From a candidate division WOR-3 bacterium (lineage in GTDB: Bacteria > Hydrothermota > Hydrothermia > B15-G9 > WFZT01): a stretch of 64,000 nt of DNA. The notes under the pieces are model-generated. The model was not told the origin of the DNA. It was given only the letters and a program-made list of their open reading frames with translations, and did not search any database. Position numbers and translations under genes: made by a program. This document shows positions 1 to 64,000 of the stretch, one piece after another; position 1 is the stretch's first letter, and each line of letters starts with the position of its first letter. The stretch lies in NCBI GenBank assembly GCA_027053075.1, contig JALUEE010000078.1:32001-96000 (forward strand). The letters run 5' to 3'.

Positions 1-291
1 GAAAGTACCAATAGGATATTTCGGGAAAATCACAGCAAAGGCCGGAACACGTCCATCTGCAATCCAGTTTGAATAACTCGTAAAGAATGCAAACTGTCTC
101 AAATGGGCAATACCTGCTGGATTCCAGAAAATACTCGATGGATCATTTGCAACAGCAACGAATGCGTCTCCCATTCCTGAAGCTCTCGGGGTAACGCTGA
201 TGGACAGGAATTTGGCCCCTGCACTACCCACAGGAACCTGTGAGTACAGGGGAGCGCTCATTAAGGCAATTATTAACAATTTCTTAAGCAT
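1..291 (-). CDS. PorV/PorQ-family outer-membrane protein (5' part; runs off window start; not in ORF track)
   Basis: Manual translation from ATG at 291: MLKKLLIIALMSAPLYSQVPVGSAGAKFLSISVTPRASGMGDAFVAVANDPSSIFWNPAG. The FL..R..GMG.AF.A.A.D...FWNPAG N-terminus is typical of PorV/PorQ; GGAGG RBS upstream. Confidence 0.85.
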   Translation of the reverse strand, partial: MLKKLLIIALMSAPLYSQVPVGSAGAKFLSISVTPRASGMGDAFVAVANDPSSIFWNPAGIAHLRQFAFFTSYSNWIADGRVPAFAVIFPKYPIGTF

Positions 292-302
292 CACCAACCT
301 CC

Positions 303-2393
303 TTATTTAAGGATGAGAAACTTCCCAATCTTGTATTTGCCATCCGGTGTTTCAACCTTATAAATGTAGACGCCAGTAACAACTTTCTGCCCTGATCTCG
401 TCAGCAAGTTCCAGGCCTCTGAACCGTCAGTAGAAGAATTGTGAACTATTGTCTTAACCAGGTCACCACTCAGTGTGTAAATCCTTATTACTGCCTGTGG
501 AGGTAAATTGATGAATTCAACCTTATCGGCTATTTCAGATGCTGTCCATGGTGCCGAGCCCTTATAAGGATTGGGTACAACTTTAACGTTATCAACAGAG
601 CTGGCTGGCTGAGTGCCTATAACAAGAGCAAGCGGGTTGCCATCCTCGTCTTTCTTATAGTTATTTTTGGGGCTTTCGAGAGAATCATCATCAACTGCAA
701 CTACTACATAATAGTATGGGAATCCAACGGAAACTGTTGTATCAACATAGGAGTGCACAAATCCACCAGTTGAATCCTGGTGAAATTCAGCTATTAACTG
801 CCAGTTGGAGGGTGCAAAAACGGCTCTATAAACTCTATATGCTACGACATCAACAACTCCCTTAATAGGATCAGGAGTCCTTTCTGCATAATCATCCCAT
901 ATAAGTTCAACGCCCCGCTTGGTATAAGAGTACCTCAACCCGGGCGCAGCTGGGGGAACAGGAATATTCCAGTGACGATCCTCATCCGGTGCTGATGGAT
1001 GTGCAGGGTCACTATGCTCTGAACCTGCATAATAGGCTTTCAAAGCATTTTCCATCACCTGTCTCAAACCTAACAACCAGCCTCTACCCCAATAAGAATC
1101 ATAGCCACCATTCATTCCCTGTCCTACTCCTACGACCCATACGAATTTTAGTGTATCACCAGGTCTCAAAGTAAACGGTCCTACAGTGGAAAGGAAACGA
1201 TAATCAAATACAGATGCATGCAAATCCTCAGGATGTGGGGCATATCTATAATAGTGCCCATTCATATAGGTAGCTCTGTGATGACCCTTTAAATAGTTGT
1301 AAATATCCTCATCAGTAGCCGGGTCACTTTCCCAGTTCCACCACTGGTGAGACCATGGTCTTACTATTCTGCATGTATCACCATTAACGACCCAGGTCGT
1401 ATCTGAAGGTGCTGGAGGAGTATACAACCAGCTACCGCCTATATATCCAGCGCATGCTCCACCTTCACCTGTATCATCACCTGGATCTGCCGGATTATCA
1501 CCATCGTAAATATAGGAAATGCCTCTTGGAATCAGATAACCCCTGATGGTGTCCGTATCACTTCTAACGATCGTCCATGCAGCAGCTGAATCAACAATAT
1601 GTTCATTATCCTCGTCACCCCATACCAGATACTGGTCGGGAATACCATCGGGTTGTGCCAGAAAAGTATCAGGAAGAACTGTAAAGCTATCTACTGGCTC
1701 TCTGTGTCTAAAATTCGGATTATTCCATTCACCGTTTGTCCAGCCATCAAAAGACACAAGGTCATCAATGTGTGGATCAGAAGGATCAGCTCCGCAAACA
1801 TCACAGTCATACCACATTCCAAGGTACAGGCTGTCGAGTTCCGCAGGCGGAGAGGAACCAATGTCACATTCATTGGGGTCATAAGTTATATAAAATTCAT
1901 GAGCAATAAAATTGTTGTACGGGTAATGTGGCCAGGCGAGAGTGTGAATCACAACTTTAATTCCAGAATGTCTTCCCGGTGTATTCTTCGGATTAGATTT
2001 GTAATCATTGATAGAAGTATAAACATCCCATGCAGATTCTCTTGGACCCGCCACAGAGTTATAGTCACTCGTGTAGTTCCATTCTCCATCAGGATAGTTA
2101 TGAGATGTTACATACACATTATCACCGACTTTAAATCCGATGGTGAAATAGCTACCCCACAAGTAATATGGATGTCCATTACCGCCGGGCCAATCATATC
2201 CATAATCGTTGTTGTTGAAATCTCCTCCGAGACTTCCAAAATTACTTATGTAGTTCCACACATTGCCAACAGTAATGTTAAACTTCTGCTTCTTGGAGTC
2301 TTTGGTGCTCATTACACCCGTAGAAGAACCGGTATCTCTCGCACCCAACACAGTGAATGCAAGAAATGCACTTAGCAAAATTGCTCTTTTCAT
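303..2393 (-). CDS. Secreted protein with fibronectin-like domain and T9SS type A-like C-terminal sorting domain
   Basis: Signal peptide; C-terminus VKVVPNPY...IRIYTLSGDLVK...WNL...GVYIYKV...GKFLILK. Confidence 0.8.
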   Translation of the reverse strand: MKRAILLSAFLAFTVLGARDTGSSTGVMSTKDSKKQKFNITVGNVWNYISNFGSLGGDFNNNDYGYDWPGGNGHPYYLWGSYFTIGFKVGDNVYVTSHNYPDGEWNYTSDYNSVAGPRESAWDVYTSINDYKSNPKNTPGRHSGIKVVIHTLAWPHYPYNNFIAHEFYITYDPNECDIGSSPPAELDSLYLGMWYDCDVCGADPSDPHIDDLVSFDGWTNGEWNNPNFRHREPVDSFTVLPDTFLAQPDGIPDQYLVWGDEDNEHIVDSAAAWTIVRSDTDTIRGYLIPRGISYIYDGDNPADPGDDTGEGGACAGYIGGSWLYTPPAPSDTTWVVNGDTCRIVRPWSHQWWNWESDPATDEDIYNYLKGHHRATYMNGHYYRYAPHPEDLHASVFDYRFLSTVGPFTLRPGDTLKFVWVVGVGQGMNGGYDSYWGRGWLLGLRQVMENALKAYYAGSEHSDPAHPSAPDEDRHWNIPVPPAAPGLRYSYTKRGVELIWDDYAERTPDPIKGVVDVVAYRVYRAVFAPSNWQLIAEFHQDSTGGFVHSYVDTTVSVGFPYYYVVVAVDDDSLESPKNNYKKDEDGNPLALVIGTQPASSVDNVKVVPNPYKGSAPWTASEIADKVEFINLPPQAVIRIYTLSGDLVKTIVHNSSTDGSEAWNLLTRSGQKVVTGVYIYKVETPDGKYKIGKFLILK

Positions 2394-2407
2394 TTATTAA
2401 TACCTCC

Positions 2408-5400
2408 TTAAAAACCCTTCAATTTGAATTCAAGACCCAAACGTGTCGTTCTACGTGGATAATAAACTGCAGGATTCTTTACCTCACCTTCTGGCATATG
2501 GAACTGCACGTACCAATCAACATTCTCAAAACGATTCAAGTCTTTCCTGTTTGTCACGTTCAACACATCAACGTAGAATCTGAACTTAGCCTTGCCTATC
2601 TCGAAATTCTTGATGAACTTCATATTAAGCTGCATGTGAGATGGCAATCTTGCCGAATTAATCTTTTCAACAGCATCACGTGGTGTTCTAATCGGTGGAG
2701 TATAAGGATAACCACTGCCATAGGTGAACTGGAACATCAAACTGAAGTTATCAAGATACCTGATATTAGCAAGGCTCTTGTTCTTGGGGAAAACTACGCC
2801 AAAATTGGCCACAAGGCTGTGCCTCTGGTCCCAATCAAGTGGAGACTCTTTGTGAGGCAGAGGATAACCTCTCCACATCCAGTCATAAGCATTAAATGGA
2901 GATGAGAAAGAACCATATGCATACTGCAGCGTGTAATCAATTGATAATGTCAGGAAAGGTAGCACCATTCCACCAGGCCTCTTGGAGAAAGAGAATTCGA
3001 TTCCACGAACTGTACCCCAGTCTTCATTTACATAAGTCGAATAATTGGCGCCTGCAATTCCGTATGAGAACTGCTTTAATCTCGACCACTTGAGTATGTC
3101 TTTATAAAACGCTGTCACGTCTACGACCATCTGATTATTTATAGCATGCTTAAGTCCCAGCTCATAAGATATAGTTTTTTCCGGCTCTATATTAGCATTT
3201 CCTACAATAGGGAATGCTCCTGAGAATACATAATTACTCAAAATCTGATAAAATGGAGGTATCTGCAGATAATGACCGTAAGTAAAGTGCAGTACATCCC
3301 TGTCACTGATTGGATGTGATACTCCCAACCTTGGACTTATATACCACTTTGAACCAACCTTAACAGGATTCTTCATCATTCTTATGGTGTGCCACAGTGA
3401 ATCTGATACAAAAGGATCATTACTGTCGGAAATAGCATATCCGCCAGAGTTGTAATAATCAATTCTGAAGCCCACTTTCGCGATCATTCCCTCCATCTCA
3501 ATCTTGTCTCTCAAATAAGCGGCAAATACCCAAGGAACTGCCGGATGATCGTTAAACCAGTTGATAAACGTGTAAGGGTCTCCAGGCCTGGAGGTCAAAT
3601 GAGGATTCAAAAGCGTGAGATACACGTTACCACCCGAGGCATAATCTGCACCGTAACGAGTGATGTTGATTCTCTTATACTCCATCCCTGCGAGGATTTC
3701 ATGGTGTTTCGTAACCTGACTGGTCAACTTTGTTGTGAACGTGAGATAACTACTGTTTCCATAGTACCACTGGCTACGCTGCCACGTGTTCATTCCGGGC
3801 AGATACTGTCCGCCAACTTTCAACAAAGTATCAATCACAGTAACTATACTATCAGTAAACTCATGCCCTTTAAGAGGCCACCTGAATGGGAACTCGTAGA
3901 AATCATTAGATACCTGGAGCACAGTATCGACATAAGTATTACCGGAATCATCCATGGCTTCTACCACGAGCACCTTCAGGTCAACATTTGACCTCTGGCC
4001 CCATCCCTCCGTATTCAAAACACTGAAAATAGTGTCAACTGTGTCACGGAAAATAGGATCGACAATAAACATCTCCTCAGCTTCAGGCCACCACTTGGGA
4101 CCTGAACCTATAGATGGATAAAGGGCCTGTACCTTCGTGTCCCACCAGTAATACGGAATCTCAACATAACCCGCCGACCAGTTAATCTCAGGGTGTACAG
4201 TATCTCCATTGGGAGATACATAACTGTATAGTGAATCAATATTTATCCACTCCCAGTGTGTATGGACTGAGTCTATCCTACCGTGAGTTCTAAATGTATC
4301 AATCACAAGTTTTTTAAAGTAATCAAGGTCTACCTCCACAAAACCATCTTTATCTCGGTCCGCAAAGTCATCCACTCCATCTCTGTCTACATCTTCCATT
4401 ACATTGGACTCAAGCTTTCTGCGGAAGTAACCAAGTCTCAGCTCCCAGTATGTTCTTGATGAAAATATCTTATTGATACCAAAGATAAACTGGAGCTGGT
4501 TATCGTCATTGTATGAAGTGTGATCGAGTGCAAGCCTCCAGTATGGAGAATATCCTCTCGTGTGTGCCTTTGCCCAGAACCCACTTGTAAAGAACTTCCA
4601 GGAAGCGAGGGGATATGTAATCTTCCACTGGAAATTTTTCCTCACATTCCAGAATTTAGGGTCAGGAGATACAGGGAATCTGCCCTTATTGGTCTGATAT
4701 TGCCCAGAAATGAAGAATTTAGCACCACTCCTATTTCTGGGATTTATTGGGCCACCAAAGCTAAACTGAGTGATGTAATCCCTTGAATGATGTCTTCCAA
4801 CAGGACTGTTGAAATCAAGATTCTTACCGGTCAGAAAGTCATAATATTCGTCGCCCCAGTTTCTATCCAGAAAACCGTATATTTTGTCTCCAAGGAAAGA
4901 AAAGTCAGATGTAACGGTCTCAAGTGTGAATCCATATTTAGGACCACCTTCTTTTGTAACAATATTAATAGTACCGGATGAGACCGTTCCCTGATCCACA
5001 TCAAATCCACCTTTCGATATTGATGTTTCTTCGATGGAGAGGAGGGGAATATTCGCAAATGTATTATTACTATAAGGATCGCGAATTTCTACACCATCAA
5101 TAACGTATACCACTTCGTCAGGACGACCACCTCTAACATGAAGACCTCCTCTTGCAATAACTCCGGCCTGCTGGGATACCACCTGAGCAACATTTGTAAC
5201 AGGCAGCTCGGCCAATTGCGAGGATTTTACTATGTCCACACTTGCAGTCAGGTCTTTTTTAATGATGGGTTCCTTTGCAACTGCGACAACCTCTTTTGTC
5301 ACAAGAGTTGCAGGCTCAAGTTTAAAATTGACCTCTGTGGTTCTATCTACATCAACTGTTACATTCTCTACCTTCATCGTTTTGTAACCGATGTAGGAAC

Positions 5401-5623
5401 ACGTCAGGGTATACGTACCAGGAGGCACATTTAAAATAACATAATAGCCATCCTGGTCAGAAGATGCTCCCATTCTCGTCCCCTCTATTATTATGTTAGC
5501 AGCCGGAAGTGGTTCACCAGTATGCTTGTCGGTGACTCTACCGACAATTTTACCAGTAGTTCCGGCTGTGAGGGACGAAAATGCAAATAGGAGCGCCAGC
5601 ACCCACACATTCTTAAGCCTCAT
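2408..5623 (-). CDS. TonB-dependent receptor (carboxypeptidase-regulatory-like N-domain, plug, barrel)
   Basis: GKIVGRVTDKHTGEPLPAANI; plug motif LHVRGGRPDEVVYVIDG; C-terminal RLGLEFKLKGF. Confidence 0.9.
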   Translation of the reverse strand: MRLKNVWVLALLFAFSSLTAGTTGKIVGRVTDKHTGEPLPAANIIIEGTRMGASSDQDGYYVILNVPPGTYTLTCSYIGYKTMKVENVTVDVDRTTEVNFKLEPATLVTKEVVAVAKEPIIKKDLTASVDIVKSSQLAELPVTNVAQVVSQQAGVIARGGLHVRGGRPDEVVYVIDGVEIRDPYSNNTFANIPLLSIEETSISKGGFDVDQGTVSSGTINIVTKEGGPKYGFTLETVTSDFSFLGDKIYGFLDRNWGDEYYDFLTGKNLDFNSPVGRHHSRDYITQFSFGGPINPRNRSGAKFFISGQYQTNKGRFPVSPDPKFWNVRKNFQWKITYPLASWKFFTSGFWAKAHTRGYSPYWRLALDHTSYNDDNQLQFIFGINKIFSSRTYWELRLGYFRRKLESNVMEDVDRDGVDDFADRDKDGFVEVDLDYFKKLVIDTFRTHGRIDSVHTHWEWINIDSLYSYVSPNGDTVHPEINWSAGYVEIPYYWWDTKVQALYPSIGSGPKWWPEAEEMFIVDPIFRDTVDTIFSVLNTEGWGQRSNVDLKVLVVEAMDDSGNTYVDTVLQVSNDFYEFPFRWPLKGHEFTDSIVTVIDTLLKVGGQYLPGMNTWQRSQWYYGNSSYLTFTTKLTSQVTKHHEILAGMEYKRINITRYGADYASGGNVYLTLLNPHLTSRPGDPYTFINWFNDHPAVPWVFAAYLRDKIEMEGMIAKVGFRIDYYNSGGYAISDSNDPFVSDSLWHTIRMMKNPVKVGSKWYISPRLGVSHPISDRDVLHFTYGHYLQIPPFYQILSNYVFSGAFPIVGNANIEPEKTISYELGLKHAINNQMVVDVTAFYKDILKWSRLKQFSYGIAGANYSTYVNEDWGTVRGIEFSFSKRPGGMVLPFLTLSIDYTLQYAYGSFSSPFNAYDWMWRGYPLPHKESPLDWDQRHSLVANFGVVFPKNKSLANIRYLDNFSLMFQFTYGSGYPYTPPIRTPRDAVEKINSARLPSHMQLNMKFIKNFEIGKAKFRFYVDVLNVTNRKDLNRFENVDWYVQFHMPEGEVKNPAVYYPRRTTRLGLEFKLKGF

Positions 5624-5648
5624 ACTTTATACCTCCTATTTTTTCTTA

Positions 5649-6296
5649 TCAATGCTCTAACTTAAATATGAATGGAATTGCGACCCAGACCTTTACTGGT
5701 TTGTCTCTCTGACGACCCGGGGTAAATACAAACTGTTTGGCCGCAGCAATCGCTGGCTTGATAAATATGGGGTTCGTGGCTTTTAAAACAACCACTGAGT
5801 CCACTCTCCCCTGTTCGTTCACAAGCACTTTAACAAAAACTCTTCCCTCAATACCAGCTTTACGTGCAAGCTCAGGGTATTGAGGCTCAACCTGCTTTAC
5901 AACCTTTGGCTTAACTTCTACTGCAAAGAATTCATATGTTTTTTCAACCTTTGGGGGAGGTGGAGCTTCAAGCTCATTAAAGGTTGTGGTGGGAGTAAAT
6001 TCGATCTCTTTCTCTGCTTCCTGCTCTTCTTCATCGGAAACATCATTACTCTCTTTAATTTCAACTGGTAATTTTGGCTTTGGTGGAGGCGGCGGTTCTT
6101 TAATCTCCTCCACCTGTGTATTAACCTGCTCCACGATGGTGGTTATCTCAGATTTGGGTTTATAAGGACTAACCTCTACTTTCTTAACCCCAACAAAAAT
6201 TGCGATAAACATAGCAAGGGTTATACCCACCGCGAGGAGCATATTTGTTCCATACTCTTCTTCGAGAGTCAAATTCTTCTTTTCTTTCTCTGCCAT
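5649..6296 (-). CDS. tonB: Energy transducer TonB
   Basis: N-terminal TM helix, Pro-rich linker, YPELARKAGIEGRVFVKVLV TonB C-domain. Confidence 0.9.
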   Translation of the reverse strand: MAEKEKKNLTLEEEYGTNMLLAVGITLAMFIAIFVGVKKVEVSPYKPKSEITTIVEQVNTQVEEIKEPPPPPKPKLPVEIKESNDVSDEEEQEAEKEIEFTPTTTFNELEAPPPPKVEKTYEFFAVEVKPKVVKQVEPQYPELARKAGIEGRVFVKVLVNEQGRVDSVVVLKATNPIFIKPAIAAAKQFVFTPGRQRDKPVKVWVAIPFIFKLEH

Positions 6297-6352
6297 CTAA
6301 TCACCTCGTGGTTATCATTTATATATATTCAAAGTCTCTTTACTGTCAAGAC

Positions 6353-6763
6353 TTACTTCTTTGGATACAGTGTTGCGAATACCACACGAAAGGCCTGTGC
6401 ATCCCTTAGAGCGTCCATAACCTCATTAACGTATTTGTATTCAACTCTCTTATCGGCCTTGATGTAGGCAATTGTGGAAGGATTCTCTGAGAGTTTAATC
6501 TTGAATGCGACAGTCACCTGAGGAGGCTGAACTATCTTGTCATCCACAGAAATTCGACCATCTTTGTCAATGTATATATGCGCAAGGTCTCTCTGCTTGA
6601 TAATCCTCTCCGTGGTTTTTGCTGTGGGCAGGATAACTTTCAAGCCGATCTCCTTACGGAATACAGTGGTGACCATGAAGAATATGAGCAACAGGAATGC
6701 AATATCTGACATGGACGCTGTTGGAATATTAACCTTCATCTCTCTTTTGCGTTCGAGCTTCAT
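6353..6763 (-). CDS. exbD: Biopolymer transporter ExbD
   Basis: SMSDIAFLLLIFFMVTT TM motif. Confidence 0.9.
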   Translation of the reverse strand: MKLERKREMKVNIPTASMSDIAFLLLIFFMVTTVFRKEIGLKVILPTAKTTERIIKQRDLAHIYIDKDGRISVDDKIVQPPQVTVAFKIKLSENPSTIAYIKADKRVEYKYVNEVMDALRDAQAFRVVFATLYPKK

Positions 6764-6767
6764 GTCG

Positions 6768-7187
6768 CTAACCTCCAGCCTTAATTATACCCAGTGCCAC
6801 CCTCGTGGCTTTAGGCACCTGTTTCACCTGGTCAAACACCTGTATCATCCGCTCATAAGGCGCTTTTTCGTTGGTCTTGATAAGAATGATCAGCTTGGGA
6901 TTCTTTTCGAGTCTTTCTTTAAGAATAGGCTGAATCTGATCAAGAGTAACCGGCTTATCTCCAATAAATATCTGACCCTGGTCGTTAATCGAAATTTTGA
7001 GGATATTCTTCGACTTGATCTTAACGATTTCCGTGGTTTTTTCCGGTAGAACAAGCTTCAACCCTTTATCACGGGCAAAGATAGTCGTAGTCATAAAGAA
7101 AATGATGAGCAGGAACGCAATATCAGCCATTGATGCGGTGGGGATTTCGGCTTCCTCAGGAGGTTTTGCTTTTCTAAAAATAGCCAA
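6768..7187 (-). CDS. exbD: Biopolymer transporter ExbD (second copy)
   Basis: SMADIAFLLIIFFMTTT TM motif. Confidence 0.9.
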   Translation of the reverse strand: MAIFRKAKPPEEAEIPTASMADIAFLLIIFFMTTTIFARDKGLKLVLPEKTTEIVKIKSKNILKISINDQGQIFIGDKPVTLDQIQPILKERLEKNPKLIILIKTNEKAPYERMIQVFDQVKQVPKATRVALGIIKAGG

Positions 7188-7201
7188 TTTAATTACCTCC
7201 C

Positions 7202-7837
7202 TCAGGCTTCTTGTTTAATAATCTCTTTCTCGAGGAGATACTCTATAAGTTCATTAGCGGCCTCTTCTGTGGCCCTTGAATATCCATTAATCTTGGACTG
7301 GAAAATTGCATAGAAAAGAGCGACAGGCGCCGCGATCAAAAGTCCGGTAGCCGTTGTGATCAATGCCTCTGAAATACCAGAGGCAACAAGCGTAGGCTCC
7401 ACTTCTCCGGCAAGAGCAATTGCCTGGAACGCCTTAATCATTCCTGTAACTGTTCCCAGGAATCCGATGATCGGCGCAAGTGTAGCCGTAGCTGAAAGAT
7501 AAATCATACCTCTGTCAAGAAATCCCATCTCTGAAGAGGCCTTCGCTGCCATTGCCTCTTCAACAACTGTCCTTCCTCTGTGGACCTTCTCAAGTCCGGC
7601 AAGAAGGACCTTTGCAATAGGCTTCTTATTTTTCTGCAAATACTCTATTGCAGCATCCAGACCCTCTTCCTCAATGAGGGTCGTGACCTTTTCCACAAGC
7701 TTGCGCGGGTTCGTGCTCGCCTTCACAAGCAGTGTAATGATTCTCTCTATGATGATTGCGGTTCCAAGGATAGCTAACGCGAGGAGCAACCACATCATTG
7801 AACCGCCCTTATTGAAGTATTCAACAAGTCCTTGCAT
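7202..7837 (-). CDS. exbB: MotA/TolQ/ExbB proton channel protein
   Basis: APIIGFLGTVTGMIKAF and GISEALITTATGL motifs. Confidence 0.92.
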   Translation of the reverse strand: MQGLVEYFNKGGSMMWLLLALAILGTAIIIERIITLLVKASTNPRKLVEKVTTLIEEEGLDAAIEYLQKNKKPIAKVLLAGLEKVHRGRTVVEEAMAAKASSEMGFLDRGMIYLSATATLAPIIGFLGTVTGMIKAFQAIALAGEVEPTLVASGISEALITTATGLLIAAPVALFYAIFQSKINGYSRATEEAANELIEYLLEKEIIKQEA

Positions 7838-7912
7838 TATTTAACCTCCCTTGTTTTTGTTTTTCGCAATAGTCCATTTTAAATTCATAAAACCCAATTG
7901 TCAAGCAAAAAA

Positions 7913-8713
7913 CTATATTTTAAGAGGCTTTAGACCGCCTAACTTATCTCCATTGTAGTCCACTTCTGCAAGGAGAATTTCTTTACCCTTTTGGGCTGCT
8001 TCCCTTAAAAGCTTATCCATGTTTCCACCCTCCCTGATGCAAATGCCCACTATCACATCAGAAAGGGCTACAACCACTCTATCCCGCATAAGCATGGAGC
8101 CTGGCGTTCCCATATCGTCAAGCCCTGAAAATGAGATAATAGCATCAAATCCTAAATTGAGCCTTCGCTTCGTTATCTGGAATATTCCTCTGTCACTCAC
8201 CGCAACTCGCTTTCCACCTATATTTTCAAAAAACCTATAATTTCTTCCATAAAGCCCTCCAACTGCCACACCAGAAAAACTTTTCCCTGCATCAAGTGAA
8301 AGTCTCATACATTTCTCATCTGCATCTCTGGAATTCAAGAGAGAAAAGGTCTCACTGTTTAATAATTCCATATCCCCACGCGCGTAAATAATAGGTGGCG
8401 GATAATCCATAAAATCCTTGAGTTTAGAAGGATATGTTTCATCAAAAACTGAAACAGCCCTAAACCCCGACTCGCGCATTTTCTCACTCGCCTCTCGAGC
8501 TTTATAAATCAAATTGTTAAGCTGGTTACCAAGGGCGTTAGCCGAGACTTCAAGGAGTCCAAACCTCTCCCTGTAAACTTCAAAAGGGAACTCAAGAAAC
8601 CTCGAGGGAGAAATTCCCTCAAAATACAAAGCACGCAAAACTTTATAAATTGTCCTGTCTCTGATTCCAGGAACAAGATGAAGCAGTATGAGGAAAAATT
8701 CCATTTCCCCCAT
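7913..8713 (-). CDS. DprA/Smf-like DNA-processing protein (short, divergent)
   Basis: YPSKLKDFMDYPPPIIYARGD and MRDRVVVALSD resemble the DprA YP..L......PP..Y..G and RNR...ALS motifs. Confidence 0.6.
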   Translation of the reverse strand: MGEMEFFLILLHLVPGIRDRTIYKVLRALYFEGISPSRFLEFPFEVYRERFGLLEVSANALGNQLNNLIYKAREASEKMRESGFRAVSVFDETYPSKLKDFMDYPPPIIYARGDMELLNSETFSLLNSRDADEKCMRLSLDAGKSFSGVAVGGLYGRNYRFFENIGGKRVAVSDRGIFQITKRRLNLGFDAIISFSGLDDMGTPGSMLMRDRVVVALSDVIVGICIREGGNMDKLLREAAQKGKEILLAEVDYNGDKLGGLKPLKI

Positions 8714-8772
8714 TCAACTATTATGGAATCCTCACCTTCCTTTTTCAACTTAGAGGGTATAGAATCAATCCC

Positions 8773-9687
8773 ATGCAATGTGCAGTTATTGATGTAGGCT
8801 CAAATTCCGTTCTTCTTGCCGTTGCAGACGAGAATGGAAATCCCATCCTCGAGCTTGATCGTGTTACAGCATTAGGTGAGGGACTAAATACCTCGAAAAG
8901 GCTCAGGCATGATGCAATGGAGAGAACCGCCCTCGCCATGTGCGATTTCAAAAGGAGAGCAGAAGAGATGGGAGCTGAAAGGGTGATTGCGGTCGGTACA
9001 ATGGCTCTCCGGGTAGCTTCAAATTCAGGTGATTTTCTAAAGCTGGTAAACGACCTTTGCGGCATCGAAATAAAAATCATATCCGGTGATGAAGAAGCAA
9101 AACTCTCGTATGAGGCAGCCGTTTCATCACTTAAACTTTCCGGCAGCACCGTAGTGTCAGACGTTGGAGGAAGAAGTACAGACATAGCCTATGGTGAAGG
9201 TGAAAATCTTATCCGCACCTATAGTCTTGATTTGGGTGCCCTGAAAATCCTTGAGGGCAGCCATCTCAATTTTAAAGAAACTTCGCACTTTAGTGACATC
9301 CAACAACTGAAGAAAGAAATTTTCGAATATCTCAGCGAAAATCTTCTTAAAACCACCCCTCAGAACTTCGTTATAATAGGCGGAACAGCCACCAATCTTG
9401 CCGCCATGAAACTACAACTCAGGCAATATGCCCCCGAGAAGGTTCACGGCTTAGAACTTTCGAGGACATCTATTGAAGAACTCCTCAATAAGCTTATCTC
9501 AATGCCGATTTCGGCTCGAAGGAAACTGATCGGACTTCAACCCGAGAGGGCAGAGGTAATAATTCCGGGAACAATAATTATCCTTGCTTTAATGGATTTT
9601 TACGGCCAGGATTATGCTATCGTGAGCGATAGAGGGTTGAGACACGCGATTCTTGCCCGGTGTTACTCAAACAAACTCAAGAGGTAG
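8773..9687 (+). CDS. ppx: Ppx/GppA exopolyphosphatase family protein
   Basis: AVIDVGSNSV, ISGDEEAKLSY, DVGGRST, SDRGLR motifs. Confidence 0.88.
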   Translation: MQCAVIDVGSNSVLLAVADENGNPILELDRVTALGEGLNTSKRLRHDAMERTALAMCDFKRRAEEMGAERVIAVGTMALRVASNSGDFLKLVNDLCGIEIKIISGDEEAKLSYEAAVSSLKLSGSTVVSDVGGRSTDIAYGEGENLIRTYSLDLGALKILEGSHLNFKETSHFSDIQQLKKEIFEYLSENLLKTTPQNFVIIGGTATNLAAMKLQLRQYAPEKVHGLELSRTSIEELLNKLISMPISARRKLIGLQPERAEVIIPGTIIILALMDFYGQDYAIVSDRGLRHAILARCYSNKLKR

Positions 9688-10094
9688 AAAAAGGCAAAAA
9701 CGTATCCTTCAAAGCCCATTCCAGCTATCACAGCATCCGCAGCCCTCGCAGTGATAAGGGAATGACGAATCTCCTCTCTTTTAAACACGTTTGATATGTG
9801 AACCTCAACGATCTTGCCATCAAATGCCCTTAGCGCGTCAAGAATGGCAATACTGTAATGAGAATAAGCACCTGGATTTATGATAATTCCATCCACTGAG
9901 CCAATGCATTGATGAATAAAATCCACAATCTCACCCTCGCTATTGGACTGGAAAAACTTAAATTCAACATTCTTCCCTTCAGAAGCTTCTATAAGCATCT
10001 TCTCAAGCTCTTCAAGGGTGCCAGAGCCGTATATCTCAGGCTCCCTTCTGCCAAGAAGGTTGAGATTTGGCCCATTGATCACAGCTATCTTCAT
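9663..10094 (-). CDS. aroQ: Type II 3-dehydroquinate dehydratase
   Basis: NGPNLNLLGRREPEIYG, QSNSEG, INPGAYSHYS, EVHISN. Confidence 0.96.
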   Translation of the reverse strand: MKIAVINGPNLNLLGRREPEIYGSGTLEELEKMLIEASEGKNVEFKFFQSNSEGEIVDFIHQCIGSVDGIIINPGAYSHYSIAILDALRAFDGKIVEVHISNVFKREEIRHSLITARAADAVIAGMGFEGYVFAFFYLLSLFE

Positions 10095-11734
10095 AATAAA
10101 CCTCCTTTCAACCTGATAATTTCATCTGGCTCCATAGGGTTTATGATAACATCACCGGGTTTGCGCGGTATTACAAAGTCAATCTTACCACGAGAGGCCT
10201 TTTTGTCCTGTACGATTTTTTCAAGAATCAACCTCTCATCCACGCGCTCAGCATCAGGCAACTTCCGCAGTAATCCAAATTTACCGAGCAACTTCTTTGT
10301 TCGCTCAAGGAGCCCAGTCTCAGTAATTCCAAGTCCTATCCCAATTTCAATTGCCTTAACAAGACCAATGGCAACAGCCTCGCCATGACTTATTCCCAGT
10401 ATCACCTCATAAGCATGACCAAGTGTATGCCCAAGATTGAGTAACTTCCTCTTACCAGTGGACTCCCTGAAGTCTTCCTCCACGATCCCGAGTTTTACTT
10501 TCGCAGTTCTCTTTATCACCTCAGTGAGTGTCTGAAGATTACGCCTTAGCAACTTATCTACATTTGCCTCAAGGAATTTGAAAAATGCATCCCCGTGATC
10601 GAAAGAATTCCCCCCACCTGACTCCTCCCCCCACGGACGAAGTCCGTGGGGGGAGGTCGGGAGGGGGGCACCATCTTCTAATTTATTTGAAAACGTAGTC
10701 TCACCAATTATTGCAGACTTCACAATCTCCGCAAATCCCTGGCGAAAATCCTTTCCATCAAGCGACAAAAGAGCTAAAGGATCAATCAAAATCAAATCCG
10801 GGTGATAGAATGTCCCAATGACGTTCTTTATCCCCCTGAAATTCAAAGCATTTTTCCCACCAAGACCTGCATCAACCTGGGCAAGAAGGGTTGTGGGTGC
10901 ATTAATAAACCTGACACCTCTTTTGAAAGTAGATGCTGCAAATCCCACCACATCTGAGGCTGCACCTCCTCCTATAGACACCACAGTGGTTCCCCTTGTT
11001 GCCCTTGAATTCAGCAGGAATTCATAGATTCTCGTAAGAGTTTTTAGGCTCTTTGCCCTATCACCATCAGGTAACACAAAAACACTCTCTGGCAGAAACT
11101 CACCAAATAATCTGTAAGCTCGCCTCTGGGCAAAATATCTGACATCCCCCTTTGTGAAATTCCCCAAATCCTTTAAAATCCCGGGCCCGAGTAAAATTTT
11201 CTCTATGCCATCCAGTTCTTCTTTGATGTCCCAATCAATAAGATAGAGTATACTCTGAGCCACGGTCCATGGATTAGCAACCGCATCCACAGTATTACCC
11301 ACCCTTTCGTATATTTCCCGTCTTTCATTCAGAATTTTTCTCAGGTTATCCTCAATCCCCCCTTTCAAAAGAGGCCTCACATCACTTTTTCCCCTGCACC
11401 TTCTAACAAGCTCTTTAAGTGGAACCTCAAGATACACTCCCAGTGACTGCTCTCCAATCAACTTGAGATTTTCCGAATCTGTCACCACTCCCCCACCGGT
11501 GGCAATCACCGTATTCTCAAGACGCATTGCGGACTGCAGAACCTCTTTCTCCAACCTTCTGAAATAGTCCTCACCGTAAGCTCTAAAAATTTCAGGGATT
11601 TTAAGGCCAGAGCGCTGTTCGATAAGCCTATCCGTGTCAACAAAATCCCATCCGAGTGCCGCGGCAAGCCTCTTTCCAACAGTGGTCTTGCCACTGCACA
11701 TCATACCTGTGAGAACGATTCTTCTGGGGATCAT
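10091..11734 (-). CDS. aroB: Bifunctional shikimate kinase / 3-dehydroquinate synthase (AroK-AroB fusion) with an in-frame repeat-derived insertion
   Basis: GMMCSGKTTVG P-loop and ATGGG (AroK); GGGAASDVVGF, PTTLLAQVDAGLGGKN, LNLGHTLGHA (AroB). Confidence 0.93.
   Translation of the reverse strand: MIPRRIVLTGMMCSGKTTVGKRLAAALGWDFVDTDRLIEQRSGLKIPEIFRAYGEDYFRRLEKEVLQSAMRLENTVIATGGGVVTDSENLKLIGEQSLGVYLEVPLKELVRRCRGKSDVRPLLKGGIEDNLRKILNERREIYERVGNTVDAVANPWTVAQSILYLIDWDIKEELDGIEKILLGPGILKDLGNFTKGDVRYFAQRRAYRLFGEFLPESVFVLPDGDRAKSLKTLTRIYEFLLNSRATRGTTVVSIGGGAASDVVGFAASTFKRGVRFINAPTTLLAQVDAGLGGKNALNFRGIKNVIGTFYHPDLILIDPLALLSLDGKDFRQGFAEIVKSAIIGETTFSNKLEDGAPLPTSPHGLRPWGEESGGGNSFDHGDAFFKFLEANVDKLLRRNLQTLTEVIKRTAKVKLGIVEEDFRESTGKRKLLNLGHTLGHAYEVILGISHGEAVAIGLVKAIEIGIGLGITETGLLERTKKLLGKFGLLRKLPDAERVDERLILEKIVQDKKASRGKIDFVIPRKPGDVIINPMEPDEIIRLKGGLL
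10591..10702. repeat. Palindromic repeat element inserted in-frame inside aroB
   Basis: Hairpin CCTCCCCCCACGGAC-GAA-GTCCGTGGGGGGAGG (10624-10656) and its flanks match intergenic copies at 19289-19364 and, inverted, 14355-14416. Confidence 0.85.
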
Positions 11735-13038
11735 CAGAGGCCAAATCTTTTGAAAATTGCGTCCACGTTCCTCAAATAATCGTGGTTTAAAACCTCTTCG
11801 AGTTCCTCTGGTGTTAAATACTTCGCGATGTTTTCATTTTTTCTGATTAGCTCTTCAAAGGGCTCACCGCTCTTCATGGCCCTGTGGGCAGATTCCTTCA
11901 CCCATTCGTAAGCCTCACCTCTCCTGACACCCTTTTTTACAAGGGCAAGGAGAATCGCCTCCGAGAGATAAAATTTCCCGTATTTGACCAGATTCTCGTT
12001 GATCCTCTCCACATTCACAACCAGCCTGTCAACTATATCCTTTAGCAATGTGACCATGTAGTAATAAAGGGAAAGGGCATCTGGCATCAAAAATCTCTCG
12101 GTTGAGGAATGGGATATATCTCTCTCGTGCCAGAGTGCAATATTTTCCATGGATGTGTGGGCATAGCCTCTCAAAAGGCGTGCGAGACCGCATAATCTCT
12201 CACTTTTTATAGGGTTCCTCTTGTGGGGCATGGCAGAGGAGCCCCGCTGTTTCCTTCCAAACGGTTCCTCAAGCTCTCCCACTTCTGTTCTCTGAAGCAG
12301 ACGAATTTCTGTGGCAAATTTTTCAATATTACCTGCAGAAATGGCAATCACATCAAAAACATAGGCATAGCGGTCTCTCGGCACAATCTGGGTTGAAACT
12401 GGCTCGGGCTTCAATCCAAGCTTATGAAGCGCCTTTTCCTCGACCTCAGGGCTTATGAAGGAATAGTTTCCCACGGCGCCGGAAATTTTACCGTAGCTTA
12501 TTTTTTCAATGGCGGAGCGTAGATTTTCTATATCTCTTAAAAAAGCCGAATAGTAGGAGAGAAATTTCAAACCGAGACTCGTGGGTTCAGCAAAAACCCC
12601 ATGAGTCCGGCCCATTATGGGTTGATAACGGTACTCATTGGCCTTCTCTCTAAAGCTCAAAGAGAGCTCACTCAGGGCTTTTAGATTTAGCTCAAGGGCA
12701 TTTTTCAAAATGAGTGAATTGGCGGTGTCTACCACATCAGAAGAGGTCATGCCAAAGTGCAAATACCTCGCAGGATCACCGGCTATCTCCTCAATCGTAA
12801 GCAGGAAGGCGATAACGTCGTGGTCAACCTCTCGCTCGATCTCCTTTGCTCTTTTCGCCACCCAGTTGAAATCCACATCTTCCATAGATTTTCTGACCTT
12901 TTCCGGGACATCTGATGGGATAATGCCCATATCTGCCTCTACCTCAGCCACTGCGATCTCCACTTCGTACCATTTCCTGTACTTGAATTCATCCGTGAAA
13001 ATTTTCTTTATCTCGTCTTTCCAGTACCTTTCAATCAT
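11734..13038 (-). CDS. purB: Adenylosuccinate lyase (start refined to MIERY)
   Basis: [41 protein letters not shown] signature. Confidence 0.96.
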
Positions 13039-13039
13039 T

Positions 13040-13879
13040 TCAATCCATCCTGTAAAGTATTTTGAAACTCCCAAGCTCTCCCTCAAGACGATTAATCAAA
13101 AGGTCAATGAGGGAGAACCTCTTCTTTTCTTTTTTGTAAACAAGACTCACGTGTCCTTTTATTCCGGCAAGTTTTTTAAGAATGTTAACTGCATCCTCTA
13201 TCGAGCCGAGTGTATCAACGAGACCAGCCTTTAGTGCCATCCTGCCCGAAAAAATCCTCCCATCCGCAAGTTTCCTTACGCTGTCAGCTGGAATGTGACG
13301 AGCCGATGCCACCTCTTCAACAAACTGCTTATAGACATCCATCAAGACGCCTTTTAGCAACTTCTTCTCCTCCGGTTTCATCTTTCTGAAAGGAGTGCCT
13401 GAGTCCTTGAATTTTCCTGTTTTTATAATCTCGTACTGGATACCTAACTTCTTTAGAAGGTCTGAGACCACAGGAAATTCGGCGATAACACCAATGGAGC
13501 CGGTAATTGTTCCGGGATTCGCAACAATCTTATTAGATGCAAGGGAAACGTAATATCCACCAGAAGCTGCAACACTTCCGAAGCTCGCAACGATGGGCTT
13601 TCCGGCTTTTCGTGTCTTTTTCAGTGCCTCGAGTATCTCCTGAACAGGTCCAACGGCACCTCCCGGAGAGTCCACCCTGAGGAGTATGCCCTTGATATCA
13701 GAATCCTCCCTCAGACGCTTTATCCAATTGACGAGGGTGTCCGAACTCCTGATCGTGCCTTTGACCTCCACTACACCAATTTCGGCTCCAGAAATGCCAA
13801 TGTGGGATGGCTTGAAGAACTTCCATAGGACGGCGAGAACAATTATCAGGACAATAAATTTGACAATCGGATTCTTCAT
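13040..13879 (-). CDS. sppA: Signal peptide peptidase SppA (short form)
   Basis: [30 protein letters not shown]. Confidence 0.93.
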
Positions 13880-14292
13880 GGGAGCGTATCAACGTAGAAG
13901 ATCAATCCCGCCCGAAAATCAGAGCCATCAACAAAGAGATTTATGTACCACTGTCCCCTCTCGTAAACGCGTTTGGAGAATGAGGTAATGATATTCTCAC
14001 CCGGTGGAATTCTCACCGTTGAGGAATCCGAAAAAGTGCTGTCCGGCCTGTACCATTTGGTCGTGACATAATGGGAATCTGCCGAAGATGACCAGAGTAT
14101 CCACAGGTTCACAGTATCTCCACTGTGAAAAAACTGTGTGATACCGGAGGGGTAACCATTGACAAGGTGTCTTGAAAGCTCAATATCCCCGATGTAGGGG
14201 TCACGACTGTATGAAATCCTACCTATGGTATTTGACTCCTTGGTACAGGAGACAGCAAACATCATAATAATTATTGCAATGACCCATCTCAT
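13876..14292 (-). CDS. Hypothetical lipoprotein
   Basis: Signal peptide with lipobox-like AVSC; overlaps the sppA start. Confidence 0.65.
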   Translation of the reverse strand: MRWVIAIIIMMFAVSCTKESNTIGRISYSRDPYIGDIELSRHLVNGYPSGITQFFHSGDTVNLWILWSSSADSHYVTTKWYRPDSTFSDSSTVRIPPGENIITSFSKRVYERGQWYINLFVDGSDFRAGLIFYVDTLP

Positions 14293-14338
14293 AATGTGTC
14301 TATTTTAAAGTCAAACTAACCACGTTGGAATGCCCTTT

Positions 14339-14461
14339 GAGCTTGGTCGAAAATCCCCCCTCCTCTCCTCCCCCCACGCACTTTGTGCGTGGGGGGAGGA
14401 ACAAGGTGGGGGGAATTTTTCCTCAAAAATCAGAGAATTTGAGATTTTTTCGAACAGGCTC
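14339..14461. mobile_element. MITE-like element (about 123 bp) with imperfect 16-bp terminal inverted repeats and central hairpin
   Basis: Left GAGCTTGGTCGAAAAT vs reverse complement of right end GAGCCTGTTCGAAAAA (13/16); hairpin TCCTCCCCCCACGCAC-TTT-GTGCGTGGGGGGAGGA at 14366-14400. Confidence 0.6.
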
Positions 14462-14469
14462 ATGCCCTT

Positions 14470-14512
14470 TGCGGGGCGGGGTCGTGCACTTCGTGCACGA
14501 CCCCGCCCCGCA
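14470..14512. repeat. Perfect 20-bp-stem hairpin of the triloop family
   Basis: TGCGGGGCGGGGTCGTGCAC-TTC-GTGCACGACCCCGCCCCGCA. Confidence 0.85.
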
Positions 14513-14861
14513 GCAAAGCTCGTTTGAAAAATCCTGAATTTTAGTTACCATCCTTTCCAGCGGATTCTCACTACCTCACTGATAATTACAGTCCACACCC
14601 ATCCAGAATTTTCTAAACTGTGAGAAATCTTTGATTATTTCTTTTAAAAGCACATTTCCCCATCATGGGTGCTCTTTACATGCTTTCCCACCATTTTACC
14701 TATCTGTGGAATTTCTTCTTTTTTCCATTCACCTGTGAGACTTCTACCACATTTTCTTCCCCTCCCGCAAAGCGGGAGGGCATTGAGGGGGGAGGGCAAA
14801 CCTTACATCTATCCTCCCAAATTTGAAAAAACTGCAAACATTGTCCTATAATACTTCCAGC

Positions 14862-16883
14862 ATGGTAAATCTACTTTTTGGCATACACTGCCATCAGCCG
14901 GTGGGTAACTTCGATTACGTTATCAAACACGCCTTCGAGAAATCCTACAAACCTTTCCTCGAGACACTTTACAACTATCCGGATTTCAAGTTTTCCATCC
15001 ATTACACAGGCCCACTTTTAGAATGGATTGAGCAAAATGAGCCTGAATTCTTTGAAATCATCCGCGAAATGGTCAGCAGAAAGCAGGTTGAAATATTTGT
15101 CAGCGGATTCTATGAGCCTGTACTTGCTTCTATTCCGGAAAATGACCGCGAGGCACAGATTCTCATAGCCCGTGAATACGTCATTAGAAAGTTTCATTAC
15201 ATGCCCGATGGCCTATGGCTCACCGAACGGGTCTGGGACCCATCAATCGTGAAATCTCTTATTAAATCTGGCATTAACTACGTTCTCGTCGATGACTTCC
15301 ACTTCCTATCAGCAGGGTTTGACAAAGCTAACCTCCACGGCTATTACCTCACAGAATCTGAAGGGCAAACCCTCGGGATATTCCCGATTGATGAGAAACT
15401 CCGCTATCTAACCCCATTTAGACCGGTTGATGAAACCCTAAAATACCTGAAAGAGCTCCATGAAAGCCAGAAAGAAGCTGCCATCATCTTTGACGATGGG
15501 GAAAAATTTGGTATCTGGCCAGGGACCCACGACTGGGTTTACAAAAAAGGATGGCTCAAAAAATTCATAGAAGGCATACTATCCCTCGAATTTGTCCAGA
15601 CTTCAACATACAGGGAATTTTTTGAATCGCATAAACCCTTAGGAAGAGCCTACCTTCCAACAGCTTCCTATTTTGAGATGAGCGAATGGTCCCTGATGCC
15701 TGAAAAAGCTCTTAAATTCGTGGAATTTGTTAATAGGCTCAAATCCGAAGGCATATTCGAAGAAAACAAAATTTTTGTCCGTGGGGGAATCTGGCAAAAT
15801 TTCCTCGTAAAATACAGCGAAGCCAACAGAATGCACAAAAAGATGGTCTATATTTCCGGAGAGCTCAAGGACACTCCCGTGGAGGAGAAAATCCCCCTCT
15901 ATAGGGCTCAATGTAACGACGCCTACTGGCACGGAATCTTTGGTGGACTTTATCTTCCGCATCTTAGACATGCGAACTATTCAAATCTTCTAAAAGCTGA
16001 GCGAAACCTTCCTGCACCAATCTTTGAGGAAATTGACATTGATTGTGACGGATTTTATGAAATTTACGCGAGGACAAAATTTATCGTCGCGCAGATAAAG
16101 CCATCCTACGGTGGTGCCCTAACAGAGTTTTCCTCCCTCAAACAGGCTCTGAACTTTCAGGACACCCTCATGAGAAGATTTGAGCACTACCACAAGGGGC
16201 TTAAAGAGACACACCATAGTGAGAGTGGAGTGGCCTCCATCCACGAGATGCCAAAAAAGGTTGACAGAAAGAAACTGATTTACGATTGGTCGGAGAAATT
16301 TTCGTTACTTGACCATTTTATAGAGGACTCTCCGGAGGCAAAGAGCCTTGCCCGCGTTGAATTTAAAGAATTGGGAGACTTTGTTAACCAGCCATACGAG
16401 TACTTTATGGAGAAAAACGGGGTGAAGCTTCACCGCTCTGGTGGTGTATTTGATGGGGGAAAACGCCCAATCGAGATTGAAAAGGAAATAACCATACCGC
16501 TCGAGAGACCTGAGGTTATTGCAAAATACAGAATCCCTGGAAGGTCTGGCAATGCAGTTTTTGCCGTGGAATTTAATTTCTCCATGCCTTCTGCCGATTC
16601 AAAAGAATCCCGTATCATCCTGGATGGCAAAATCATTGGCAATTTCCACGACATACTTGATGCGAGGGGACACGAACTCATTTTAGACGACACCGTTTTC
16701 AACACAGCCGTAAAGCTCAGAAGTGAAAGGGAAACAGTTTTCAGGATATTCCCGGTTTATACTGTATCACAATCTGAGAGTGGACTTGATTACACGTATC
16801 AGGAGACGGGGATTTTTATGTTATTTGGTCCGGTTGAAGGGATATTTGAAAATACCATAACTATTTCGATACCTGGAGGATGA
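14862..16883 (+). CDS. GH57 alpha-amylase / 4-alpha-glucanotransferase
   Basis: HCHQPVGNF, SGFYEPVL, WLTERVW, DDGEKFG, QCNDAYWHG; C-terminal beta-sandwich region. Confidence 0.92.
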   Translation: MVNLLFGIHCHQPVGNFDYVIKHAFEKSYKPFLETLYNYPDFKFSIHYTGPLLEWIEQNEPEFFEIIREMVSRKQVEIFVSGFYEPVLASIPENDREAQILIAREYVIRKFHYMPDGLWLTERVWDPSIVKSLIKSGINYVLVDDFHFLSAGFDKANLHGYYLTESEGQTLGIFPIDEKLRYLTPFRPVDETLKYLKELHESQKEAAIIFDDGEKFGIWPGTHDWVYKKGWLKKFIEGILSLEFVQTSTYREFFESHKPLGRAYLPTASYFEMSEWSLMPEKALKFVEFVNRLKSEGIFEENKIFVRGGIWQNFLVKYSEANRMHKKMVYISGELKDTPVEEKIPLYRAQCNDAYWHGIFGGLYLPHLRHANYSNLLKAERNLPAPIFEEIDIDCDGFYEIYARTKFIVAQIKPSYGGALTEFSSLKQALNFQDTLMRRFEHYHKGLKETHHSESGVASIHEMPKKVDRKKLIYDWSEKFSLLDHFIEDSPEAKSLARVEFKELGDFVNQPYEYFMEKNGVKLHRSGGVFDGGKRPIEIEKEITIPLERPEVIAKYRIPGRSGNAVFAVEFNFSMPSADSKESRIILDGKIIGNFHDILDARGHELILDDTVFNTAVKLRSERETVFRIFPVYTVSQSESGLDYTYQETGIFMLFGPVEGIFENTITISIPGG

Positions 16884-16884
16884 A

Positions 16885-17919
16885 ATGCCAGAGTTAAGAT
16901 ATGACCCAATACGCCAGAGATGGACAATAATCTCTATTGAACGAGGCAGGAGACCTCACGAGTATGTTACCGAAAAGGAAGAGGTGAAGAAAGTAGACTC
17001 CTGCCCATTTGATTATGGGAACGAGCAGAGAACTCCGCCTGAGATATATGCCATTTCTGACCAACCGAGGCAGCCAAATACACCTGGCTGGAAGGTCAGA
17101 GTGGTGCCCAATAAGTATCCGGCACTGAGAATCGAGGGAGAGTTAAAAAGGGAAGGAGTTGGCCTCTTTGATGTGGTCTCTGGAATCGGAGCCCATGAAG
17201 TGATCATCGAAACACCTGACCACAACCGTGAAATGAGCGACAGAACCCCTGAGGAGATAGCGCTGGTTTTGAAAGCCTACAAAGAGAGACTCCTTGATCT
17301 GAGAAAGGATACACGATTCAGGTACATCCTGGTCTTTAAAAATCATGGAAAGGATGCAGGGGCATCTCTCTCGCATCCGCATTCACAGTTAATAGCGACG
17401 CCGATTTTCCCGCCCGTGGTTAAAGCAGAGCTCGTAAGCGCACGCGAGTATTATTTGAGGAAAGAACGCTGTATTTTCTGCGACATCATAAAACAGGAGC
17501 TCACATTGAGGGACAGAATCGTATGGGAAAGCGACAAATATGTTTTATGGGAACCATTTGCCTCTTCCTTCCCCTTTGAAACCTGGCTATTCCCCAAATA
17601 CCACTCTCACGATTTTGCACTCCTTCCGGATGAGGAACTCTACGACCTCGCAGTGGCATTAAAGGAGATGCTCGTAAGGATAAAGGCCTTATTAAACGAT
17701 CCTCCGTACAACATGGTGCTTCACACTGCTCCTCCACCCCATCCGAGGCCGGGGCATGCGGATTACTGGGAAACCCTTGAATTTGACTTTCATTGGCATA
17801 TTGAATTGATTCCAAGAATCACAAAAATCGCGGGGTTTGAATGGGGATCAGGTCTTCACATAAATCCAACTCCACCAGAAGAGGCAGCAAAATATTTGAG
17901 AGAAGTAGAGCTAATTTAA
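16885..17919 (+). CDS. galT: Galactose-1-phosphate uridylyltransferase family (GalT-like)
   Basis: CPF, RVVPNKYPAL, HEVIIETPDH, GASLSHPHSQ (HPH), FHWHIE. Confidence 0.88.
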   Translation: MPELRYDPIRQRWTIISIERGRRPHEYVTEKEEVKKVDSCPFDYGNEQRTPPEIYAISDQPRQPNTPGWKVRVVPNKYPALRIEGELKREGVGLFDVVSGIGAHEVIIETPDHNREMSDRTPEEIALVLKAYKERLLDLRKDTRFRYILVFKNHGKDAGASLSHPHSQLIATPIFPPVVKAELVSAREYYLRKERCIFCDIIKQELTLRDRIVWESDKYVLWEPFASSFPFETWLFPKYHSHDFALLPDEELYDLAVALKEMLVRIKALLNDPPYNMVLHTAPPPHPRPGHADYWETLEFDFHWHIELIPRITKIAGFEWGSGLHINPTPPEEAAKYLREVELI

Positions 17920-17936
17920 AACGAGGAGGTTTTTCT

Positions 17937-19109
17937 ATGTTAGGAGACCTTATAGGCCACCTTGAGAAGGAGGAGCACAGGATTTTGCGGGACACTGTTG
18001 CCCGCTTTGCAAAGGATAAGATTGCACCAATCGCAGCAAAAATCGACGAAGAGGATTGGTTACCCGAGGAGATATTCAAAGAGATGGGACAGCTCGGCTT
18101 CACAGGGATTATGATTCCAGAGGAATACGGTGGCTTTGGAATAGACCCTCTCTCCGCTGTCATCGTTTTAGAAGAGATTGCGAAGCAAAGCGCCTCTGTT
18201 GCTCTTTCACTTATGGTTACCTCGGTTTTATTTGGTCATAATGTAGCCTATTGGGGGCAAAACGAGGAGCTAAAGAAGAAATACCTGCCAAGGATTGCCT
18301 CTGGTGAGATCATCGGCGCTTATGCACTCACAGAGCCTGATGCGGGCTCCGATTCTGTTAGTATTAAAACCCGCGCTGAAAGGAAGGGGGACTACTTTAT
18401 TGTCAATGGTCAGAAGATGTTCATCACCAACGCACCTGTTGCCGATGTTTTCTATGTTTTTGTCTATACTGACCCATCCAAGAAAAAAGAGGGCATGAGT
18501 GTGCTACTGATTGACAGGGATATGGAAGGGGTGACAATTGCGAAAAAACTCGAAAAAATGGGTATGCGCGGCTCTCCCACAGGCCTCATCTTCTTTGAAG
18601 ACGTCAAAGTACCTGTTTCAAATATTATCGGAACAGAAGGTATGGGATACCCTCAGATGTTGAAAAGCCTTGAAATCGAGAGAATGGTAATTTCTGCCAT
18701 TTCCACAGGTGTTTCTCTTGCTGCACTCGACTGGATGGTGAGGTACGCAAATGAGAGGAAACAGTTCGGGAAACCTATAGGTCAGTTTGAAATGATAATG
18801 AAAAAAATAGCCGATGCTGGTGCCCAGCTTGATGCTGTAAGAACCTATCTCTATACCTACGCAGCAACCTATGATGAAGAGAGGGACAACAGATTCGAAT
18901 CAGCATCAGTCAAATTCCTGGCCTCCGAGACAGCGGTGAAGATTACTCTCGATGCCATACAGGTACTTGGTGGATATGGTTACACCAAAGAGTATCCGGT
19001 TGAAAGATACATGAGGGATGCGAAGCTCCTTGATATCGGCTCCGGAACCTCTGAAATTATGCGCTTTGTAGCGGCAAAATCCCTGCTCAAGGCCGGAAAG
19101 ATTATCTAA
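17937..19109 (+). CDS. Acyl-CoA dehydrogenase
   Basis: ALTEPDAGSD, NGQKMFITN, RKQFGKPI, GGYGYTKEYPVERYMRDAK; GAGGAGG RBS before 17937. Confidence 0.93.
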   Translation: MLGDLIGHLEKEEHRILRDTVARFAKDKIAPIAAKIDEEDWLPEEIFKEMGQLGFTGIMIPEEYGGFGIDPLSAVIVLEEIAKQSASVALSLMVTSVLFGHNVAYWGQNEELKKKYLPRIASGEIIGAYALTEPDAGSDSVSIKTRAERKGDYFIVNGQKMFITNAPVADVFYVFVYTDPSKKKEGMSVLLIDRDMEGVTIAKKLEKMGMRGSPTGLIFFEDVKVPVSNIIGTEGMGYPQMLKSLEIERMVISAISTGVSLAALDWMVRYANERKQFGKPIGQFEMIMKKIADAGAQLDAVRTYLYTYAATYDEERDNRFESASVKFLASETAVKITLDAIQVLGGYGYTKEYPVERYMRDAKLLDIGSGTSEIMRFVAAKSLLKAGKII

Positions 19110-19288
19110 CCGGGGAGTTTTTAAAAACTAAATCTATTTGAAACTTTGCTTCTTTCAGCACATCTTTTTGCGGAAGGGTTTATATGGAAAAATTTCCTCA
19201 AAAATGGGGATTTCTGAATTTTAAGAACAGGATTTCCAAAGGGTGAGCTGTTTAGAAAAAATTCAGAAGTTAGTAGATTTATAAAATG

Positions 19289-19364
19289 AATTCCCCCCAC
19301 CTGTCTCCTCCCCCCACGCACAAAGTGCGTGGGGGGAGGATGGGAAGGGGGCATTTTCGAACAC
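19289..19364. repeat. Triloop-hairpin repeat element (intergenic copy)
   Basis: TCCTCCCCCCACGCAC-AAA-GTGCGTGGGGGGAGGA (19306-19340), ending in TTTTCGAACAC. Confidence 0.85.
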
Positions 19365-19427
19365 TTTTCCAAAGGGTTTTAAATAAACTCCCAGAGTCGT
19401 ATAATTGTCAAAAATGGGAGGTGTGAA

Positions 19428-21662
19428 ATGATAGAAATTGTGTTATCGGTCATTTTAGCATTCAATCCTTCGGTAAACAACTGGCAATGGAACTCCATCG
19501 GTCCTGATGGGGGTACAGTTCTGTCCATTGCCTCCAACTCAGACGGGACAAATCTTCTGGCTGTTACAATTGGAGCGGTGTGGAAATTTAATGGTTCAAG
19601 CTGGTCAACCGTATTTCCAATCTCAGGTCCCGGTACTATTCTCAATACCGGCCAGGATAGTTTCTGTTTGATTATCTCAGACGACTCTACTCTTGTCTAC
19701 ACTTCATCTGATGGAGGTAATACCTGGACCCAAACCTACTCCTCAGACCGTTGGTTTGCGGGAGCTTCCAACGTGAATTCGCATTATGTGTATATCGCAA
19801 ATGGAGACTCGGTATACATTTCTTCAGACGGTGGGAATACCTGGACAAGTGTCCCCAGACCGATAAATTCATCAAACAACATAAACTTAAATGGATGCCG
19901 AATCTCGTACTCCCCCAACTTTCCCTCAGTTGTTTTTATGGCAGTATCCGGCGATAGCATGGGAAACCCAATGCTCTGGCTCTTTAAATCCAGTAACTAT
20001 GGTCAGAGCTGGTCACTTGTTTTTAATGATACCATCATAAGCGAAATTGACGCATTCCTCGTAGACCCTGATGACACTAATAGATTATTCATCGGGGCAG
20101 GAATTGGAGAAGATAATTCCATTCCAGGAATATATGTTTCCACTGATGGAGGAGCAACCTGGACACCAACAATTGCATCCATTCAGGCGGGTATAATTTT
20201 CCCGAGTGATCTAAAGATGTATAACGACACACTATATGTCGCTTCCCTTATAAACCCAGGAATATATAAAGGATTCCAGGTAGCGGGTTTATGGTATTTC
20301 AACGCTTTATCCACAGACTATATCACTTACTCTCTTGATATAACTTCGAATGGTACAATGTATGCTGGGATCAGTGGCGGGGTGATGCAATCATCTGATA
20401 GAGCAAACTTCCAGGATATAACTCAGGGACTTCGAGCAGTTTATACACCTTACACACACGGAGTTATTGGAACTTACTACTCAGTCGAGGCCAATGGGTA
20501 CATTTACATGATTGATGGAGTATTTACAGCGGAGTGGACTGGTCCTGTTTTCACAAATGTCCTTTATTACAGCTCCAATGGCGGTAACACATGGTCAAAG
20601 CGGTTCTTGCCAGGAATAATCATGCCGGTCGGGGTACAAACTTCACCTACAAACCCATCTGTTGTCTATCTTTCGGGACTCGGATACAACTTTGATCCAA
20701 CAGGTAACTTCCGACTCCATTCCATTTACAAAAGTACCGATTATGGAGCCACTTTCACCGCAATGGACCCTGGATTCACAATAGATAGTTTAGCATATTT
20801 CTACGACGTTACATGGGTCTCACCTTCAGACCCCAACAGAATTATTGTCAAAGCCTACACATTTGATAAAAATGGCCCGAAGCCAGGAGGCGCCTCATTG
20901 CTCCTCTCAACTGATGGTGGTGCCTCGTTCAGCGCTATCCTGCCAAACTTTGTGCCATTGAGGGTAGTGGGAACTGACACAGTGTATGCGGCAGGATATA
21001 ATCCAACCCCCACAATCCTCATAAGCCGAGACGGCGGAGATAACTGGAATCTCTTTACCATCCCTCCAGGAGTGGTCAACGATATGGCCATCGAAAACGG
21101 CTATCTCTACTACTGTTTCAACGGTCAAAATGGTCTTATGGTGGAGAGATCCTCTAATGGGGTAACAATTGATACTCTTTGGTCTTTTAGCATTTACACC
21201 GATTTTGCGAAGCTCGTAACCAACGGAAATGATGTGTTTGTAAGTTTCAAGACTTATCAAGAAGCTGAGCAATTCGTTTATCATTACAAAAATTCAAACT
21301 GGTCGGCCGACACCGTTGATTTTACAGTGGGAGGCCTCATGCTATCTGACACATCATTGATGGCGTTTACAGCGGGAAGGAGCATCTACTCGAGCACAGA
21401 AGCACTGACAGGGGTTGGTGAATCCGCTCCCATCGGCTACACAAAACATGTAAAAATCCTCTATACAGCAAAGGGACCGGAAATGTTTGTTAGCACGAAT
21501 TCTCCGTACAAACTCAGGGTTTACGACGCCACCGGAAGGGAAATACTGGATAAGAAGGTTATGAGTCATAGGGTGATTATGAATTTTAGGCCCGGGGTAT
21601 ATTTCTATCGGGTGGAGAGCAGCAAACTTCGTGAGACGGGAAAATTTGTGATTTTTAGGTAA
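19428..21662 (+). CDS. Secreted BNR/Asp-box beta-propeller protein with T9SS-like C-terminal domain
   Basis: Many S-x-D-G-G-x-T-W Asp-boxes; C-terminal LRVYDATGREI...PGVYFYRV...GKFVIFR. Confidence 0.82.
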   Translation: MIEIVLSVILAFNPSVNNWQWNSIGPDGGTVLSIASNSDGTNLLAVTIGAVWKFNGSSWSTVFPISGPGTILNTGQDSFCLIISDDSTLVYTSSDGGNTWTQTYSSDRWFAGASNVNSHYVYIANGDSVYISSDGGNTWTSVPRPINSSNNINLNGCRISYSPNFPSVVFMAVSGDSMGNPMLWLFKSSNYGQSWSLVFNDTIISEIDAFLVDPDDTNRLFIGAGIGEDNSIPGIYVSTDGGATWTPTIASIQAGIIFPSDLKMYNDTLYVASLINPGIYKGFQVAGLWYFNALSTDYITYSLDITSNGTMYAGISGGVMQSSDRANFQDITQGLRAVYTPYTHGVIGTYYSVEANGYIYMIDGVFTAEWTGPVFTNVLYYSSNGGNTWSKRFLPGIIMPVGVQTSPTNPSVVYLSGLGYNFDPTGNFRLHSIYKSTDYGATFTAMDPGFTIDSLAYFYDVTWVSPSDPNRIIVKAYTFDKNGPKPGGASLLLSTDGGASFSAILPNFVPLRVVGTDTVYAAGYNPTPTILISRDGGDNWNLFTIPPGVVNDMAIENGYLYYCFNGQNGLMVERSSNGVTIDTLWSFSIYTDFAKLVTNGNDVFVSFKTYQEAEQFVYHYKNSNWSADTVDFTVGGLMLSDTSLMAFTAGRSIYSSTEALTGVGESAPIGYTKHVKILYTAKGPEMFVSTNSPYKLRVYDATGREILDKKVMSHRVIMNFRPGVYFYRVESSKLRETGKFVIFR

Positions 21663-21672
21663 AATAAAAATG

Positions 21673-21705
21673 TGTGGGGGCGGGCGCAAAGCGCCCGCCC
21701 CCACA
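21673..21705. terminator. GC-rich hairpin between convergent genes (likely terminator; triloop family)
   Basis: TGTGGGGGCGGGCGC-AAA-GCGCCCGCCCCCACA with A/T tracts on both sides. Confidence 0.7.
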
Positions 21706-21772
21706 TTTAATATCCTGCTATCTTAGAAGTTTGGTACTCCTAACATCCTGAGAACACCAATTATATCGTTCA

Positions 21773-22975
21773 TTACCATGTTGAGGGTATTCTTATTGTG
21801 AATTTCAATCCATTGCCAGGATTGCCTTTTACATCTATTTCCCCACCGTGAGCTTCTACGATTTTTTTAACAAGATACAGCCCAAGTCCAAGTCCCCGGG
21901 TTTTGGTGGTATAAAACATATCAAAAATATGCGTAAGTGCTTCTTCACTCATTCCACTGCCATTATCTGAAATCTCCAGAATAAAGCTATGTCCCCTCCT
22001 TTTTACATCTACCCTTATTTCCGTAGCATCTGCTTCAATAGCGTTTTTAAAAATGTTATAGAGCACCTGTTCCATCCAGTGCGGATCGCAAAAAACATCT
22101 GTTTCCTCATTGACTTTCACGCTGATATTTCTCGCAAGTTCAGCCTGTAATCCAGAAACAACCTTATCTATCAGTTCACTCAATTTACAATTTGCCAGTT
22201 TCAACTTGATGTGACGCGATACATTTCTGAAATCGTTAACAATGGAAATCAACCTCTTAGTTTCATTTCTTATCATCTCGGTAAACCTGTCTCTCCCACA
22301 TTTTGACTCAATCATCTGGAGAGCAAGATGGATAGTATTTAATGGATTTTTTATTTCATGAGCGATAAGGGAGGAGAACGATGAAAGTTCCTGAAATCTC
22401 TTTTTCTCAGCTTCTTCCTCTTTTATTCTTGCCTCCATTCTTACAATTCTTTCGTGAAATTTTAGTATTCCAACGAGGGCTATAAGGAAGATCAGGGTGG
22501 AGAAAAAAACGAGTGTCAGACCAGTCCTCTTCTGCTTTTTGAGTAATACGTCAAGGAATTTTAGGGAGTATCCTCCCACAAGAGATGAATGTCTCCCAAG
22601 ATTAACCTTAAATTCGAGGATGTCGTGGTCGATGGTTTTTACAATCCTCAAGGAATCGCTTATCCCCGGCTCTATAGGGAGGAAATAATCATATTTTGAT
22701 TGCCAGTAAACCACACTGTCACCGATCATGTAAGCAAGATAGTCAAATTCTCCTTCTTTTGTTAGTTTATCGATTACTCTCGATATATCTTCCAGTTTCA
22801 AGTCTCGATGACATGAAAACACTGTAAAAGTTTGCTTTATCCCTGAAATGTAGTTTCTTGCGATTTTTAGATAAGCATTTCTTGTGGACGTGTAATTTCT
22901 GAAGAAAATGAAGCCCACAAGGGAGACGAAGAGAATGTAAACAAGGAGTATCAGGAGGCCGAATCGCTTAGCCAT
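21773..22975 (-). CDS. Membrane sensor histidine kinase
   Basis: Two TM helices; H-box AHEIKNPL; N-box NAIEA; DNGSG; FYTTK; GLGLGL. Confidence 0.93.
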   Translation of the reverse strand: MAKRFGLLILLVYILFVSLVGFIFFRNYTSTRNAYLKIARNYISGIKQTFTVFSCHRDLKLEDISRVIDKLTKEGEFDYLAYMIGDSVVYWQSKYDYFLPIEPGISDSLRIVKTIDHDILEFKVNLGRHSSLVGGYSLKFLDVLLKKQKRTGLTLVFFSTLIFLIALVGILKFHERIVRMEARIKEEEAEKKRFQELSSFSSLIAHEIKNPLNTIHLALQMIESKCGRDRFTEMIRNETKRLISIVNDFRNVSRHIKLKLANCKLSELIDKVVSGLQAELARNISVKVNEETDVFCDPHWMEQVLYNIFKNAIEADATEIRVDVKRRGHSFILEISDNGSGMSEEALTHIFDMFYTTKTRGLGLGLYLVKKIVEAHGGEIDVKGNPGNGLKFTIRIPSTW

Positions 22976-23358
22976 TATCGTCTTCCGTGCCGGCCTCTCC
23001 TTTGTTTAAAGCCATGTCCCCGCCACACGGGAAAGCCGTTTGGGTCACGTAGAGTCAGTTTTTTCTTCAGAGTTTTATCGTTAATTTTCCCTGCGATTAT
23101 TATGTTGTTGTGAATACTACCATAAATTTCCACCGTGTCTCCGGTACGTGGAAGCCACGGCATTCCAAATCGTGGCCCAAGGAGTACCTCAAAAGTATCC
23201 TTTTTTTCAGTAACAATGTCCATTCTTATAGGCCATGCTGTGTCGTGCACAGCATCAACCACCCCTCCTACAGTCTTCAAACTCTTGAGATTATAGTACA
23301 ATCTCTGCCCCCCTGGTTGGGCAAATAATGTGAACGTTAACAGTAAACTAAGAATCAT
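22975..23358 (-). CDS. Exported OB-fold-like small protein (MamS/MamX-domain-like)
   Basis: Signal peptide; TVGGVV...LGP...GDTVEIYGS...LTLRDPNGFPVW pattern; similar to the 25060-25455 product. Confidence 0.5.
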   Translation of the reverse strand: MILSLLLTFTLFAQPGGQRLYYNLKSLKTVGGVVDAVHDTAWPIRMDIVTEKKDTFEVLLGPRFGMPWLPRTGDTVEIYGSIHNNIIIAGKINDKTLKKKLTLRDPNGFPVWRGHGFKQRRGRHGRR

Positions 23359-24176
23359 TTTTGCAGCTCCTCCCATATTTCGTATGGGGTTTTCCCTATT
23401 TTATCCGAAAATTCACGCAAAGTCATGTTCTTATCCATCTTTACCCCATACTTTAAAAATAGACTTTTGACCTTCTTTTCACTTACACCTTGCCTCTCAA
23501 TCAGTTCCTCAAAAGTCATCCTGCCGAGTCCCATTATCTGTTTACCGGAAAATCTTTCCTTTAGAAGATCATAAATATGCTCGGGAGAAGTTGAGTTTTT
23601 AGCTGCTATGTCTTTTAATTTTTCGTCAACGCTTTGTACCTTTATTCCTCTATTATTCAGATATTTGAGGGCAATTTCTGGATCACCTTTCAAATCTTCC
23701 ACCACTTTTTTCAGAGAATAAAGTTCCATGTGAGGAATCGGTGGAGACTGGAGTTTCTTCTCCCATGAATTCTTGAAGTAATCCCCGATATCCATAACAG
23801 TTTTGAAAGGTGGAACGTTTCCTGCCGACCCAACTATGATTACGACGGTCAAAACTGTAGCAACTGCGAGCTCCTTTTTCAGATAAAATGCATGCTTTGC
23901 CTTTCTGTACACGTAGTTATAAAGAGATTTCCAGTTGTAGTAAATGTGGAAGATAGCGAATATCAAAAACGCGTATCCAAGGTTTGTATGCAATGATTCC
24001 CACTGGGTTTTTGTGAGACCCAGTAGTTTCCAGTTTGTCCATTGTGCAATTCTCCCAGGTGGCACGATGTATAGGATGATCCCTGAAAAAACGAGACCAA
24101 TAAATGAGAGTGCCATCAGAAATGCTACGAATCCACGAGAATGCCACTTCTTTTCTTTCCTCTTTACTGCTGTCAT
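23355..24176 (-). CDS. DUF4405-family membrane protein
   Basis: SGIILYIVPPGRIAQWTNW.LLGLTKTQWESLH...FHIYYNWK. Confidence 0.8.
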   Translation of the reverse strand: MTAVKRKEKKWHSRGFVAFLMALSFIGLVFSGIILYIVPPGRIAQWTNWKLLGLTKTQWESLHTNLGYAFLIFAIFHIYYNWKSLYNYVYRKAKHAFYLKKELAVATVLTVVIIVGSAGNVPPFKTVMDIGDYFKNSWEKKLQSPPIPHMELYSLKKVVEDLKGDPEIALKYLNNRGIKVQSVDEKLKDIAAKNSTSPEHIYDLLKERFSGKQIMGLGRMTFEELIERQGVSEKKVKSLFLKYGVKMDKNMTLREFSDKIGKTPYEIWEELQK

Positions 24177-24246
24177 TTTTAGAACCTCCTGTGTGTAACG
24201 TCCAGTGGGCTTAAAGCTATACAGAGTTCCCGGCTGAATTCCAGGG

Positions 24247-24275
24247 GGGGGCGTGCCCCTGCGGGGCACGCCCCC
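24247..24275. terminator. Intercistronic hairpin (terminator or attenuator candidate)
   Basis: GGGGGCGTGCCCC-TGC-GGGGCACGCCCCC. Confidence 0.55.
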
Positions 24276-24287
24276 TGATTCCTGTTT

Positions 24288-24962
24288 TTATCTTGCTCTC
24301 CCACGATATCTAAATCTACTTCTTCCGTTTGAACCCGAAATAATCCCGTCAAATCTCTCCTGTGAAATATACTGAGGAGAGTATGTGCCACCATTCCTTA
24401 AAATCTGTCTATAAAATGCCCTCATGTGGTTCTCTGAACCATTAACAAGGTGTGTGTAAACCCTGATCACGTCAGAATTGACGGCAATATTTGCGAGGGC
24501 CTCATCCAGATCGTAAATATCAAGGTCTTCAATGGTTGCTCCCACCACGAGGGCGTCAAGTAACGACCTGCTCCCCTGTTCCACAAGTCTCTGGTAGAGA
24601 GCCGTTAAATTTGGATCCTGGAAGAATCCAATCGAGTCATTTGTTACGGGATCAGCAATTCCATATCTGTCAAGTAATGTTTTTACTGCATTTGTGTGTC
24701 TCTGCTCACTCGAGGCAATGTTATTGAATATTCTTGCTCCCCATCTTTGGTATAGAGTGAGGTACACGTCTCTTGCAAGCTTTTCTTCCTGTCTCATGTG
24801 TATGAGACTCTGGATTTCATCCTGGGTCAAATCAGTTGTCGTGGGTTGAACAGCAGTGGTCTGTGCCACTGGATCATTCATGGAAATAGCTGATGATTGA
24901 CCGCAGGCAGTGAATGCAAATACAGAACCTACTATTATAGTTAGTGCTAACAATCTTCTCAT
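24288..24962 (-). CDS. DUF2202 ferritin-like lipoprotein
   Basis: Lipobox FTAC; MRQEEKLARDVY, SEQRH, IEDLDIYDL, GSENHMRAF. Confidence 0.85.
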   Translation of the reverse strand: MRRLLALTIIVGSVFAFTACGQSSAISMNDPVAQTTAVQPTTTDLTQDEIQSLIHMRQEEKLARDVYLTLYQRWGARIFNNIASSEQRHTNAVKTLLDRYGIADPVTNDSIGFFQDPNLTALYQRLVEQGSRSLLDALVVGATIEDLDIYDLDEALANIAVNSDVIRVYTHLVNGSENHMRAFYRQILRNGGTYSPQYISQERFDGIISGSNGRSRFRYRGRAR

Positions 24963-25023
24963 ATTAACAACCTCCTTTTTAAAATTTTTTATTTTTCATT
25001 AAAAATCAAAGTTTTTTGACTTT

Positions 25024-25056
25024 GTGTGTGGCGGCCTTAAAAAGGCCGCCACACAC
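25024..25056. terminator. Intercistronic hairpin downstream of the 25060-25455 gene
   Basis: GTGTGTGGCGGCCTT-AAA-AAGGCCGCCACACAC. Confidence 0.6.
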
Positions 25057-25059
25057 GCC

Positions 25060-25455
25060 TTACCAATGCCCTGGGCCCCTCCAGAATCCTGCGCATCTAC
25101 GTGGACCGTATGCCCACCTCAATGCATATACCCTTTTAGCCGTCAGGTTTCGGACAAAACTTACAAGTATCCCTGAACTGGCATACTGGAATGAGATTCC
25201 CTGGAGTTCAACCCTATCTCCTATACCAATCTGTATGCCGAATGACCATGTGGGTGGTATCCATGCGTAAACTATTCTTCCCGGAGCAGTTCTTACTCCA
25301 ATTCGCATGTATTTGCAGCAGGCCCATGAATTGGGTGCGACATACTCGATCTTTTCTACCACACCTGTTACCTTCATTTGTGTTGTGTCCTGTGCCATCA
25401 AAGCTCCAGAGAACAGCCCAAGACCTATTATGGCGGAGAATATTGCCCTCCTCAT
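25060..25455 (-). CDS. Exported OB-fold-like small protein; first gene behind the sigma-54 promoter
   Basis: Signal peptide; KVTGVVEKI...GDRVELQG; GAAGGAGGA RBS. Confidence 0.6.
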   Translation of the reverse strand: MRRAIFSAIIGLGLFSGALMAQDTTQMKVTGVVEKIEYVAPNSWACCKYMRIGVRTAPGRIVYAWIPPTWSFGIQIGIGDRVELQGISFQYASSGILVSFVRNLTAKRVYALRWAYGPRRCAGFWRGPGHW

Positions 25456-25506
25456 GGTCTCATCCTCCTTCATTTTTAAATATCAATTTTGTCACTCTAT
25501 CTAACG

Positions 25507-25521
25507 GCAATTTATCTGCCA
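25507..25521 (-). promoter_or_regulatory. Sigma-54 (-24/-12) promoter
   Basis: Minus strand TGGCAGATAAATTGC: GG-N10-GC, close to the TGGCAC-N5-TTGC consensus. Confidence 0.85.
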
Positions 25522-25577
25522 CAAAATAAAATTTTAGGTTTGATGCGTTTTTCACAATGGACTCCTATGGAATCGCA

Positions 25578-25636
25578 TACAAAATTGTCGAATGATAGGA
25601 TACGCACAGGATAGAATTCGACAATTTTGTCGAATT
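25578..25636. promoter_or_regulatory. Candidate enhancer (UAS) pair for the adjacent NtrC-family regulator
   Basis: Perfect palindrome AATTCGACAA-TT-TTGTCGAATT (25615-25636) and a degenerate copy TACAAAATTGTCGAAT (25578-25593). Confidence 0.7.
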
Positions 25637-25718
25637 GAAGGAAATTAAACTCCCTGGCTGGATTTTACCACGTTAGATATGTTAGAAAATTAAGGGATTG
25701 AGAACGGAAGCTATATGA

Positions 25719-27083
25719 TCAGCTATGTTTTTCCTTTATTCCAAGTTTTTCCATCCTGTATCTAAGTACCCTTTCTGAGATCCCAAGTTCCTTCGCAGCT
25801 CTTGTCTTCACCCAGTTATTCTTCTTTAGTGCCTCGAGGATTAGACTTTTTTCAATAAGCTCGAGTCTCTCTGGCAAGGATAAATTTTTATTGCTTTCAA
25901 CCTGAAATTCGCTCGATAGAAGATGAACAGGCAAGTCATCAGTTGTGATAAGGTCACCTTGGGCCATCACAACGGCCCTTTCAACGATATTTTCCAGTTC
26001 TCTTACATTGCCAAGATAATCGTATCTTATTAATGCCTCATAAGCCTCTCTTGTAAAACCGTGGATTTTCTTTCCCTCTTTTTGACTGAATTTTTTGAGA
26101 AAGTGAGCGAGGAGATACGGAATATCCTCTCTCCGCTCCCTCAGAGGTTTGATGTGAATATGGATGACATTCAGTCTGTAGTAGAGGTCTTCTCTAAAAT
26201 TTCCCTTCCTGACTTCTTCTTCGAGATTCTTATTTGTAGCTGCAATGACTCTGATATCCACTTTGACAGGTTTGGACGAACCAACCGGGAAAAATTCACC
26301 TTCTTGCAAAGCCCTCAGTAGTTTGGGCTGAAGATTTAGAGGGAGTTCACCAATTTCATCGAGGAAGATAGTGCCACCATCTGCCATCTGAAAATACCCC
26401 TTTCTGTCTTTAACTGCATCAGTGAATGCTCCTTTTACATGTCCAAAGAGTTCAGATTCGATCAAAGTCTCCGGAATGGCTGCAACATTCACTGGTATGA
26501 AAGGTTTGTCTTTTCGAGGGGAATAACGGTGGATAAATCTCGCTATAAGCTCTTTCCCGGTCCCTGTCTCTCCTGTAATTAATACAGAGGCACGGGATTT
26601 TGCAACTTTGAGAGCAGTGGCAAGAACCCTCTTCATCTCGTATGATTCAGCTACGATACCCTCCACATCAGGATAGAAAAGTTCTTTTTCTTCTTTGAGT
26701 AGCTCGATTTCTTTCACGAGATTTAGATGTTTTATTGCACGGGAAATGACAATGAGCAATTCATCAAGATTTATCGGTTTTACCAGATAGTGGAATGCTC
26801 CAGACTTCATTGCTTCGATAACGAGATCGACATCAGAGTAAGCAGTGGTCATTATAACCGGGATTTGTGGATTAATCTCCCTGATTTTCTTTAACAAATC
26901 GATACCCGACGTGTCTGGCAATTTGATATCGAGAAGGATAGCATCAAAAATTCTGGACTCGAATTTTTTTAACGCTTCTCCACCAGACTCCGCTCCTTCG
27001 GTTTCGTAACCTTTACTTTCGAGAAATTCCTGGAGAATCTCTCTTTGATTTTTTTCGTCCTCTACTATCAATATTGTTGACAT
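25719..27083 (-). CDS. Sigma-54-dependent response regulator (NtrC/ZraR/AtoC family)
   Basis: Receiver domain; GETGTGKE; ESELFGHVKGAFTDA; FLDEIGE; C-terminal Fis-type HTH. Confidence 0.95.
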   Translation of the reverse strand: MSTILIVEDEKNQREILQEFLESKGYETEGAESGGEALKKFESRIFDAILLDIKLPDTSGIDLLKKIREINPQIPVIMTTAYSDVDLVIEAMKSGAFHYLVKPINLDELLIVISRAIKHLNLVKEIELLKEEKELFYPDVEGIVAESYEMKRVLATALKVAKSRASVLITGETGTGKELIARFIHRYSPRKDKPFIPVNVAAIPETLIESELFGHVKGAFTDAVKDRKGYFQMADGGTIFLDEIGELPLNLQPKLLRALQEGEFFPVGSSKPVKVDIRVIAATNKNLEEEVRKGNFREDLYYRLNVIHIHIKPLRERREDIPYLLAHFLKKFSQKEGKKIHGFTREAYEALIRYDYLGNVRELENIVERAVVMAQGDLITTDDLPVHLLSSEFQVESNKNLSLPERLELIEKSLILEALKKNNWVKTRAAKELGISERVLRYRMEKLGIKEKHS

Positions 27084-27161
27084 CTCAACACCCCTTTGGG
27101 CATTATGAATATAAAAGATGGCAGAAGTTTTACAAGTATCTTCATAAACTATGAATCAAAC

Positions 27162-28052
27162 TTAAAAGATTTTCTTCACAAAACTCAGGGTCTCATATTT
27201 TTTTGCCCCCATACGCCGTTTAAATTCCTCCACTCCGGGCAATCCCAGGCTCGAGCCCAGGTTGTAAATGTGGATATCCAGCTTTTCTACAACAGTTTTA
27301 TGCAGGAGATTGTTGGGCCTCAGGTCTAAAAACTCCTTTTTTGCCACTCCATAGTGGTAAAAGGCATATTTCTTCCCCAATACCACGAAGATATGCGCTA
27401 CAGGCTGATCCCGGTAAACAGCCGAAAAAAGCCGGGCAACTCCACTTTTTATCTGCTCTTCAAAAAATACCCTCTTACCTTCCACCCGCTTATCAAGCCA
27501 ACCCTCCCGGGAAAATAACTCTTCAAGAAATTCATTCAAGTTACTATTTATCTTCACTCTCACACCTTCCCGCTCAGCCTTTCTTGCCCCGCGTAAGAAA
27601 GATTCTGTGAAAGCGTCCCCCTCTTTTAAATTCAGGATATGCGTGAATCCCCTAAATTCTTTCATCCCCGAGAACACCACCGGGGCTATCTGATTAAAGG
27701 GCTCCAGATTAACCACAAAACGCACAAGCCCTTTCGAAATTCTACTTATAAACTCCCTGATACACTCAAAATCATGCTCACCCTCCACTAAAACCGGGCC
27801 TCCGTAAGTTCCAAGCGGCCCGCTGTAGATTGCCCGGAGGAGGTAGGTTTTTGATAGAAGAAACGGGAAAAGATACGTAGAATCACGGCATCTTATTTCA
27901 TAGGCACCGTGCTCGTAATTCTTTCTCAAACTTTTATAGATTTTAAGCCATTGAGGTGAGTAAAAAGGTGGGTAAACCTCGAGCCTGTTCAGAAGTTCAA
28001 CCCACCTTTCCTCACCTATACGCTCATAATTCAATTGTTTATGCTCATACAT
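27162..28052 (-). CDS. GNAT / FemAB-like acyltransferase domain protein
   Basis: GTYGGP; RGARKAEREGV; RPNNLL; YNLG...GVEEFKRRMGA. Confidence 0.7.
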   Translation of the reverse strand: MYEHKQLNYERIGEERWVELLNRLEVYPPFYSPQWLKIYKSLRKNYEHGAYEIRCRDSTYLFPFLLSKTYLLRAIYSGPLGTYGGPVLVEGEHDFECIREFISRISKGLVRFVVNLEPFNQIAPVVFSGMKEFRGFTHILNLKEGDAFTESFLRGARKAEREGVRVKINSNLNEFLEELFSREGWLDKRVEGKRVFFEEQIKSGVARLFSAVYRDQPVAHIFVVLGKKYAFYHYGVAKKEFLDLRPNNLLHKTVVEKLDIHIYNLGSSLGLPGVEEFKRRMGAKKYETLSFVKKIF

Positions 28053-28123
28053 TAATCAGAATGACACTCCAAACCACTCGCCCGCACAAAGTGCGTAAGG
28101 GAAGGAAAAGGTATTGGCTTTAA

Positions 28124-28304
28124 CGTGTTCGAAAATTCTGGGATTTTTCTCCTTTTCTCTTCACTTTTCCCATTCCACCCCATCCCTCCCTTCCCAAAGG
28201 GAAGGGAGGGTGAAAAAATTTGAATTTCTGGATTTTTTGTAGAGACACCTATCCACTGCGCATTTCGTAAGTGAAGATAAAGTGTAGTGACATTTTTGAA
28301 CACG
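28124..28304. mobile_element. MITE-like element (about 180 bp) with 13-bp terminal inverted repeats and internal hairpin
   Basis: CGTGTTCGAAAAT (28124-28136) vs ATTTTTGAACACG (28292-28304), 12/13 inverted; internal CCCTCCCTTCCC-AAA-GGGAAGGGAGGG. Confidence 0.6.
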
Positions 28305-28341
28305 CCTGGAAATCCTTTGAGTGTATTCACAAACATTTCCA

Positions 28342-29487
28342 TTACTTATTTCTTAAAAAGGCACGGGCGATGGTTAGCCTGTGGGCCTCGGATGTCCCTT
28401 CATAAATTTCTGTAATCTTGGCATCTCTGTAATGTCTTTCCACATCAAAGTCCTCGGTATATCCATAACCACCGTGAACCTGAATGGCTTCACGAGTTAC
28501 CTTCATTGCTACATCTGATGCAAATAGCTTTGCATAAGCAGAGGCGACAACATAATTCTCGCCTCTGTCCTTTAGAAATGCAGCCTTTAGATAGAGCAGC
28601 CTCGCAGCCTCAATAAGCATTGCCATATCCGCAATTTTCCACTGAATAGCCTGGAATTCGGCTATAGGTTTTCCAAACTGCTTTCTTTCCTTGGCATAGG
28701 CTACTGATTCTTCAAAGGCTGCCCTCGCAATCCCTGTGGCCTGTGCAGCAATCCCGATTCTTCCACCATCGTAGGCATCAAGGGCTATATAAAAACCTTT
28801 ACCACGCTCACCAAGCATATTTTCATCTGGAACCCTCATATCCTCAAAAATGAGCTCGGCAGTGGATGAAGCCCTGATTCCAAGCTTATGCTCTATCTTT
28901 CCAATAGAAAAGCCAGGGGTATCCCTTTCCACAATAAATGCCGAAAGTCCCTTGTGCCCGAGCTCCGGATCAGTTTTGGCAAAAATCAGATAAATACCTG
29001 CCTCTCGACCATTTGTAATGAAAATCTTCCGACCATTTATCACCCATTCGTTGCCATCCTTTACAGCACGGGTTTTGATGCCCGCAATGTCTGTCCCTGC
29101 CTCTGGCTCGGTCATTCCGTGGGCTCCGATGGCCTTCCCTGAGGCAAGAAGTGGGAGATACTTTTTCTTCTGTTCCTCTGTGCCGTATTTCATGATGGGA
29201 TCAACAACGAGGGAAGTGTGAGCAGACATAATTACACCTGTTCCAGCGCATGCCCTTGAGATTTCCTCAACCATCAAGGCATAGCTCACAACGTCCATTC
29301 CAGCACCACCATATACTTCGGGGACATAGACCCCAAACATACCGAGTTTTGCCATCTTTTTCACGATTTCAGCGGGGAATTTTGCCTCTCTGTCCAGCTC
29401 ACGGGCCACGGGCTTTATTTCCTTTTCTGCAAATTCCCGTGCCATATCCCTTGCCATTTTTTGTTCTTCAGTTAGCTCAAAATTCAT
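28342..29487 (-). CDS. Acyl-CoA dehydrogenase (butyryl-CoA dehydrogenase-like)
   Basis: MTEPEAGTD, NGRKIFITNG, KLGIRASST, GGRIGIAAQA, RKQFGKPI, HGGYGY, IYEGTSE. Confidence 0.94.
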   Translation of the reverse strand: MNFELTEEQKMARDMAREFAEKEIKPVARELDREAKFPAEIVKKMAKLGMFGVYVPEVYGGAGMDVVSYALMVEEISRACAGTGVIMSAHTSLVVDPIMKYGTEEQKKKYLPLLASGKAIGAHGMTEPEAGTDIAGIKTRAVKDGNEWVINGRKIFITNGREAGIYLIFAKTDPELGHKGLSAFIVERDTPGFSIGKIEHKLGIRASSTAELIFEDMRVPDENMLGERGKGFYIALDAYDGGRIGIAAQATGIARAAFEESVAYAKERKQFGKPIAEFQAIQWKIADMAMLIEAARLLYLKAAFLKDRGENYVVASAYAKLFASDVAMKVTREAIQVHGGYGYTEDFDVERHYRDAKITEIYEGTSEAHRLTIARAFLRNK

Positions 29488-29490
29488 AAC

Positions 29491-30108
29491 TCACCTCCTA
29501 AAATTCGTCTTTTCCGGTGCATCAAAAAGCAATCTATTTAAAAAATAATGCCCAAATCTACTCCCTCTCCTCACATCATAAATGACAAAAACTGTCCTTC
29601 TGAAGATAAGGAATAAAGAAACAAAAAGCAAAGCACGAAAATATTGCGGAGCAAAAAATGGGGCAATAAATGGCATGGAGAGGATGGCAAAAAAATTACT
29701 CAAACCCGCCTCCCTTAAAGCCAATCCGGCAATGGAAATTGCGACAAAAATACCAAAAATTACAGGGCTTATAAAAAGTAGCACTCCCAGTGTTGTGGCT
29801 ATACCTCGTCCTCCCTTAAATCCAATAAAAATCGAATAGCAATGTCCGACAATGGGACTGAGAAGTGCTATGTCCTGAATGATACCGGGTGTAGTCAACT
29901 TTAATACAAGAACTGCAGCCACCAATCCTTTTGCAAAATCAAGTAATCCGGCGACAATTCCTGTGACTTTACCTGCATTCCTAATGGCATTTGAGCCCCC
30001 AACGTTGCCCGTCCCAACTTTTCTAATATCTATCCCCCTGGTAACCCGGGGCAGGATGAAGGAGAACGGAATACTACCGATCAAATAACCTGCAATAATA
30101 GCCAGCAC
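29491..30108 (-). CDS. plsY: Glycerol-3-phosphate acyltransferase PlsY
   Basis: GYLIGSIPF, DIRKVGTGNVGGSN, GHCYSIF.GFKGGRGIAT. Confidence 0.9.
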   Translation of the reverse strand: MLAIIAGYLIGSIPFSFILPRVTRGIDIRKVGTGNVGGSNAIRNAGKVTGIVAGLLDFAKGLVAAVLVLKLTTPGIIQDIALLSPIVGHCYSIFIGFKGGRGIATTLGVLLFISPVIFGIFVAISIAGLALREAGLSNFFAILSMPFIAPFFAPQYFRALLFVSLFLIFRRTVFVIYDVRRGSRFGHYFLNRLLFDAPEKTNFRR

Positions 30109-30162
30109 GCATGAAGTATAACACTAGAAGCCCAAAATTTTCAAAGTTTTGGAGATTTTTCA

Positions 30163-30195
30163 GGCGGGCCCACGCACGAAGTGCGTGGGCCCGCC
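30163..30195. repeat. Triloop-hairpin repeat between divergent genes
   Basis: GGCGGGCCCACGCAC-GAA-GTGCGTGGGCCCGCC. Confidence 0.85.
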
Positions 30196-30342
30196 GAAGC
30201 AATTCCAATAACCTTAAAAAAAAGACATACTGGATGGGACCAGGGCTTCTGGCAAATTGAAAGAGCAATAAATATGGGGTCATTAATCTTCCACGAAGAT
30301 TTTTTGTGGTCAACTCAAGGCAAATGCATTAAAATGATTGAT

Positions 30343-30795
30343 ATGAGAAAATTTCTAATTGGTGGCATAGTAATTCTGCTTCTTACTTCCTGCACGGCAG
30401 TGAGACAGGTCGTGGCTATTAAAGACCTGAAGATTAAGTTTCAAAACGTGGAGCTGGCACGCATAACCTTAGAAGGGGTGGACCTGAACCTCAACTTTAA
30501 AGCCTACAATCCAAATAGAGTGAACGCAGTACTCTCTGGATTTGCCGTTGATATATTTGCCAACAATATGAAAGTAGGAAAAGCGACCCTCAATAAAACC
30601 CTGAAAGTCCCTGCCGGTGGTAACGCAACCTTCACCATTCCCCTTCATCTGAGCTGGAGGGAGCTTTCTAATTCTCTCTCAAATGCAATAAGGAAAAAAT
30701 CCGTTACCTTTCGCGCCACAGGTTATGCTTTGATAAATACCCCACTTGGCAAACTCCGTTTTAAAGTCGCTGATTACACAAGAGAGATCAGGTAG
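30343..30795 (+). CDS. LEA type 2 / WHy domain lipoprotein
   Basis: Lipobox LTSC; YNPN motif; KVPAGG.ATFTIP. Confidence 0.75.
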   Translation: MRKFLIGGIVILLLTSCTAVRQVVAIKDLKIKFQNVELARITLEGVDLNLNFKAYNPNRVNAVLSGFAVDIFANNMKVGKATLNKTLKVPAGGNATFTIPLHLSWRELSNSLSNAIRKKSVTFRATGYALINTPLGKLRFKVADYTREIR

Positions 30796-30797
30796 GC

Positions 30798-32603
30798 TCA
30801 ATCTCCGTGCAGGTGGTAGTAAATCTTTTGGGCAAGTTTGGGGCCAATACCCTCCACCCTCTGGATTTCCTCAACTGAAGCAGACATCAGTCTCGATAGA
30901 CTGCCAAAATAGGAAATCAGTGCCTGCTTGCGCTTTTCACCTATGTCTGGAATTGTATCCAGAAAAGAAACAAACCCCTCTTTTGTCCTCAAATCCCTGT
31001 GGAAGGTTATGGCAAATCTGTGGGCCTCGTTCCTCAACCGTTGGATAAGCTTAAGTGCTTCAGAGCGTCTTGGAAGCATTAGAACCTTCCCATCCTGGGT
31101 GTAAAGCTCATCAAATCTCTTTGCTATTGCAAGAAAATAAACATCCTGTACACCAAGTTCCCTTGCCGCAGCAAGAGCCTGGTTGAGCTGCCCCACTCCC
31201 CCATCAATGACAAAAATATCTGGCAATCTCTTGCCCTCCTTTGTGAGTCTGCGAAGTCTCCTCTTTACCACCTCGTGAATCATACTAAAATCATCAATTC
31301 CCTGAACAGTCTTAATCCTGTACTTCCTGTAATCAGACTTTTTGGGATACCCCTTTTCAAAAACAACTATACTGCCTACCGGGTTGTTACCAAAGGTGTG
31401 TGAAATATCCACAGCCTCGATTCTCTCAGGCACACGATCAAGCTTTAAAAGGTCCTTCAATTCAAAAAGTGAGGGATGAATTGCCCTGTCCTCTATTTTT
31501 AGCTTTTGGATCTCAATCTCAAGCTCCTTTTGCGCGTTTTCCATGGCCAGCTTGAGAAGGGAATTCTCATCTGAAACAGGCTTCCTGATCTTAATTTTCT
31601 TCTCGGTCTTTTTCTCAAGATAGGCCCTCAAGTAATCAACACTTGGGGGCAATTCCGGGACAATGATCAAATTTGTCCACAAAGTGGCAGTTGAATAGTA
31701 CTGCCAGAGGAATTTTTCAAACGCTTCTATTTCAGAGATTCCCGGTTCTGTATCAACAAAGAACGTCTCCTTATAGACGAGCTTGCCGGTTTTGACATTC
31801 AAAACCACAAAAACCCCAAAATTGCGGGAGAGTGCGTATCCCCAGACCTCAAGGTCTTTGCCATTGGGTGAAACAACACTCTGAGGAGATAAAAGCTCCC
31901 TCAATGCAAGAAGATTATCTCGAATTTTAGCCGCGCGCTCAAACTCAAGATTCTCCGCGGCTTCCTTCATCTCCTCCTCGAGTATCTTCTCAACCCTTGT
32001 GGTTCGACCTGATAGGAGTTCGATTATTCCATTAACGAGCTTCATATACTCTTCTCTGGGCACATCCACCACACACGGACCAATGCATTTTCCGATATGA
32101 TAGTCAATGCAGGCAGGGAATCTCTTCCCTGGAGCAAGTTTATAGGTGCAGGTTCTAACAGGGAAAAGATTTCTCACCATCCTGATGGTTTTTCTAAGGG
32201 CTTTTGCAGACGTGTAGGGACCAAAGTAAATGGAATCTCGATCGCTCAGGTCCCTCGTTGCAAAAATTCCCGGATAGTAGTCTTTAATGGTGATCTTGAG
32301 ATAAGGATACTTTTTATCGTCCTTTAGACGAATGTTGTAGTACGGCTTGTACTGCTTGATAAGATTTGCCTCCAATAGAAGGGCCTCTGACTCTGAACCT
32401 GTGAGGATAAGCTGCAGGTCCCGTATTTTTGAGACCATCACCCTGAGTCTTGGATTTTCCTGTGGCTGGAGATAACTCCTCAAGCGATTCTTCAGATTTT
32501 TTGCCTTGCCCACGTAGAGTACGTGTCCATTTTTATCCTTAAAGATGTAAACACCGGGCTTTTCCGGAACCGTCTTTATCCTCTGAAGCAGGAACTCATT
32601 CAT
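30798..32603 (-). CDS. uvrC: Excinuclease ABC subunit C (start refined to MNEFLL)
   Basis: GIY-YIG PGVYIFKD..VLYVGKAKNL; FERAAKIRD; DISH; IDGGVGQ; RNEAHRFA; HhH GIGPKLA. Confidence 0.97.
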   Translation of the reverse strand: MNEFLLQRIKTVPEKPGVYIFKDKNGHVLYVGKAKNLKNRLRSYLQPQENPRLRVMVSKIRDLQLILTGSESEALLLEANLIKQYKPYYNIRLKDDKKYPYLKITIKDYYPGIFATRDLSDRDSIYFGPYTSAKALRKTIRMVRNLFPVRTCTYKLAPGKRFPACIDYHIGKCIGPCVVDVPREEYMKLVNGIIELLSGRTTRVEKILEEEMKEAAENLEFERAAKIRDNLLALRELLSPQSVVSPNGKDLEVWGYALSRNFGVFVVLNVKTGKLVYKETFFVDTEPGISEIEAFEKFLWQYYSTATLWTNLIIVPELPPSVDYLRAYLEKKTEKKIKIRKPVSDENSLLKLAMENAQKELEIEIQKLKIEDRAIHPSLFELKDLLKLDRVPERIEAVDISHTFGNNPVGSIVVFEKGYPKKSDYRKYRIKTVQGIDDFSMIHEVVKRRLRRLTKEGKRLPDIFVIDGGVGQLNQALAAARELGVQDVYFLAIAKRFDELYTQDGKVLMLPRRSEALKLIQRLRNEAHRFAITFHRDLRTKEGFVSFLDTIPDIGEKRKQALISYFGSLSRLMSASVEEIQRVEGIGPKLAQKIYYHLHGD

Positions 32604-32742
32604 GGGATAAAAAATACACTTAAACCTATTTCTCCACCACCCACAACAGATACGAGCTAAAATTTTATCAACCATATCTTGACAGATTTTATCAATCAGA
32701 TTACTTATAAAACATAATAAGACTATTAGGAGGTTTTTAGAT

Positions 32743-33435
32743 ATGAGCGTTCTGGAACTTAGAGAATTACAGGCATTGAACACCCTTGTCTTCGAGACCC
32801 TTGGACAGCCAGAGAAGGAGAGAGAATTCAAATTCAAATCTCTCAAGAAATGGGGTCTGGATTTGATTTTGGGTAAAAAGGGAGGGAAAACCACGTATTT
32901 TGTCGCTGAGTATGGGAAAAGGAAGTTGGGTGATATTTATGAAGAAAGCGGTGTTAAATACGAAGTTGACGAGATCCTTTACGAAATGCCCAAAAATAAG
33001 AGGTTATTTGCCCACATTGAAATGGAGGACGGTAGAGCCTACCTTGTTGGTCAGCTCAGAGAAGGAGATGAAAACATCGAAATCCTTAGGTTACCCGCTG
33101 CATCACTACTTCTTGCCTATTTCAAAAAGCACAGGTTGCACCACTTGATCGAGGCAATGAGAAATGTTGGAACAGCTACGGAGTTGGTTAAGCAAAGAGG
33201 TCAGGAGGGAAAGCCATATCCATTCAGCAAATTGCCCAATGTAGCAAGAAGATTCCTGAGAGAAGCCAAGAAAATCGAGCGCGAAGCAGGATTTGGAAGA
33301 GTCGCACTTGCATACTACGGTGAAAACAAGGACGGAGATGCAAGATTCAGAGTCTCATGGTTACTCCCAACCATTGCTCTCTTTGAAATCGATATCGCGG
33401 AGAAGGCAGACAAAATCCTTGGAGCTTTCAAGTAA
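32743..33435 (+). CDS. Conserved hypothetical protein, first gene of the prefoldin-containing operon
   Basis: 230-aa ORF with AGGAGG RBS; no function recognised. Confidence 0.75.
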
Positions 33436-33436
33436 G

Positions 33437-34156
33437 ATGGAACTTCTTTTCTGGACACCTGTTTTATACTCACGTAAGGGTTTCCCGAGGGACGAGGAGG
33501 GCAACCCTTTTATTGAAGGAAAAGTCATTGAAGAGTCCATTACTTCGGCCCTCATTTTTTATCACATAAAAAAGGACAAGCTCCTCGAAAATCAGATTAA
33601 AAAGCTCCTCATGGAGCTTTCACCTCGTGATGTGATGCCCATGGTGAAGAAATTGATATTTGAAAAATACAATCTGCACTCTCTTTTGACTTTACCCGAT
33701 AGAATTCCTCTAATTGGTGGTAAAATCTACAAAACTCCCGTTGATGTAATGGACCTTCAGACGTGGGACGAGGTGGATTCATTTATAGGAGAGGTCTTCG
33801 AGGGTATCCTCAGAATACCCGTCGAATCTGAAAAGCTGGAGCTTATCATGGCAGCCGGACATTCATACACAGAAGCCCTGCTCAAAATGGAGATGGAGCT
33901 TTTAGGTGATCATCCACTGGTAGAGACCTTCTACATTCCCATGATCAATGAGGTCAAGAAATGGGAAATCCCACTCAGGACAGGGTGGTGGACCGTGGAA
34001 AAATTTAAGGGAAATCTTCTCTTCTTCTGGAGGGTTAAGGAAATAAGAGAAAGATTCTTGCGCGAATTTAAGCTGGATATAAGGCCACAGAAAATCCTCT
34101 TTCTCCCACGGGAGGGGGTGACGGCAGGATGGGCAGAACTTAAAAAGGAGGTGTAA
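33437..34156 (+). CDS. Hypothetical protein, possible degenerate RAMP (Csm5-like)
   Basis: ATG 1 nt after the previous stop; WTPVLY, PFIEGKVIEESITSALIFY, LRTGW and RP.KI...AGWAEL echo Csm5 motif positions (my recognition, no search run). Confidence 0.45.
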   Translation: MELLFWTPVLYSRKGFPRDEEGNPFIEGKVIEESITSALIFYHIKKDKLLENQIKKLLMELSPRDVMPMVKKLIFEKYNLHSLLTLPDRIPLIGGKIYKTPVDVMDLQTWDEVDSFIGEVFEGILRIPVESEKLELIMAAGHSYTEALLKMEMELLGDHPLVETFYIPMINEVKKWEIPLRTGWWTVEKFKGNLLFFWRVKEIRERFLREFKLDIRPQKILFLPREGVTAGWAELKKEV

Positions 34157-34159
34157 GTC

Positions 34160-34618
34160 ATGGCAGCAAAGAAAGAAGTAAAAAAGGACGACAAAAAAAT
34201 GGCTGAACTCAATAGGGAGCTGAGAAGCTATATAAACCAGATAGAAACACTCAGGGTAAATATTACAAACATTGATGCCCTGATTTCGGAGTACAGGACA
34301 ACCATAACAACCCTTCAGAACCTGAAAGACCTTGGTAAAGGTAAAGAAGTGCTCCTGCCTGTAGGAAGGATTGCACAGGTTAGCGCGAAATTAGAGGCAG
34401 TTGATAAAGTAGTGGTAAGCATTGGAAGCAGCATATCTGTCGAGCTCACATTCGACGAGGCCGTCAAGCAGATCGAGAAGGAAATCTCAGCTCTAATACT
34501 GCTCAGACAGGCACTTGAGAAGACGATGGTAGAGCTCTATGGGAAAGTGGAAGAATTAACCCAGAAGATAAGAGAACATGGAAGAGAAGAAGCAACAGCA
34601 GAAGAAGGAAAGAAATAA
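34160..34618 (+). CDS. pfdA: Prefoldin alpha subunit (archaeal-type)
   Basis: Coiled coil - EVLLPVGRIAQVSAKLEAVDKVVVSIGSSISVELTFDEAVKQI - coiled coil, the two-hairpin alpha-prefoldin pattern. Confidence 0.85.
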   Translation: MAAKKEVKKDDKKMAELNRELRSYINQIETLRVNITNIDALISEYRTTITTLQNLKDLGKGKEVLLPVGRIAQVSAKLEAVDKVVVSIGSSISVELTFDEAVKQIEKEISALILLRQALEKTMVELYGKVEELTQKIREHGREEATAEEGKK

Positions 34619-34745
34619 GTGGATAGAGGAATTTATCTCAAAGTTGCCAGAAGGCAGAAAAATTTACTACCGATTTGGGAATCTTATGGTAGAGGTGTCT
34701 CGCAAGGAGGCACTGGAACTCATTAAAAAGGAGGAAAAGAAATGA
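34578..34745 (+). CDS. Mini prefoldin beta-like protein, 55 aa (not in ORF track)
   Basis: MEEKKQQQKKERNKWIEEFISKLPEGRKIYYRFGNLMVEVSRKEALELIKKEEKK; the LPE..KIY...GNL.VEVS..EALE pattern is the beta-prefoldin hairpin; stop overlaps the next ATG (ATGA). Confidence 0.72.
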   Translation: MEEKKQQQKKERNKWIEEFISKLPEGRKIYYRFGNLMVEVSRKEALELIKKEEKK

Positions 34746-35215
34746 GGAAACCAGGAACTCTCATAGTGATTGTTACAATTGTCGCGCTGGCTCTCGGATG
34801 GGTGATCGGTGGATTTTTCACCAGCACCTCGGTGGCAAAAGCAATTGCATCCATCCCTGCGTCTCCGATAGTTGTGGATGCCAAGTACAAAAGAGACCAG
34901 CATACAATTGAATATTCAATGCTAAATCCAGGAGGGATGCCCCTCACCATTGTGCAGGAATCTTTTGTCTTCACACCCGGTAAAGAGACTAAAGAGAAGA
35001 GCTACATCGTGTCCAACGTACCTGTCAACGTAAAACTGCTTCCCGGGGTGATTACAAAAGTTGAACTTAAGCTCAAACCCGGAACCGAGAAACTCCAGCT
35101 CGGAGACGTGGTACTTGCTACCTTTGCCTACCATCATCCTCTTTCAGAGGACCTTTATACGGTGGTTCACTCGTTTACCATGGAAACAGCAGACACCACT
35201 GGAGGTAAGAAGTAA
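34742..35215 (+). CDS. Membrane-anchored hypothetical protein with probable Ig-like beta domain
   Basis: Basic N-terminus plus TM helix; NPGGMPLTI...LLPG beta-rich domain; AAGGAGG RBS. Confidence 0.65.
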   Translation: MRKPGTLIVIVTIVALALGWVIGGFFTSTSVAKAIASIPASPIVVDAKYKRDQHTIEYSMLNPGGMPLTIVQESFVFTPGKETKEKSYIVSNVPVNVKLLPGVITKVELKLKPGTEKLQLGDVVLATFAYHHPLSEDLYTVVHSFTMETADTTGGKK

Positions 35216-35739
35216 TGAAGGGTGAAAGAGTCCTGTGGTGGATATTCTTTGTAGTATTCGTTGCCTTCCTGATTTTCGGTACTCTCGTGTTCACTGCTAC
35301 GATCATAGCAAATCCTGTTGCAGCAACATTCTTTCTGGGTCTAACAGGTTTCTGGCTCTTTGCCAATAGACTCATATTCGGTTTCGCAGGAATCACAAAC
35401 ACCGCAAATCAGGTTGCAAAAGGAGAGGAAGTTGACAGGAAAAAATTGGCCTCGTACTCAAAGGAACCTGAAGAAAGGACAAGGGAGCTCAGTCTGGTTT
35501 CGCTTCTGATCCTCTGGAGAAATGCTCTTGAACCTTACAGGTACGCTTACTACTTCGCATTCTTTATAGTGTTCATCATCGCAATGCTTTTCCAGCTAAA
35601 TATAATCCAGTCATACGTAGGAGTGATAGCGAAGTCCATCATGTTCGGTGCATCCGTGCCAACGCTGATAGTGTGGGTACTTGACATATTTTCACGTGCT
35701 TACTTAAACGGAGCGATTAAGGCTTCAATGGGGGCCTAA
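35215..35739 (+). CDS. Hypothetical integral membrane protein (about 4 TM)
   Basis: Hydrophobic segments; TAATG-coupled to the previous gene. Confidence 0.7.
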   Translation: MKGERVLWWIFFVVFVAFLIFGTLVFTATIIANPVAATFFLGLTGFWLFANRLIFGFAGITNTANQVAKGEEVDRKKLASYSKEPEERTRELSLVSLLILWRNALEPYRYAYYFAFFIVFIIAMLFQLNIIQSYVGVIAKSIMFGASVPTLIVWVLDIFSRAYLNGAIKASMGA

Positions 35740-35882
35740 TAGACACCCTCCTTCCGTTTAAAGCAGGAGGGGGCGGGATGGTGGGGAGCTTTTTATATAA
35801 ATTTGAGTGGGAAGCGAATTTAAGAGATAGTTAACGTTTATACCGTATAGAGAGCAAATTCGAACTTTTTATAAGATGTTGG

Positions 35883-35909
35883 GAGGGGCTGCCCGAAGGG
35901 CAGCCCCTC
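35883..35909. terminator. Hairpin between convergent genes (triloop family)
   Basis: GAGGGGCTGCCC-GAA-GGGCAGCCCCTC. Confidence 0.65.
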
Positions 35910-35915
35910 ATCTCA

Positions 35916-38660
35916 TCATTCCTTCACCTCTTCCTTTATAACCTCAATTGCCTTCAAAAGCTGGAGGTCTTCATCTGGCCTGTTGGGGTCATTTTCCACA
36001 TAAACATCAGGCTTAACCCCAAGACCCTCTAAGTTGGTTCCATCCGGCAAATACCAGCCAACATAAGGCACGTTGAGACTCGAACCGTCGGGCAATTTAA
36101 CGTGGTCGGTTCCTATCACCCCACCACCTGTGGGCACACCCACAAGCTTTCCGATTCCGAGATACTTCACAGCAGCCGGGAAAATCTCCGCATCCGAGAA
36201 CGAGTACTGGTTAATGAGCACCACAAGGGGCTTGCCCCATCTGAGCCTGGGCTGAACCTGTATCTTTCCACCTCTCCTTCTGAATTTTGCATAGGCCTTT
36301 TTCGTAAGGATATCAAGAAGGGCCTCGTGAATGCGACCACCAGGGTTGTAACGAATATCAAGGATTAACCCCTCTTTCTTCTGCCTCAAAAATCTCATTA
36401 TTGCTCGCCTGAATCTTGCAAGCTCATCCTCGTTCATTGCTCTGATATGATGATACGCAACCTTTCCACCTGTCAGGCTATCCACGATATGTGCATTACG
36501 CCTCTCCCACTCTTCCCACACGAAAGTCCTCATGGTGTCAGCAGGTAGAACCTTCATGGAGAGCACACGCTCGTCCACTGTTTTCACCGTTATGCTATCC
36601 CTGTTGAAAGTTTCTTTGTAGAAGTTGAAGTGTGGATTTTTAGTGCTGTGGCCGTTGATTTCAACGATCATATCACCCACTTCTAAACCAGCAGAGTCTG
36701 CAGGTGAACCCTTGAAGACCTTTGCCACCTTCAGCCCGTATTCCGTCAGTTTCCCTCTGAATCCTACAAATCCCTTTATCTTGATTTTGCTCTTAGGTGG
36801 TGAGATTCCCATGTGGGACGCTCTAAGCTCACCGGTCATAAAGAGGATAGCCTTTCTAAGCTCACTGTAAGTTTCGATATAGTCAAGAAGTGGCTCGTAG
36901 TATGCCTTTACCGCTTTCCAATCGACTCCATTCATGGTAGAATCGTAAAATCTCGTCTTCAACTCCTCCCAGGCCATATCGAATATGCGACGGAAATCCT
37001 TTTTACGATCAACCATCTCTTCCGCCGTGAATTCCACAGTTTCAGGCAGAATAAGTTCTTTAGGAGCCTTGATTTTCTGGATTTTCCCGTGGTTTGTGAA
37101 AATAATCAGTCCATCTGCCCAGTTGGGCCCACGCCCAGGGGTGAGCTGCACGTGGTGCTTTCCAGCGGCATCCATGACATAGATATTTACACCAGACTGT
37201 GATGAGACCTCATAAGCCACCATATTGCCGTCAGGAGAAACTGTTGGAATCTGTTTATAACCCGGCCCTGACGTGAGTTTTTGTGGCTTGCCTTTGGCCT
37301 TACCGTCCTCAAAAGCAACTCGGTAAATTTCTCCGTTACCACTCCTCTGAGAATCAAAATAAATCCATTTTCCATCTGGAGAAAATGTGGCATCATCGTC
37401 TGCCTTTTCGTGGTGGGTAATCTGGAAAACCTTCCTATCACTCAGTCTGATAACAAAAATGTCTTTGTTCCCCTTTCTCATTGATGTAAACACAATGTAG
37501 TTCCCATCAGGTGACCAACTTTCGAAGAAATCATCGTGTTTATCCTTTGTAATCTGCTCGGGCTGGCCACCATCCACAGGAATTACAAAAATGTCATTAT
37601 TGCCATTTCTATTCGAAAAGTAGGCAATTTTCTTGCCATCAGGAGAAAAGCGGGGCCACTTATTTGCGTAAGGGTCATCGGTTATTTTCCTTGCCTCACC
37701 TCCATTCGCAGGCACAATCCAGATATCTCCTCTCATAGAAAATGCGATGTATCTGCCATCAGGAGATAGAGCAGGTGATTCGCCCGAATCTGTAAATTTC
37801 CTCAAAAATTTCTCCGGAAGCTTGTCATCAGTTCTGATAATAATATTCAACGGGCTGACCTCACCTGTAGCAAGATCAAGTTTGTAGAGCATCAATTTGT
37901 GCTCAAATATTGCGAATCTGCCGTCTTTAGATACGGTTAGGTGAAGCGCGTCTCCCCTTTTTAGGTGGGTGAGCCTCACGGGTTTGCCTTCAAATTTATA
38001 AACCTGCAGGCCACTATCCCTTTCCGAAATAAAATAGAGGTTGCCCTTGCCATCAACTGCAGGGTCCCTGTCGGTGCCATCAAAGTGTGTGATTCTTTCA
38101 AACTTACCATCCTTGAGCTTGTAAATTTCTCCATTTGCCGAGCCCCTATATCCCTTTCTGAAGTACGAAACTCCATTTCTCACAAAATATATGGAGCTGT
38201 CAGGAGAATATACGGCACTGTGAGATTCAAAGAAGGTTACCCGCTTTGCCGGACCTCCATCTTTGTGAATTTTATAGACACTATAGACAATTCCGTCTCG
38301 GTAGGAATAAAAAAGTATGGTGTCACCCTTCCAGTCCGATGGGATATCGGTTGAAGGGTTGTAAGTGAGTCTTTTTGGCATACCACCTTCTGAGGGGACA
38401 ATCCAGATGTCGTAATTCCCCGCGCGTCTTGAGCCAAAGGCTATGAACTTTCCATCAGGTGACCAGACAGGCTTTGTATCCGTAGAATCGTGAAGTGTTA
38501 TGCGCTTTAATGTGCTGTCTTTCAGCCCATAGACCCAGATATCTCCCCGATAGGTAAATGCAACTTTATTGCCATCCGGAGAAATAGCCGGGTAAAAAAG
38601 TCCAGGGGTTGGCTTCCCCTGCGTAACGGATAGAAAAATAAAGAGAAGATACTTTATCAT
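35916..38660 (-). CDS. Tricorn-like S41 peptidase with PD40 repeats and PDZ domain (start refined to MIKYLL)
   Basis: Many WSPDG/FSPDG repeats; LDIRYNPGG; SFSDAEIF; GVPTGGGVIG; EGLGVKPD. Confidence 0.9.
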   Translation of the reverse strand: MIKYLLFIFLSVTQGKPTPGLFYPAISPDGNKVAFTYRGDIWVYGLKDSTLKRITLHDSTDTKPVWSPDGKFIAFGSRRAGNYDIWIVPSEGGMPKRLTYNPSTDIPSDWKGDTILFYSYRDGIVYSVYKIHKDGGPAKRVTFFESHSAVYSPDSSIYFVRNGVSYFRKGYRGSANGEIYKLKDGKFERITHFDGTDRDPAVDGKGNLYFISERDSGLQVYKFEGKPVRLTHLKRGDALHLTVSKDGRFAIFEHKLMLYKLDLATGEVSPLNIIIRTDDKLPEKFLRKFTDSGESPALSPDGRYIAFSMRGDIWIVPANGGEARKITDDPYANKWPRFSPDGKKIAYFSNRNGNNDIFVIPVDGGQPEQITKDKHDDFFESWSPDGNYIVFTSMRKGNKDIFVIRLSDRKVFQITHHEKADDDATFSPDGKWIYFDSQRSGNGEIYRVAFEDGKAKGKPQKLTSGPGYKQIPTVSPDGNMVAYEVSSQSGVNIYVMDAAGKHHVQLTPGRGPNWADGLIIFTNHGKIQKIKAPKELILPETVEFTAEEMVDRKKDFRRIFDMAWEELKTRFYDSTMNGVDWKAVKAYYEPLLDYIETYSELRKAILFMTGELRASHMGISPPKSKIKIKGFVGFRGKLTEYGLKVAKVFKGSPADSAGLEVGDMIVEINGHSTKNPHFNFYKETFNRDSITVKTVDERVLSMKVLPADTMRTFVWEEWERRNAHIVDSLTGGKVAYHHIRAMNEDELARFRRAIMRFLRQKKEGLILDIRYNPGGRIHEALLDILTKKAYAKFRRRGGKIQVQPRLRWGKPLVVLINQYSFSDAEIFPAAVKYLGIGKLVGVPTGGGVIGTDHVKLPDGSSLNVPYVGWYLPDGTNLEGLGVKPDVYVENDPNRPDEDLQLLKAIEVIKEEVKE

Positions 38661-38708
38661 ATCACACAGCCTCCTTTCAAAAATTTTGGTAAGTTTAAGG
38701 TGCTCACA

Positions 38709-39872
38709 ATGGATTTTCAAAAAATGTTGATAGCAAAGAGAAACGACCAGATTACCTCCTTCATCGTGATGGAGATTCTGGAGAAAGCGGTGCGTCTCGA
38801 GCGTGAGGGGAAGAGTATCATTCATCTTGAAATAGGTGAACCTGACTTTGATACCCCGGAGCCCATCCGAAAGGCTGGTATCCGGGCCATAAAAGAGAGT
38901 AAAACCCACTACACGCCGAGCCTTGGAATCCCGCAGCTCCGAGAGGCAATAGCTGAATTTTACCACGATTACTACGGTGTAGATGTGTCTCCGGAGCGAG
39001 TGGTGGTAACAAACGGCACATCAGGGGCATTTTTACTCGTTATGGCTGCAATCCTTGACATAGGAGACGAGGTCATCTTCACTGATCCGGGATACCCCTG
39101 CTATCCAAATTTTGCACGAAGCTTTGATGCAAATCCCGTGTTTGTCCCGGTTTACGAAGAAGAAAACTTCGAAGTGGATATCAAGCGCCTAAAAGAGGCT
39201 TTGAGTCCCCGCACAAAGGCAATTCTTATCGCCTCACCAGCTAATCCCACGGGAACACTTACAAGCCCCGAAAAACTGAAAGAGGCCCTTGAGCTTGTAC
39301 CGTTTTTCATTTCAGATGAAATTTATCACGGCCTCGTATATGAAGGGGAGGAACACACTGTGCTGGAATTTTCAGATAGGGCAATTGTGATAAATGGATT
39401 CTCAAAGCTCTTTGCCATGACCGGATGGAGGCTCGGCTGGGTCATCGTGCCAGAGGATTTATTGAAAACCATCCATAAACTTGCTCAGAACCTGTTTATC
39501 TGTCCAAACTCAATTTCGCAGTATGCTGCTCTGGCAGCCTTTAAAGAAAGCTGGGATTATGTTCTTGAAATGAAAGAAAAATACAACGAAAGACGACTTG
39601 AAATGATAAAGGGGCTCCGCGAGATTGGGTTTGAGATAAAGTCCACCCCGGCAGGTGCCTTTTACGTTTTTGCCAACATTTCAAAGTTTTCAGATGACTC
39701 TTTTAAATTTGCCCATGAGCTCCTGGACAATGCAGGAGTTGCGGCAACTCCGGGAGTTGACTTCGGGAAAAACAGGACCAATCATTATATCCGATTCTCT
39801 TATGCCAACTCCCTTGAGAATATCAGGGAAGCGATCGAAAGAATAAAAACTTATCTGAAGGAGAGAGCATGA
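38709..39872 (+). CDS. Class I/II PLP-dependent aminotransferase (AspC-like)
   Basis: EIGEPDFDTP, SPANPTG, SDEIYHGL, NGFSKLFAMTGWRLG. Confidence 0.92.
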   Translation: MDFQKMLIAKRNDQITSFIVMEILEKAVRLEREGKSIIHLEIGEPDFDTPEPIRKAGIRAIKESKTHYTPSLGIPQLREAIAEFYHDYYGVDVSPERVVVTNGTSGAFLLVMAAILDIGDEVIFTDPGYPCYPNFARSFDANPVFVPVYEEENFEVDIKRLKEALSPRTKAILIASPANPTGTLTSPEKLKEALELVPFFISDEIYHGLVYEGEEHTVLEFSDRAIVINGFSKLFAMTGWRLGWVIVPEDLLKTIHKLAQNLFICPNSISQYAALAAFKESWDYVLEMKEKYNERRLEMIKGLREIGFEIKSTPAGAFYVFANISKFSDDSFKFAHELLDNAGVAATPGVDFGKNRTNHYIRFSYANSLENIREAIERIKTYLKERA

Positions 39873-40303
39873 GGTTACTAACAAGATCAAGATATGCGGT
39901 TAGAGCAATACTTGACCTTGCAATGAATCAGGATGATAAACCTGTGTTTATCAGGCAAATTGCTGAAAGAGAGGGGCTCTCCGAGCGGTATCTTGAGAAT
40001 CTTTTTCTCCAGCTTAAGAGAGCAGGGATTCTTGAAAGCTCGAAGGGACGCGGAGGTGGATTCAAACTGGCAAAGCCACCGGAAGAGATCACAATTCTCG
40101 AGATTGTCGAGGTGGTTGAAGGCAGGATTAGTCTTGTGGCTTGTGTGGAGGACGAATCCGTATGCGAAAATGTTGACATCTGTGCTCCACACGACCTTTG
40201 GAAAGAACTTGCTGAAAATATCAGGGATTTTTTGAGAAATTACACCCTTAAAGACCTTATCGAGTTACAGAAAGAAAAACTCCAGCGAGTTTTGGAGAAG
40301 TAA
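39869..40303 (+). CDS. Rrf2-family transcriptional regulator with three Cys
   Basis: RSRYAVRA, YLENLF..LKRAG...S.KGRGGG; C-terminal C-x6-C-x5-C. Confidence 0.9.
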   Translation: MRLLTRSRYAVRAILDLAMNQDDKPVFIRQIAEREGLSERYLENLFLQLKRAGILESSKGRGGGFKLAKPPEEITILEIVEVVEGRISLVACVEDESVCENVDICAPHDLWKELAENIRDFLRNYTLKDLIELQKEKLQRVLEK

Positions 40304-40519
40304 TACCAACACCTATTAAACACCGGGCTTATAAATTTTAAGCTGATTACAGTGGTGAGCAAATAAGTTTAGCCGATGGATGATGTAGAAAATTATCGGT
40401 CCCATTCTCATCTAACTCCACTTTGACGAAGGAGAAGGAATTCTTAGCTTACTGGTAAAGATTCCGTCCCTGCTGACTCGAGCAAGAATAGTGTTACCCT
40501 GGGGAAGGGATGTTCGGGG

Positions 40520-41002
40520 CAGGGTTTATCAATGCTAAACGCTATAAATTTTCCCGATTTGAACTATGCACACTTAAAGATAGCGCAAGAAAGGAAAATT
40601 TCGGTTTGTATAGACTTCCCCTCCTTCCCTTCGGGAAGGAGGGGGTTAGGGGAGAATGGGGAAAGCTAAATTTAGTAGGTTTGAGAGCCATGCGCACAAA
40701 ATTTCTGAGAATACAAGGACTGGACTTTTTGAAGTATTATAAAATTTCAGATGTCCCCATTCATCTAACTTCTCCCCGCAATTTCAAGACTTTTCCCTCC
40801 CCCGCTTGCGAAGCAAGCGGGGGAGGGGTAGGGAGGGGGCATTCCGCTTAAATTCTATAAAAATTTAAGATGTGGCCCCTCACCTCAATCCTCTCCCCGC
40901 AAAAAAATCTATGCGGGGAGAGGAAGTTTTCTGACGCGGGCAGGTGAATGACTTTCAATCAATATGGGTAAAAATTAGTGCAACCAGCATTGATAAGCCT
41001 TG
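40520..41002. mobile_element. MITE-like element (about 480 bp) with 17-bp terminal inverted repeats enclosing three hairpins
   Basis: CAGGGTTTATCAATGCT (40520-40536) vs reverse complement of 40986-41002, CAAGGCTTATCAATGCT (15/17); flanks GGGG and GGGT; hairpins near 40618, 40795 and 40890. Confidence 0.55.
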
Positions 41003-41088
41003 GGGTTGGGATGGAATGGGTGATTTTGGATTCATCTACACTATAGTGGAAATATTTGGATGATTCTTAATCGCTATTGTTATAAATT

Positions 41089-42063
41089 CTAATCCCCGAG
41101 GTGCCTATCCTTTTCGATGTAATCTTTTATATACTCGGAGATTGCATTTTCAAATGTGTAAAATTTCCCGGGATAGCCAAGACGACGAAGCTTTGAGATA
41201 TTTGCCTGTGTGAAATACTGATACCTCGACTTTAGCCATTCGGGCATATCCACAAATTCGATTTGAGGCTCCATGTTAAGGGCCCGGAAAACTGCATTTG
41301 CAAGATCATGCCAGCTGTGTGCACGCCCGGTACCTACATTGTAGATTCCATGGGCATTTTCAGATTTGTATAAAAACATAACTATCTCGACCACATCCTT
41401 GATGTAAATGAAATCTCTCTTCTGCTCCCCGTCTTTAAACTCTGGATTGTAGGATTTGAAAAGTCTGATTTTTCCTGTGTTTTTCACCTCTTCGTAAGCT
41501 TTTAACACTTTGCTCCGCATCTCTCCTTTGTGGTACTCATTGGGACCATATACGTTGAAGAACTTCAGTCCAATCACGTTTCTCAAAAGATTATTTTCGT
41601 ATAACCAGAGGTCAAAAAGGTGTTTTGAGAATGCATAGGGATTAAGGGGTCTTAATGAATGCAAAAGCACCTCATTGTCATCAAAGCCCAATTTTCCATC
41701 TCCATAGGTTGCTGCACTTGAAGCATAGATGAATTTGATCCCTCTTTTTATTGCGTATTGAGCCAGAACCTTTGAATAACGAAAGTTGTTTTCAATGAGG
41801 AATCCCGCGTCCTTTTCAAGCGTGTCACTCCTTGCCCCCATGTGAAAGATGGTATCGAGCCCCGGAATATCCTTATCCTGCTCGACTAATTTCAAGAATT
41901 CATCCTTCTCGATGTAATCCCGGAAGTAAAAGGGAGAAAGATTCTTCCATTTATCAGAGGTGGAGAGATGGTCAACGATAATGATGTCGCGTACATCTTC
42001 CTGGTTTAATCGCCACACAATGGCACTTCCTATAAAACCCGCACCACCAGTTACAACAATCAT
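41089..42063 (-). CDS. hldD: ADP-L-glycero-D-manno-heptose 6-epimerase
   Basis: VTGGAGFIGS, FHMGA, YASSAATYG, PLNPYAFSK, FFNVYGPNEYHKG.M, YQYFTQA. Confidence 0.95.
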   Translation of the reverse strand: MIVVTGGAGFIGSAIVWRLNQEDVRDIIIVDHLSTSDKWKNLSPFYFRDYIEKDEFLKLVEQDKDIPGLDTIFHMGARSDTLEKDAGFLIENNFRYSKVLAQYAIKRGIKFIYASSAATYGDGKLGFDDNEVLLHSLRPLNPYAFSKHLFDLWLYENNLLRNVIGLKFFNVYGPNEYHKGEMRSKVLKAYEEVKNTGKIRLFKSYNPEFKDGEQKRDFIYIKDVVEIVMFLYKSENAHGIYNVGTGRAHSWHDLANAVFRALNMEPQIEFVDMPEWLKSRYQYFTQANISKLRRLGYPGKFYTFENAISEYIKDYIEKDRHLGD

Positions 42064-42107
42064 GCATAAACTTTACATTAAGGATTGAATTATTTCAACG
42101 AGAAATT

Positions 42108-42252
42108 GAGCGCGTTCGAAAAATTTCAACTTAATTTGAAATTTTAAGAGGAATTCACTCACATATCTCCTTCCCCCACGCACGAAGTGTGTGGGGGGAA
42201 GGAGAGGATATTATCAGCTCTATTTACAAGTGTGAGCAAACTTCTGGAACGC
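42108..42252. repeat. Triloop-hairpin repeat with degenerate terminal inverted repeats
   Basis: GAGCGCGTTCGAAAAATTT left end; TCTCCTTCCCCCACGCAC-GAA-GTGTGTGGGGGGAAGGAGA; AAACTTCTGGAACGC right end. Confidence 0.65.
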
Positions 42253-42321
42253 CGAGAATAATGCACCTTTCCAAATTTTCTAATTTTCAAGCAAATCTCC
42301 CTGCCTCAAGTTAAAAAGAGT

Positions 42322-44256
42322 CTACCTGATGAGATACACACCCAATTGAACTTTGAAGACTTCCTTATCCTGCTTCAAATCAAAGCCCATACCTTCATCC
42401 TCGTAACGGCGATTAATAGCGAGGTAAATCCCTGAAAAAGCGGAGGGTTCGTAAGCCAGGATACCATTTAGCTGAAACTTTTTCTTATTCAGCATCCTGT
42501 CGTCGGTGTAGTTGAGATAAGGTTTTAAGAGGACTTTGTAAGGTAGAGGGATTTCACCATAAACCTGGGCAACACGCTTGTCATCGTAATTTGACTTGAA
42601 ATAGTCGAGTTTGAAACCAAGATTAACCCCGTAAAGGCTAACCGCAAATCCACCTTCAACCTTTTTCAGATCACCGCCGAGATAGCGGCCTTTATAAAAC
42701 TCAACGTACATGTTTTTCCAGGCAGAGATCTGATAGGCCAGTGCGAGCATGAGAAGGTTTACTCTGGTCTCAGGATAGTATCCTCTCAAATACCCCAAAT
42801 CCTGTGTAATATAGCCAATACCGCCAAGGTAGGGGAGTTTTCCACCGGAGAAGTAAAGCATCCCGCGATTTCTTACAAGAGTGTTGTCATAAAGGTCACG
42901 TGTTACTGAATAATTTGTGTGTACACCGAAATAGCGATTATTTTCACTGAATTTTTTGTAAACCGCAGCGACAAAGAACGACTTTACCCCATCGAAATAG
43001 AGGTTAAGCATGTTCAAAGGGGAAATGAATGCGCTGTCGATATAACTGCCCTCGAGTCTGAAAAGAAAGCCCTGAATTGGATTCCTATTTACCGCAAAGT
43101 GTATTAGATTGGAAGATTGGTCAAGTCTCCTTGAGAACTGAGCGCTGGCCGTGAGACTGTATTTTCTCAATGCATAAAAGATATCTCCTGAGACCACGTT
43201 GTAACCTATAGAATTTGCATCAAGAAAGGTACCAAAACTGAGGTTTTTTGAAGGAGAATATCTGATTCTTGTAAAAGAGACTGTCCCGAGCGAATCGTCA
43301 TCAACGTACCATATCCCGAAAGCACTCATGTCGCTCACGGAGTAAAACTTCAGTCCATAATTCGGATAGGCGAGGTTTCTTGTTCTGATCAGACCGATTG
43401 GAAGATTAAGAATTGACTTGCCTTCCACAAAAAACGGTCTTTTCTCTGGATAGTTTACCGGGAGACGTGATATATCGACCTTTATAATGTCTGCCTCTAC
43501 CTCAGAGAAGTCTGGCTTGTAGGTAAAATCCAGCAGGTCTCCTGAGCCTTTTTTGAATCTTGTAGTGAAGCCACTGCTAAATTGATAGGTTTTATCAGCA
43601 AATGGATTCCTTTCAATCCTTGTTGATGGAACAAAGTAAAGATTATAGTCACGGGTTTTCTTGATATAATTGAAGTCAAGCTCAAAGCTCAATGTGTTCC
43701 TTGGAGAAAGTTCCTTTGTGGGATAAAGTAGCTGAATGTGCGCGTTTTTTGAGATTACCCGCATCACCTGAAGGCCCCAAGGGGATTTTGTATAGGATAA
43801 GTTTTTGAAAGGTACAAAAACGAAGGCGTCCCAGTAGTCGGATTTCCTGTGAGTTTTTACCTTGATATTTGCATCCCATTCCGTGATTCCGTTACTGGTG
43901 TAAATTTTGTCAAGGATGGTGCCAAGAGGGTTAACACCTATGTAATAGGCGTTTCGTCTATCTGAAGTCGTAGAGACGAAGAAATAAACCGCGTCCTCTG
44001 CCTGTTTGAAAAGGGCATCGGAATCCCTTTTGCGGGAACTTGCATTTATACCCTCTTTCTGCCACATCCTGACATAGAAGACCAGCCCATCTTTTGTGTA
44101 ACCTAAATAAATCTGGCTCGAATCTGACGGCATGCTGTCCACTTTAGGGATAACTTCAATAAGTTTCAGATGGTCCTTTACAGTTAAGATTTGCTGGGGA
44201 ACCTCGAGTTTATGGAAGGTAAGATTGAACGACAGAAGAAACATTAACCAAAACAT
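42322..44256 (-). CDS. DUF5916-family outer-membrane protein with CBM9-like N-terminal domain
   Basis: GVNPLG...EWD...WD..VP; PDFSEVEAD...YPEKRPFFVEG...RTR. Confidence 0.75.
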   Translation of the reverse strand: MFWLMFLLSFNLTFHKLEVPQQILTVKDHLKLIEVIPKVDSMPSDSSQIYLGYTKDGLVFYVRMWQKEGINASSRKRDSDALFKQAEDAVYFFVSTTSDRRNAYYIGVNPLGTILDKIYTSNGITEWDANIKVKTHRKSDYWDAFVFVPFKNLSYTKSPWGLQVMRVISKNAHIQLLYPTKELSPRNTLSFELDFNYIKKTRDYNLYFVPSTRIERNPFADKTYQFSSGFTTRFKKGSGDLLDFTYKPDFSEVEADIIKVDISRLPVNYPEKRPFFVEGKSILNLPIGLIRTRNLAYPNYGLKFYSVSDMSAFGIWYVDDDSLGTVSFTRIRYSPSKNLSFGTFLDANSIGYNVVSGDIFYALRKYSLTASAQFSRRLDQSSNLIHFAVNRNPIQGFLFRLEGSYIDSAFISPLNMLNLYFDGVKSFFVAAVYKKFSENNRYFGVHTNYSVTRDLYDNTLVRNRGMLYFSGGKLPYLGGIGYITQDLGYLRGYYPETRVNLLMLALAYQISAWKNMYVEFYKGRYLGGDLKKVEGGFAVSLYGVNLGFKLDYFKSNYDDKRVAQVYGEIPLPYKVLLKPYLNYTDDRMLNKKKFQLNGILAYEPSAFSGIYLAINRRYEDEGMGFDLKQDKEVFKVQLGVYLIR

Positions 44257-44486
44257 AACTCACCTCCTTTTCAAATTAAGGGCAAAAGAGAAGTAAATAA
44301 AAGGATGGATTCCCCATCCCATCTTTGTTTCTCTTTATGACCCAGGGCAATCCATCTTTGTTTTTCAATTTGTAACCCCCAAGATCAAAATAAAATATTC
44401 AAATTCCAAGCAGGGATTATTATAAATTCAAATATCGAACTTTTGCAAGAGGGAAATTTTAATGGACAATGACTCGAAGTGAAAGC

Positions 44487-45443
44487 CTATAAATCAGCGA
44501 GGTGTTTTCTAAGTTTTTCTGCGGCTGTTTCAGGCGAAACGGTGTTAATGTAATATCCGGTTCCTACCTCAAAGCCAGCAAGCCCTACAAGTCTCGGTAA
44601 AATCTCTATATGCCAGTGAAAGTCATGGTCTTCAATTGAGTGAATTATGAGATTGTAAGAAAATCCGTTGAGTTCCATGCGGTAAGATTTGAGAAGCTTG
44701 AGTAGAAATTTGGCGAGGTATTTGAGGCGTTCATCACTTGCCTCTCCGAAGCTCGACTCGTGCTCCGATGGGACAATCCAGGATTCGTAGGAAAATCTTG
44801 AGCCAAAGGGAGCTATTGCCACAAATCCAGATTCGTTCATTATCAGGCGTTCTTTGGTTCTCACTTCAATATCCAGCACTCTGCATAGGGCTTTCCTCCT
44901 CTTCATGGCCTCCAATTCCCTTTTTATATGCTCGGGAATAGCCCTAAGAGCGAGTATCTGGGTGTGCGGATGCGGCAGAGATGCCCCTGCATATTTCCCC
45001 CAATTGCGAAAGATGTGCACATATCTGATACCGGGTTTGCCGATAAGCGCCCGGTATCGCTCTCTATAAACCCTTAAAATTTCAAAAAGATGCTCCTCGC
45101 TTTGATCTGCGAGGTCTTTAAAGTGGTCTGGAGTTTCGATTACGACCTCATGATATCCTGTAGCGAGCTCTCCCCTGTAAAACTTGTGCCTGAAGAACTT
45201 CTCATTGTGTTCCTTTGAAACCACTGCAGGGAATTTGTTTGGCACCACCCTGACAATCCACTTGCCGTTTCTTTCAACTCTCATAATTTCCGGCGGTGTC
45301 CTTTCTTCTCGTCCGGGGCAGAAGGGGCATGTGTCCACTGTGTGAGTATATTCATCTGGAGAAAACGCTATCGGTCTGAAACCGCGCTCAGGAGAGATTA
45401 TAACTGTAGAACCTGTGACAGGGTCGTGTCTGATTTCAGGCAT
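44487..45443 (-). CDS. GalT-like nucleotidyltransferase (second paralog)
   Basis: CPFCPG, RVVPNKFPA, HEVVIETPDH, GASLPHPHTQ, FHWHIE. Confidence 0.85.
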   Translation of the reverse strand: MPEIRHDPVTGSTVIISPERGFRPIAFSPDEYTHTVDTCPFCPGREERTPPEIMRVERNGKWIVRVVPNKFPAVVSKEHNEKFFRHKFYRGELATGYHEVVIETPDHFKDLADQSEEHLFEILRVYRERYRALIGKPGIRYVHIFRNWGKYAGASLPHPHTQILALRAIPEHIKRELEAMKRRKALCRVLDIEVRTKERLIMNESGFVAIAPFGSRFSYESWIVPSEHESSFGEASDERLKYLAKFLLKLLKSYRMELNGFSYNLIIHSIEDHDFHWHIEILPRLVGLAGFEVGTGYYINTVSPETAAEKLRKHLADL

Positions 45444-46845
45444 CCTTTAGTCCTTTCGACATCCTCAAGACAGAATTACGGAGTTGCCTGCGGCGGAATG
45501 CCACCTGACGTGCCATATTCTTTGTGAATACCCTGTACCAGGCCGGCCTTGTTACGTCTGTTGATCCGGGATGTTTTCTGTAACGATAGAGCACCTTGTG
45601 CACTCTTATAACCTGGTACTTTTCAGAGACTTTGAGTACCATGTCGTAGTCTTCACCGTAATTTCCGTAGTTCTCTTCGTCGAAAAGTCCCATTTCAAAA
45701 AGTACCTTTTTCCTCCAGGTGCGAACAGCACCCGCTCCTTCGACTCTTAGAATATTGTTTCTATCGTATTCGAGATGCCTGATGACCCCAAACTCCTTAA
45801 GAGGATTACCAGCCTCATCCATAAGCTCGTAGTATGAGATAGCAAGTCCTGCGTAAGGGTTTGATTCCAGTGCCTCCACCATGTAGCGAAGGGTATAGGG
45901 AAGATAAACATCGTCGGAATCAAGCTGCGAAATATATTTGCCACGCGCATTTCTTATCCCGGTATTGAGGGCAAGGGCAATGGTCCCGGTAGGATTTTGA
46001 AAGAGTTTTACCTTCCCGGTTTGTGTGTATTTTCTCACAATGTCCTGTGTGCCGTCAGTTGAACCATTATCAACAACAATAACCTCGTAAGAATCAAAGT
46101 CCTGGTTGAGCACACTTTCGATGGCAGTCCCAATAAACTTTGCCCGGTTTAACACGGGAATGACGACACTCACCATGAGCTCATAATTCTCGACGGGGTC
46201 ATAGACCTTCTCGTAGTGTCCATCGAGGAAAGCATCGTTCCGTAGGAGAAAATCTTTAAAAACCTTCTCGTATTCCATCTCTTCTTCGGGCTTGTAAAAA
46301 AGGTATCTAAAACTCCGTGAATGTAGTTTCTTAGCAAGCTCGTCATCTTCCACCTCAAGTGTGGAGTAAAGCGGCTCCTTAACGTGTACAAATGGAGATT
46401 TTCTGTCGATCATCTTGAGTTTAAGATCGTAGAGGTACGCGTAATTCAGTCTATCGAGTGCGTGGACCTCAATGGGTTGATTTAACACCATCACGTGACC
46501 GAAATCGAACCTTTCGGTAAAGTCACCGTTAAAATCAAAAAGGTCCTTCTTCTCACCGGCTTCGATATAATCAGAGTAAAGCCAGCAGCCGGTGCAGGTT
46601 GAAATCTTTTCAAGAAAGTTATCGGCTGGAACGATCGCCGGTGAGGCGAAAATAAGAGAATATCCTGCATCGAGGAGACTGTTTATCATAGCGCCGACAT
46701 TCGCGCGAGGATAAGTCTCAATTCCATCGATTTCCGTATCCGAGATGGCAATTACTTTTTCTGCAAACTTAAAATTTTTTGCTCCCTTTTTGACAAACTG
46801 CTTCTCTTCTGGATTTAAAAGGTCAAAGATTACTGCGTACATCAA
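45436..46845 (-). CDS. Glycosyltransferase family 2
   Basis: VSVVIPVLNR, VVDNGSTDGT, QLDSDD, GEDYD. Confidence 0.88.
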   Translation of the reverse strand: MMYAVIFDLLNPEEKQFVKKGAKNFKFAEKVIAISDTEIDGIETYPRANVGAMINSLLDAGYSLIFASPAIVPADNFLEKISTCTGCWLYSDYIEAGEKKDLFDFNGDFTERFDFGHVMVLNQPIEVHALDRLNYAYLYDLKLKMIDRKSPFVHVKEPLYSTLEVEDDELAKKLHSRSFRYLFYKPEEEMEYEKVFKDFLLRNDAFLDGHYEKVYDPVENYELMVSVVIPVLNRAKFIGTAIESVLNQDFDSYEVIVVDNGSTDGTQDIVRKYTQTGKVKLFQNPTGTIALALNTGIRNARGKYISQLDSDDVYLPYTLRYMVEALESNPYAGLAISYYELMDEAGNPLKEFGVIRHLEYDRNNILRVEGAGAVRTWRKKVLFEMGLFDEENYGNYGEDYDMVLKVSEKYQVIRVHKVLYRYRKHPGSTDVTRPAWYRVFTKNMARQVAFRRRQLRNSVLRMSKGLKDA

Positions 46846-47826
46846 CTATCCCCAGCGAATGATATTGGCGCCCCATGTGAATCCGGCACCAAAGGAAACG
46901 GTTAGAACAAGGTCACCTTTCTTCAGGAGACCCTTTTGTTTCATCTCTGTGAGGGCTATGGGGATGGATGCTGCGCTTGTATTCCCGTATTTGTCAATGT
47001 TAATGTAAACCTTCTCAGGTGGTAGCCCCAGCTTTTCCCTTGTGGCATCAATGATTCTCACGTTTGCCTGGTGAGGAACAAGCCACGTGATATCTTCCTT
47101 TTTCAATTCAGCCTGCTCGAGAACCTTTAAAGCTGCCTTTTGCATGTTTAATACAGCGTATTTGAAGACCTCACGACCTTTCATAACCGTGTAATGCAAT
47201 CTTTTCTCAACAGTTTCACGTGAAGCAGGCATCCTCGAACCACCGGCAGGCAGGTAAAGCAGGTCTCCAAGATTCCCATCCCCACCAAGGTGAGATGTTA
47301 TAATCCCATAGGGGGTGTCATCCATAGTGAGGACAGCGGCTCCCGCACCGTCACCGAATAGAACGTAGGTGGCACGGTCTTCCGGGTCCATGAATTTTGT
47401 CAAATTTTCAGCACCAATCACAAGTATTTTCTTGTAGTTTGGAAGATGGAGTAATCCTCTTGCCACCTCAAGTCCGTAGATAAAACCAGGACATGCAGCT
47501 TCCATGTCAAAGCAGGGTTTGCCCTTGATACCAAGATTTTTCTGCACGAGACACGCTGTTGCGGGATAAAACATATCAGGTGATGCTGTACCGACGATAA
47601 TCATATCGAGTTCTTCTGGAGTAACTCCAGCATCTTTCAAAGCCATTTTTGCAGCTTCTGTCGCAAGGTCTGATGTTGCCATTTCAGGGGGCGCAATTCT
47701 ACGCTCCACTATTCCTGTCCTCGTTCTTATCCATTCATCAGAGGTATCCAGGAACTTCTCAAGATCAAAATTTGTCACGACATTTTCGGGGACATAACTC
47801 CCTATACCGATAATTCTTACACCCAT
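46846..47826 (-). CDS. fabH: 3-oxoacyl-ACP synthase III
   Basis: DTSDEWIRTRTGI, AACPGF, LFGDGAGA, PHQAN, GNTSAASIP, FGAGFTWG. Confidence 0.96.
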   Translation of the reverse strand: MGVRIIGIGSYVPENVVTNFDLEKFLDTSDEWIRTRTGIVERRIAPPEMATSDLATEAAKMALKDAGVTPEELDMIIVGTASPDMFYPATACLVQKNLGIKGKPCFDMEAACPGFIYGLEVARGLLHLPNYKKILVIGAENLTKFMDPEDRATYVLFGDGAGAAVLTMDDTPYGIITSHLGGDGNLGDLLYLPAGGSRMPASRETVEKRLHYTVMKGREVFKYAVLNMQKAALKVLEQAELKKEDITWLVPHQANVRIIDATREKLGLPPEKVYINIDKYGNTSAASIPIALTEMKQKGLLKKGDLVLTVSFGAGFTWGANIIRWG

Positions 47827-47963
47827 TTTCTCTCGCTCCAGGGGAAACGTTGAAAATAAATGTTAATCACTGGCAGTTAGATTAATCAAGTATTTTATGC
47901 GTGAATCCTACTTTCTTGCCGTTATCCATGCGGTATTTAAAAACTTTGAAGAAGTCAGTCATG

Positions 47964-48014
47964 TGTTTTTCCTGGGGGGCCACGCACTTCGTGCGTGGCC
48001 CCCCAGGAAAAACA
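47964..48014. repeat. Perfect 24-bp-stem triloop hairpin between divergent fabH and the chelatase-like gene
   Basis: TGTTTTTCCTGGGGGGCCACGCAC-TTC-GTGCGTGGCCCCCCAGGAAAAACA. Confidence 0.9.
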
Positions 48015-48074
48015 ATTCCTTTATAAGATGCATCTAATGCTTTGAATCTCCCATCGTGCTTTTACAACTCTATT

Positions 48075-48103
48075 TTGTCAAATTCCTCATGCAGGTGTAA
48101 AAT
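48075..48103 (+). promoter_or_regulatory. Sigma-70 promoter of the chelatase-like gene (near-leaderless)
   Basis: TTGTCA-N17-TAAAAT, 9 nt before ATG 48113; no SD. Confidence 0.65.
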
Positions 48104-48112
48104 TTATATGAA

Positions 48113-49201
48113 ATGTTTCCTTTCACTGCCTTTGTCGATCAGGAAGATTTAAAGCTCGGCCTTCTCATTGCTGTGGTAAATCCAAAAGTCGGTGGTGTCC
48201 TTCTCACCGGTGAAAAGGGGACAGGTAAGACCACCCTCGTGCGCTCCCTCGCGGAAATATTACCCATGATCGAAGCTGTAAAAGGGTGCCCCTTCCATTG
48301 CTACCCCTACGATAAAAGACGTCAGTGCCCAGAGTGCCGAAAGAAAGAGCATATCGAGGTAGAAAAGATTCCCATGAAGATAGTGGAACTTCCCATTGGA
48401 GCCACAGAGGATATGGTTCTTGGCACCATCAATATTGAAAAGGCTGTGAAAGAAAAGACCATAAGCTTTGAAATTGGCATTCTTGGCCGTGCAAACAGGA
48501 ATATTCTCTACATCGACGAGGTGAATTTGCTTCCTGATTACCTGGTGGATGTCATCCTCGATGCTGCTGCAACGGGATGGAATACCGTTGAGCGTGAGGG
48601 AATTTCCTATTCTCACCCTGCAGAATTTATCCTCATTGGAAGTATGAATCCTGAGGAAGGAGACCTGCGACCCCAGTTGCTCGACAGATTTGGTCTGAGT
48701 ATTGAAGTTAAGCCTATAAGGGATCCAAAATTGAGAGTAGAAGTTTACAGACGACGTGAAGAGTACGACCGCGACCCCGAGGGTTTCAGGAAAAAGTGTG
48801 AAGATAAGCAGAATGAGCTTAAAATGCGAATTGCACATGCGAGGGAAATTCTGGACGAGGTTGAAATTCCAGAAAATGTAATGCTCCAGACTGCAGAGCT
48901 CATGATTTCTCTTGGTGTGAAGTCCAACCGTGCGGAAATAACAACCTTCCGTGCAGCAAAGGCAGTCGCAGCCCTTGATGGCAGAAAAATTGTAACCTGG
49001 GATGATGTAAAGAGGGTGGTAAAATTTGCCGTTGCTCATAGGATACCTGCCGATAAAAGAAGAGAAATCGATGGTTTACTCAAGGAGAAAATCGAGGAAA
49101 AGGTGGTAGTTCCAGAGAATAAGGGGCCTCAAAAGACCACCCGTGGAATAATTGATTTCTTTGTTCAAAAGGTGAAGGGTAACAGCGAAAAAAAAAGTTA
49201 G
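48113..49201 (+). CDS. Chelatase ChlI/BchI-like AAA+ subunit (short product of a frameshifted chlD-like gene)
   Basis: FPFTAFVDQ, GEKGTGKTT, LYIDEVNLL, GSMNPEEGDLRPQLLDRFG. Confidence 0.9.
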   Translation: MFPFTAFVDQEDLKLGLLIAVVNPKVGGVLLTGEKGTGKTTLVRSLAEILPMIEAVKGCPFHCYPYDKRRQCPECRKKEHIEVEKIPMKIVELPIGATEDMVLGTINIEKAVKEKTISFEIGILGRANRNILYIDEVNLLPDYLVDVILDAAATGWNTVEREGISYSHPAEFILIGSMNPEEGDLRPQLLDRFGLSIEVKPIRDPKLRVEVYRRREEYDRDPEGFRKKCEDKQNELKMRIAHAREILDEVEIPENVMLQTAELMISLGVKSNRAEITTFRAAKAVAALDGRKIVTWDDVKRVVKFAVAHRIPADKRREIDGLLKEKIEEKVVVPENKGPQKTTRGIIDFFVQKVKGNSEKKS

Positions 49202-50061
49202 CCAGAATCACAGGGGACAATAAGGGAACCAAACCCCTTATTTCCGAGCTCGGCATCAAAGGTAAGGAGATTTTCCTCGGACAGGATGTCAAAAGGGAGT
49301 TTAAGGAAATTGATTTTGGTGAAGTTGAGGAAGGGATAAAGAGAGGGAGAGGGAGAAGGTTTTTTGATTCATTTAAGGGTAAAAAGGTGGGGGAGAGGGC
49401 TTATCACCGTGGTGATAGGGTGGACATTTTCTCAACTTTCTTGAGAATGCTGAAAAATGGGGGAGAGGAGATAGATGAGCTTAGGTCTGCCAGGTTTGAA
49501 GAGCCCAAAAAGCGTCTCATTCTGGTACTCTTAGATGCCAGTGATTCCATGGAAAGGGTGATAGATGCAACAAGGGAGGCCGTTGTTAAAATTCTCAAGG
49601 ATAGCTATGTTTCAAGGGATGAGGTGGCAATTATCAAGTTTCAGGGGGCAGATGCAGACCTTGTGATAAAACCCACAAGAAATGCCATATATGCTGATGA
49701 AAAGTTGAGAAGTATTCGGGTCAAGGGTTCAACTCCGTTAGCTGCCGGGTTTAGGAAATCTATTGATTTCTTAAGGAAGGTGAAGCCCCACTACAAAAAC
49801 ACACTTTTTGTTCTTGTCTCAGATGGGAATCCCAATGTTTCGCGAGATGGTGACCCTGTGGAAAGTGCGGTAAAACTTGCAGGGGAACTCAGACGTCTTG
49901 CCGATGTCCGTATCTTTATCAACCCCAATCCATCCCTTGTAGAGGTCCCAAGAAAAATAGCCGCAGCCCTCGGTGCAAAGTACGTCGAGCTAAAAAGCGA
50001 AGAAAAAACCACCGAAGCATTATCTAAAATGATCGGCTCGAAAGGTGGTCAGAGAATTTAA
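48113..50061 (+). CDS. ChlD-like AAA+ plus VWA fusion (about 649 aa) via -1 frameshift at 49188-49197
   Basis: A9G run just before TAG 49199-49201; the -1 frame is open from 49189 through the VWA ORF (DASDSM MIDAS, GSTPLAAG, VSDG) to 50061. Confidence 0.75.
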
Positions 50062-50290
50062 ATCCGTGGATGTTGCCTGTAATCCCACTTAGGAGTTTTT
50101 CCCGGGTTTTTCGGAGTCGATTGAAGAAATTTCCTGCGAAAGATGGGTGTTTAAAAATTTTTTGATGTTTTCTCATGTAGTGAAATTTAGATAACTGATA
50201 CTTTTATGTGTTGTTAGTCCAGTAAAGATAAATATTCGAACATTGTTTAAGTTGAGATGCTTTTGTTTATTGTGCGGTATTAATGGGGGT

Positions 50291-50321
50291 GGTGGGGCAC
50301 GCACTTCGTGCGTGCCCCACC
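50291..50321. repeat. Triloop-hairpin repeat at the left edge of the lanthipeptide region
   Basis: GGTGGGGCACGCAC-TTC-GTGCGTGCCCCACC. Confidence 0.85.
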
Positions 50322-50568
50322 CATTAATAAAAATTTTTGACTAATGGTTATATCTCATAAGTGACCTGGATGTTTTATAGAACTATTCAAAGGTCCCAGA
50401 TTTGAGTACAAAAAGAAATGGATATGTAGATTTTTATGTGTGGATTTTTGATTGGGTTAAAATTTGTCTAATAGTTGTATTTAGTACTTCATTTTGACTC
50501 ATTTCTAAGAACTATTTGAAATGTTTACTATCCGTCCTTTACAATCTCCCAGAACAGGAGTGGTTAGT

Positions 50569-51477
50569 ATGAATTTTGCTGGACTGCCCTTGGGGATCAG
50601 GGAAAAAGTTTTAAGGTGCCTCGAGATGTTTAATAAAGGATTCCCTATTCTAATCAGAGGAGAGACAGGGGTGGGGAAAAGTTTCCTCGCCCGGGAAATT
50701 CATAGAGCATCCAGATGGAAAGATGGAGAATTTGTACGAGTTGATCTTGCATCTCTTGAAAATGACCTCTTTGAATCGCAGCTGTTTGGATACGATAGGG
50801 GAACTTTCACCGGCGGATTAATCGAAGGTAAAGTAGGACTGCTCGATCTGGCGCAGGGTGGAACTGTTTTCTTTGATGAAATTGGGAATCTGGACCTCCG
50901 ATACCAGAAAAAGTTGCTTATTTTCCTGGACGAGAGGAGATACAGAAGGGTGGGAGGTAAAAATTATATCCATCTAAACGCAGGTATAATTTTTGCGACA
51001 AACATATATATAAAGGGTGCCCTGACCGAGGGGAAATTGAGGGAAGACCTGTACCACAGGATTAAAACATGTGAGATAGAACTGCCTCCTCTTCGGGCAA
51101 GACTCTTTGTGTTAGAGGAAATCATAGAGTTATTGATAAAGATTAAGAATCTCAAACCATTGAAGTTTACCCCGGATGCAATCGAAAAGATGAAAGAGTA
51201 TTCCTGGCCCGGCAATTTGAGGGAGCTATTGAATTTTCTTGTGGAATTGAACTCATTGGGGAAGCATACAATAGAGATATCAGACCTACCAGAGAACGTA
51301 AGGAATCACAATAAAGCGGATAGCAATGGAAGGATTAGACCTGAGCTGATAATAAATGAGCTGAGTAAAACAGGAGGGAATGTAAAAGAAACGGCAAGCC
51401 GGCTGGGGGTTTCGAGGCAATACCTATATAAGATGTTCCGCGCTTACAGGATAAATCCCGCGGATTATAGACGGTAA
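50569..51477 (+). CDS. Sigma-54-interaction-domain activator (bEBP) with Fis HTH but no N-terminal sensor domain
   Basis: GETGVGKS; ESQLFGYDRGTFTGG (GAFTGA variant); FFDEIG; WPGNLREL; GNVKETASRLGVSRQYLY. Confidence 0.85.
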   Translation: MNFAGLPLGIREKVLRCLEMFNKGFPILIRGETGVGKSFLAREIHRASRWKDGEFVRVDLASLENDLFESQLFGYDRGTFTGGLIEGKVGLLDLAQGGTVFFDEIGNLDLRYQKKLLIFLDERRYRRVGGKNYIHLNAGIIFATNIYIKGALTEGKLREDLYHRIKTCEIELPPLRARLFVLEEIIELLIKIKNLKPLKFTPDAIEKMKEYSWPGNLRELLNFLVELNSLGKHTIEISDLPENVRNHNKADSNGRIRPELIINELSKTGGNVKETASRLGVSRQYLYKMFRAYRINPADYRR

Positions 51478-51554
51478 GTTTTTATTTTTATTTATGAAGA
51501 ATTCTCTTCCGGACACGATGGAGCCGGAGGCTGCCAAAATTTTGCGATTAAAAG

Positions 51555-51616
51555 GTGTAAACAGGGTAGTTGACACAGCAAAACCCGCATGAAGACTGAG
51601 AAAATTCCACAAATAG
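51555..51616. promoter_or_regulatory. Duplicated regulatory segment with palindrome (copy 1)
   Basis: GTGTAAACAGGGTAGTTGACACAGCAAAACCCGCATGAA... is nearly identical to 58471-58533. Confidence 0.75.
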
Positions 51617-51698
51617 CATAAAAATACTGGAGAAATATAAAACATGATGATAGTATCTCTAACTTTGTAGACTCTTTGTAACAATATATAATTCCCAA

Positions 51699-52658
51699 AT
51701 GGATATTGTTGTCAGTGTAAAAAATCTGGAAAAAGTATATAAGAGGCAGCGTCGAGAATCTGGTCTAAAGAACGTAATAAAGGATTTTTTTAGAAGGCAA
51801 TATACACAGATACAAGCGCTTAAAAAAGTAAGTTTTACTGTAAGAAAAGGAGAAATCATAGGTTATATCGGACCCAACGGAGCAGGTAAAACTACTACCC
51901 TAAAAATACTATCGGGTATACTTTATCCATCTGGAGGGGATGTGGAGGTTCTTGGTTTTACTCCCTGGAAACGTAAAAGGGAGTTTCTGAAAAAAATAAC
52001 CCTTATAATGGGACAAAAAAATCAATTATGGTGGGATATTCCGGCAATGGATAGTTTTTTACTCTTCAAAGAGATATATGAGGTACCTGATCATATTTTC
52101 AAAAAGCAAATTAATACTTTATTGGATATGCTTGATGCTGGAAAACTTGTCAATTATCCTGTCAGACATCTTTCTATGGGAGAGAGGATGAAGATGGAGA
52201 TTGTTGCCGCTTTAATTCATAACCCGGACATAATATTTCTTGACGAACCGACTATTGGACTGGACGTGATGTCTCAAACTTCTATAAGAGAGTTTTTATC
52301 CGCTTATAACAAGGAATTTCAGAAAACCATAATCCTGACAAGTTACTACATGAAGGATATTGAAGAATTATCCAATAGGGTGATCTTTATAATGAATGGA
52401 GAAATTATTTATGATGGATCTATAGATAAATTAATCTCCAGAACTCTTTCTCACGAATATGTTGAAGTAACGTTTGGTACAGGTAAAGGATTTGTGAAAA
52501 AATCTTATAAAGTTAAAAAAGAAGAAATGCCAGATTTTCTAAGGAAAATTTTAACAAGTAACAACGGTTCTATAGTTGAGATTAGGCATAGAAAACCTGA
52601 CCTTGAAGAAGTTGCTCGTATTATTATGGCCTCTAAGGGGATTAAGAAAGATGAGTAA
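51699..52658 (+). CDS. ABC transporter ATP-binding protein (switch His replaced by Tyr)
   Basis: GPNGAGKTT, LSMGERMK, FLDEPTIGLD; LTSYYM where LTSHYM is usual. Confidence 0.9.
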   Translation: MDIVVSVKNLEKVYKRQRRESGLKNVIKDFFRRQYTQIQALKKVSFTVRKGEIIGYIGPNGAGKTTTLKILSGILYPSGGDVEVLGFTPWKRKREFLKKITLIMGQKNQLWWDIPAMDSFLLFKEIYEVPDHIFKKQINTLLDMLDAGKLVNYPVRHLSMGERMKMEIVAALIHNPDIIFLDEPTIGLDVMSQTSIREFLSAYNKEFQKTIILTSYYMKDIEELSNRVIFIMNGEIIYDGSIDKLISRTLSHEYVEVTFGTGKGFVKKSYKVKKEEMPDFLRKILTSNNGSIVEIRHRKPDLEEVARIIMASKGIKKDE

Positions 52659-53433
52659 ATATGTGAGATTAATTTACAATTCTATGGCGGAAACCCTAAC
52701 TTATAGAGCAAATCTTGTTATCAGTTTTGCTGTTATAGCTATTCCTTTTATTATCGCTGTTATTTTCTGGAGGGGAGTATTCTTTGCCAATAATTCTGTA
52801 GCAGATTACTCGCTTAAAGACATAATCACTTATTATTTTATAGTATTGTTTGCGCAGGATTTTACCTACCCTGTGTTAAATTATGATATTGTTATGGATA
52901 TTAAAAACGGGCGGTTAAATTTTTTACTGATAAAACCTGTTAATTATTTCTGGTATACATTTTTCTTAAGACTCGGGAGTAATATAGTTTATTTGAGTGT
53001 TGTCACGGCTTTTTTGATAATATATGTACTCATTTTCGCTAAGTTTCTGATACTGAATCCAAATAAGATACCCGCATTTCTATTATCTTTTTTGCTTTCT
53101 TACATATTAGGTGCACTTATTAGTTTCTTTTTTAGTATTTTTACTCTGTTTTTAGAAAACTTTGCAGGGCTTGAAAGTTTTGTAAACTTTATTGTTCCAG
53201 TTTTTTCTGGAATTTTGTTACCAATTAGTATGCTCCCGGGTTTATTATATAAGATATCCTTATACTTGCCCTTGAGATTACTTGTTTTTTATCCAGTAGA
53301 GATATATCTCGGAAAGAAAGATCTGAATAAAGGTATAATATATTCGTACCTTTTTTGGATATTGCTTTTCGCTATAATCAATTTATTTGTCTGGAGGGAG
53401 GGTTTAAAAAAATATAGAGCAGTGGGTGGATAA
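52651..53433 (+). CDS. ABC-2 family permease
   Basis: TYRAN, DIKNGRLNFLLIKPV, FSGILLPI, YPVEIYLG, C-terminal GLKKYRAVGG. Confidence 0.85.
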   Translation: MSKYVRLIYNSMAETLTYRANLVISFAVIAIPFIIAVIFWRGVFFANNSVADYSLKDIITYYFIVLFAQDFTYPVLNYDIVMDIKNGRLNFLLIKPVNYFWYTFFLRLGSNIVYLSVVTAFLIIYVLIFAKFLILNPNKIPAFLLSFLLSYILGALISFFFSIFTLFLENFAGLESFVNFIVPVFSGILLPISMLPGLLYKISLYLPLRLLVFYPVEIYLGKKDLNKGIIYSYLFWILLFAIINLFVWREGLKKYRAVGG

Positions 53434-53436
53434 CAG

Positions 53437-54225
53437 ATGAGGAAGTATCTAAAAATATTCAAATTACAACTGGTAAATCAAATTGTATCCTACAGTATTT
53501 TTAAGGGCGACGCTATTCTGCTTATAGTATCTGATACTTTTGGGCTGATTTTTTCGGTGATATTTTTCAAAGCACTTTACAACAACATAGATTCTATTGG
53601 TAGCTGGAACTATGAATCAACACTTTTATTGGTAGGTATTGCAAATTTTGCGGATTCTTTTTATAGGTTATTATTTGAGAAAAATGTGCGAAGGATTTCT
53701 GCTTTTGTAAGAAAAGGTACATTGGATTACGCGCTAATTAAGCCTATTGATGTACAATTTTTTCTTAGTATAGGAAGATTCAAATTCCAGACTTTATCTT
53801 CCCTGCTTTTCTCGATTTTGGTTATCCTTCACGCTATGAAATTATTACAACTTACAATTAATGTTTTTAACGTAATTGTATTTATCATTCTTTTGATAAC
53901 AGGTGTGTCTTTGCGTTATATATTCAGTTTATATTCTTCTATCATTTCTTTTTACACTACCAGAGTTTCTGCTTTCTATTCTTTACAAATGGAGATTTTC
54001 AAATACGCTGAATATCCCTTTGATGTGTTTAGAGGATTAATTGAAAGGATATTTTTCACGTTTATATTTCCAATTGTAATAATTGCCAATGCCCCGGCTA
54101 TAGTTATTATACAAAATAGAAACTATTGGGTGATTTTAAGCGTCTTTATCAGTGTAGTACACTTCTATTTATCTCGAATTTTGCTTTTTGCTTCAATAAA
54201 TAAATACCAGAGTGCAGGAGGTTGA
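53437..54225 (+). CDS. ABC-2 family permease
   Basis: IGSW, VRKGTLDYALIKPID, YPFDVF, C-terminal YQSAGG. Confidence 0.85.
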   Translation: MRKYLKIFKLQLVNQIVSYSIFKGDAILLIVSDTFGLIFSVIFFKALYNNIDSIGSWNYESTLLLVGIANFADSFYRLLFEKNVRRISAFVRKGTLDYALIKPIDVQFFLSIGRFKFQTLSSLLFSILVILHAMKLLQLTINVFNVIVFIILLITGVSLRYIFSLYSSIISFYTTRVSAFYSLQMEIFKYAEYPFDVFRGLIERIFFTFIFPIVIIANAPAIVIIQNRNYWVILSVFISVVHFYLSRILLFASINKYQSAGG

Positions 54226-54226
54226 T

Positions 54227-56089
54227 ATGTTTGTGTTGTTGATCATTGCGCTAAGCTTTAACAATTTTCACCGTTTCTTCCCGAATAGTGGGGAAATGAT
54301 GGAAAACCGGACATTTGCGACTGTGGAACTGGTTAATGACACACTCGTGATTAATGCAAAATGCCACTCTAAGTATGGAATTTACACGGAATCTCTTGAC
54401 AGGGATGAAATAAAGCCCGGTGAAGATTTCTTCGGTATTGTAATCACACAGGACAGGAATACGGGTTATTTCTTCCTGATAAATGCAAATGGTATAAAAA
54501 GCGACGGAGTAATCGTCCATAAAAGCACAAAAAGAAAAGCCTGGGATTATGTCTGGAATGTGAGCTCAAAGAGGTTTGATGATTCTTTATGGGTTGCAAA
54601 TGTCAGGATTCCTCTTGATCGACTAAACCTTGAATACAAAGACAGTCTCATCCTGTACGTCAACCTCGTCAGGAGCGCAAAGCTCGGAGGCGTAGGCAGG
54701 TATGAGTCAGGGACTTATGTGCCCATTGTGGGCTCAAACTTCTATGATCTCACTTTTACTCAGAGGGTTGCTCTCCCGGTTGAGAAGAGAAAAGCAGGGA
54801 CAAAGTTATTTATTGAGCCCTATGTGGCGGTTTACCGTGACAGTGGAGGTGTTTTCTTTAAAGAAGGGGAGGACATAACTTTAAAGAATCAGACTGGAGA
54901 GCTTGCGATAACAGTGAATCCGGACTACGCAACAGTGGAAAGTGATGTGGAACGATTTAATCTCGACAAATTACAGATGCTCTACTATCCGGAAAAGCGT
55001 CCCTTTTTCATGCATGGTTTTGAGCTATGGAACCTGCCCTTTATGGTACTTTACACGAGGAGCCTGACGGAGATAGATGCAGGGGTAAAGGCAAATGTTA
55101 AGAGAGAAAATATGAGCTTCAATGCATTCCTTATTGAGGAAGGGGACACACTGTCAGGCTATTTTAGAAGGAAACGTCTCACCGGTGGAGTCAGGGGATT
55201 ATACTCAACCGAATACGGGGACTTTGGGCTCTTTTATCTAAGTAGCAGGGACAGTTTTGAAGCAAAAGGTCTTGATGCAATGTTTTACCTTCCCTTTCAG
55301 CTCAGAGTAAATATGCAATATACACTGGACCGTTCGTCAAAGAGTGATTTCTTTTTACACATTTACCGGTTTGTTGAATCCGGAGTGGATGTGGAAGCCG
55401 GGTTGGAGAGACTTGATAGTGTGAGAATAAATACAGCTTACATACCATATCCCTTATACACTCGCTCCGCATGGCTTTATCTCACCTACAATTTTTCAAG
55501 GGATAGCAAAATCTTACCCAATGGCTACTTAAGTATAGGTGGGACACATGGAGAATACCTAAACGGAAAACTCTATGAAAATAGTGGTTCAATAGTGGCC
55601 TCAGCTGGAATTCTCAGTAATCTACGGGTGGTATATAACCTTATACCCTAGAGAAGGAACGCTGGCAATACGATATATGATAACTTGTTGCATTACTTTG
55701 AGATAGACTACCAGCCCCTGACACATCACTACATTGAAATTGAGACACAGTTTGGTCGTTACTTTGGAGGGGTCCAAAAATACTACTCTGCAGAATATTC
55801 GTACAAAGGTGAAAAGCTCTTGCTCGCATCTGGATACGGCTACGACAGCGAGCCTTTTTACACGCAGAAGCGCATATATTTGAAGGCAAAATACAATCTT
55901 ACCAATGACTTAAGGGCAAGACTCTTTGTGCAGCATTCTGAGATTTCAAAAAGGAATGAGGTAAACTTTTTGACGGAATACCGCATAAAGCCTGGAACTT
56001 TCCTTTATTTTGTGATAAACAGGACCGAAATAAATGGCTCCCCGCAGGTTAATTTCATGGTTAAGTTTAAAAGTTATGTGGGGATATAG
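54227..56089 (+). pseudogene. DUF5916-family outer-membrane protein interrupted by a single in-frame TAG at 55649-55651
   Basis: VNPDYATVESD...YYPEKRPFF...LYTR; ORFs 54212-55651 and 55685-56089 share a frame with open codons between (P*RRNAGNTIYDNLL); joined length about 620 aa vs the 644-aa paralog at 42322-44256. Confidence 0.7.
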
Positions 56090-56196
56090 ATACAATAATA
56101 AATCCTCATTTCTAATACCATAATGTCTTTAAATTAACCGGGAATATTTCCATAATCAGCACATAACGTGGAACATCAAATTCATCTCATTGAATT

Positions 56197-56306
56197 CCTC
56201 CCCCACGCACTCTTGTGCGTGGGGGAGGTTGGGAGGGGGTAACCTTGATATAAATTTAAAGAGGCCCCTTCCCTACCTTCCCCACAAGCAAAGCTTGTGG
56301 GGAAGG
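56197..56306. repeat. Two hairpins of the repeat family
   Basis: CCTCCCCCACGCAC-TCTT-GTGCGTGGGGGAGG and CCTTCCCCACAAGC-AAA-GCTTGTGGGGAAGG. Confidence 0.8.
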
Positions 56307-56424
56307 AGATTCTTAAAAAATTTAAAAGTGCATCATTTAATCGGTTTTAGTATAATAAAATGTGTGGTTCCACATTCACCATGGTAAATTTGATTTAAGT
56401 CGATATTAATTCCCTGGGGGATTT

Positions 56425-58368
56425 ATGGTGCTGATACTTTTATTGGCAGGAATTTTGGTTAGAGTAAATGTTGTTGATTCTTCGTTGAGGCATATAAAAG
56501 ATGCTGAGATAGTGATAAAATCCGATGGAGAGGTTAAGAGGGTGGGGGAGGGCGACTTCGTCGCCCTCCCCCACCCTCTTAATATTTTCTACATCTCCGC
56601 TCCCGGCTGGCACTCCATTCAGGATACACTCTACCTGACCAAAGACACCACTCTAACCTTCATCCTTACCCCAATCGAATACAAAACTGAAGAAGTTGAA
56701 GTTATCTCTTCACCATTACCATCAGGAGATGTGAAAATTAAGAGAGAATCTATTATTGAAACACCATCTCCCATAGCTCCTGATCCCTTAAGGCCCATAT
56801 TGAATCTACCGTTTGTTGAGCCTGGAAATGAGCTCTTACCTTTTTCATTCTATGTAAAAGGTGCTGTACCAGGTGAAAACTCTGCCTTTATCGAAGGTTA
56901 CCCCCTTGTTTTCCCTTTCCATTTTGGCTTTACAACCGCTGTTCCTGTCTATTCTTTAAAATCTTATGACTTTTACACGGTCTATATTCCACCTGAACTT
57001 TCCCTGAAGGTGTCTTCGGCCATCAATTTTCATTTAAGGAATGATAGGACAGATGAACTCTTTGTTGATCCAACCTCATCTATCAATTTTGTCCATTCGA
57101 GAAAGGACTTTTTAGCTTCAATAAGATTCACATCCATGTCGCTTCCGGTCTATTTAATGACCAAAAATATTCTCTACTATTTTGGAGATGTTATCGGGAG
57201 ATTTCGCAATTTCATTTCATATATTTCCTATGACTTTGCACGGGACAGTGTTACTGATATGATAGAGTGGGATTTTCTAAATTTTATGTCAGGAATGAGG
57301 ATTGGTGAGTGTAGGGTGTATTTTAGCAGCGGTATTTATCATTTGAAATATCTGGATACAGGTGAAAAGGATGCTTCCAGCTCAGAAAGCTTTGGGATTG
57401 TGGGAAAAGCTCCATTTTCTCTTGGCTTCCATTTTAGATTTTTGAAAATTGATGCAAATTCGAAATACTTCCCGTGGATGAACGGCAGCTATAGGGTTTT
57501 TGAAGGCCAAATCTGGAGAGGAATGAAGTTTGGTGGCTTTCGTATTACACCTATGTTCAAGATAATAAAAAATGGGAGGTGGAAGATTGACCTCATGCCT
57601 CAATTTGGATTTGGATACCTGTGGAGAAGATATTATTTGAGAATCACATCTGGTGCCAATTCACAGGTGGAATCTTCACCTAATAGCGGATGGTTAGGTG
57701 TGGCCAATAAAATGACAAAAAATTATTATTTGCAGGCTGAATCCGGTGGAGAAAAAGTTACATTTGGTGGATTTGTAAGATATTATCCCCATGAGTATTA
57801 CATAGCCGAGCTTGCAAGGGTAGATACTGTTATCAGCAGTAGTGACACCCTATGGAACCTAATTCCATACGATTCACTTTTCCATGTAAGGAAATTTGCC
57901 GCAGGTGCTTATGTCTCGTTTTCTTTCGGAAAGCAATTCTGGCGATTGAGTGGAGATGTGGGTATTTTGAAAGGATTTGAGAGCACGGGAAAAACAAAGT
58001 TTCCACTCCCATACACTCCGGAAATTTCAATTAAACTCATGCCATCTCTTAGATGGGGTAAGAACGTGATTGATGTTCCCATTTACTTTAAGAGTGGAAT
58101 TAAGATTCCTGAGTTTTATGGTGACACCGATATTGGACCTATAGTATATGAGAAGCCCAGGACTATTAATTCAAAGGTTTACCTCAGGGTAGATGTAAGC
58201 TGGGCACACAGGTTTCACTTCCTGGGCTCAGAGAGCAGGTTTGTTCTTGGAATATTTAATCTAATTGGTATTAAGCCCGACATTGGATTTGAACCGGGCG
58301 AGGATAAATTTGTAAGAATTCCCATCCCCTCAGCAGGTGTGTGGATAAAATTTACTAAGAATTATTGA
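56425..58368 (+). CDS. Divergent TonB-dependent receptor-like outer-membrane protein
   Basis: N-terminal carboxypeptidase-regulatory-like segment; plug-like DPLR..LNLP.V...FYVKGAVPGENSAFIEG; YLRVDVS...IFNL...IPIPSAGVWIKF C-terminus. Confidence 0.6.
   Translation: MVLILLLAGILVRVNVVDSSLRHIKDAEIVIKSDGEVKRVGEGDFVALPHPLNIFYISAPGWHSIQDTLYLTKDTTLTFILTPIEYKTEEVEVISSPLPSGDVKIKRESIIETPSPIAPDPLRPILNLPFVEPGNELLPFSFYVKGAVPGENSAFIEGYPLVFPFHFGFTTAVPVYSLKSYDFYTVYIPPELSLKVSSAINFHLRNDRTDELFVDPTSSINFVHSRKDFLASIRFTSMSLPVYLMTKNILYYFGDVIGRFRNFISYISYDFARDSVTDMIEWDFLNFMSGMRIGECRVYFSSGIYHLKYLDTGEKDASSSESFGIVGKAPFSLGFHFRFLKIDANSKYFPWMNGSYRVFEGQIWRGMKFGGFRITPMFKIIKNGRWKIDLMPQFGFGYLWRRYYLRITSGANSQVESSPNSGWLGVANKMTKNYYLQAESGGEKVTFGGFVRYYPHEYYIAELARVDTVISSSDTLWNLIPYDSLFHVRKFAAGAYVSFSFGKQFWRLSGDVGILKGFESTGKTKFPLPYTPEISIKLMPSLRWGKNVIDVPIYFKSGIKIPEFYGDTDIGPIVYEKPRTINSKVYLRVDVSWAHRFHFLGSESRFVLGIFNLIGIKPDIGFEPGEDKFVRIPIPSAGVWIKFTKNY
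56534..56582. repeat. Perfect 23-bp-stem triloop hairpin inside the receptor-like CDS
   Basis: TTAAGAGGGTGGGGGAGGGCGAC-TTC-GTCGCCCTCCCCCACCCTCTTAA, read as KRVGEGDFVALPHPL. Confidence 0.85.
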
Positions 58369-58470
58369 TCAATGTAATTATATCATGCATCGTGACTTTC
58401 CTGAAATTCCAGACTCAAATTTATCAAAAGGGGCACAAATTCGAAACGAGTTTATACATGTTCCACAGAA

Positions 58471-58635
58471 GTGTAAACAAGGTAGTTGACACAGCAAAAC
58501 CCGCATGAATACTGGGAATATCCCACTAAATAGTACAAAAGTACTGTAAACAATTAGTTGACACACATAAGTTGTGATACTATCAACACTTACAACATTT
58601 AAAAGCAAACCAGTGTAAACTAATTAGTTTACACT
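58471..58635. promoter_or_regulatory. Three TGTAAAC-N5/6-GTT(G/T)ACA palindromes (candidate bEBP enhancer sites)
   Basis: 58471-58492 GTGTAAACAAGGTAGTTGACAC; 58545-58563 TGTAAACAATTAGTTGACA; 58612-58635 perfect AGTGTAAACTAATTAGTTTACACT. Confidence 0.75.
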
Positions 58636-58707
58636 TTGCATTGAACCTCATAAATGCAAGAGACGAAAATCCTCTATATTACTATACTTTACGTTTCGTT
58701 ATTTCTA

Positions 58708-58723
58708 CGGAAGAAAAATTGCT
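58708..58723 (+). promoter_or_regulatory. Candidate sigma-54 promoter for the precursor-lanKC operon
   Basis: CGGAAGAAAAATTGCT: GG (58709-10)-N10-GC (58721-22) with TTGCT -12 box, 53 nt before the precursor ATG. Confidence 0.6.
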
Positions 58724-58776
58724 ATTAAATAATAATGGTAGCGCGCTATCGAAAAACTTAAAAAGGAGGTAAAGCT

Positions 58777-58914
58777 ATGTATAGAGTGCTATCACTGCAA
58801 AGAATGGGAACGAGAGTAATGAATGACGATAATGGCGGGTGTCACGGAAGCTGTATGAGTTATCTCTTCTGTTCAACTCTGAGTATAGGTTGTGGACGGG
58901 GACGTGGAAAGTAA
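58777..58914 (+). CDS. Class III lanthipeptide precursor A1, 45 aa (not in ORF track)
   Basis: AAGGAGGT RBS; MYRVLSLQRMGTRVMNDDNGGCHGSCMSYLFCSTLSIGCGRGRGK; VLSLQ leader, SCMSYLFC and STLSIGC motifs; directly upstream of lanKC. Confidence 0.9.
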   Translation: MYRVLSLQRMGTRVMNDDNGGCHGSCMSYLFCSTLSIGCGRGRGK

Positions 58915-58917
58915 AAA

Positions 58918-58954
58918 TATGGTGCCGAGCACCCTGCGGGTGCTCGGCACCATA
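58918..58954. terminator. 17-bp-stem hairpin between precursor A1 and lanKC
   Basis: TATGGTGCCGAGCACCC-TGC-GGGTGCTCGGCACCATA; no U-tract on the + strand. Confidence 0.7.
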
Positions 58955-58974
58955 AAAACCTGACTAAAGCTACC

Positions 58975-61575
58975 ATGTACGAACAGATTGACCTTTTTCA
59001 GTTTATTATTCTGAATAGTGATTTTTATATTCCTATTGACTATATTGAGTGCGGAGAAAATTACAAACAGATTGTTAAATCTCATCTAAAACTGGGATGG
59101 CATTTAGAAGATCAGGGTATCTGGACCTTCGTATTTAACGAAGCGAATGAGTTCCCCGAGCAGGGCTGGAAAATTCATATATCAGCTATTCCCCAAAATG
59201 CCGGAGAAATCCTGCAAAAGACAGTTCCAATCCTTGTTTCAAATAAGGTAAACTTCAAATTTGCCTGTAATGAATTTGTGCTAACTCTCTTGAACTCCAA
59301 AAATTGGAGTCGAGGAGGGAGTGGAAAGTTCATTACTATCTATCCCCCTGAGAGATTATTCAAGCCACTTATCCAGGAACTTTACAACGAATTACACAGT
59401 TATATGGGCCCCTATATTCTGTCAGATATGAGATATAGAGACGCTAAGGTGATTTACTATCGTTATGGTGGATTTCAGCCGATGGAAAAGTTGACGGTCG
59501 AGGGATACAAAATTTCGCTTATCAAAACTCCCGAAGGAGAATTCATACAGGACAATAGACCTCCATTCTATAATCCTCCACCATGGGTAAAAGACCCTTT
59601 TGGTCAAGAGCCCAGGTATGAGGAGAATATTCTCCTGAATAATAGGTATAAAGTCCTATTCCCCATCTCGTTTTCCAATTCAGGAGGTGTATATAAAGCA
59701 GTTGATACTTTTAATAATCAGGAGGTTATCCTTAAAGAGGCAAGGCCGTTTGTTAACCTTCAGGAGAATATATCCGCAAAGGACCTTCTTGAAAAAGAAT
59801 TTGAAATCCTCAAAAGAATCGAGGACCTTGGTATAGCTCCAAAACCGATTTCGTATTTTAAAGAATGGGAACATTTCTTCCTTGTTGAGGAATTTATTAA
59901 GGGGATGGATTTGAGAGAATATGTTGTCGTTAATTCTCCCATATTGAAAACCAATCCAGAGTTTGAAGACTACAAAAATTATTTCCGGTCGTATCGGAAG
60001 ATATTTCTTAATCTCATTGACTCTATCGAGAAATTGCACAGTAGGGGAATTATTTTCAGGGATCTATCACATAATAACATCATTATTCAGGATGACCTTA
60101 GTGTTAAGTTGATAGATTTTGAGAGTGCCTATCTGATGGGAAGTGACAGGTGGATTCAAATTTTCACTCCAGGGTTTGCCTCTCCCAACCAGATATTGAA
60201 TGAAATGCCAGAATTTTCTGACGATATCTATTCAATTGGTGAAAACATGATGGCCGCGATATTCCCCATAAATCAATTTTTCTCACTTGCTCCCGATGCA
60301 CGCGATAGATATTTGAAGGACATTATTGTTGATATGAATTTCCCAACAAAATTAAAGAAAATAATCAGTATCAGCACCAGTGGAGATGACCGCGTTGATT
60401 TGAGGTTTCTAAAATCCAGTTTGAGAAAACTTCGATTCCCTAAGCCTTTTAAAAGACAAACAAGCGTACTTACAGATGCAGAGATAAACAGGATAATAAA
60501 GGGTATAAGGAAGTACCTTTTCAATTCCAACAAGTGGGAAAGGGAATTGGGAGCTCCGTTTCCTCTTTACGCTGAAGCATACATGACAAATATTTACAGT
60601 GTTGCTTATGGTATTAGCGGGATTTTGCTGTCTATGCTGAAATGTGGCTTTTCACCACACAAAAAGCAACTTGAGTGGTTTGTAAATCAGGATTTTGATG
60701 AGAGAGACATTCCACCTGGCCTTTATATTGGGCTTAGTGGGATTGCATGGACACTTCTGGAATTAGGGCACGAAGAGCTTGGAATTAAAGTATTCGATAA
60801 AGCCTTATCCCATCCCCTTGTATCGGATTCAGTTGATATGTTTTACGGTATGGCAGGAATTGGAATCACCAGCCTTCAGTTTTATCACAAATTCAAGGAG
60901 GACATTTATCTTTCCCACGCGGTGCAACTTTCAGAGATGATTTCCAATAAGCTTGAGGAGGCTGACAATTCACTATATTTCAAGGGAACAGATGGTGATG
61001 TTCATTACGGATATGCACATGGTGCTTCAGGTGTCGCACTTTTCATGCTTTACTTATATTTAGCAACAAGAGATGAAAGATTTTTAAACCTATCTCAAAG
61101 GCTCATGGATTTTGACCTCTCTCATGCTGTTGATTACAAAGATGCAATTTCATGGCATCCATCTAAGGAGCACAGTTCCACTGTAATGCCATACGTAAAG
61201 TATGGAACCTCTGGAATTATTTCTGTGTTGCTCAGAATTAATCAGGTAACTCCTTTCAAGCAAGAATATATACACAAAGGTTTACAAGATATAACAAGAA
61301 AGTATGCCATATTCCCTGGACAACTTAATGGATTATCCGGAATGGGAGAGACTATAATCGACGCGATGCCTTTTAAGGGAAACCTTGATAACCATCTCCA
61401 AAGGCTAATAAAAGGTGTGTCTTTGTTTATGATAAAAAGACCCGAAGGCATCACTTTCCCTTCAGACGGACTATTTCGCATAAGCTGTGATTACGGTACA
61501 GGGTGCAGCGGAATTATGTCTTTTCTTTGCAGGACTATTAATAGGGATAAACGGTTGCTCTTTGATCTCGAATGA
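58975..61575 (+). CDS. lanKC: Class III lanthipeptide synthetase (lyase-kinase-cyclase)
   Basis: Lyase QGWKIHISA, RGGSGKFITIYP, GPYILSD, YYRYGGF; kinase SNSGGVY, LKEARP, FRDLSHNN, LIDFE; cyclase GxxG repeats without a recognisable Zn-ligand set; RISCDYGTG. Confidence 0.95.
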   Translation: MYEQIDLFQFIILNSDFYIPIDYIECGENYKQIVKSHLKLGWHLEDQGIWTFVFNEANEFPEQGWKIHISAIPQNAGEILQKTVPILVSNKVNFKFACNEFVLTLLNSKNWSRGGSGKFITIYPPERLFKPLIQELYNELHSYMGPYILSDMRYRDAKVIYYRYGGFQPMEKLTVEGYKISLIKTPEGEFIQDNRPPFYNPPPWVKDPFGQEPRYEENILLNNRYKVLFPISFSNSGGVYKAVDTFNNQEVILKEARPFVNLQENISAKDLLEKEFEILKRIEDLGIAPKPISYFKEWEHFFLVEEFIKGMDLREYVVVNSPILKTNPEFEDYKNYFRSYRKIFLNLIDSIEKLHSRGIIFRDLSHNNIIIQDDLSVKLIDFESAYLMGSDRWIQIFTPGFASPNQILNEMPEFSDDIYSIGENMMAAIFPINQFFSLAPDARDRYLKDIIVDMNFPTKLKKIISISTSGDDRVDLRFLKSSLRKLRFPKPFKRQTSVLTDAEINRIIKGIRKYLFNSNKWERELGAPFPLYAEAYMTNIYSVAYGISGILLSMLKCGFSPHKKQLEWFVNQDFDERDIPPGLYIGLSGIAWTLLELGHEELGIKVFDKALSHPLVSDSVDMFYGMAGIGITSLQFYHKFKEDIYLSHAVQLSEMISNKLEEADNSLYFKGTDGDVHYGYAHGASGVALFMLYLYLATRDERFLNLSQRLMDFDLSHAVDYKDAISWHPSKEHSSTVMPYVKYGTSGIISVLLRINQVTPFKQEYIHKGLQDITRKYAIFPGQLNGLSGMGETIIDAMPFKGNLDNHLQRLIKGVSLFMIKRPEGITFPSDGLFRISCDYGTGCSGIMSFLCRTINRDKRLLFDLE

Positions 61576-63080
61576 AAAGATTGTATAGCATAATAAAACC
61601 TTTTGAGAGAGGATTTTGGGGACTTGTCCTGTATTCTCTAATTTTAAACATCTTTACTCTTTCAAATCCTCTTGTCTTAAAGTTCATATTTGACGAGGGT
61701 ATCAAAGGGAAAAACCTTAGACTGTTTATTTTACTGGTTTCTATATTCATTTTTGTCTCGATATTCTGGAGAGTTTTAAATTACCATTACTCTTTGCTTC
61801 TGGAAAAATTCAAAATACGGGTTACAAAATACTGGCTTAAGAATACGATAAATGCTTTTCTAAAGAGGCCCTACAAAGAAATAATCACAAAAGATTCCGG
61901 ATATTATCTCTCGAGAATTTATGAAGAACCTGAATCACTGAGTAATGAGCTTGTTTCCGGTGCTATTGATGCTATAAATCTGGGGATTGGCTTGATTTTA
62001 TCCCTGGCACTCCTGTTGTATTTTTCTGTCTATGCTACCCTCATCCTTTTTCTGATTATTCCCGTGACATATTTTTTGTCCTCTTATTTTTCGCAAAAAA
62101 TTAAAGAATATACTGACAAGGAGCGAGAGAGTGAAGCTAAATTAAGAGAAACGATAACTGATGTAATACGGTCTGTTAAGTTTATAAAATCTTTCCAGTT
62201 TCATGATTTTATAGTCGGCAAGTTTATAGACAGATTGTCTAAATTCTTATCCATCTACTTAAAAAATTTCGAATATGCTACGGGTTTTGATACGCTAAGC
62301 TCTATATTTTTGTCTCTTTCTGAACTATCGGTGATTATAGTTAGTGGCTATTTAATGATAATCGATAAAATGACGTTTGGTAGCTTCATGGGATTTATGA
62401 ACACTTTCTGGGGGTTTATTGGTGCAGTCCAGAGATTTATAGGAATAATCCCGGAAATCGCTGGGGCAATGGCTATTTATGATAGGCTTGAAAACTTTAT
62501 AAACGTGCAAAATGGCCGAGCGGTGCAGTTTGGTGAAAAAATTATTTTGAAAAATGTAAGTTTCTCTTACGATGGGAAATCTCGGGTGTTAGACAATTTC
62601 TCACTGATTATTAATCCTGGTGAGAAAATCCTCATACTTGGAGAGAATGGCAGCGGAAAAACCACCCTTGCCAATATAATCTCTGGACTAATAATACCTG
62701 AGGGGCAGGTCACCCTTCTCAAGAAAGTAAGCTTGATGCCAGATAATCTCCCCTCATTAAGACTTCGCGAGTACGCTGTTCTGGACGAAAGAAATAAGTT
62801 TTTTGAGTTAATAAAGCTTTTTCAGTTAGAGGATTACCTTGATAAGACACCAGGGGAGCTCTCTATGGGCCAGAGGAAGAAGTTCACAATCACACTTACC
62901 CTTATAAGAGATGCTGATATCTATATTTTTGATGAGCCACTTGTAAATCTCGATAGTTTGAGTAAAAATTTAGCAATGGATTTGATTTTTGAAAATACTT
63001 ATCGCAAAACACTTATCATAATAAGCCACAATTCTATTAAGAATAGATTTGATAGGGTTATAAAACTTGAGAGGAGGTAA
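61572..63080 (+). CDS. ABC exporter, fused permease plus ATPase (LanT-like, no C39 peptidase domain)
   Basis: N-terminal TM domain; GENGSGKTT, LSMGQRKK, IFDEP, ISH; ATGA overlap with lanKC. Confidence 0.88.
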   Translation: MKRLYSIIKPFERGFWGLVLYSLILNIFTLSNPLVLKFIFDEGIKGKNLRLFILLVSIFIFVSIFWRVLNYHYSLLLEKFKIRVTKYWLKNTINAFLKRPYKEIITKDSGYYLSRIYEEPESLSNELVSGAIDAINLGIGLILSLALLLYFSVYATLILFLIIPVTYFLSSYFSQKIKEYTDKERESEAKLRETITDVIRSVKFIKSFQFHDFIVGKFIDRLSKFLSIYLKNFEYATGFDTLSSIFLSLSELSVIIVSGYLMIIDKMTFGSFMGFMNTFWGFIGAVQRFIGIIPEIAGAMAIYDRLENFINVQNGRAVQFGEKIILKNVSFSYDGKSRVLDNFSLIINPGEKILILGENGSGKTTLANIISGLIIPEGQVTLLKKVSLMPDNLPSLRLREYAVLDERNKFFELIKLFQLEDYLDKTPGELSMGQRKKFTITLTLIRDADIYIFDEPLVNLDSLSKNLAMDLIFENTYRKTLIIISHNSIKNRFDRVIKLERR

Positions 63081-63084
63081 AATT

Positions 63085-63264
63085 ATGTGGCAGGTCCTCA
63101 GTCTCCAGATTCTGGGGATGCAAAGCAAGGATAAAACAAAAGGGAAAAGTACCATGAGCTACTCTTTCTGCTCGCTCCTCAGTCTTGGATGTGAAACCAG
63201 CAAGAAAGGCAAAAAGAAACGCAGGATTAATTTAAAAAGTTCACTTAGTATAAAATGCGGATAG
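63085..63264 (+). CDS. Class III lanthipeptide precursor A2, 59 aa
   Basis: GAGGAGGT RBS; MWQVLSLQILGMQSKDKTKGKSTMSYSFCSLLSLGCETSKKGKKKRRINLKSSLSIKCG; VLSLQ leader and three SxxSx(2-3)C motifs. Confidence 0.88.
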   Translation: MWQVLSLQILGMQSKDKTKGKSTMSYSFCSLLSLGCETSKKGKKKRRINLKSSLSIKCG

Positions 63265-63274
63265 GGGGTGAAAA

Positions 63275-64000
63275 ATGAAGCTAATTCTTCTATATCTCCT
63301 TATAAACTATGGAGCTGTTAAAGGTAAGGTGCTCGAAAAGGGCACATCAAGGCCCGTTGAGTATGCAGTTGTCGTTGTCTTCGATAAAAGTGGTAAGCAG
63401 GCAGGTGGGACTTATGCGGATTCCACAGGTGAATTTTTGGTTGAGAGGTTAAAACCCGGGAAATACTATGCCACAGTGGATTTTATAGGCTACCAGAAGG
63501 CCCGAACTGACACGTTTACCATTAAGGATGGAGATGTGAAAGACCTCGGGGTTATTTATCTTTCACCCAGCTATATTAAAACTTCCCCGGTTAAGGCAAC
63601 GGCAAAAGCCCCAAGGGTTAGAAGAGAGGTTGACAGGACAATTGTCACCCCTTCACAGGATGTGATTTCATCAGGTGGGAATGCGAGTGATGTGTTACGA
63701 AATGTTCCTGGTGTCTCCGTTAGTATCACAGGTGAGGTCCTTATTAAAAACAGCAAAAATTACACAGTCCTTATCAACAATAAGCCCACATTACTCGAAC
63801 CTTCTCAGGTGTTGAAAGAAATTCCCGCATCCCAGATTGAAAGGATTGAGATAATAACCAATCCTTCTGCCGAGTATGACCCTGAGAGTAATGCTATCGT
63901 CAATATTGTGCTGAAAAAGTCCACATACAAGGTGGAGAACAGCTTTTCACTGAGATTCGGCACATTTTCTAATTATGGTGTGTCTTTCACTTTAGGTGCT
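63275..64000 (+). CDS. TonB-dependent receptor, 5' part (runs off window end; not in ORF track)
   Basis: Manual translation: GAVKGKVLEKGTSRPVEYAVV...GGNASDVLRNVPGVSV...LKEIPASQIERIEIITNPSAEYD...IVNIVLKK plug motifs. Confidence 0.88.
   Translation, partial: MKLILLYLLINYGAVKGKVLEKGTSRPVEYAVVVVFDKSGKQAGGTYADSTGEFLVERLKPGKYYATVDFIGYQKARTDTFTIKDGDVKDLGVIYLSPSYIKTSPVKATAKAPRVRREVDRTIVTPSQDVISSGGNASDVLRNVPGVSVSITGEVLIKNSKNYTVLINNKPTLLEPSQVLKEIPASQIERIEIITNPSAEYDPESNAIVNIVLKKSTYKVENSFSLRFGTFSNYGVSFTLGA

Follow-up and report, generated by a model that had tools for sequence, protein, structure and literature searches.

In archaea, canonical prefoldin is an alpha2-beta4 complex (PDB 1FXK, 2ZDI) in which the beta subunits are composed of 99−117 amino acids (aa). 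A filament-forming member of the same superfamily is the gamma-prefoldin of Methanocaldococcus (M.) jannaschii (also named "Prefoldin subunit alpha 2", PDB 6VY1), which has an alpha-class architecture with two hairpins (PF02996). Its transcription is increased 26-fold upon heat shock, and the protein is treated as unique to M. jannaschii and is studied alone, i.e., without a small partner (PMC11117396). An engineered variant called TERM is a full-length laboratory mutant of gamma-prefoldin with one functional beta-sheet interface and one that is non-functional (dead); it binds to the filament end and stops growth, which caps the filaments and sets their length (PMC4895442).

Csm5 is a RAMP protein of type III-A CRISPR-Cas (TIGR01899; PDB 6MUR chain F, 6LDN). 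The UPF0128 family (PF03673 / TIGR00703), which we take to correspond to COG1795, is a family without functional assignment, and we found no literature that gives it a function. Here, relatives of these proteins are found encoded side by side in a heat-loving bacterium from a vent. The analysis establishes the identities of the parts and the conserved linkage of the cassette, while its mode of action is discussed in terms of readings of different probability.

Organization of the locus

The window, i.e., the whole stretch of 64,000 nucleotides that was analysed, harbors at positions 32743−35739 six tightly packed genes on the + strand, referred to as p1−p6, located between uvrC and a gene for a tricorn-like protease. 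The features are:

32678..32684, + strand: CTTGACA, candidate −35 promoter element of the operon, within the 139 bp between uvrC and p1 (sequence read)
32728..32733, + strand: AGGAGG ribosome-binding site, 9 nt 5' of the p1 ATG
32743..33435, + strand: p1, UPF0128 / TIGR00703 family protein, 230 aa (PF03673, TIGR00703)
33437..34156, + strand: p2, shortened Csm5-type RAMP, 239 aa (structure match to Csm5)
34160..34618, + strand: p3, alpha-class prefoldin of gamma-prefoldin (filament) type, 152 aa (TIGR00293, PF02996, 6vy1_A)
34578..34745, + strand: p4, mini beta-prefoldin, 55 aa (PF01920, family profile)
34742..35215, + strand: p5, hydrophobic anchor or signal peptide at the N-terminus followed by a beta-rich domain, 157 aa (hydropathy, conservation)
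35215..35739, + strand: p6, integral membrane protein, 174 aa (hydropathy)
35746..35771, + strand: hairpin CCCTCC...GGAGGG followed by a T-run, candidate operon terminator just 3' of the p6 stop (located and folded)

The junctions are +1 nt (p1/p2), +3 nt (p2/p3), −41 nt (p3/p4), −4 nt (p4/p5) and −1 nt (p5/p6), where the start of p4 falls within p3. Not all loci share this overlap; the p3 and p4 open reading frames of Desulfurobacteriaceae are separate. A Shine-Dalgarno-like GGAG(G) is found upstream of five of the six starts and is weak for p4. The p2 gene lies in a long open reading frame that begins with TTG (33293−34156); an alignment of 39 homologues backs the ATG at 33437 as the conserved start, which yields 239 aa. 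Upstream of p1, the divergent uvrC (TIGR00194, 550 bits) has its true start at 32603, leaving an intergenic region of 139 bp. The gene downstream of p6 is convergent and encodes TolB-propeller repeats and an S41 peptidase domain, so the label "tricorn-like" is fair. An earlier note, made from the sequence of the window, had described six close-packed genes lying between uvrC and a tricorn-like gene, a description that is confirmed for both flanks and for the junctions (+3 to −41 nt).

The CTTGACA motif is also found at a similar distance 5' of p1 in most of the bacterial loci compared, and would constitute the −35 promoter element of the operon. In the Desulfurobacteriaceae loci, the −10 region is overlapped by a TTTAG-N5-CTAAA palindrome. 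The hairpin at the end of the gene cluster was not listed in a consensus terminator scan, i.e., the evidence for a terminator at this site is weak; a stronger hairpin (35883−35909) abuts the convergent protease gene.

The prefoldin pair

The p3 protein passes the models TIGR00293 (95 bits, cut-off 53.9) and PF02996 (80 bits, cut-off 23.2), in agreement with the earlier proposal that 34160−34618 encodes a prefoldin alpha. Its best sequence match in the PDB, and its closest solved relative, is gamma-prefoldin (6vy1_A, E 1.8e-32, ~48% identity as counted on the printed alignment), while canonical alpha subunits match weakly (E about 1e-8; 1.2e-8 and 5.5e-8 for those in the PDB). The same difference is seen against two Methanocaldococcus-type metagenome-assembled genomes (MAGs), where p3 is 46−48% identical to the gamma orthologues and 29−31% identical to the canonical alphas; the match to 6vy1_A of the gamma orthologue from one Methanocaldococcus MAG has E 4.8e-72. 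By sequence, p3 and the filament-forming gamma-prefoldin of Methanocaldococcus are orthologues, and p3 is not a canonical alpha subunit, which narrows the earlier "alpha" to the gamma-prefoldin (filament) type. The two proteins share the alpha-class architecture with two hairpins, and each gene is followed by a beta-like gene of 55−57 aa. Unlike the M. jannaschii protein, p3 is bacterial, belongs to a genome that lacks group II chaperonins and is encoded within an operon together with UPF0128, RAMP and membrane proteins; its formation of filaments is a prediction. Gamma-prefoldin, which is investigated as a singular filament of archaea and as a scaffold for nanomaterials, has bacterial orthologues in several phyla.

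The p4 protein of the window falls just below the cut-off of PF01920 (27.5 bits, cut-off 27.6) at profile positions 22−72 of 106, and reaches 22.4 bits with TIGR02338 (cut-off 73). At the level of the family, whose members are 49−79 aa long, PF01920 is matched by 19/19 proteins at E<=0.01 (best 8.8e-10), and the family profile matches solved beta-prefoldins (3aei_A, 1.4e-7; 2zdi_A, 2.1e-6). The region of p4 that aligns with canonical beta subunits is that of the hairpin; most of both helices are missing, i.e., the long flanking coiled-coil helices of a standard beta subunit (about 100−120 aa) are not present. Judged from these alignments, p4 is a beta-prefoldin core with a single beta-hairpin and truncated helices, a derivative rather than a standard beta subunit. 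The earlier description as a mini prefoldin beta is thereby supported. A p4 homologue of 57 aa is found directly 3' of the gamma-prefoldin gene in a Methanocaldococcus MAG, and likewise in a second MAG. This conserved partner, which has been overlooked and also adjoins the archaeal gamma-prefoldin gene, is a candidate for natural control of filament length.

Taken together, p3 and p4 could instead form an alpha2-beta4-type, jellyfish-like co-chaperone that, like its archaeal counterparts, delivers substrates to a chaperonin. We consider this very unlikely. The two genes are always adjacent, p3 passes alpha models and p4 matches a beta model, all of which would fit such a complex, but p3 is nearer to gamma-prefoldin by the E values and identities given above, p4 has lost most of the substrate-holding coiled coil, no full-length beta subunit was found in the genome and the cognate chaperonin is absent. 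The single match to PF00118 in the genome is GroEL (NCBIfam, 852 bits; the MAG is 95% complete), and thermosome models score no higher than 103 bits, with cut-offs of at least 400, i.e., no group II (thermosome/CCT-type) chaperonin is found in this 95%-complete MAG. As GroEL is the only Cpn60 of the genome, substrates cannot be handed off to a group II chaperonin here, and the classical co-chaperone role, in terms of which the earlier note had framed the prefoldin, is inapplicable; the module operates without such a chaperonin.

The UPF0128, RAMP and membrane proteins

The first gene, previously listed as encoding an unknown protein, belongs to UPF0128, of which p1 is a full-length, high-scoring member (PF03673, E 1.2e-97, 326 bits, cut-off 21; TIGR00703, 330 bits, cut-off 155). 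The family is tiny, with 40 matches among 1.84 billion cluster representatives, and strongly conserved, with 60% identity between bacteria and archaea. The AF2 model of p1 (pLDDT 91.3) shows neither a signal peptide nor a membrane segment, and gave no Foldseek match in the PDB at E<=1e-3, no BFVD match and a best VIA Z of 5.1; the model is thus confident, without a clear structural relative. An alignment of 18 members, reaching down to 24% identity, contains no invariant polar residue, and therefore p1 is probably not an enzyme. With a confident model that lacks relatives and very strong conservation across domains, UPF0128 is given a first functional handle by its partner genes.

For p2, the search of Pfam and NCBIfam gave no match, including failure of TIGR01899 and PF03787 at default thresholds, and PF03787 is weakly matched by 2/24 family members (best E 0.0013). 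The AF2 model (pLDDT 93.5), on the other hand, has Csm5 chains as best Foldseek matches (E 3.5e-5, prob 1.0). In a VIA comparison the first 29 rows are all Csm5 chains, where 6mur_F aligns with 224/239 residues (Z 16.2, rmsd 3.0 A), and other RAMPs have Z <=7.6. The family profile of p2 retrieves bona fide Csm5 proteins in 4/4 tested cases, where the sequence homology is visible in profile-to-sequence comparison only. By fold, p2 is thus a Csm5-type RAMP over nearly the whole protein, which supports the earlier term "RAMP-like" and makes it more specific. The Csm5 proteins found here have 284−382 aa, compared to 239 aa for p2. Unlike Csm5, p2 travels with UPF0128 and has no cas family among its neighbors (Cas10, Csm2-4 and Cas6 are absent nearby); no array-like CRISPR repeats were found in the window at 25000−45000 and there was no Rfam match nearby. 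The PF03787 clusters of the genome, i.e., the real type III RAMPs, reside on contigs C47 and C99; the contig of the window is C78. A Csm5-type RAMP that travels with another gene family outside CRISPR-Cas would be a rare case of exaptation of a Cas component.

The products of the last two genes, previously described as membrane proteins, are indeed hydrophobic, membrane or exported proteins. p5 has one hydrophobic segment at about residues 7−25, followed by a beta-rich domain of ~110 aa in which H54, D122, H143, Y49, Y130 and Y139 are invariant and H132 nearly so. It has no Pfam, PDB or PADLOC match, and is predicted to be an exported or membrane-anchored beta-rich protein. p6, for which Pfam, NCBIfam and a further search gave no family match, has hydropathy peaks at residues 10−28, 24−42, 113−131 and 135−159, with a charged loop between them at about 60−95.

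Linkage and spread of the cassette

Linkage was counted in an HMM scan of 80 UPF0128 loci, with HMMs built from the same loci that were later counted; most of these loci were contributed by vent MAGs from a small number of sampling campaigns and are thus not independent. All six genes are found together in 14/60 loci with 3.2 kb or more of downstream DNA, in different phyla. Next to p1, p2 is found in 42/80 loci (40/75 with enough downstream DNA). p3 is present in 29 loci and is followed by p4 in 28 of these, the exception (L037) being at a contig end. p6 is found in 20 loci, in 19 of which it is accompanied by p5, and p5 is never seen without p6. The genes flanking p1−p6 are not conserved across the UPF0128 loci and, since the partners nevertheless recur, the arrangement is far beyond chance. 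That unrelated small genes, four of six without an assigned function, are simply packed together in this genome is therefore extremely improbable, and is contradicted already by the neighborhood counts, even if p1 has no partner gene at all in 18/80 loci.

The sub-modules p1-p2, p3-p4, p5-p6 and p6-p1 recombine around p1 in at least 10 phyla of vent thermophiles. Among 201 sampled genomes from the phylum of the window, 18 carry p1 and 15 carry a strong p2. All but one of these 15 also have p1, and in half of the genomes with both (7/14) p1 and p2 reside on different contigs. Prefoldin alpha is above the cut-off in 6/201 genomes, all of which have p1. The p2 gene is absent from the complete genome of Methanocaldococcus sp. 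16A and from three MAGs that carry p1. Because p1 occurs without p2, and also alone, the parts are separable and need not constitute one machine.

The p1 proteins are 58−90% identical among Aquificota, Thermodesulfobacteriota, Deferribacterota, Thermotogota, Bacteroidota, Calditrichota, Methylothermaceae, Campylobacterota, Thermoproteota, Archaeoglobaceae and Methanocaldococcus. Across phyla, the distribution is patchy, and the gene tree is incongruent with taxonomy; in a quick tree the window falls into a clade with good support (SH-aLRT 96) whose members come from three phyla. The suggestion of a horizontally shared thermophile module agrees with this co-occurrence of the genes elsewhere, across phyla, and the cassette is a clear marker of gene exchange between vent thermophiles. 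The term "archaeal-type operon" is too strong: p1 and the p3-p4 pair are also archaeal, but the six-gene order is seen only in bacteria, and in the archaeal loci p1 is found with other partners (c21, DUF505) while the p3-p4 pair is separate. We found no literature describing the six-gene module.

A patchy distribution and an incongruent gene tree are also what would be expected from defense-island dynamics. The locus could in that case be a CRISPR-derived or other anti-phage island, where the RAMP senses nucleic acid and the remaining proteins, including membrane proteins such as those of many abortive-infection systems, are effectors; the homology of p2 to Csm5 fits as well. We nevertheless attach little credence to this explanation. 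PADLOC-DB 2.0 gives 0 families for p1, p2, p4, p5 and p6, and p3 matches LmuB only at the level of weak coiled-coil noise (E 4e-4 at best). Pfam and NCBIfam searches of the six proteins gave no effector domain (nuclease, cyclase, CARF, Cas10 or other), and p1 was not found on the viral contigs or plasmids searched. Furthermore, the surroundings lack CRISPR arrays and the genuine type III RAMPs are encoded elsewhere, as outlined above, the conservation of p1 between bacteria and archaea is unusual for a defense gene, and the recurring neighbors are of stress type rather than defense type.

These neighbors of p1 are YfdX (18 loci), DUF308 (9 loci; presumably the HdeD family), a BON-domain protein (5 loci) and UPF0114 (5 loci). 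In Methylothermaceae and Thermodesulfobacteriota, p1 is flanked by DUF308 and YfdX, and in Campylobacterota a BON-domain gene is found. The reading that we prefer, with about even confidence, is that of a horizontally spread stress-protection module in which p4 caps or limits gamma-prefoldin filaments and p1, with or without the RAMP, is a hub linked to envelope-stress genes, where the stress assignment builds on the annotated names of neighbors (YfdX, DUF308, BON) that are themselves functionally ill-defined. In this reading, the six genes in the window form one operon that is the local full-size version of such a modular cassette, exchanged horizontally among vent thermophiles.

In terms of mechanism, p3 would polymerise via its two beta-hairpins into chaperone filaments of gamma-prefoldin type that hold non-native proteins, as suggested by the 6VY1 filament and the published work on gamma-prefoldin. 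With one hairpin and almost no coiled coil, p4 could add to the filament end and offer no site for the next subunit, thereby capping the filament or setting its length as a natural counterpart of the engineered TERM cap. The analogy is that a single hairpin follows the same logic as the single functional interface of TERM; the capping by p4 is what this logic would predict, although TERM is a full-length laboratory mutant of gamma-prefoldin while p4 is natural, far smaller and of beta class. p1 may act as the hub, i.e., as a binding or scaffold protein without enzymatic activity, whose partners are the Csm5-derived RAMP p2, probably an RNA binder, and the membrane protein p6. Through p5 and p6, a portion of the system would be located in the envelope.

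An arrangement can also be envisaged in which UPF0128 and the Csm5-derived RAMP form a new ribonucleoprotein or RNA-holding unit that is independent of CRISPR and derives from a type III effector by exaptation. This unit would dock on length-controlled gamma-prefoldin filaments that are tethered to the membrane via p6, and would constitute a new thermophile structure, traded between vent bacteria and archaea, that protects or organizes RNA and nascent proteins under thermal stress. We regard this arrangement as distinctly unlikely.

The emphasis may also be shifted to the membrane, such that p5 and p6 (in other taxa YfdX, DUF308 and BON) are the core of an envelope- or metal-stress cassette with p1 as its cytoplasmic partner, and the prefoldin pair and RAMP are co-regulated passengers. 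This alternative, which we find unlikely, draws on the envelope-type neighbors of p1, on the free recombination of the sub-modules and on the invariant His, Asp and Tyr residues of p5, which may suit a metal or ligand site, even if p5 matches no known metal-binding family and the model of p1 lacks a signal peptide or membrane segment. That p2 tracks p1 in genomes also where the two are unlinked indicates more than co-regulation. In two loci, L035 and G134 (L100), p6 alone is found directly 5' of p1.

Operon layout and putative promoter region

The six genes are adjacent open reading frames on the plus strand, as described in the earlier note, with spacings from p1 to p6 of +1, +3, −41, −4 and −1 nt, and GGAG(G) motifs are found ahead of five of the six gene starts. 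The operon is flanked upstream by a divergent uvrC, the true start of which is at 32603 (TIGR00194, 550 bits), and downstream by a convergent protease gene, for which "tricorn-like" is a fair name because TolB-type propellers are joined to an S41 peptidase domain.

Features of the operon and of the 139-bp region upstream of p1
32678-32684, plus strand, CTTGACA in the upstream region
32728-32733, plus strand, AGGAGG in the upstream region
32743-33435, plus strand, p1, open reading frame (UPF0128)
33437-34156, plus strand, p2 (Csm5-type RAMP); start codon ATG at 33437, as kept in 39 homologues
34160-34618, plus strand, p3, open reading frame (gamma-prefoldin)
34578-34745, plus strand, p4, open reading frame (mini beta-prefoldin)
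34742-35215, plus strand, p5, open reading frame (exported or membrane-anchored protein)
35215-35739, plus strand, p6, open reading frame (membrane protein)

CTTGACA, at a similar position upstream of p1, is common to most of the bacterial loci compared. In the Desulfurobacteriaceae loci, a TTTAG-N5-CTAAA palindrome overlaps the −10 region that goes with the putative CTTGACA promoter and is a candidate repressor operator. In five of these loci (L014, L016, L021, L024 and L027) the perfect or near-perfect form (A)TTTAG-N5-CTAAA(T) lies about 60-40 nt upstream of p1. The window differs from the Desulfurobacteriaceae in that a direct repeat, ATTTTATCAA, is found in place of the palindrome, at 32662-32671 and 32688-32697 (counted by hand). 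No CIRCE-like element was seen by eye in the upstream sequences of the compared p1 loci, and an Rfam scan of 30000-40000 gave 0 matches.

Protein components

The first protein, listed in the earlier note as unknown, is a full-length member of UPF0128/TIGR00703, and searches for UPF0128, PF03673, TIGR00703 and COG1795, or for MJ0648, MJ1463 and aq_1302, found no literature. The family is tiny: at E≤1e-3 it is matched by only 40 of the 1.84 billion cluster representatives, many of these 40 being fragments. Foldseek comparison of the whole-protein AlphaFold model (pLDDT 91.3) with the PDB gave no match at E≤1e-3, and the top VIA match among about 48,000 chains (Z 5.1) was ferredoxin-like and covered residues 141-230 only. 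There was no match to the model in BFVD, none below E 0.069 when the profile was compared with PDB sequences, and no usable match in the ESM Atlas. Searched as a whole-protein model, p1 thus appears to have no clear structural relative; a new fold is not claimed. Because no polar residue is invariant across the family members compared, the most divergent of which are 24% identical, p1 may be a binding or scaffold protein rather than an enzyme. A complex prediction for p1 with p2, run without controls, scored 0.00 and counts neither for nor against contact.

The second protein, p2, matches no Pfam or NCBIfam family. Its model (pLDDT 93.5) is best matched by Csm5 chains in Foldseek (E 3.5e-5, probability 1.0), and in VIA by 6mur_F (Z 16.2, 224 of 239 residues aligned, rmsd 3.0 Å), with Csm5 filling the top 29 rows and other RAMPs reaching Z ≤7.6. 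The family profile gave seven weak matches in other genomes of the phylum, and all four that were checked pass TIGR01899 (Csm5). On the strength of model and profile p2 is therefore taken to be a shortened Csm5 homologue, which narrows the earlier "RAMP-like" assignment. Neither cas genes among the p2 neighbours nor array-like repeats or Rfam matches nearby were found, and the genuine RAMP clusters of the genome are on other contigs; p2 is located outside any CRISPR locus. A literature search for Csm5-like or solo RAMPs gave nothing relevant. A CRISPR-derived defence island would account for a RAMP gene with a patchy distribution, but nothing beyond these two features points to it. Comparison of all six proteins with defence models gave no match, and this reading is very unlikely.

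The prefoldin assignments of the earlier note were confirmed and refined. p3 passes prefoldin-alpha models, and by far its best solved relative is the 6VY1 filament, annotated "prefoldin subunit alpha 2", i.e., gamma-prefoldin (E 1.8e-32), compared with only about 1e-8 for canonical alpha subunits in the PDB. In two Methanocaldococcus-type metagenome-assembled genomes (MAGs), p3 is 46-48% identical to the gamma orthologue, compared with 29-31% to canonical alpha, and in one of the two MAGs the gamma orthologue is almost identical to 6vy1_A (E 4.8e-72). Thus p3 resembles archaeal gamma-prefoldin rather than a canonical alpha subunit. With 55 residues, p4 is reduced to the hairpin region in the middle of beta-prefoldin (profile positions 22-72 of 106). 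Each of the 19 family members aligned has a match to PF01920, and the family profile matches the solved beta subunits 3aei_A (1.4e-7) and 2zdi_A (2.1e-6). A mini-beta gene also adjoins the archaeal gamma-prefoldin gene in the two MAGs, neither of which is M. jannaschii itself.

No full-length beta subunit was found in the window's genome, nor was a group II chaperonin, the presence of which the earlier note had left to be checked; GroEL is the only chaperonin found. The missing chaperonin, the gamma type of p3 and the truncation of p4 all contradict a classical alpha2-beta4 co-chaperone, which we regard as very unlikely. In the 15 top-ranked papers out of 258 on prefoldin and Aquificota taxa, the word "prefoldin" occurred in one unrelated review only.

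Hydrophobic segments in the last two proteins agree with their earlier description as membrane proteins: p5 has a single N-terminal segment and, after it, a conserved beta-rich domain in which certain His, Asp and Tyr residues are invariant, and in p6 such segments lie to either side of a charged loop. Profiles of p5 and p6 gave no useful match to protein families or PDB sequences, and the ESM Atlas leads for p5, all below 0.9 (DUF2393, DUF1616, PmoB-like), were set aside. In homologues of p5 a Lys-rich linker of variable sequence leads into a conserved C-terminal Gly-Gly-Lys tail, and several longer p4 variants similarly end in GG/K-rich tails.

Conservation, recombination and probable transfer

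In a survey that took a single genome from each species, 80 UPF0128 loci were found, mostly on MAG contigs from vents, in which p1 is 58-90% identical to that of the window. They are found in Aquificota, Thermodesulfobacteriota, Deferribacterota, Thermotogota, Bacteroidota/Chlorobiota, Calditrichota, Methylothermaceae, Campylobacterota, Thermoproteota, Archaeoglobaceae and Methanocaldococcus. Neighbours were counted using HMMs built from clustered neighbours of these same loci.

Occurrence of the operon genes at UPF0128 loci (HMM scan)
p2 adjoining p1: 42 of 80 loci; 40 of the 75 with enough downstream DNA
p3 present: 29 of 80 loci
p4 with p3: 28 of 29 loci; in L037, where p4 is missing, the sequence stops 914 bp past p1
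p5 and p6 together: 19 of 20 loci
complete set of six: 14 of the 60 loci that extend 3.2 kb or more downstream
p1 with none of p2 to p6: 18 of 80 loci

The six genes thus co-occur elsewhere, in several phyla, and these neighbourhood counts contradict a chance clustering; the genes that flank the operon in the window are not kept in other loci. The sub-modules recombine: p1-p2 alone is found in Campylobacterota and Bacteroidota, p1-p5-p6 in L050 and L058, p1-p2-p5-p6 in L019, and p6-p1 in L035 and G134.

Other genes also recur beside p1, i.e., YfdX (18 loci, inserted after p4 in Hydrogenothermaceae), DUF308 (9 loci; presumably the HdeD family), DUF1931 (8), the archaeal 83-residue protein c21 (6), a BON-domain protein (5), UPF0114 (5) and DUF505 (3). 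Of these, YfdX, DUF308 and BON belong to the envelope or stress type. In an alternative reading, which is unlikely, the remaining genes would be co-regulated passengers of a core for envelope or metal stress.

In five archaeal loci (L083, L087, L081, L093 and L077) p1 is followed by the conserved c21, which has no family. In the archaeal locus L070 (6554-10360), p1, DUF505 (569 residues), c21, a gamma-like prefoldin and a mini-beta, in that order, are preceded by a small winged-helix-like open reading frame. In six Desulfurobacteriaceae loci (L015, L016, L018, L021, L027 and L028), c15, a conserved 206-residue protein that has two CxxC pairs but matches no Pfam family, lies downstream of p6, followed in this family by der/engA, FMN reductase and DUF72.

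In a sample of 201 genomes of the window's phylum, which are kin so that the counts are not independent, p1 was found in 18 and a strong p2 match in 15, 14 of which also hold p1; in 7 of these 14, p1 and p2 are on different contigs. Prefoldin alpha scored above cut-off in six genomes, all with p1. An Aquifex MAG holds p2 on a contig other than that of p1, and p2 was not found in a complete p1-bearing Methanocaldococcus genome or in three p1-bearing MAGs.

In a quick-search p1 tree, the window falls in a 20-row clade (SH-aLRT 96) where Aquificota, Thermodesulfobacteriota and Deferribacterota are intermingled, and Aquificota sequences are split over three separate clades. Because of this mixing and splitting, the tree fits repeated horizontal transfer, in line with the earlier suggestion of a module shared among thermophiles. 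No sign of a mobile-element origin of p1 was seen: none of 19 pattern matches on viral contigs was confirmed, and p1 was not found on plasmids.

Proposed function and flanking regions

The recognizable parts are all of known kinds, i.e., gamma-prefoldin, a beta-prefoldin core, a Csm5 RAMP and UPF0128. Filaments of gamma-prefoldin are formed both in vitro and inside cells, and its transcript increases 26-fold on heat shock, with a cellular role described as unclear (PMC11117396). An engineered variant with one inactivated beta-sheet, TERM, caps the filaments and sets their length (PMC4895442).

From the observed parts list, linkages and lack of a group II chaperonin, we infer the following mechanism. 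As suggested by the solved filament and the published gamma-prefoldin work, p3 would polymerize via its two beta-hairpins; p4, with one hairpin and almost no coiled coil, would add to the filament end and offer no next binding site, i.e., by the same capping logic as TERM. Because p4 is always linked to p3 in bacteria and lies beside the archaeal gamma-prefoldin gene, its most likely role, by analogy, would be filament capping or length control. In this scheme p1 would serve as the hub, joined by different combinations of the RAMP, the prefoldin pair and the membrane pair. That the operon as a whole is a stress-protection cassette has, in our judgment, an even chance of being correct.

The earlier note considered the function undescribed, and no description of the shortened beta partner, of the Csm5 derivative without CRISPR or of the whole operon was found in the searchable literature. 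The original 2007 description of gamma-prefoldin and the 6VY1 paper, subscription papers outside that scope, could mention homologues.

Just past uvrC, an open reading frame at 30181-30795 (plus strand) encodes a putative lipoprotein-like protein with a repeat-like beta pattern that by eye resembles the LEA14/LEA_2 type; its residues from 30331 on have no NCBIfam match, and it is not kept alongside the operon elsewhere. Downstream of the protease gene, 38700-39872 (plus strand) encodes a class I/II aminotransferase with homologues in seven other UPF0128 loci (eight cluster members, that of the window included), which is probably coincidental synteny among relatives. The G+C content falls to 0.31-0.39 at 50001-54000, a stretch that may be a foreign island; before it, up to about 50 kb, most of the window is at 0.42-0.46, and after it the values are 0.38-0.41.

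Follow-up and report, generated by a model that had tools for sequence, protein, structure and literature searches.

How would a bacterium with two membranes pass a lanthipeptide across the outer one, and why should a lanthipeptide operon carry a gene for a TonB-dependent-transporter-like protein? These questions are raised by a locus in a 64,000-nucleotide stretch of contig (the window) from a WOR-3/Hydrothermia diderm, placed in the same GTDB class as 'Candidatus Hydrothermia' (WOR-3 / Caldifarciminota). We know of no release or recapture route for class III lanthipeptides in two-membrane bacteria. The first-pass annotation of the window had described a class III cluster with two precursors and a co-oriented TonB-dependent receptor in a diderm, probably thermophilic host. 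The five co-oriented genes and the diderm affiliation hold, and the composition of the genome (tRNA GC 64% versus 44% genome-wide; IVYWREL 0.424) indicates that the host is probably a thermophile. Judging from genome data, LanKC clusters are already common across diderm phyla.

A compact operon with a predicted class III synthetase and two precursors

The five genes lie tightly packed on the + strand:

58777-58914, + strand: precursor A1, 45 aa, with a VLSLQ leader and a core made of SxxSxxxC then SxxSxxC
58975-61575, + strand: LanKC (lyase-kinase-cyclase), 866 aa, with RamC_N, Pkinase and LANC_like domains
61572-63080, + strand: LanT-type ABC exporter, 502 aa, a half transporter with ABC_membrane and ABC_tran domains
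63085-63264, + strand: precursor A2, 59 aa, sharing the VLSLQ leader and double motif of A1 and adding a Lys/Arg-rich linker and a third motif, KSSLSIKC
63275-64000 in the window, + strand: TonB-dependent-transporter-like outer-membrane protein, 752 aa on the contig (window-equivalent end 65533)

As first noted for the window, no leader protease is visible there, and no protease gene was found from the cluster to the end of the contig, which lies 11.6 kb beyond the window. A PorV/PorQ-like gene lies downstream of the transporter gene (86 bits, cut-off 90).

On sequence criteria, the enzyme is a class III lanthionine synthetase. Its domains follow the order PF25816 (5.9e-59, residues 33-216), PF00069 (1e-18, 236-428) and PF05147 (1.8e-21, 616-859), and it scores above the cut-off of the class III model NF038151 (691.2 versus 575 bits) but below that of the class IV model NF038150 (485.2 versus 650 bits), in agreement with the class first assigned. 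Residues 520-866 hold only four cysteines (C557, C838, C844 and C852). In the family alignment, as distinct from a direct alignment with NisC, no Cys-Cys-His zinc pattern was found at the GxxG repeats: the 'YGTSG' repeat has no Cys, 'GTGCSG' has no Cys-His pair, and the family consensus at this position is Ser. The accessible part of a published account likewise describes the class III cyclase domain as devoid of the Cys-Cys-His zinc site that classes I, II and IV possess (PMC8341899). Among solved LanKC relatives, 8sao is the best match (E 3.7e-82); with 8sap/8sam, 9wj0, 9ugq SalKC and 8w7a, the matches extend to ~1e-58; the homology is full-length over the lyase, kinase and cyclase parts, although the WOR-3 enzyme is only distantly related in sequence. 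The nearest public proteins are uncharacterised metagenomic sequences, at 96%, 57% and then <=44% identity.

Both precursor genes are preceded by a short motif 6 nt upstream of their ATG, AAGGAGGT for A1 and GGAGGT for A2. The ATG at 63085 is the most likely start of A2, the TTG at 63067 given in the ORF list being less likely. The cores SCMSYLFCSTLSIGC and STMSYSFCSLLSLGC and the common VLSLQ are exactly as first quoted. Across 12 aligned precursors, drawn from 6 loci, M1, L5, L7, Q8, S22, S25, C29, S30 and S33 are invariant, and this conservation excludes a chance likeness. The leader is thus of the LxLQ type, V-L-S-L-Q in A1 and A2 with L5, L7 and Q8 kept in 12/12, and the core carries consecutive Sx2Sx2-5C units, two in A1 and three in A2. 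An LxLQ leader and an Sx2Sx3C core are named as class III hallmarks in the portion available to us of a published survey (PMC7268733). The third unit of A2, which the first-pass annotation overlooked, is conserved as KSSLSxxC; the A2 linker is strongly basic.

Based on their scores, the precursors resemble curated class III families without being members: A1 matches the SapB/AmfS model NF033212 weakly (17.7 bits, cut-off 25), as does A2 the lanthi_III_b model NF038159 (21.1 bits, cut-off 30). A precursor profile search returned only 14 proteins at E <= 0.001 among 1.84 billion representatives, which fits the suggestion that these peptides fall outside described families. At least five lineages of the Hydrothermia class have the precursor pair, with short and long types together in G000, G075/L003, G056, G058 and G065, and the long type only in G039. 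Two distinct precursor types are therefore conserved together, as in two-peptide lantibiotics. A filing as a two-component lantibiotic was rejected, each locus having a single LanKC rather than one synthetase per peptide.

The transporter is linked to the exporter across genomes

The LanKC and ABC exporter genes share 4 nt at the LanKC stop, and LanT-type ABC homologues sit right after LanKC in many phyla. A domain search found no C39 peptidase domain in the exporter. The outer-membrane protein has CarboxypepD_reg, Plug and OMP_b-brl_3/TonB_dep_Rec_b-barrel domains, and its AlphaFold model (pLDDT 86.9) matched PhuR, PfeA, FepA, OprC and Cir in Foldseek with probability 1.00 and TM 0.6-0.7. Domains and model agree on an N-terminal plug inside a large beta-barrel, the architecture of TonB-dependent transporters. 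One candidate for the TonB box, a conserved V-x-A/V-x-A segment, lines up with the EVVV-type segment of related proteins but is degenerate in this protein and poorly modelled (residues 103-110, pLDDT < 50). The genome contains three TonB_C matches. To our knowledge, all characterised TonB-dependent transporters are importers.

The linkage of this receptor-like gene to the cluster, already proposed from the window, is conserved across genomes and is therefore very likely functional. The transporter comes after LanKC-ABC in 6/13 readable genomes of the phylum. Same-strand orthologues lie directly 3' of LanKC-ABC in G039, G075/L003, G056, G058 and G062 (55%, 38-37%, 31%, 30% and 28% identity, respectively), several of them overlapping the ABC gene by 4 nt, and this adjacency is kept even though LanKC of the transporter-bearing lineages is only 37-58% identical. 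Among 80 LanKC loci from other taxa, the transporter was present at only two, both of them members of the group under study. The pairing tracks the exporter rather than LanKC: the subfamily also follows LanT-like ABC genes that neighbour radical-SAM genes (L112) or a gene of the DUF5916-like kind (L111), or that stand by themselves (L130, L132-L134). In a quick tree of related genomes, whose groups were defined by this very neighbour, 14/14 ABC-linked transporters fell on one side of a moderately supported branch and 16 unlinked ones on the other (SH-aLRT 83).

Other proteins occupy this position elsewhere. A DUF5916-like protein of ~650 aa, unrelated to the transporter, adjoins LanKC-ABC in five of the other readable genomes, which lack the transporter (G224, G114, G049, G065 and G003); its model has a pLDDT of 51.7, and an outer-membrane barrel could not be demonstrated. 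In other diderm phyla, genes for MacB-type periplasm-to-outside pumps come after the LanT gene at 4 of the 8 LanKC loci inspected.

One sister genome, G037, lacks exactly the segment 58359-63037 (A1-LanKC-ABC), while ~43 nt from the 3' end of the ABC gene survive in it, together with A2 (1 aa changed) and the transporter (97% identity). The flanks of the deletion are 92-95% identical in DNA. In the public run X11, contigs with the deletion junction and contigs with LanKC are both present, and X2 has a loose contig end bearing junction letters; these junction contigs were matched at 90% likeness with 37-letter sides and may belong to another strain or species. A G037 cell, having lost synthetase and exporter, would look like a 'receiver'.

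An operator module is shared with an upstream ABC-2 operon

The region upstream of A1 and the gap between A1 and lanKC contain the following features:

50521-51477, + strand: sigma-54 activator with AAA+ and HTH_8 and no receiver domain (Pfam Sigma54_activat 2.1e-48)
51551-51610, + strand: promoter/operator module, near-identical to the pre-A1 module, with a palindrome TGTAAAC-N6-GTTGACA at 51556-51575
51699-54225, + strand: ABC-2 type transporter, ATPase 51699-52658 and permeases 52576-53433 and 53437-54225 (Pfam ABC_tran, ABC2_membrane_6 twice)
54212-56089, + strand: DUF5916-like protein in two frames, 54212-55651 and 55685-56089
56425-58368, + strand: 647-aa protein, genus-restricted, no Pfam or NCBIfam match
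58467-58636, + strand: lan operon regulatory region with three operator-like palindromes, 58472-58491, 58545-58563 and 58614-58633
58918-58954, + strand: 17-bp GC-rich hairpin between A1 and lanKC (-35.1 kcal/mol, z -7.3)

The first-pass annotation had invoked sigma-54 control, which we defined as an activator together with a GG-N10-GC site in a TGGCAC-N5-TTGC context (-24/-12). The activator gene lies 7.3 kb upstream of the cluster, rpoN is in the genome, and G039 has a homologous activator fragment 650 nt upstream of lanKC, making the activator a possible regulator. The sites do not bear the proposal out: the sole GG-N10-GC site before A1 matches 8/12 consensus positions, and 49 such sites occur on both strands of the window; no -24/-12 site was found before A2, and the best before the ABC-2 operon matches 4/12. 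The idea is not absurd, since more distant LanKC clusters of the phylum have canonical -24/-12 sites before their precursors (L108, L114 and L113).

A duplicated 60-nt promoter/operator module is common to the lan cluster and the ABC-2 operon. Across the window, the palindrome pattern is matched 5 times, at 4 sites, with 0 expected from 100 shuffles. The pre-A1 palindromes, overlooked at first, are spaced ~70 nt apart, and the first overlaps a TTGACA-N16-AATACT promoter-like site. With its LanFEG-like layout, the ABC-2 transporter is probably a self-protection or accessory pump. Relatives of the upstream DUF5916-like protein adjoin LanKC-ABC where the receptor is missing. The 647-aa protein is 91% identical in G037 and, like the PorV-like gene, is conserved within the genus only. 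The hairpin after A1 had also escaped notice; equivalents follow A1-type genes in L102 and L003, with smaller ones in L004 and L103, and it probably serves as a transcript end, stabiliser or attenuator that sets the precursor:enzyme ratio.

Outward export and its alternatives

We favour, with a probability of about 0.45, a working class III lanthipeptide operon in which the ABC exporter is followed by an outer-membrane transporter gate, preferably used outward. LanKC would recognise the VLSLQ leader of A1 and A2, phosphorylate the motif serines and eliminate the phosphate to leave dehydroalanines, and each SxxSx(2-3)C unit, two in A1 and three in A2, would be closed into a labionin or lanthionine ring system. 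The LanT-type exporter would carry the peptides over the inner membrane, peptidases encoded elsewhere in the genome would trim the leader, and the presumably co-transcribed TonB-dependent-transporter-like protein would act as a dedicated gate for a second, outward export step. For this direction counts that no importer, binding-protein or anti-sigma gene was found in the conserved module, that a DUF5916-like protein or MacB-type pumps fill the transporter position elsewhere, and that export was predicted for TonB-related proteins at graspetide loci (PMC8939145). Against it count the importer-type fold, the conserved TonB-box-like segment and the TonB genes, as well as the retention of A2 and transporter in G037; the MacB-type pumps of other phyla could moreover serve immunity instead.

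The main rival of two-step export is re-uptake of the peptide, for which the importer-type fold, the TonB features and the G037 genotype speak. The transporter would then be a TonB-powered receptor for the cell's own mature peptide, which might serve as a signal, carry metals or nutrients, or be a shared good of another sort, and cells that lost LanKC-ABC but retained the receptor would exploit producers. Methanobactin and some lasso-peptide clusters, which encode TonB-dependent receptors for their own product, provide a precedent, and the co-occurrence of junction and LanKC contigs in X11, with the loose end in X2, counts in favour of this reading, unless these contigs stem from another strain or species. 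Nevertheless, conservation ties the transporter to an ABC protein of the exporter type, which occurs in LanKC clusters of many phyla where the receptor is missing, and neither an importer, nor a binding protein, nor a signalling partner is conserved with it. Replacement by DUF5916-like or MacB-type proteins fits a generic need for transit better than specific recognition, and the G037 deletion is recent, so that retention of A2 and transporter need not reflect selection. We regard re-uptake as less likely than export, but as the strongest of the alternatives. The earlier suggestion that the peptide is a signal or an imported effector rather than an antibiotic is possible, and the gene neighbourhood leans slightly towards export.

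Protection of the producer's envelope, in which the transporter, by itself or jointly with the ABC-2 pump and the PorV-like protein, would keep a cationic, membrane-active peptide off the outer membrane, appears improbable. The strongly basic A2 linker suits this idea, as do the one-ATPase/two-permease ABC-2 operon, built as lantibiotic immunity pumps are and sharing its operator with the lan operon, and the PorV/PorQ-like gene after the transporter, which itself scores below its cut-off. However, we know of no immunity mechanism that involves a TonB-dependent transporter, the PorV-like and 647-aa genes are kept only within the genus, and the class III peptides characterised so far often show weak antibiotic activity or none. 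Finally, it is very improbable that the transporter takes up ordinary nutrients and just accompanies the ABC gene, with no part in peptide biology: relatives of ~30% identity are common (120/272 phylum genomes, E <= 1e-30) and mostly lie away from LanKC, but the two genes stay adjacent on the same strand, the stop codon of one often overlapping the start codon of the next, where LanKC has diverged, and the pairing recurs beside other peptide-modifying genes.

Relation to known systems and significance

The locus resembles the labyrinthopeptin clusters of Actinobacteria, which comprise labKC, the precursor genes labA1/labA2 and the ABC exporter genes labT1/T2, in having one LanKC for two precursors, an LxLQ-type leader, consecutive SxxSxxxC-type core units and an ABC exporter of its own, and in lacking a protease gene in the cluster. 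It differs in its host, a diderm of an uncultured thermophilic phylum, in precursors that score below curated cut-offs, in the basic linker and third ring motif of A2, and in the outer-membrane transporter gene within the operon. With SapB/AmfS (ram/amf) of Streptomyces it shares the RamC-type N-terminal domain and the weak, sub-threshold A1 match, whereas envelope and regulation differ, and no sign of a developmental role was found at the WOR-3 locus. At four loci of Proteobacteria and Acidobacteria (L009, L025, L030 and L033), LanKC and a LanT-type ABC are likewise followed by a second envelope transport component, here a MacB/FtsX inner-membrane pump rather than a cluster-encoded outer-membrane barrel; MacB-type pumps work through TolC.

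The closest parallels in transport come from other chemistries. In the sections available of two reports, neighbouring PF14905/TonB-related (SusC-like) proteins are predicted to mediate export at Bacteroidetes graspetide loci (PMC8939145), and the Bacteroides thetaiotaomicron itf cluster encodes the ABC/C39 protein ItfE and the TonB-dependent transporter ItfF (PMC11002830). As far as these sections go, such loci, like the present one, encode a PF14905/TonB-type outer-membrane protein together with a modifying enzyme and an ABC exporter, but rely on ATP-grasp or radical SAM/YcaO chemistry in another phylum, and the sections report no experiment that addresses what the transporter does. Characterised class III lanthipeptides are described from Actinobacteria, with clusters also predicted in Firmicutes, in the part of the survey available (PMC7268733). 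Among open-access papers and preprints, we found none on a LanKC cluster with a TonB-type transporter or on lanthipeptides of WOR-3.

For enzymology and peptide engineering, the attraction lies in a LanKC that is compact, conserved and thermophile-derived and comes with two short substrates. The exporter-transporter pair, recurring with lanthipeptide and radical-SAM genes, offers a genetic handle on the outer-membrane step, and the natural deletion variant could help to decide if the peptide is a shared good. That the LanT-type ABC and the TonB-type subfamily form an unrecognised outer-membrane peptide route in WOR-3 and FCB-type bacteria, outward or by secretion and recapture, with producer and 'receiver-only' genotypes in wild populations, is a doubtful proposition for now. 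An outward route, if true, would make this the first gate of the TonB type to serve secretion. The conserved outer-membrane transporter gene hints at how two-membrane bacteria may move lanthipeptides over their outer membrane.

A compact class III lanthipeptide cluster

The window is contig C78 of G000, positions 32001-96000. Five genes, packed closely and all on the forward strand, make up the cluster:

58777-58914, + strand: precursor A1, 45 aa
58975-61575, + strand: LanKC, class III lanthionine synthetase, 866 aa
61572-63080, + strand: ABC exporter, 502 aa; 4-nt overlap between its start and the end of lanKC
63085 (ATG) to 63264, + strand: precursor A2, 59 aa
63275 onward, + strand: outer-membrane protein, 752 aa on the contig; CarboxypepD_reg, Plug and OMP_b-brl_3/TonB_dep_Rec domains

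Both precursor genes are preceded by a strong Shine-Dalgarno sequence 6 nt 5' of the ATG, and none is obvious at the start of lanKC. The synthetase displays the Pfam domains RamC_N, Pkinase and LANC_like, in that order, passes the NCBI class III equivalog model (691 bits, cut-off 575) and fails that of class IV (485 bits, cut-off 650). Its closest solved structures are LanKC enzymes (8sao, E 3.7e-82), and the nearest LanKC proteins in public data share 96% and 57% identity with it. The cyclase part contains four cysteines and shows no Cys-Cys-His set where its conserved GxxG repeats lie, matching the definition of class III given in PMC8341899. These data bear out the first-pass annotation, which had read the region as a class III cluster with two precursors. 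In two genomes of the same phylum, lanKC occupies two open frames (511 + 386 aa in L114 of G003; 228 + 705 aa in L115 of G114), which could be a true split, a frameshift or an assembly error.

The outer-membrane protein gene is followed by that of a PorV/PorQ-like protein (86 bits against a cut-off of 90) and then, in order, by genes for an IS4-type transposase, a DUF5916-like protein, an ABC-2 transporter and an FG-GAP protein. The earlier remark that the window holds no leader protease extends past 64 kb: no such gene was found in or near the cluster, reading through to the contig end. Actinobacterial class III clusters usually lack a protease as well, according to Walker et al. (PMC7268733). 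Elsewhere in the genome, one M1 and one clear S9 peptidase are no more than candidates for leader trimming. Upstream of the cluster, a DUF5916-like gene (54212-55651 and 55685-56089) lies in two frames of 479 and 134 aa, where relatives measure about 650 aa, and may reflect frameshift or decay. Farther away, a 1071-aa SusC-like TonB-dependent receptor (2408-6296, minus strand) adjoins a TonB gene and forms with it an ordinary uptake pair, in contrast to the shorter cluster-linked transporter.

Precursor architecture and conservation

A1 (MYRVLSLQRMGTRVMNDDNGGCHGSCMSYLFCSTLSIGCGRGRGK) and A2 (MWQVLSLQILGMQSKDKTKGKSTMSYSFCSLLSLGCETSKKGKKKRRINLKSSLSIKCG) share an LxLQ-type leader followed by SxxSxxxC abutting SxxSxxC; in A2 these units are extended by a basic linker and one more unit. 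LxLQ and Sx2Sx3C are the class III hallmarks described by Walker et al. (PMC7268733). Both peptides fall under the cut-off of curated precursor models, and relatives of A2 were located by motif search and by a profile. Run against 1.84 billion representatives, this profile, built on 12 relatives, gave 14 protein matches with E <= 0.001, a lower bound since small genes are under-called; seven of them, including A2 itself, are clear family members.

LanKC is present in 16 of the 272 genomes searched in the phylum, counting the genome under study (G000). The pairing of a short with a long precursor recurs in G075 and locus L003, in G056 and in G058, and in more diverged form in G065. A metagenome scan yielded, in its 80 best loci, nothing beyond variants of the G075 and G056 types. 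G039, from the same genus, has the long precursor type only, with repeats at the A1 position: the stretch 5' of its lanKC (L101, 850-1250) contains several GC-rich hairpin repeats and a ~34-nt direct repeat in two copies about 70 nt apart, which may be small mobile or repeat elements in place of A1. The two-component lantibiotic reading was not adopted, as the locus has a single synthetase and G039 the long precursor only. Metal binding through the extra Cys-His of A1 (GGCHG) was likewise set aside, the motif not being kept in other A1-type peptides. Each of the five loci examined has a GC-rich hairpin 3' of its A1-type gene, strong in three (window, z -7.3; L102, z -5.9; L003, z -5.1) and, in L004 and L103, small and short of significance.

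Host and setting

NCBI taxonomy refers Candidatus Hydrothermia to Caldifarciminia, phylum Caldifarciminota, the former WOR-3. The best-matching named loci are L004, titled Candidatus Hydrothermia, and L003, titled Saccharibacteria. The coordinates of L004 are identical to those of G056:C1, and G056 belongs to the same class as G000. The L003 contig (uncultured Candidatus Saccharibacteria) carries a G075-type operon including the outer-membrane transporter, which is unexpected for Saccharibacteria, and is therefore probably mis-binned or mislabelled.

The composition of G000 (tRNA GC 64%, genome GC 44%, IVYWREL fraction 0.424) fits a moderate thermophile, in agreement with the probably thermophilic lineage first proposed; a regression reported by Zeldovich et al. 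2007 gives about 62 C for this IVYWREL value. Related or near-identical DNA was found in the runs of four studies, all bearing the label hydrothermal vent metagenome, and the source may be among them. A search for RNA runs containing the locus gave none. Diderm metagenome bins are rich in LanKC genes (1,696 matches), so that a class III system in a Gram-negative host is not new at the genomic level. Our literature search returned no description of a TonB-type transporter in a LanKC cluster and nothing on WOR-3 lanthipeptides; the nearest item concerns noursin uptake, in which accumulation is described as TonB-independent (PMC13688881).

A palindrome common to two operons

The first-pass annotation had also invoked sigma-54 control, a claim that we could not uphold: the best -24/-12-like site 5' of A1 fits 8 of 12 positions, 49 sites in the window equal it on the two strands, and the upstream operon has nothing worth naming. 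Sigma-54 is not irrelevant to the phylum. In G224, G003 and G120 (L108, L114 and L113), canonical TGGCACG-N4-TTGC sites lie 120-394 nt 5' of short LanKC precursors that have a single motif, sigma-54 activator genes adjoin the LanKC clusters of G224 and G039, and rpoN is present in G000.

Four sites in the window carry a palindrome, TGTAAAC-N4-6-GTTKACA (five matches, one site being read on both strands), where none is expected. Three sites lie 5' of A1, and the fourth in the gap between the gene of a receiver-less sigma-54 activator (50521-51477) and an ABC-2 operon (51699-54225). The first A1 box and the ABC-2 box sit in stretches of about 60 nt that hardly differ from each other and that include a TTGACA-N16 promoter-like site; the putative promoter of the lan operon lies at about 58486-58513. 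The common palindrome and this near-identical stretch suggest that the lan and ABC-2 operons are probably co-regulated. Its one ATPase and two permeases liken the ABC-2 pump to LanFEG, a self-protection system, and make it a candidate for that role. Two more operator half-sites, TAGTTGACAC and TAGTTTACAC, inverted and about 50 nt apart, are found on another contig at G000:C4:41586-41654, where the regulator may have a third target.

Linkage of the outer-membrane transporter to the exporter

Co-directional transporter orthologues lie 3' of LanKC-ABC in G039 (55%), G075 and L003 (37-38%), G056 (31%), G058 (30%) and G062 (28%), the last with quite different precursors. Among the 13 genomes of the phylum readable around LanKC-ABC, six carry the transporter beside it, and five have in its stead a DUF5916-like protein of about 650 aa. 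In G224, G114 and G049 its gene directly follows that of the ABC protein; in G065 it separates the precursors from LanKC, and in G003 it lies upstream. The predicted structure of this protein (pLDDT 51.7) was too poor for a structure search. In G071 and G069, neither gene adjoins LanKC and separate ABC-transporter pairs occur elsewhere. Among 80 LanKC loci of other taxa, the transporter appears in L003 and L004 only. The outer-membrane protein is very probably part of the lanthipeptide system.

Members of this transporter subfamily are also found after LanT-like ABC genes that stand beside radical-SAM (L112) or DUF5916-like (L111) genes, or alone; no small precursor-like ORF was found upstream of the stand-alone pairs L130 and L134. 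In L112 (G076:C324), ABC exporter and radical-SAM genes flank the transporter on both sides, and this locus is probably another modified-peptide cluster with the same outer-membrane partner. In a quick maximum-likelihood tree of 30 transporters from kindred genomes of one phylum, with groups set by neighbourhood, a branch with SH-aLRT 83 separated the 14 ABC-linked members from the others; they form two fully supported subgroups that mix LanKC-linked and other members. The AlphaFold model (pLDDT 86.9) is a plugged barrel resembling PhuR, PfeA, FepA, OprC and Cir. A TonB-box-like segment is conserved among relatives and degenerate here, and the genome holds three TonB_C matches.

Direction of transport

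Several lines point to a role of the transporter in export of the peptide, a tentative reading to which we give a probability of about 0.45. The conserved partner is the exporter, present in LanKC clusters of many phyla that have no receptor at all; unrelated proteins take the transporter's place in sister clusters; no importer or signalling gene is conserved; and in four of the eight Proteobacteria/Acidobacteria loci inspected, MacB-type pump genes come after that of LanT. Export was predicted by Makarova and colleagues for PF14905 proteins beside graspetide genes (PMC8939145), and a Bacteroides RiPP cluster described in PMC11002830 likewise pairs an exporter, there of the ABC/C39 type, with a TonB-dependent transporter.

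Re-uptake of the peptide through the transporter is the main alternative, somewhat less likely than export. In its favour, all studied members of the transporter's fold are importers. Also on this side, a sister species, G037, lacks exactly window positions 58359-63037, that is A1, lanKC and most of the ABC gene. What it retains is the last ~43 nt of the latter, an A2 that differs by one substitution, and a transporter 97% identical. Because the segment is missing exactly and remnants are left, G037 is a deletion derivative that kept a peptide gene and the gate. In metagenome run X11, two contigs bridge the junction and other contigs cover lanKC, and run X2 yielded a loose end carrying the junction letters; as matching was done at 90% likeness, these contigs may come from different strains. 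Aligned with window 56404-58358, 63038-64000 and onward, the G037 locus (L110) displays a clean 4.68-kb loss of A1-lanKC-ABC. G037 also lacks the IS4 transposase found 3' of the PorV-like gene in G000 (window-equivalent ~67137-68985), where the GC of the IS copy is far above that of its surroundings.

Three features lift this locus above a routine lanthipeptide cluster: an exporter-transporter module common to other peptide pathways, the swapping of the transporter for other putative envelope proteins in sister clusters, and a natural receiver-only deletion in G037.
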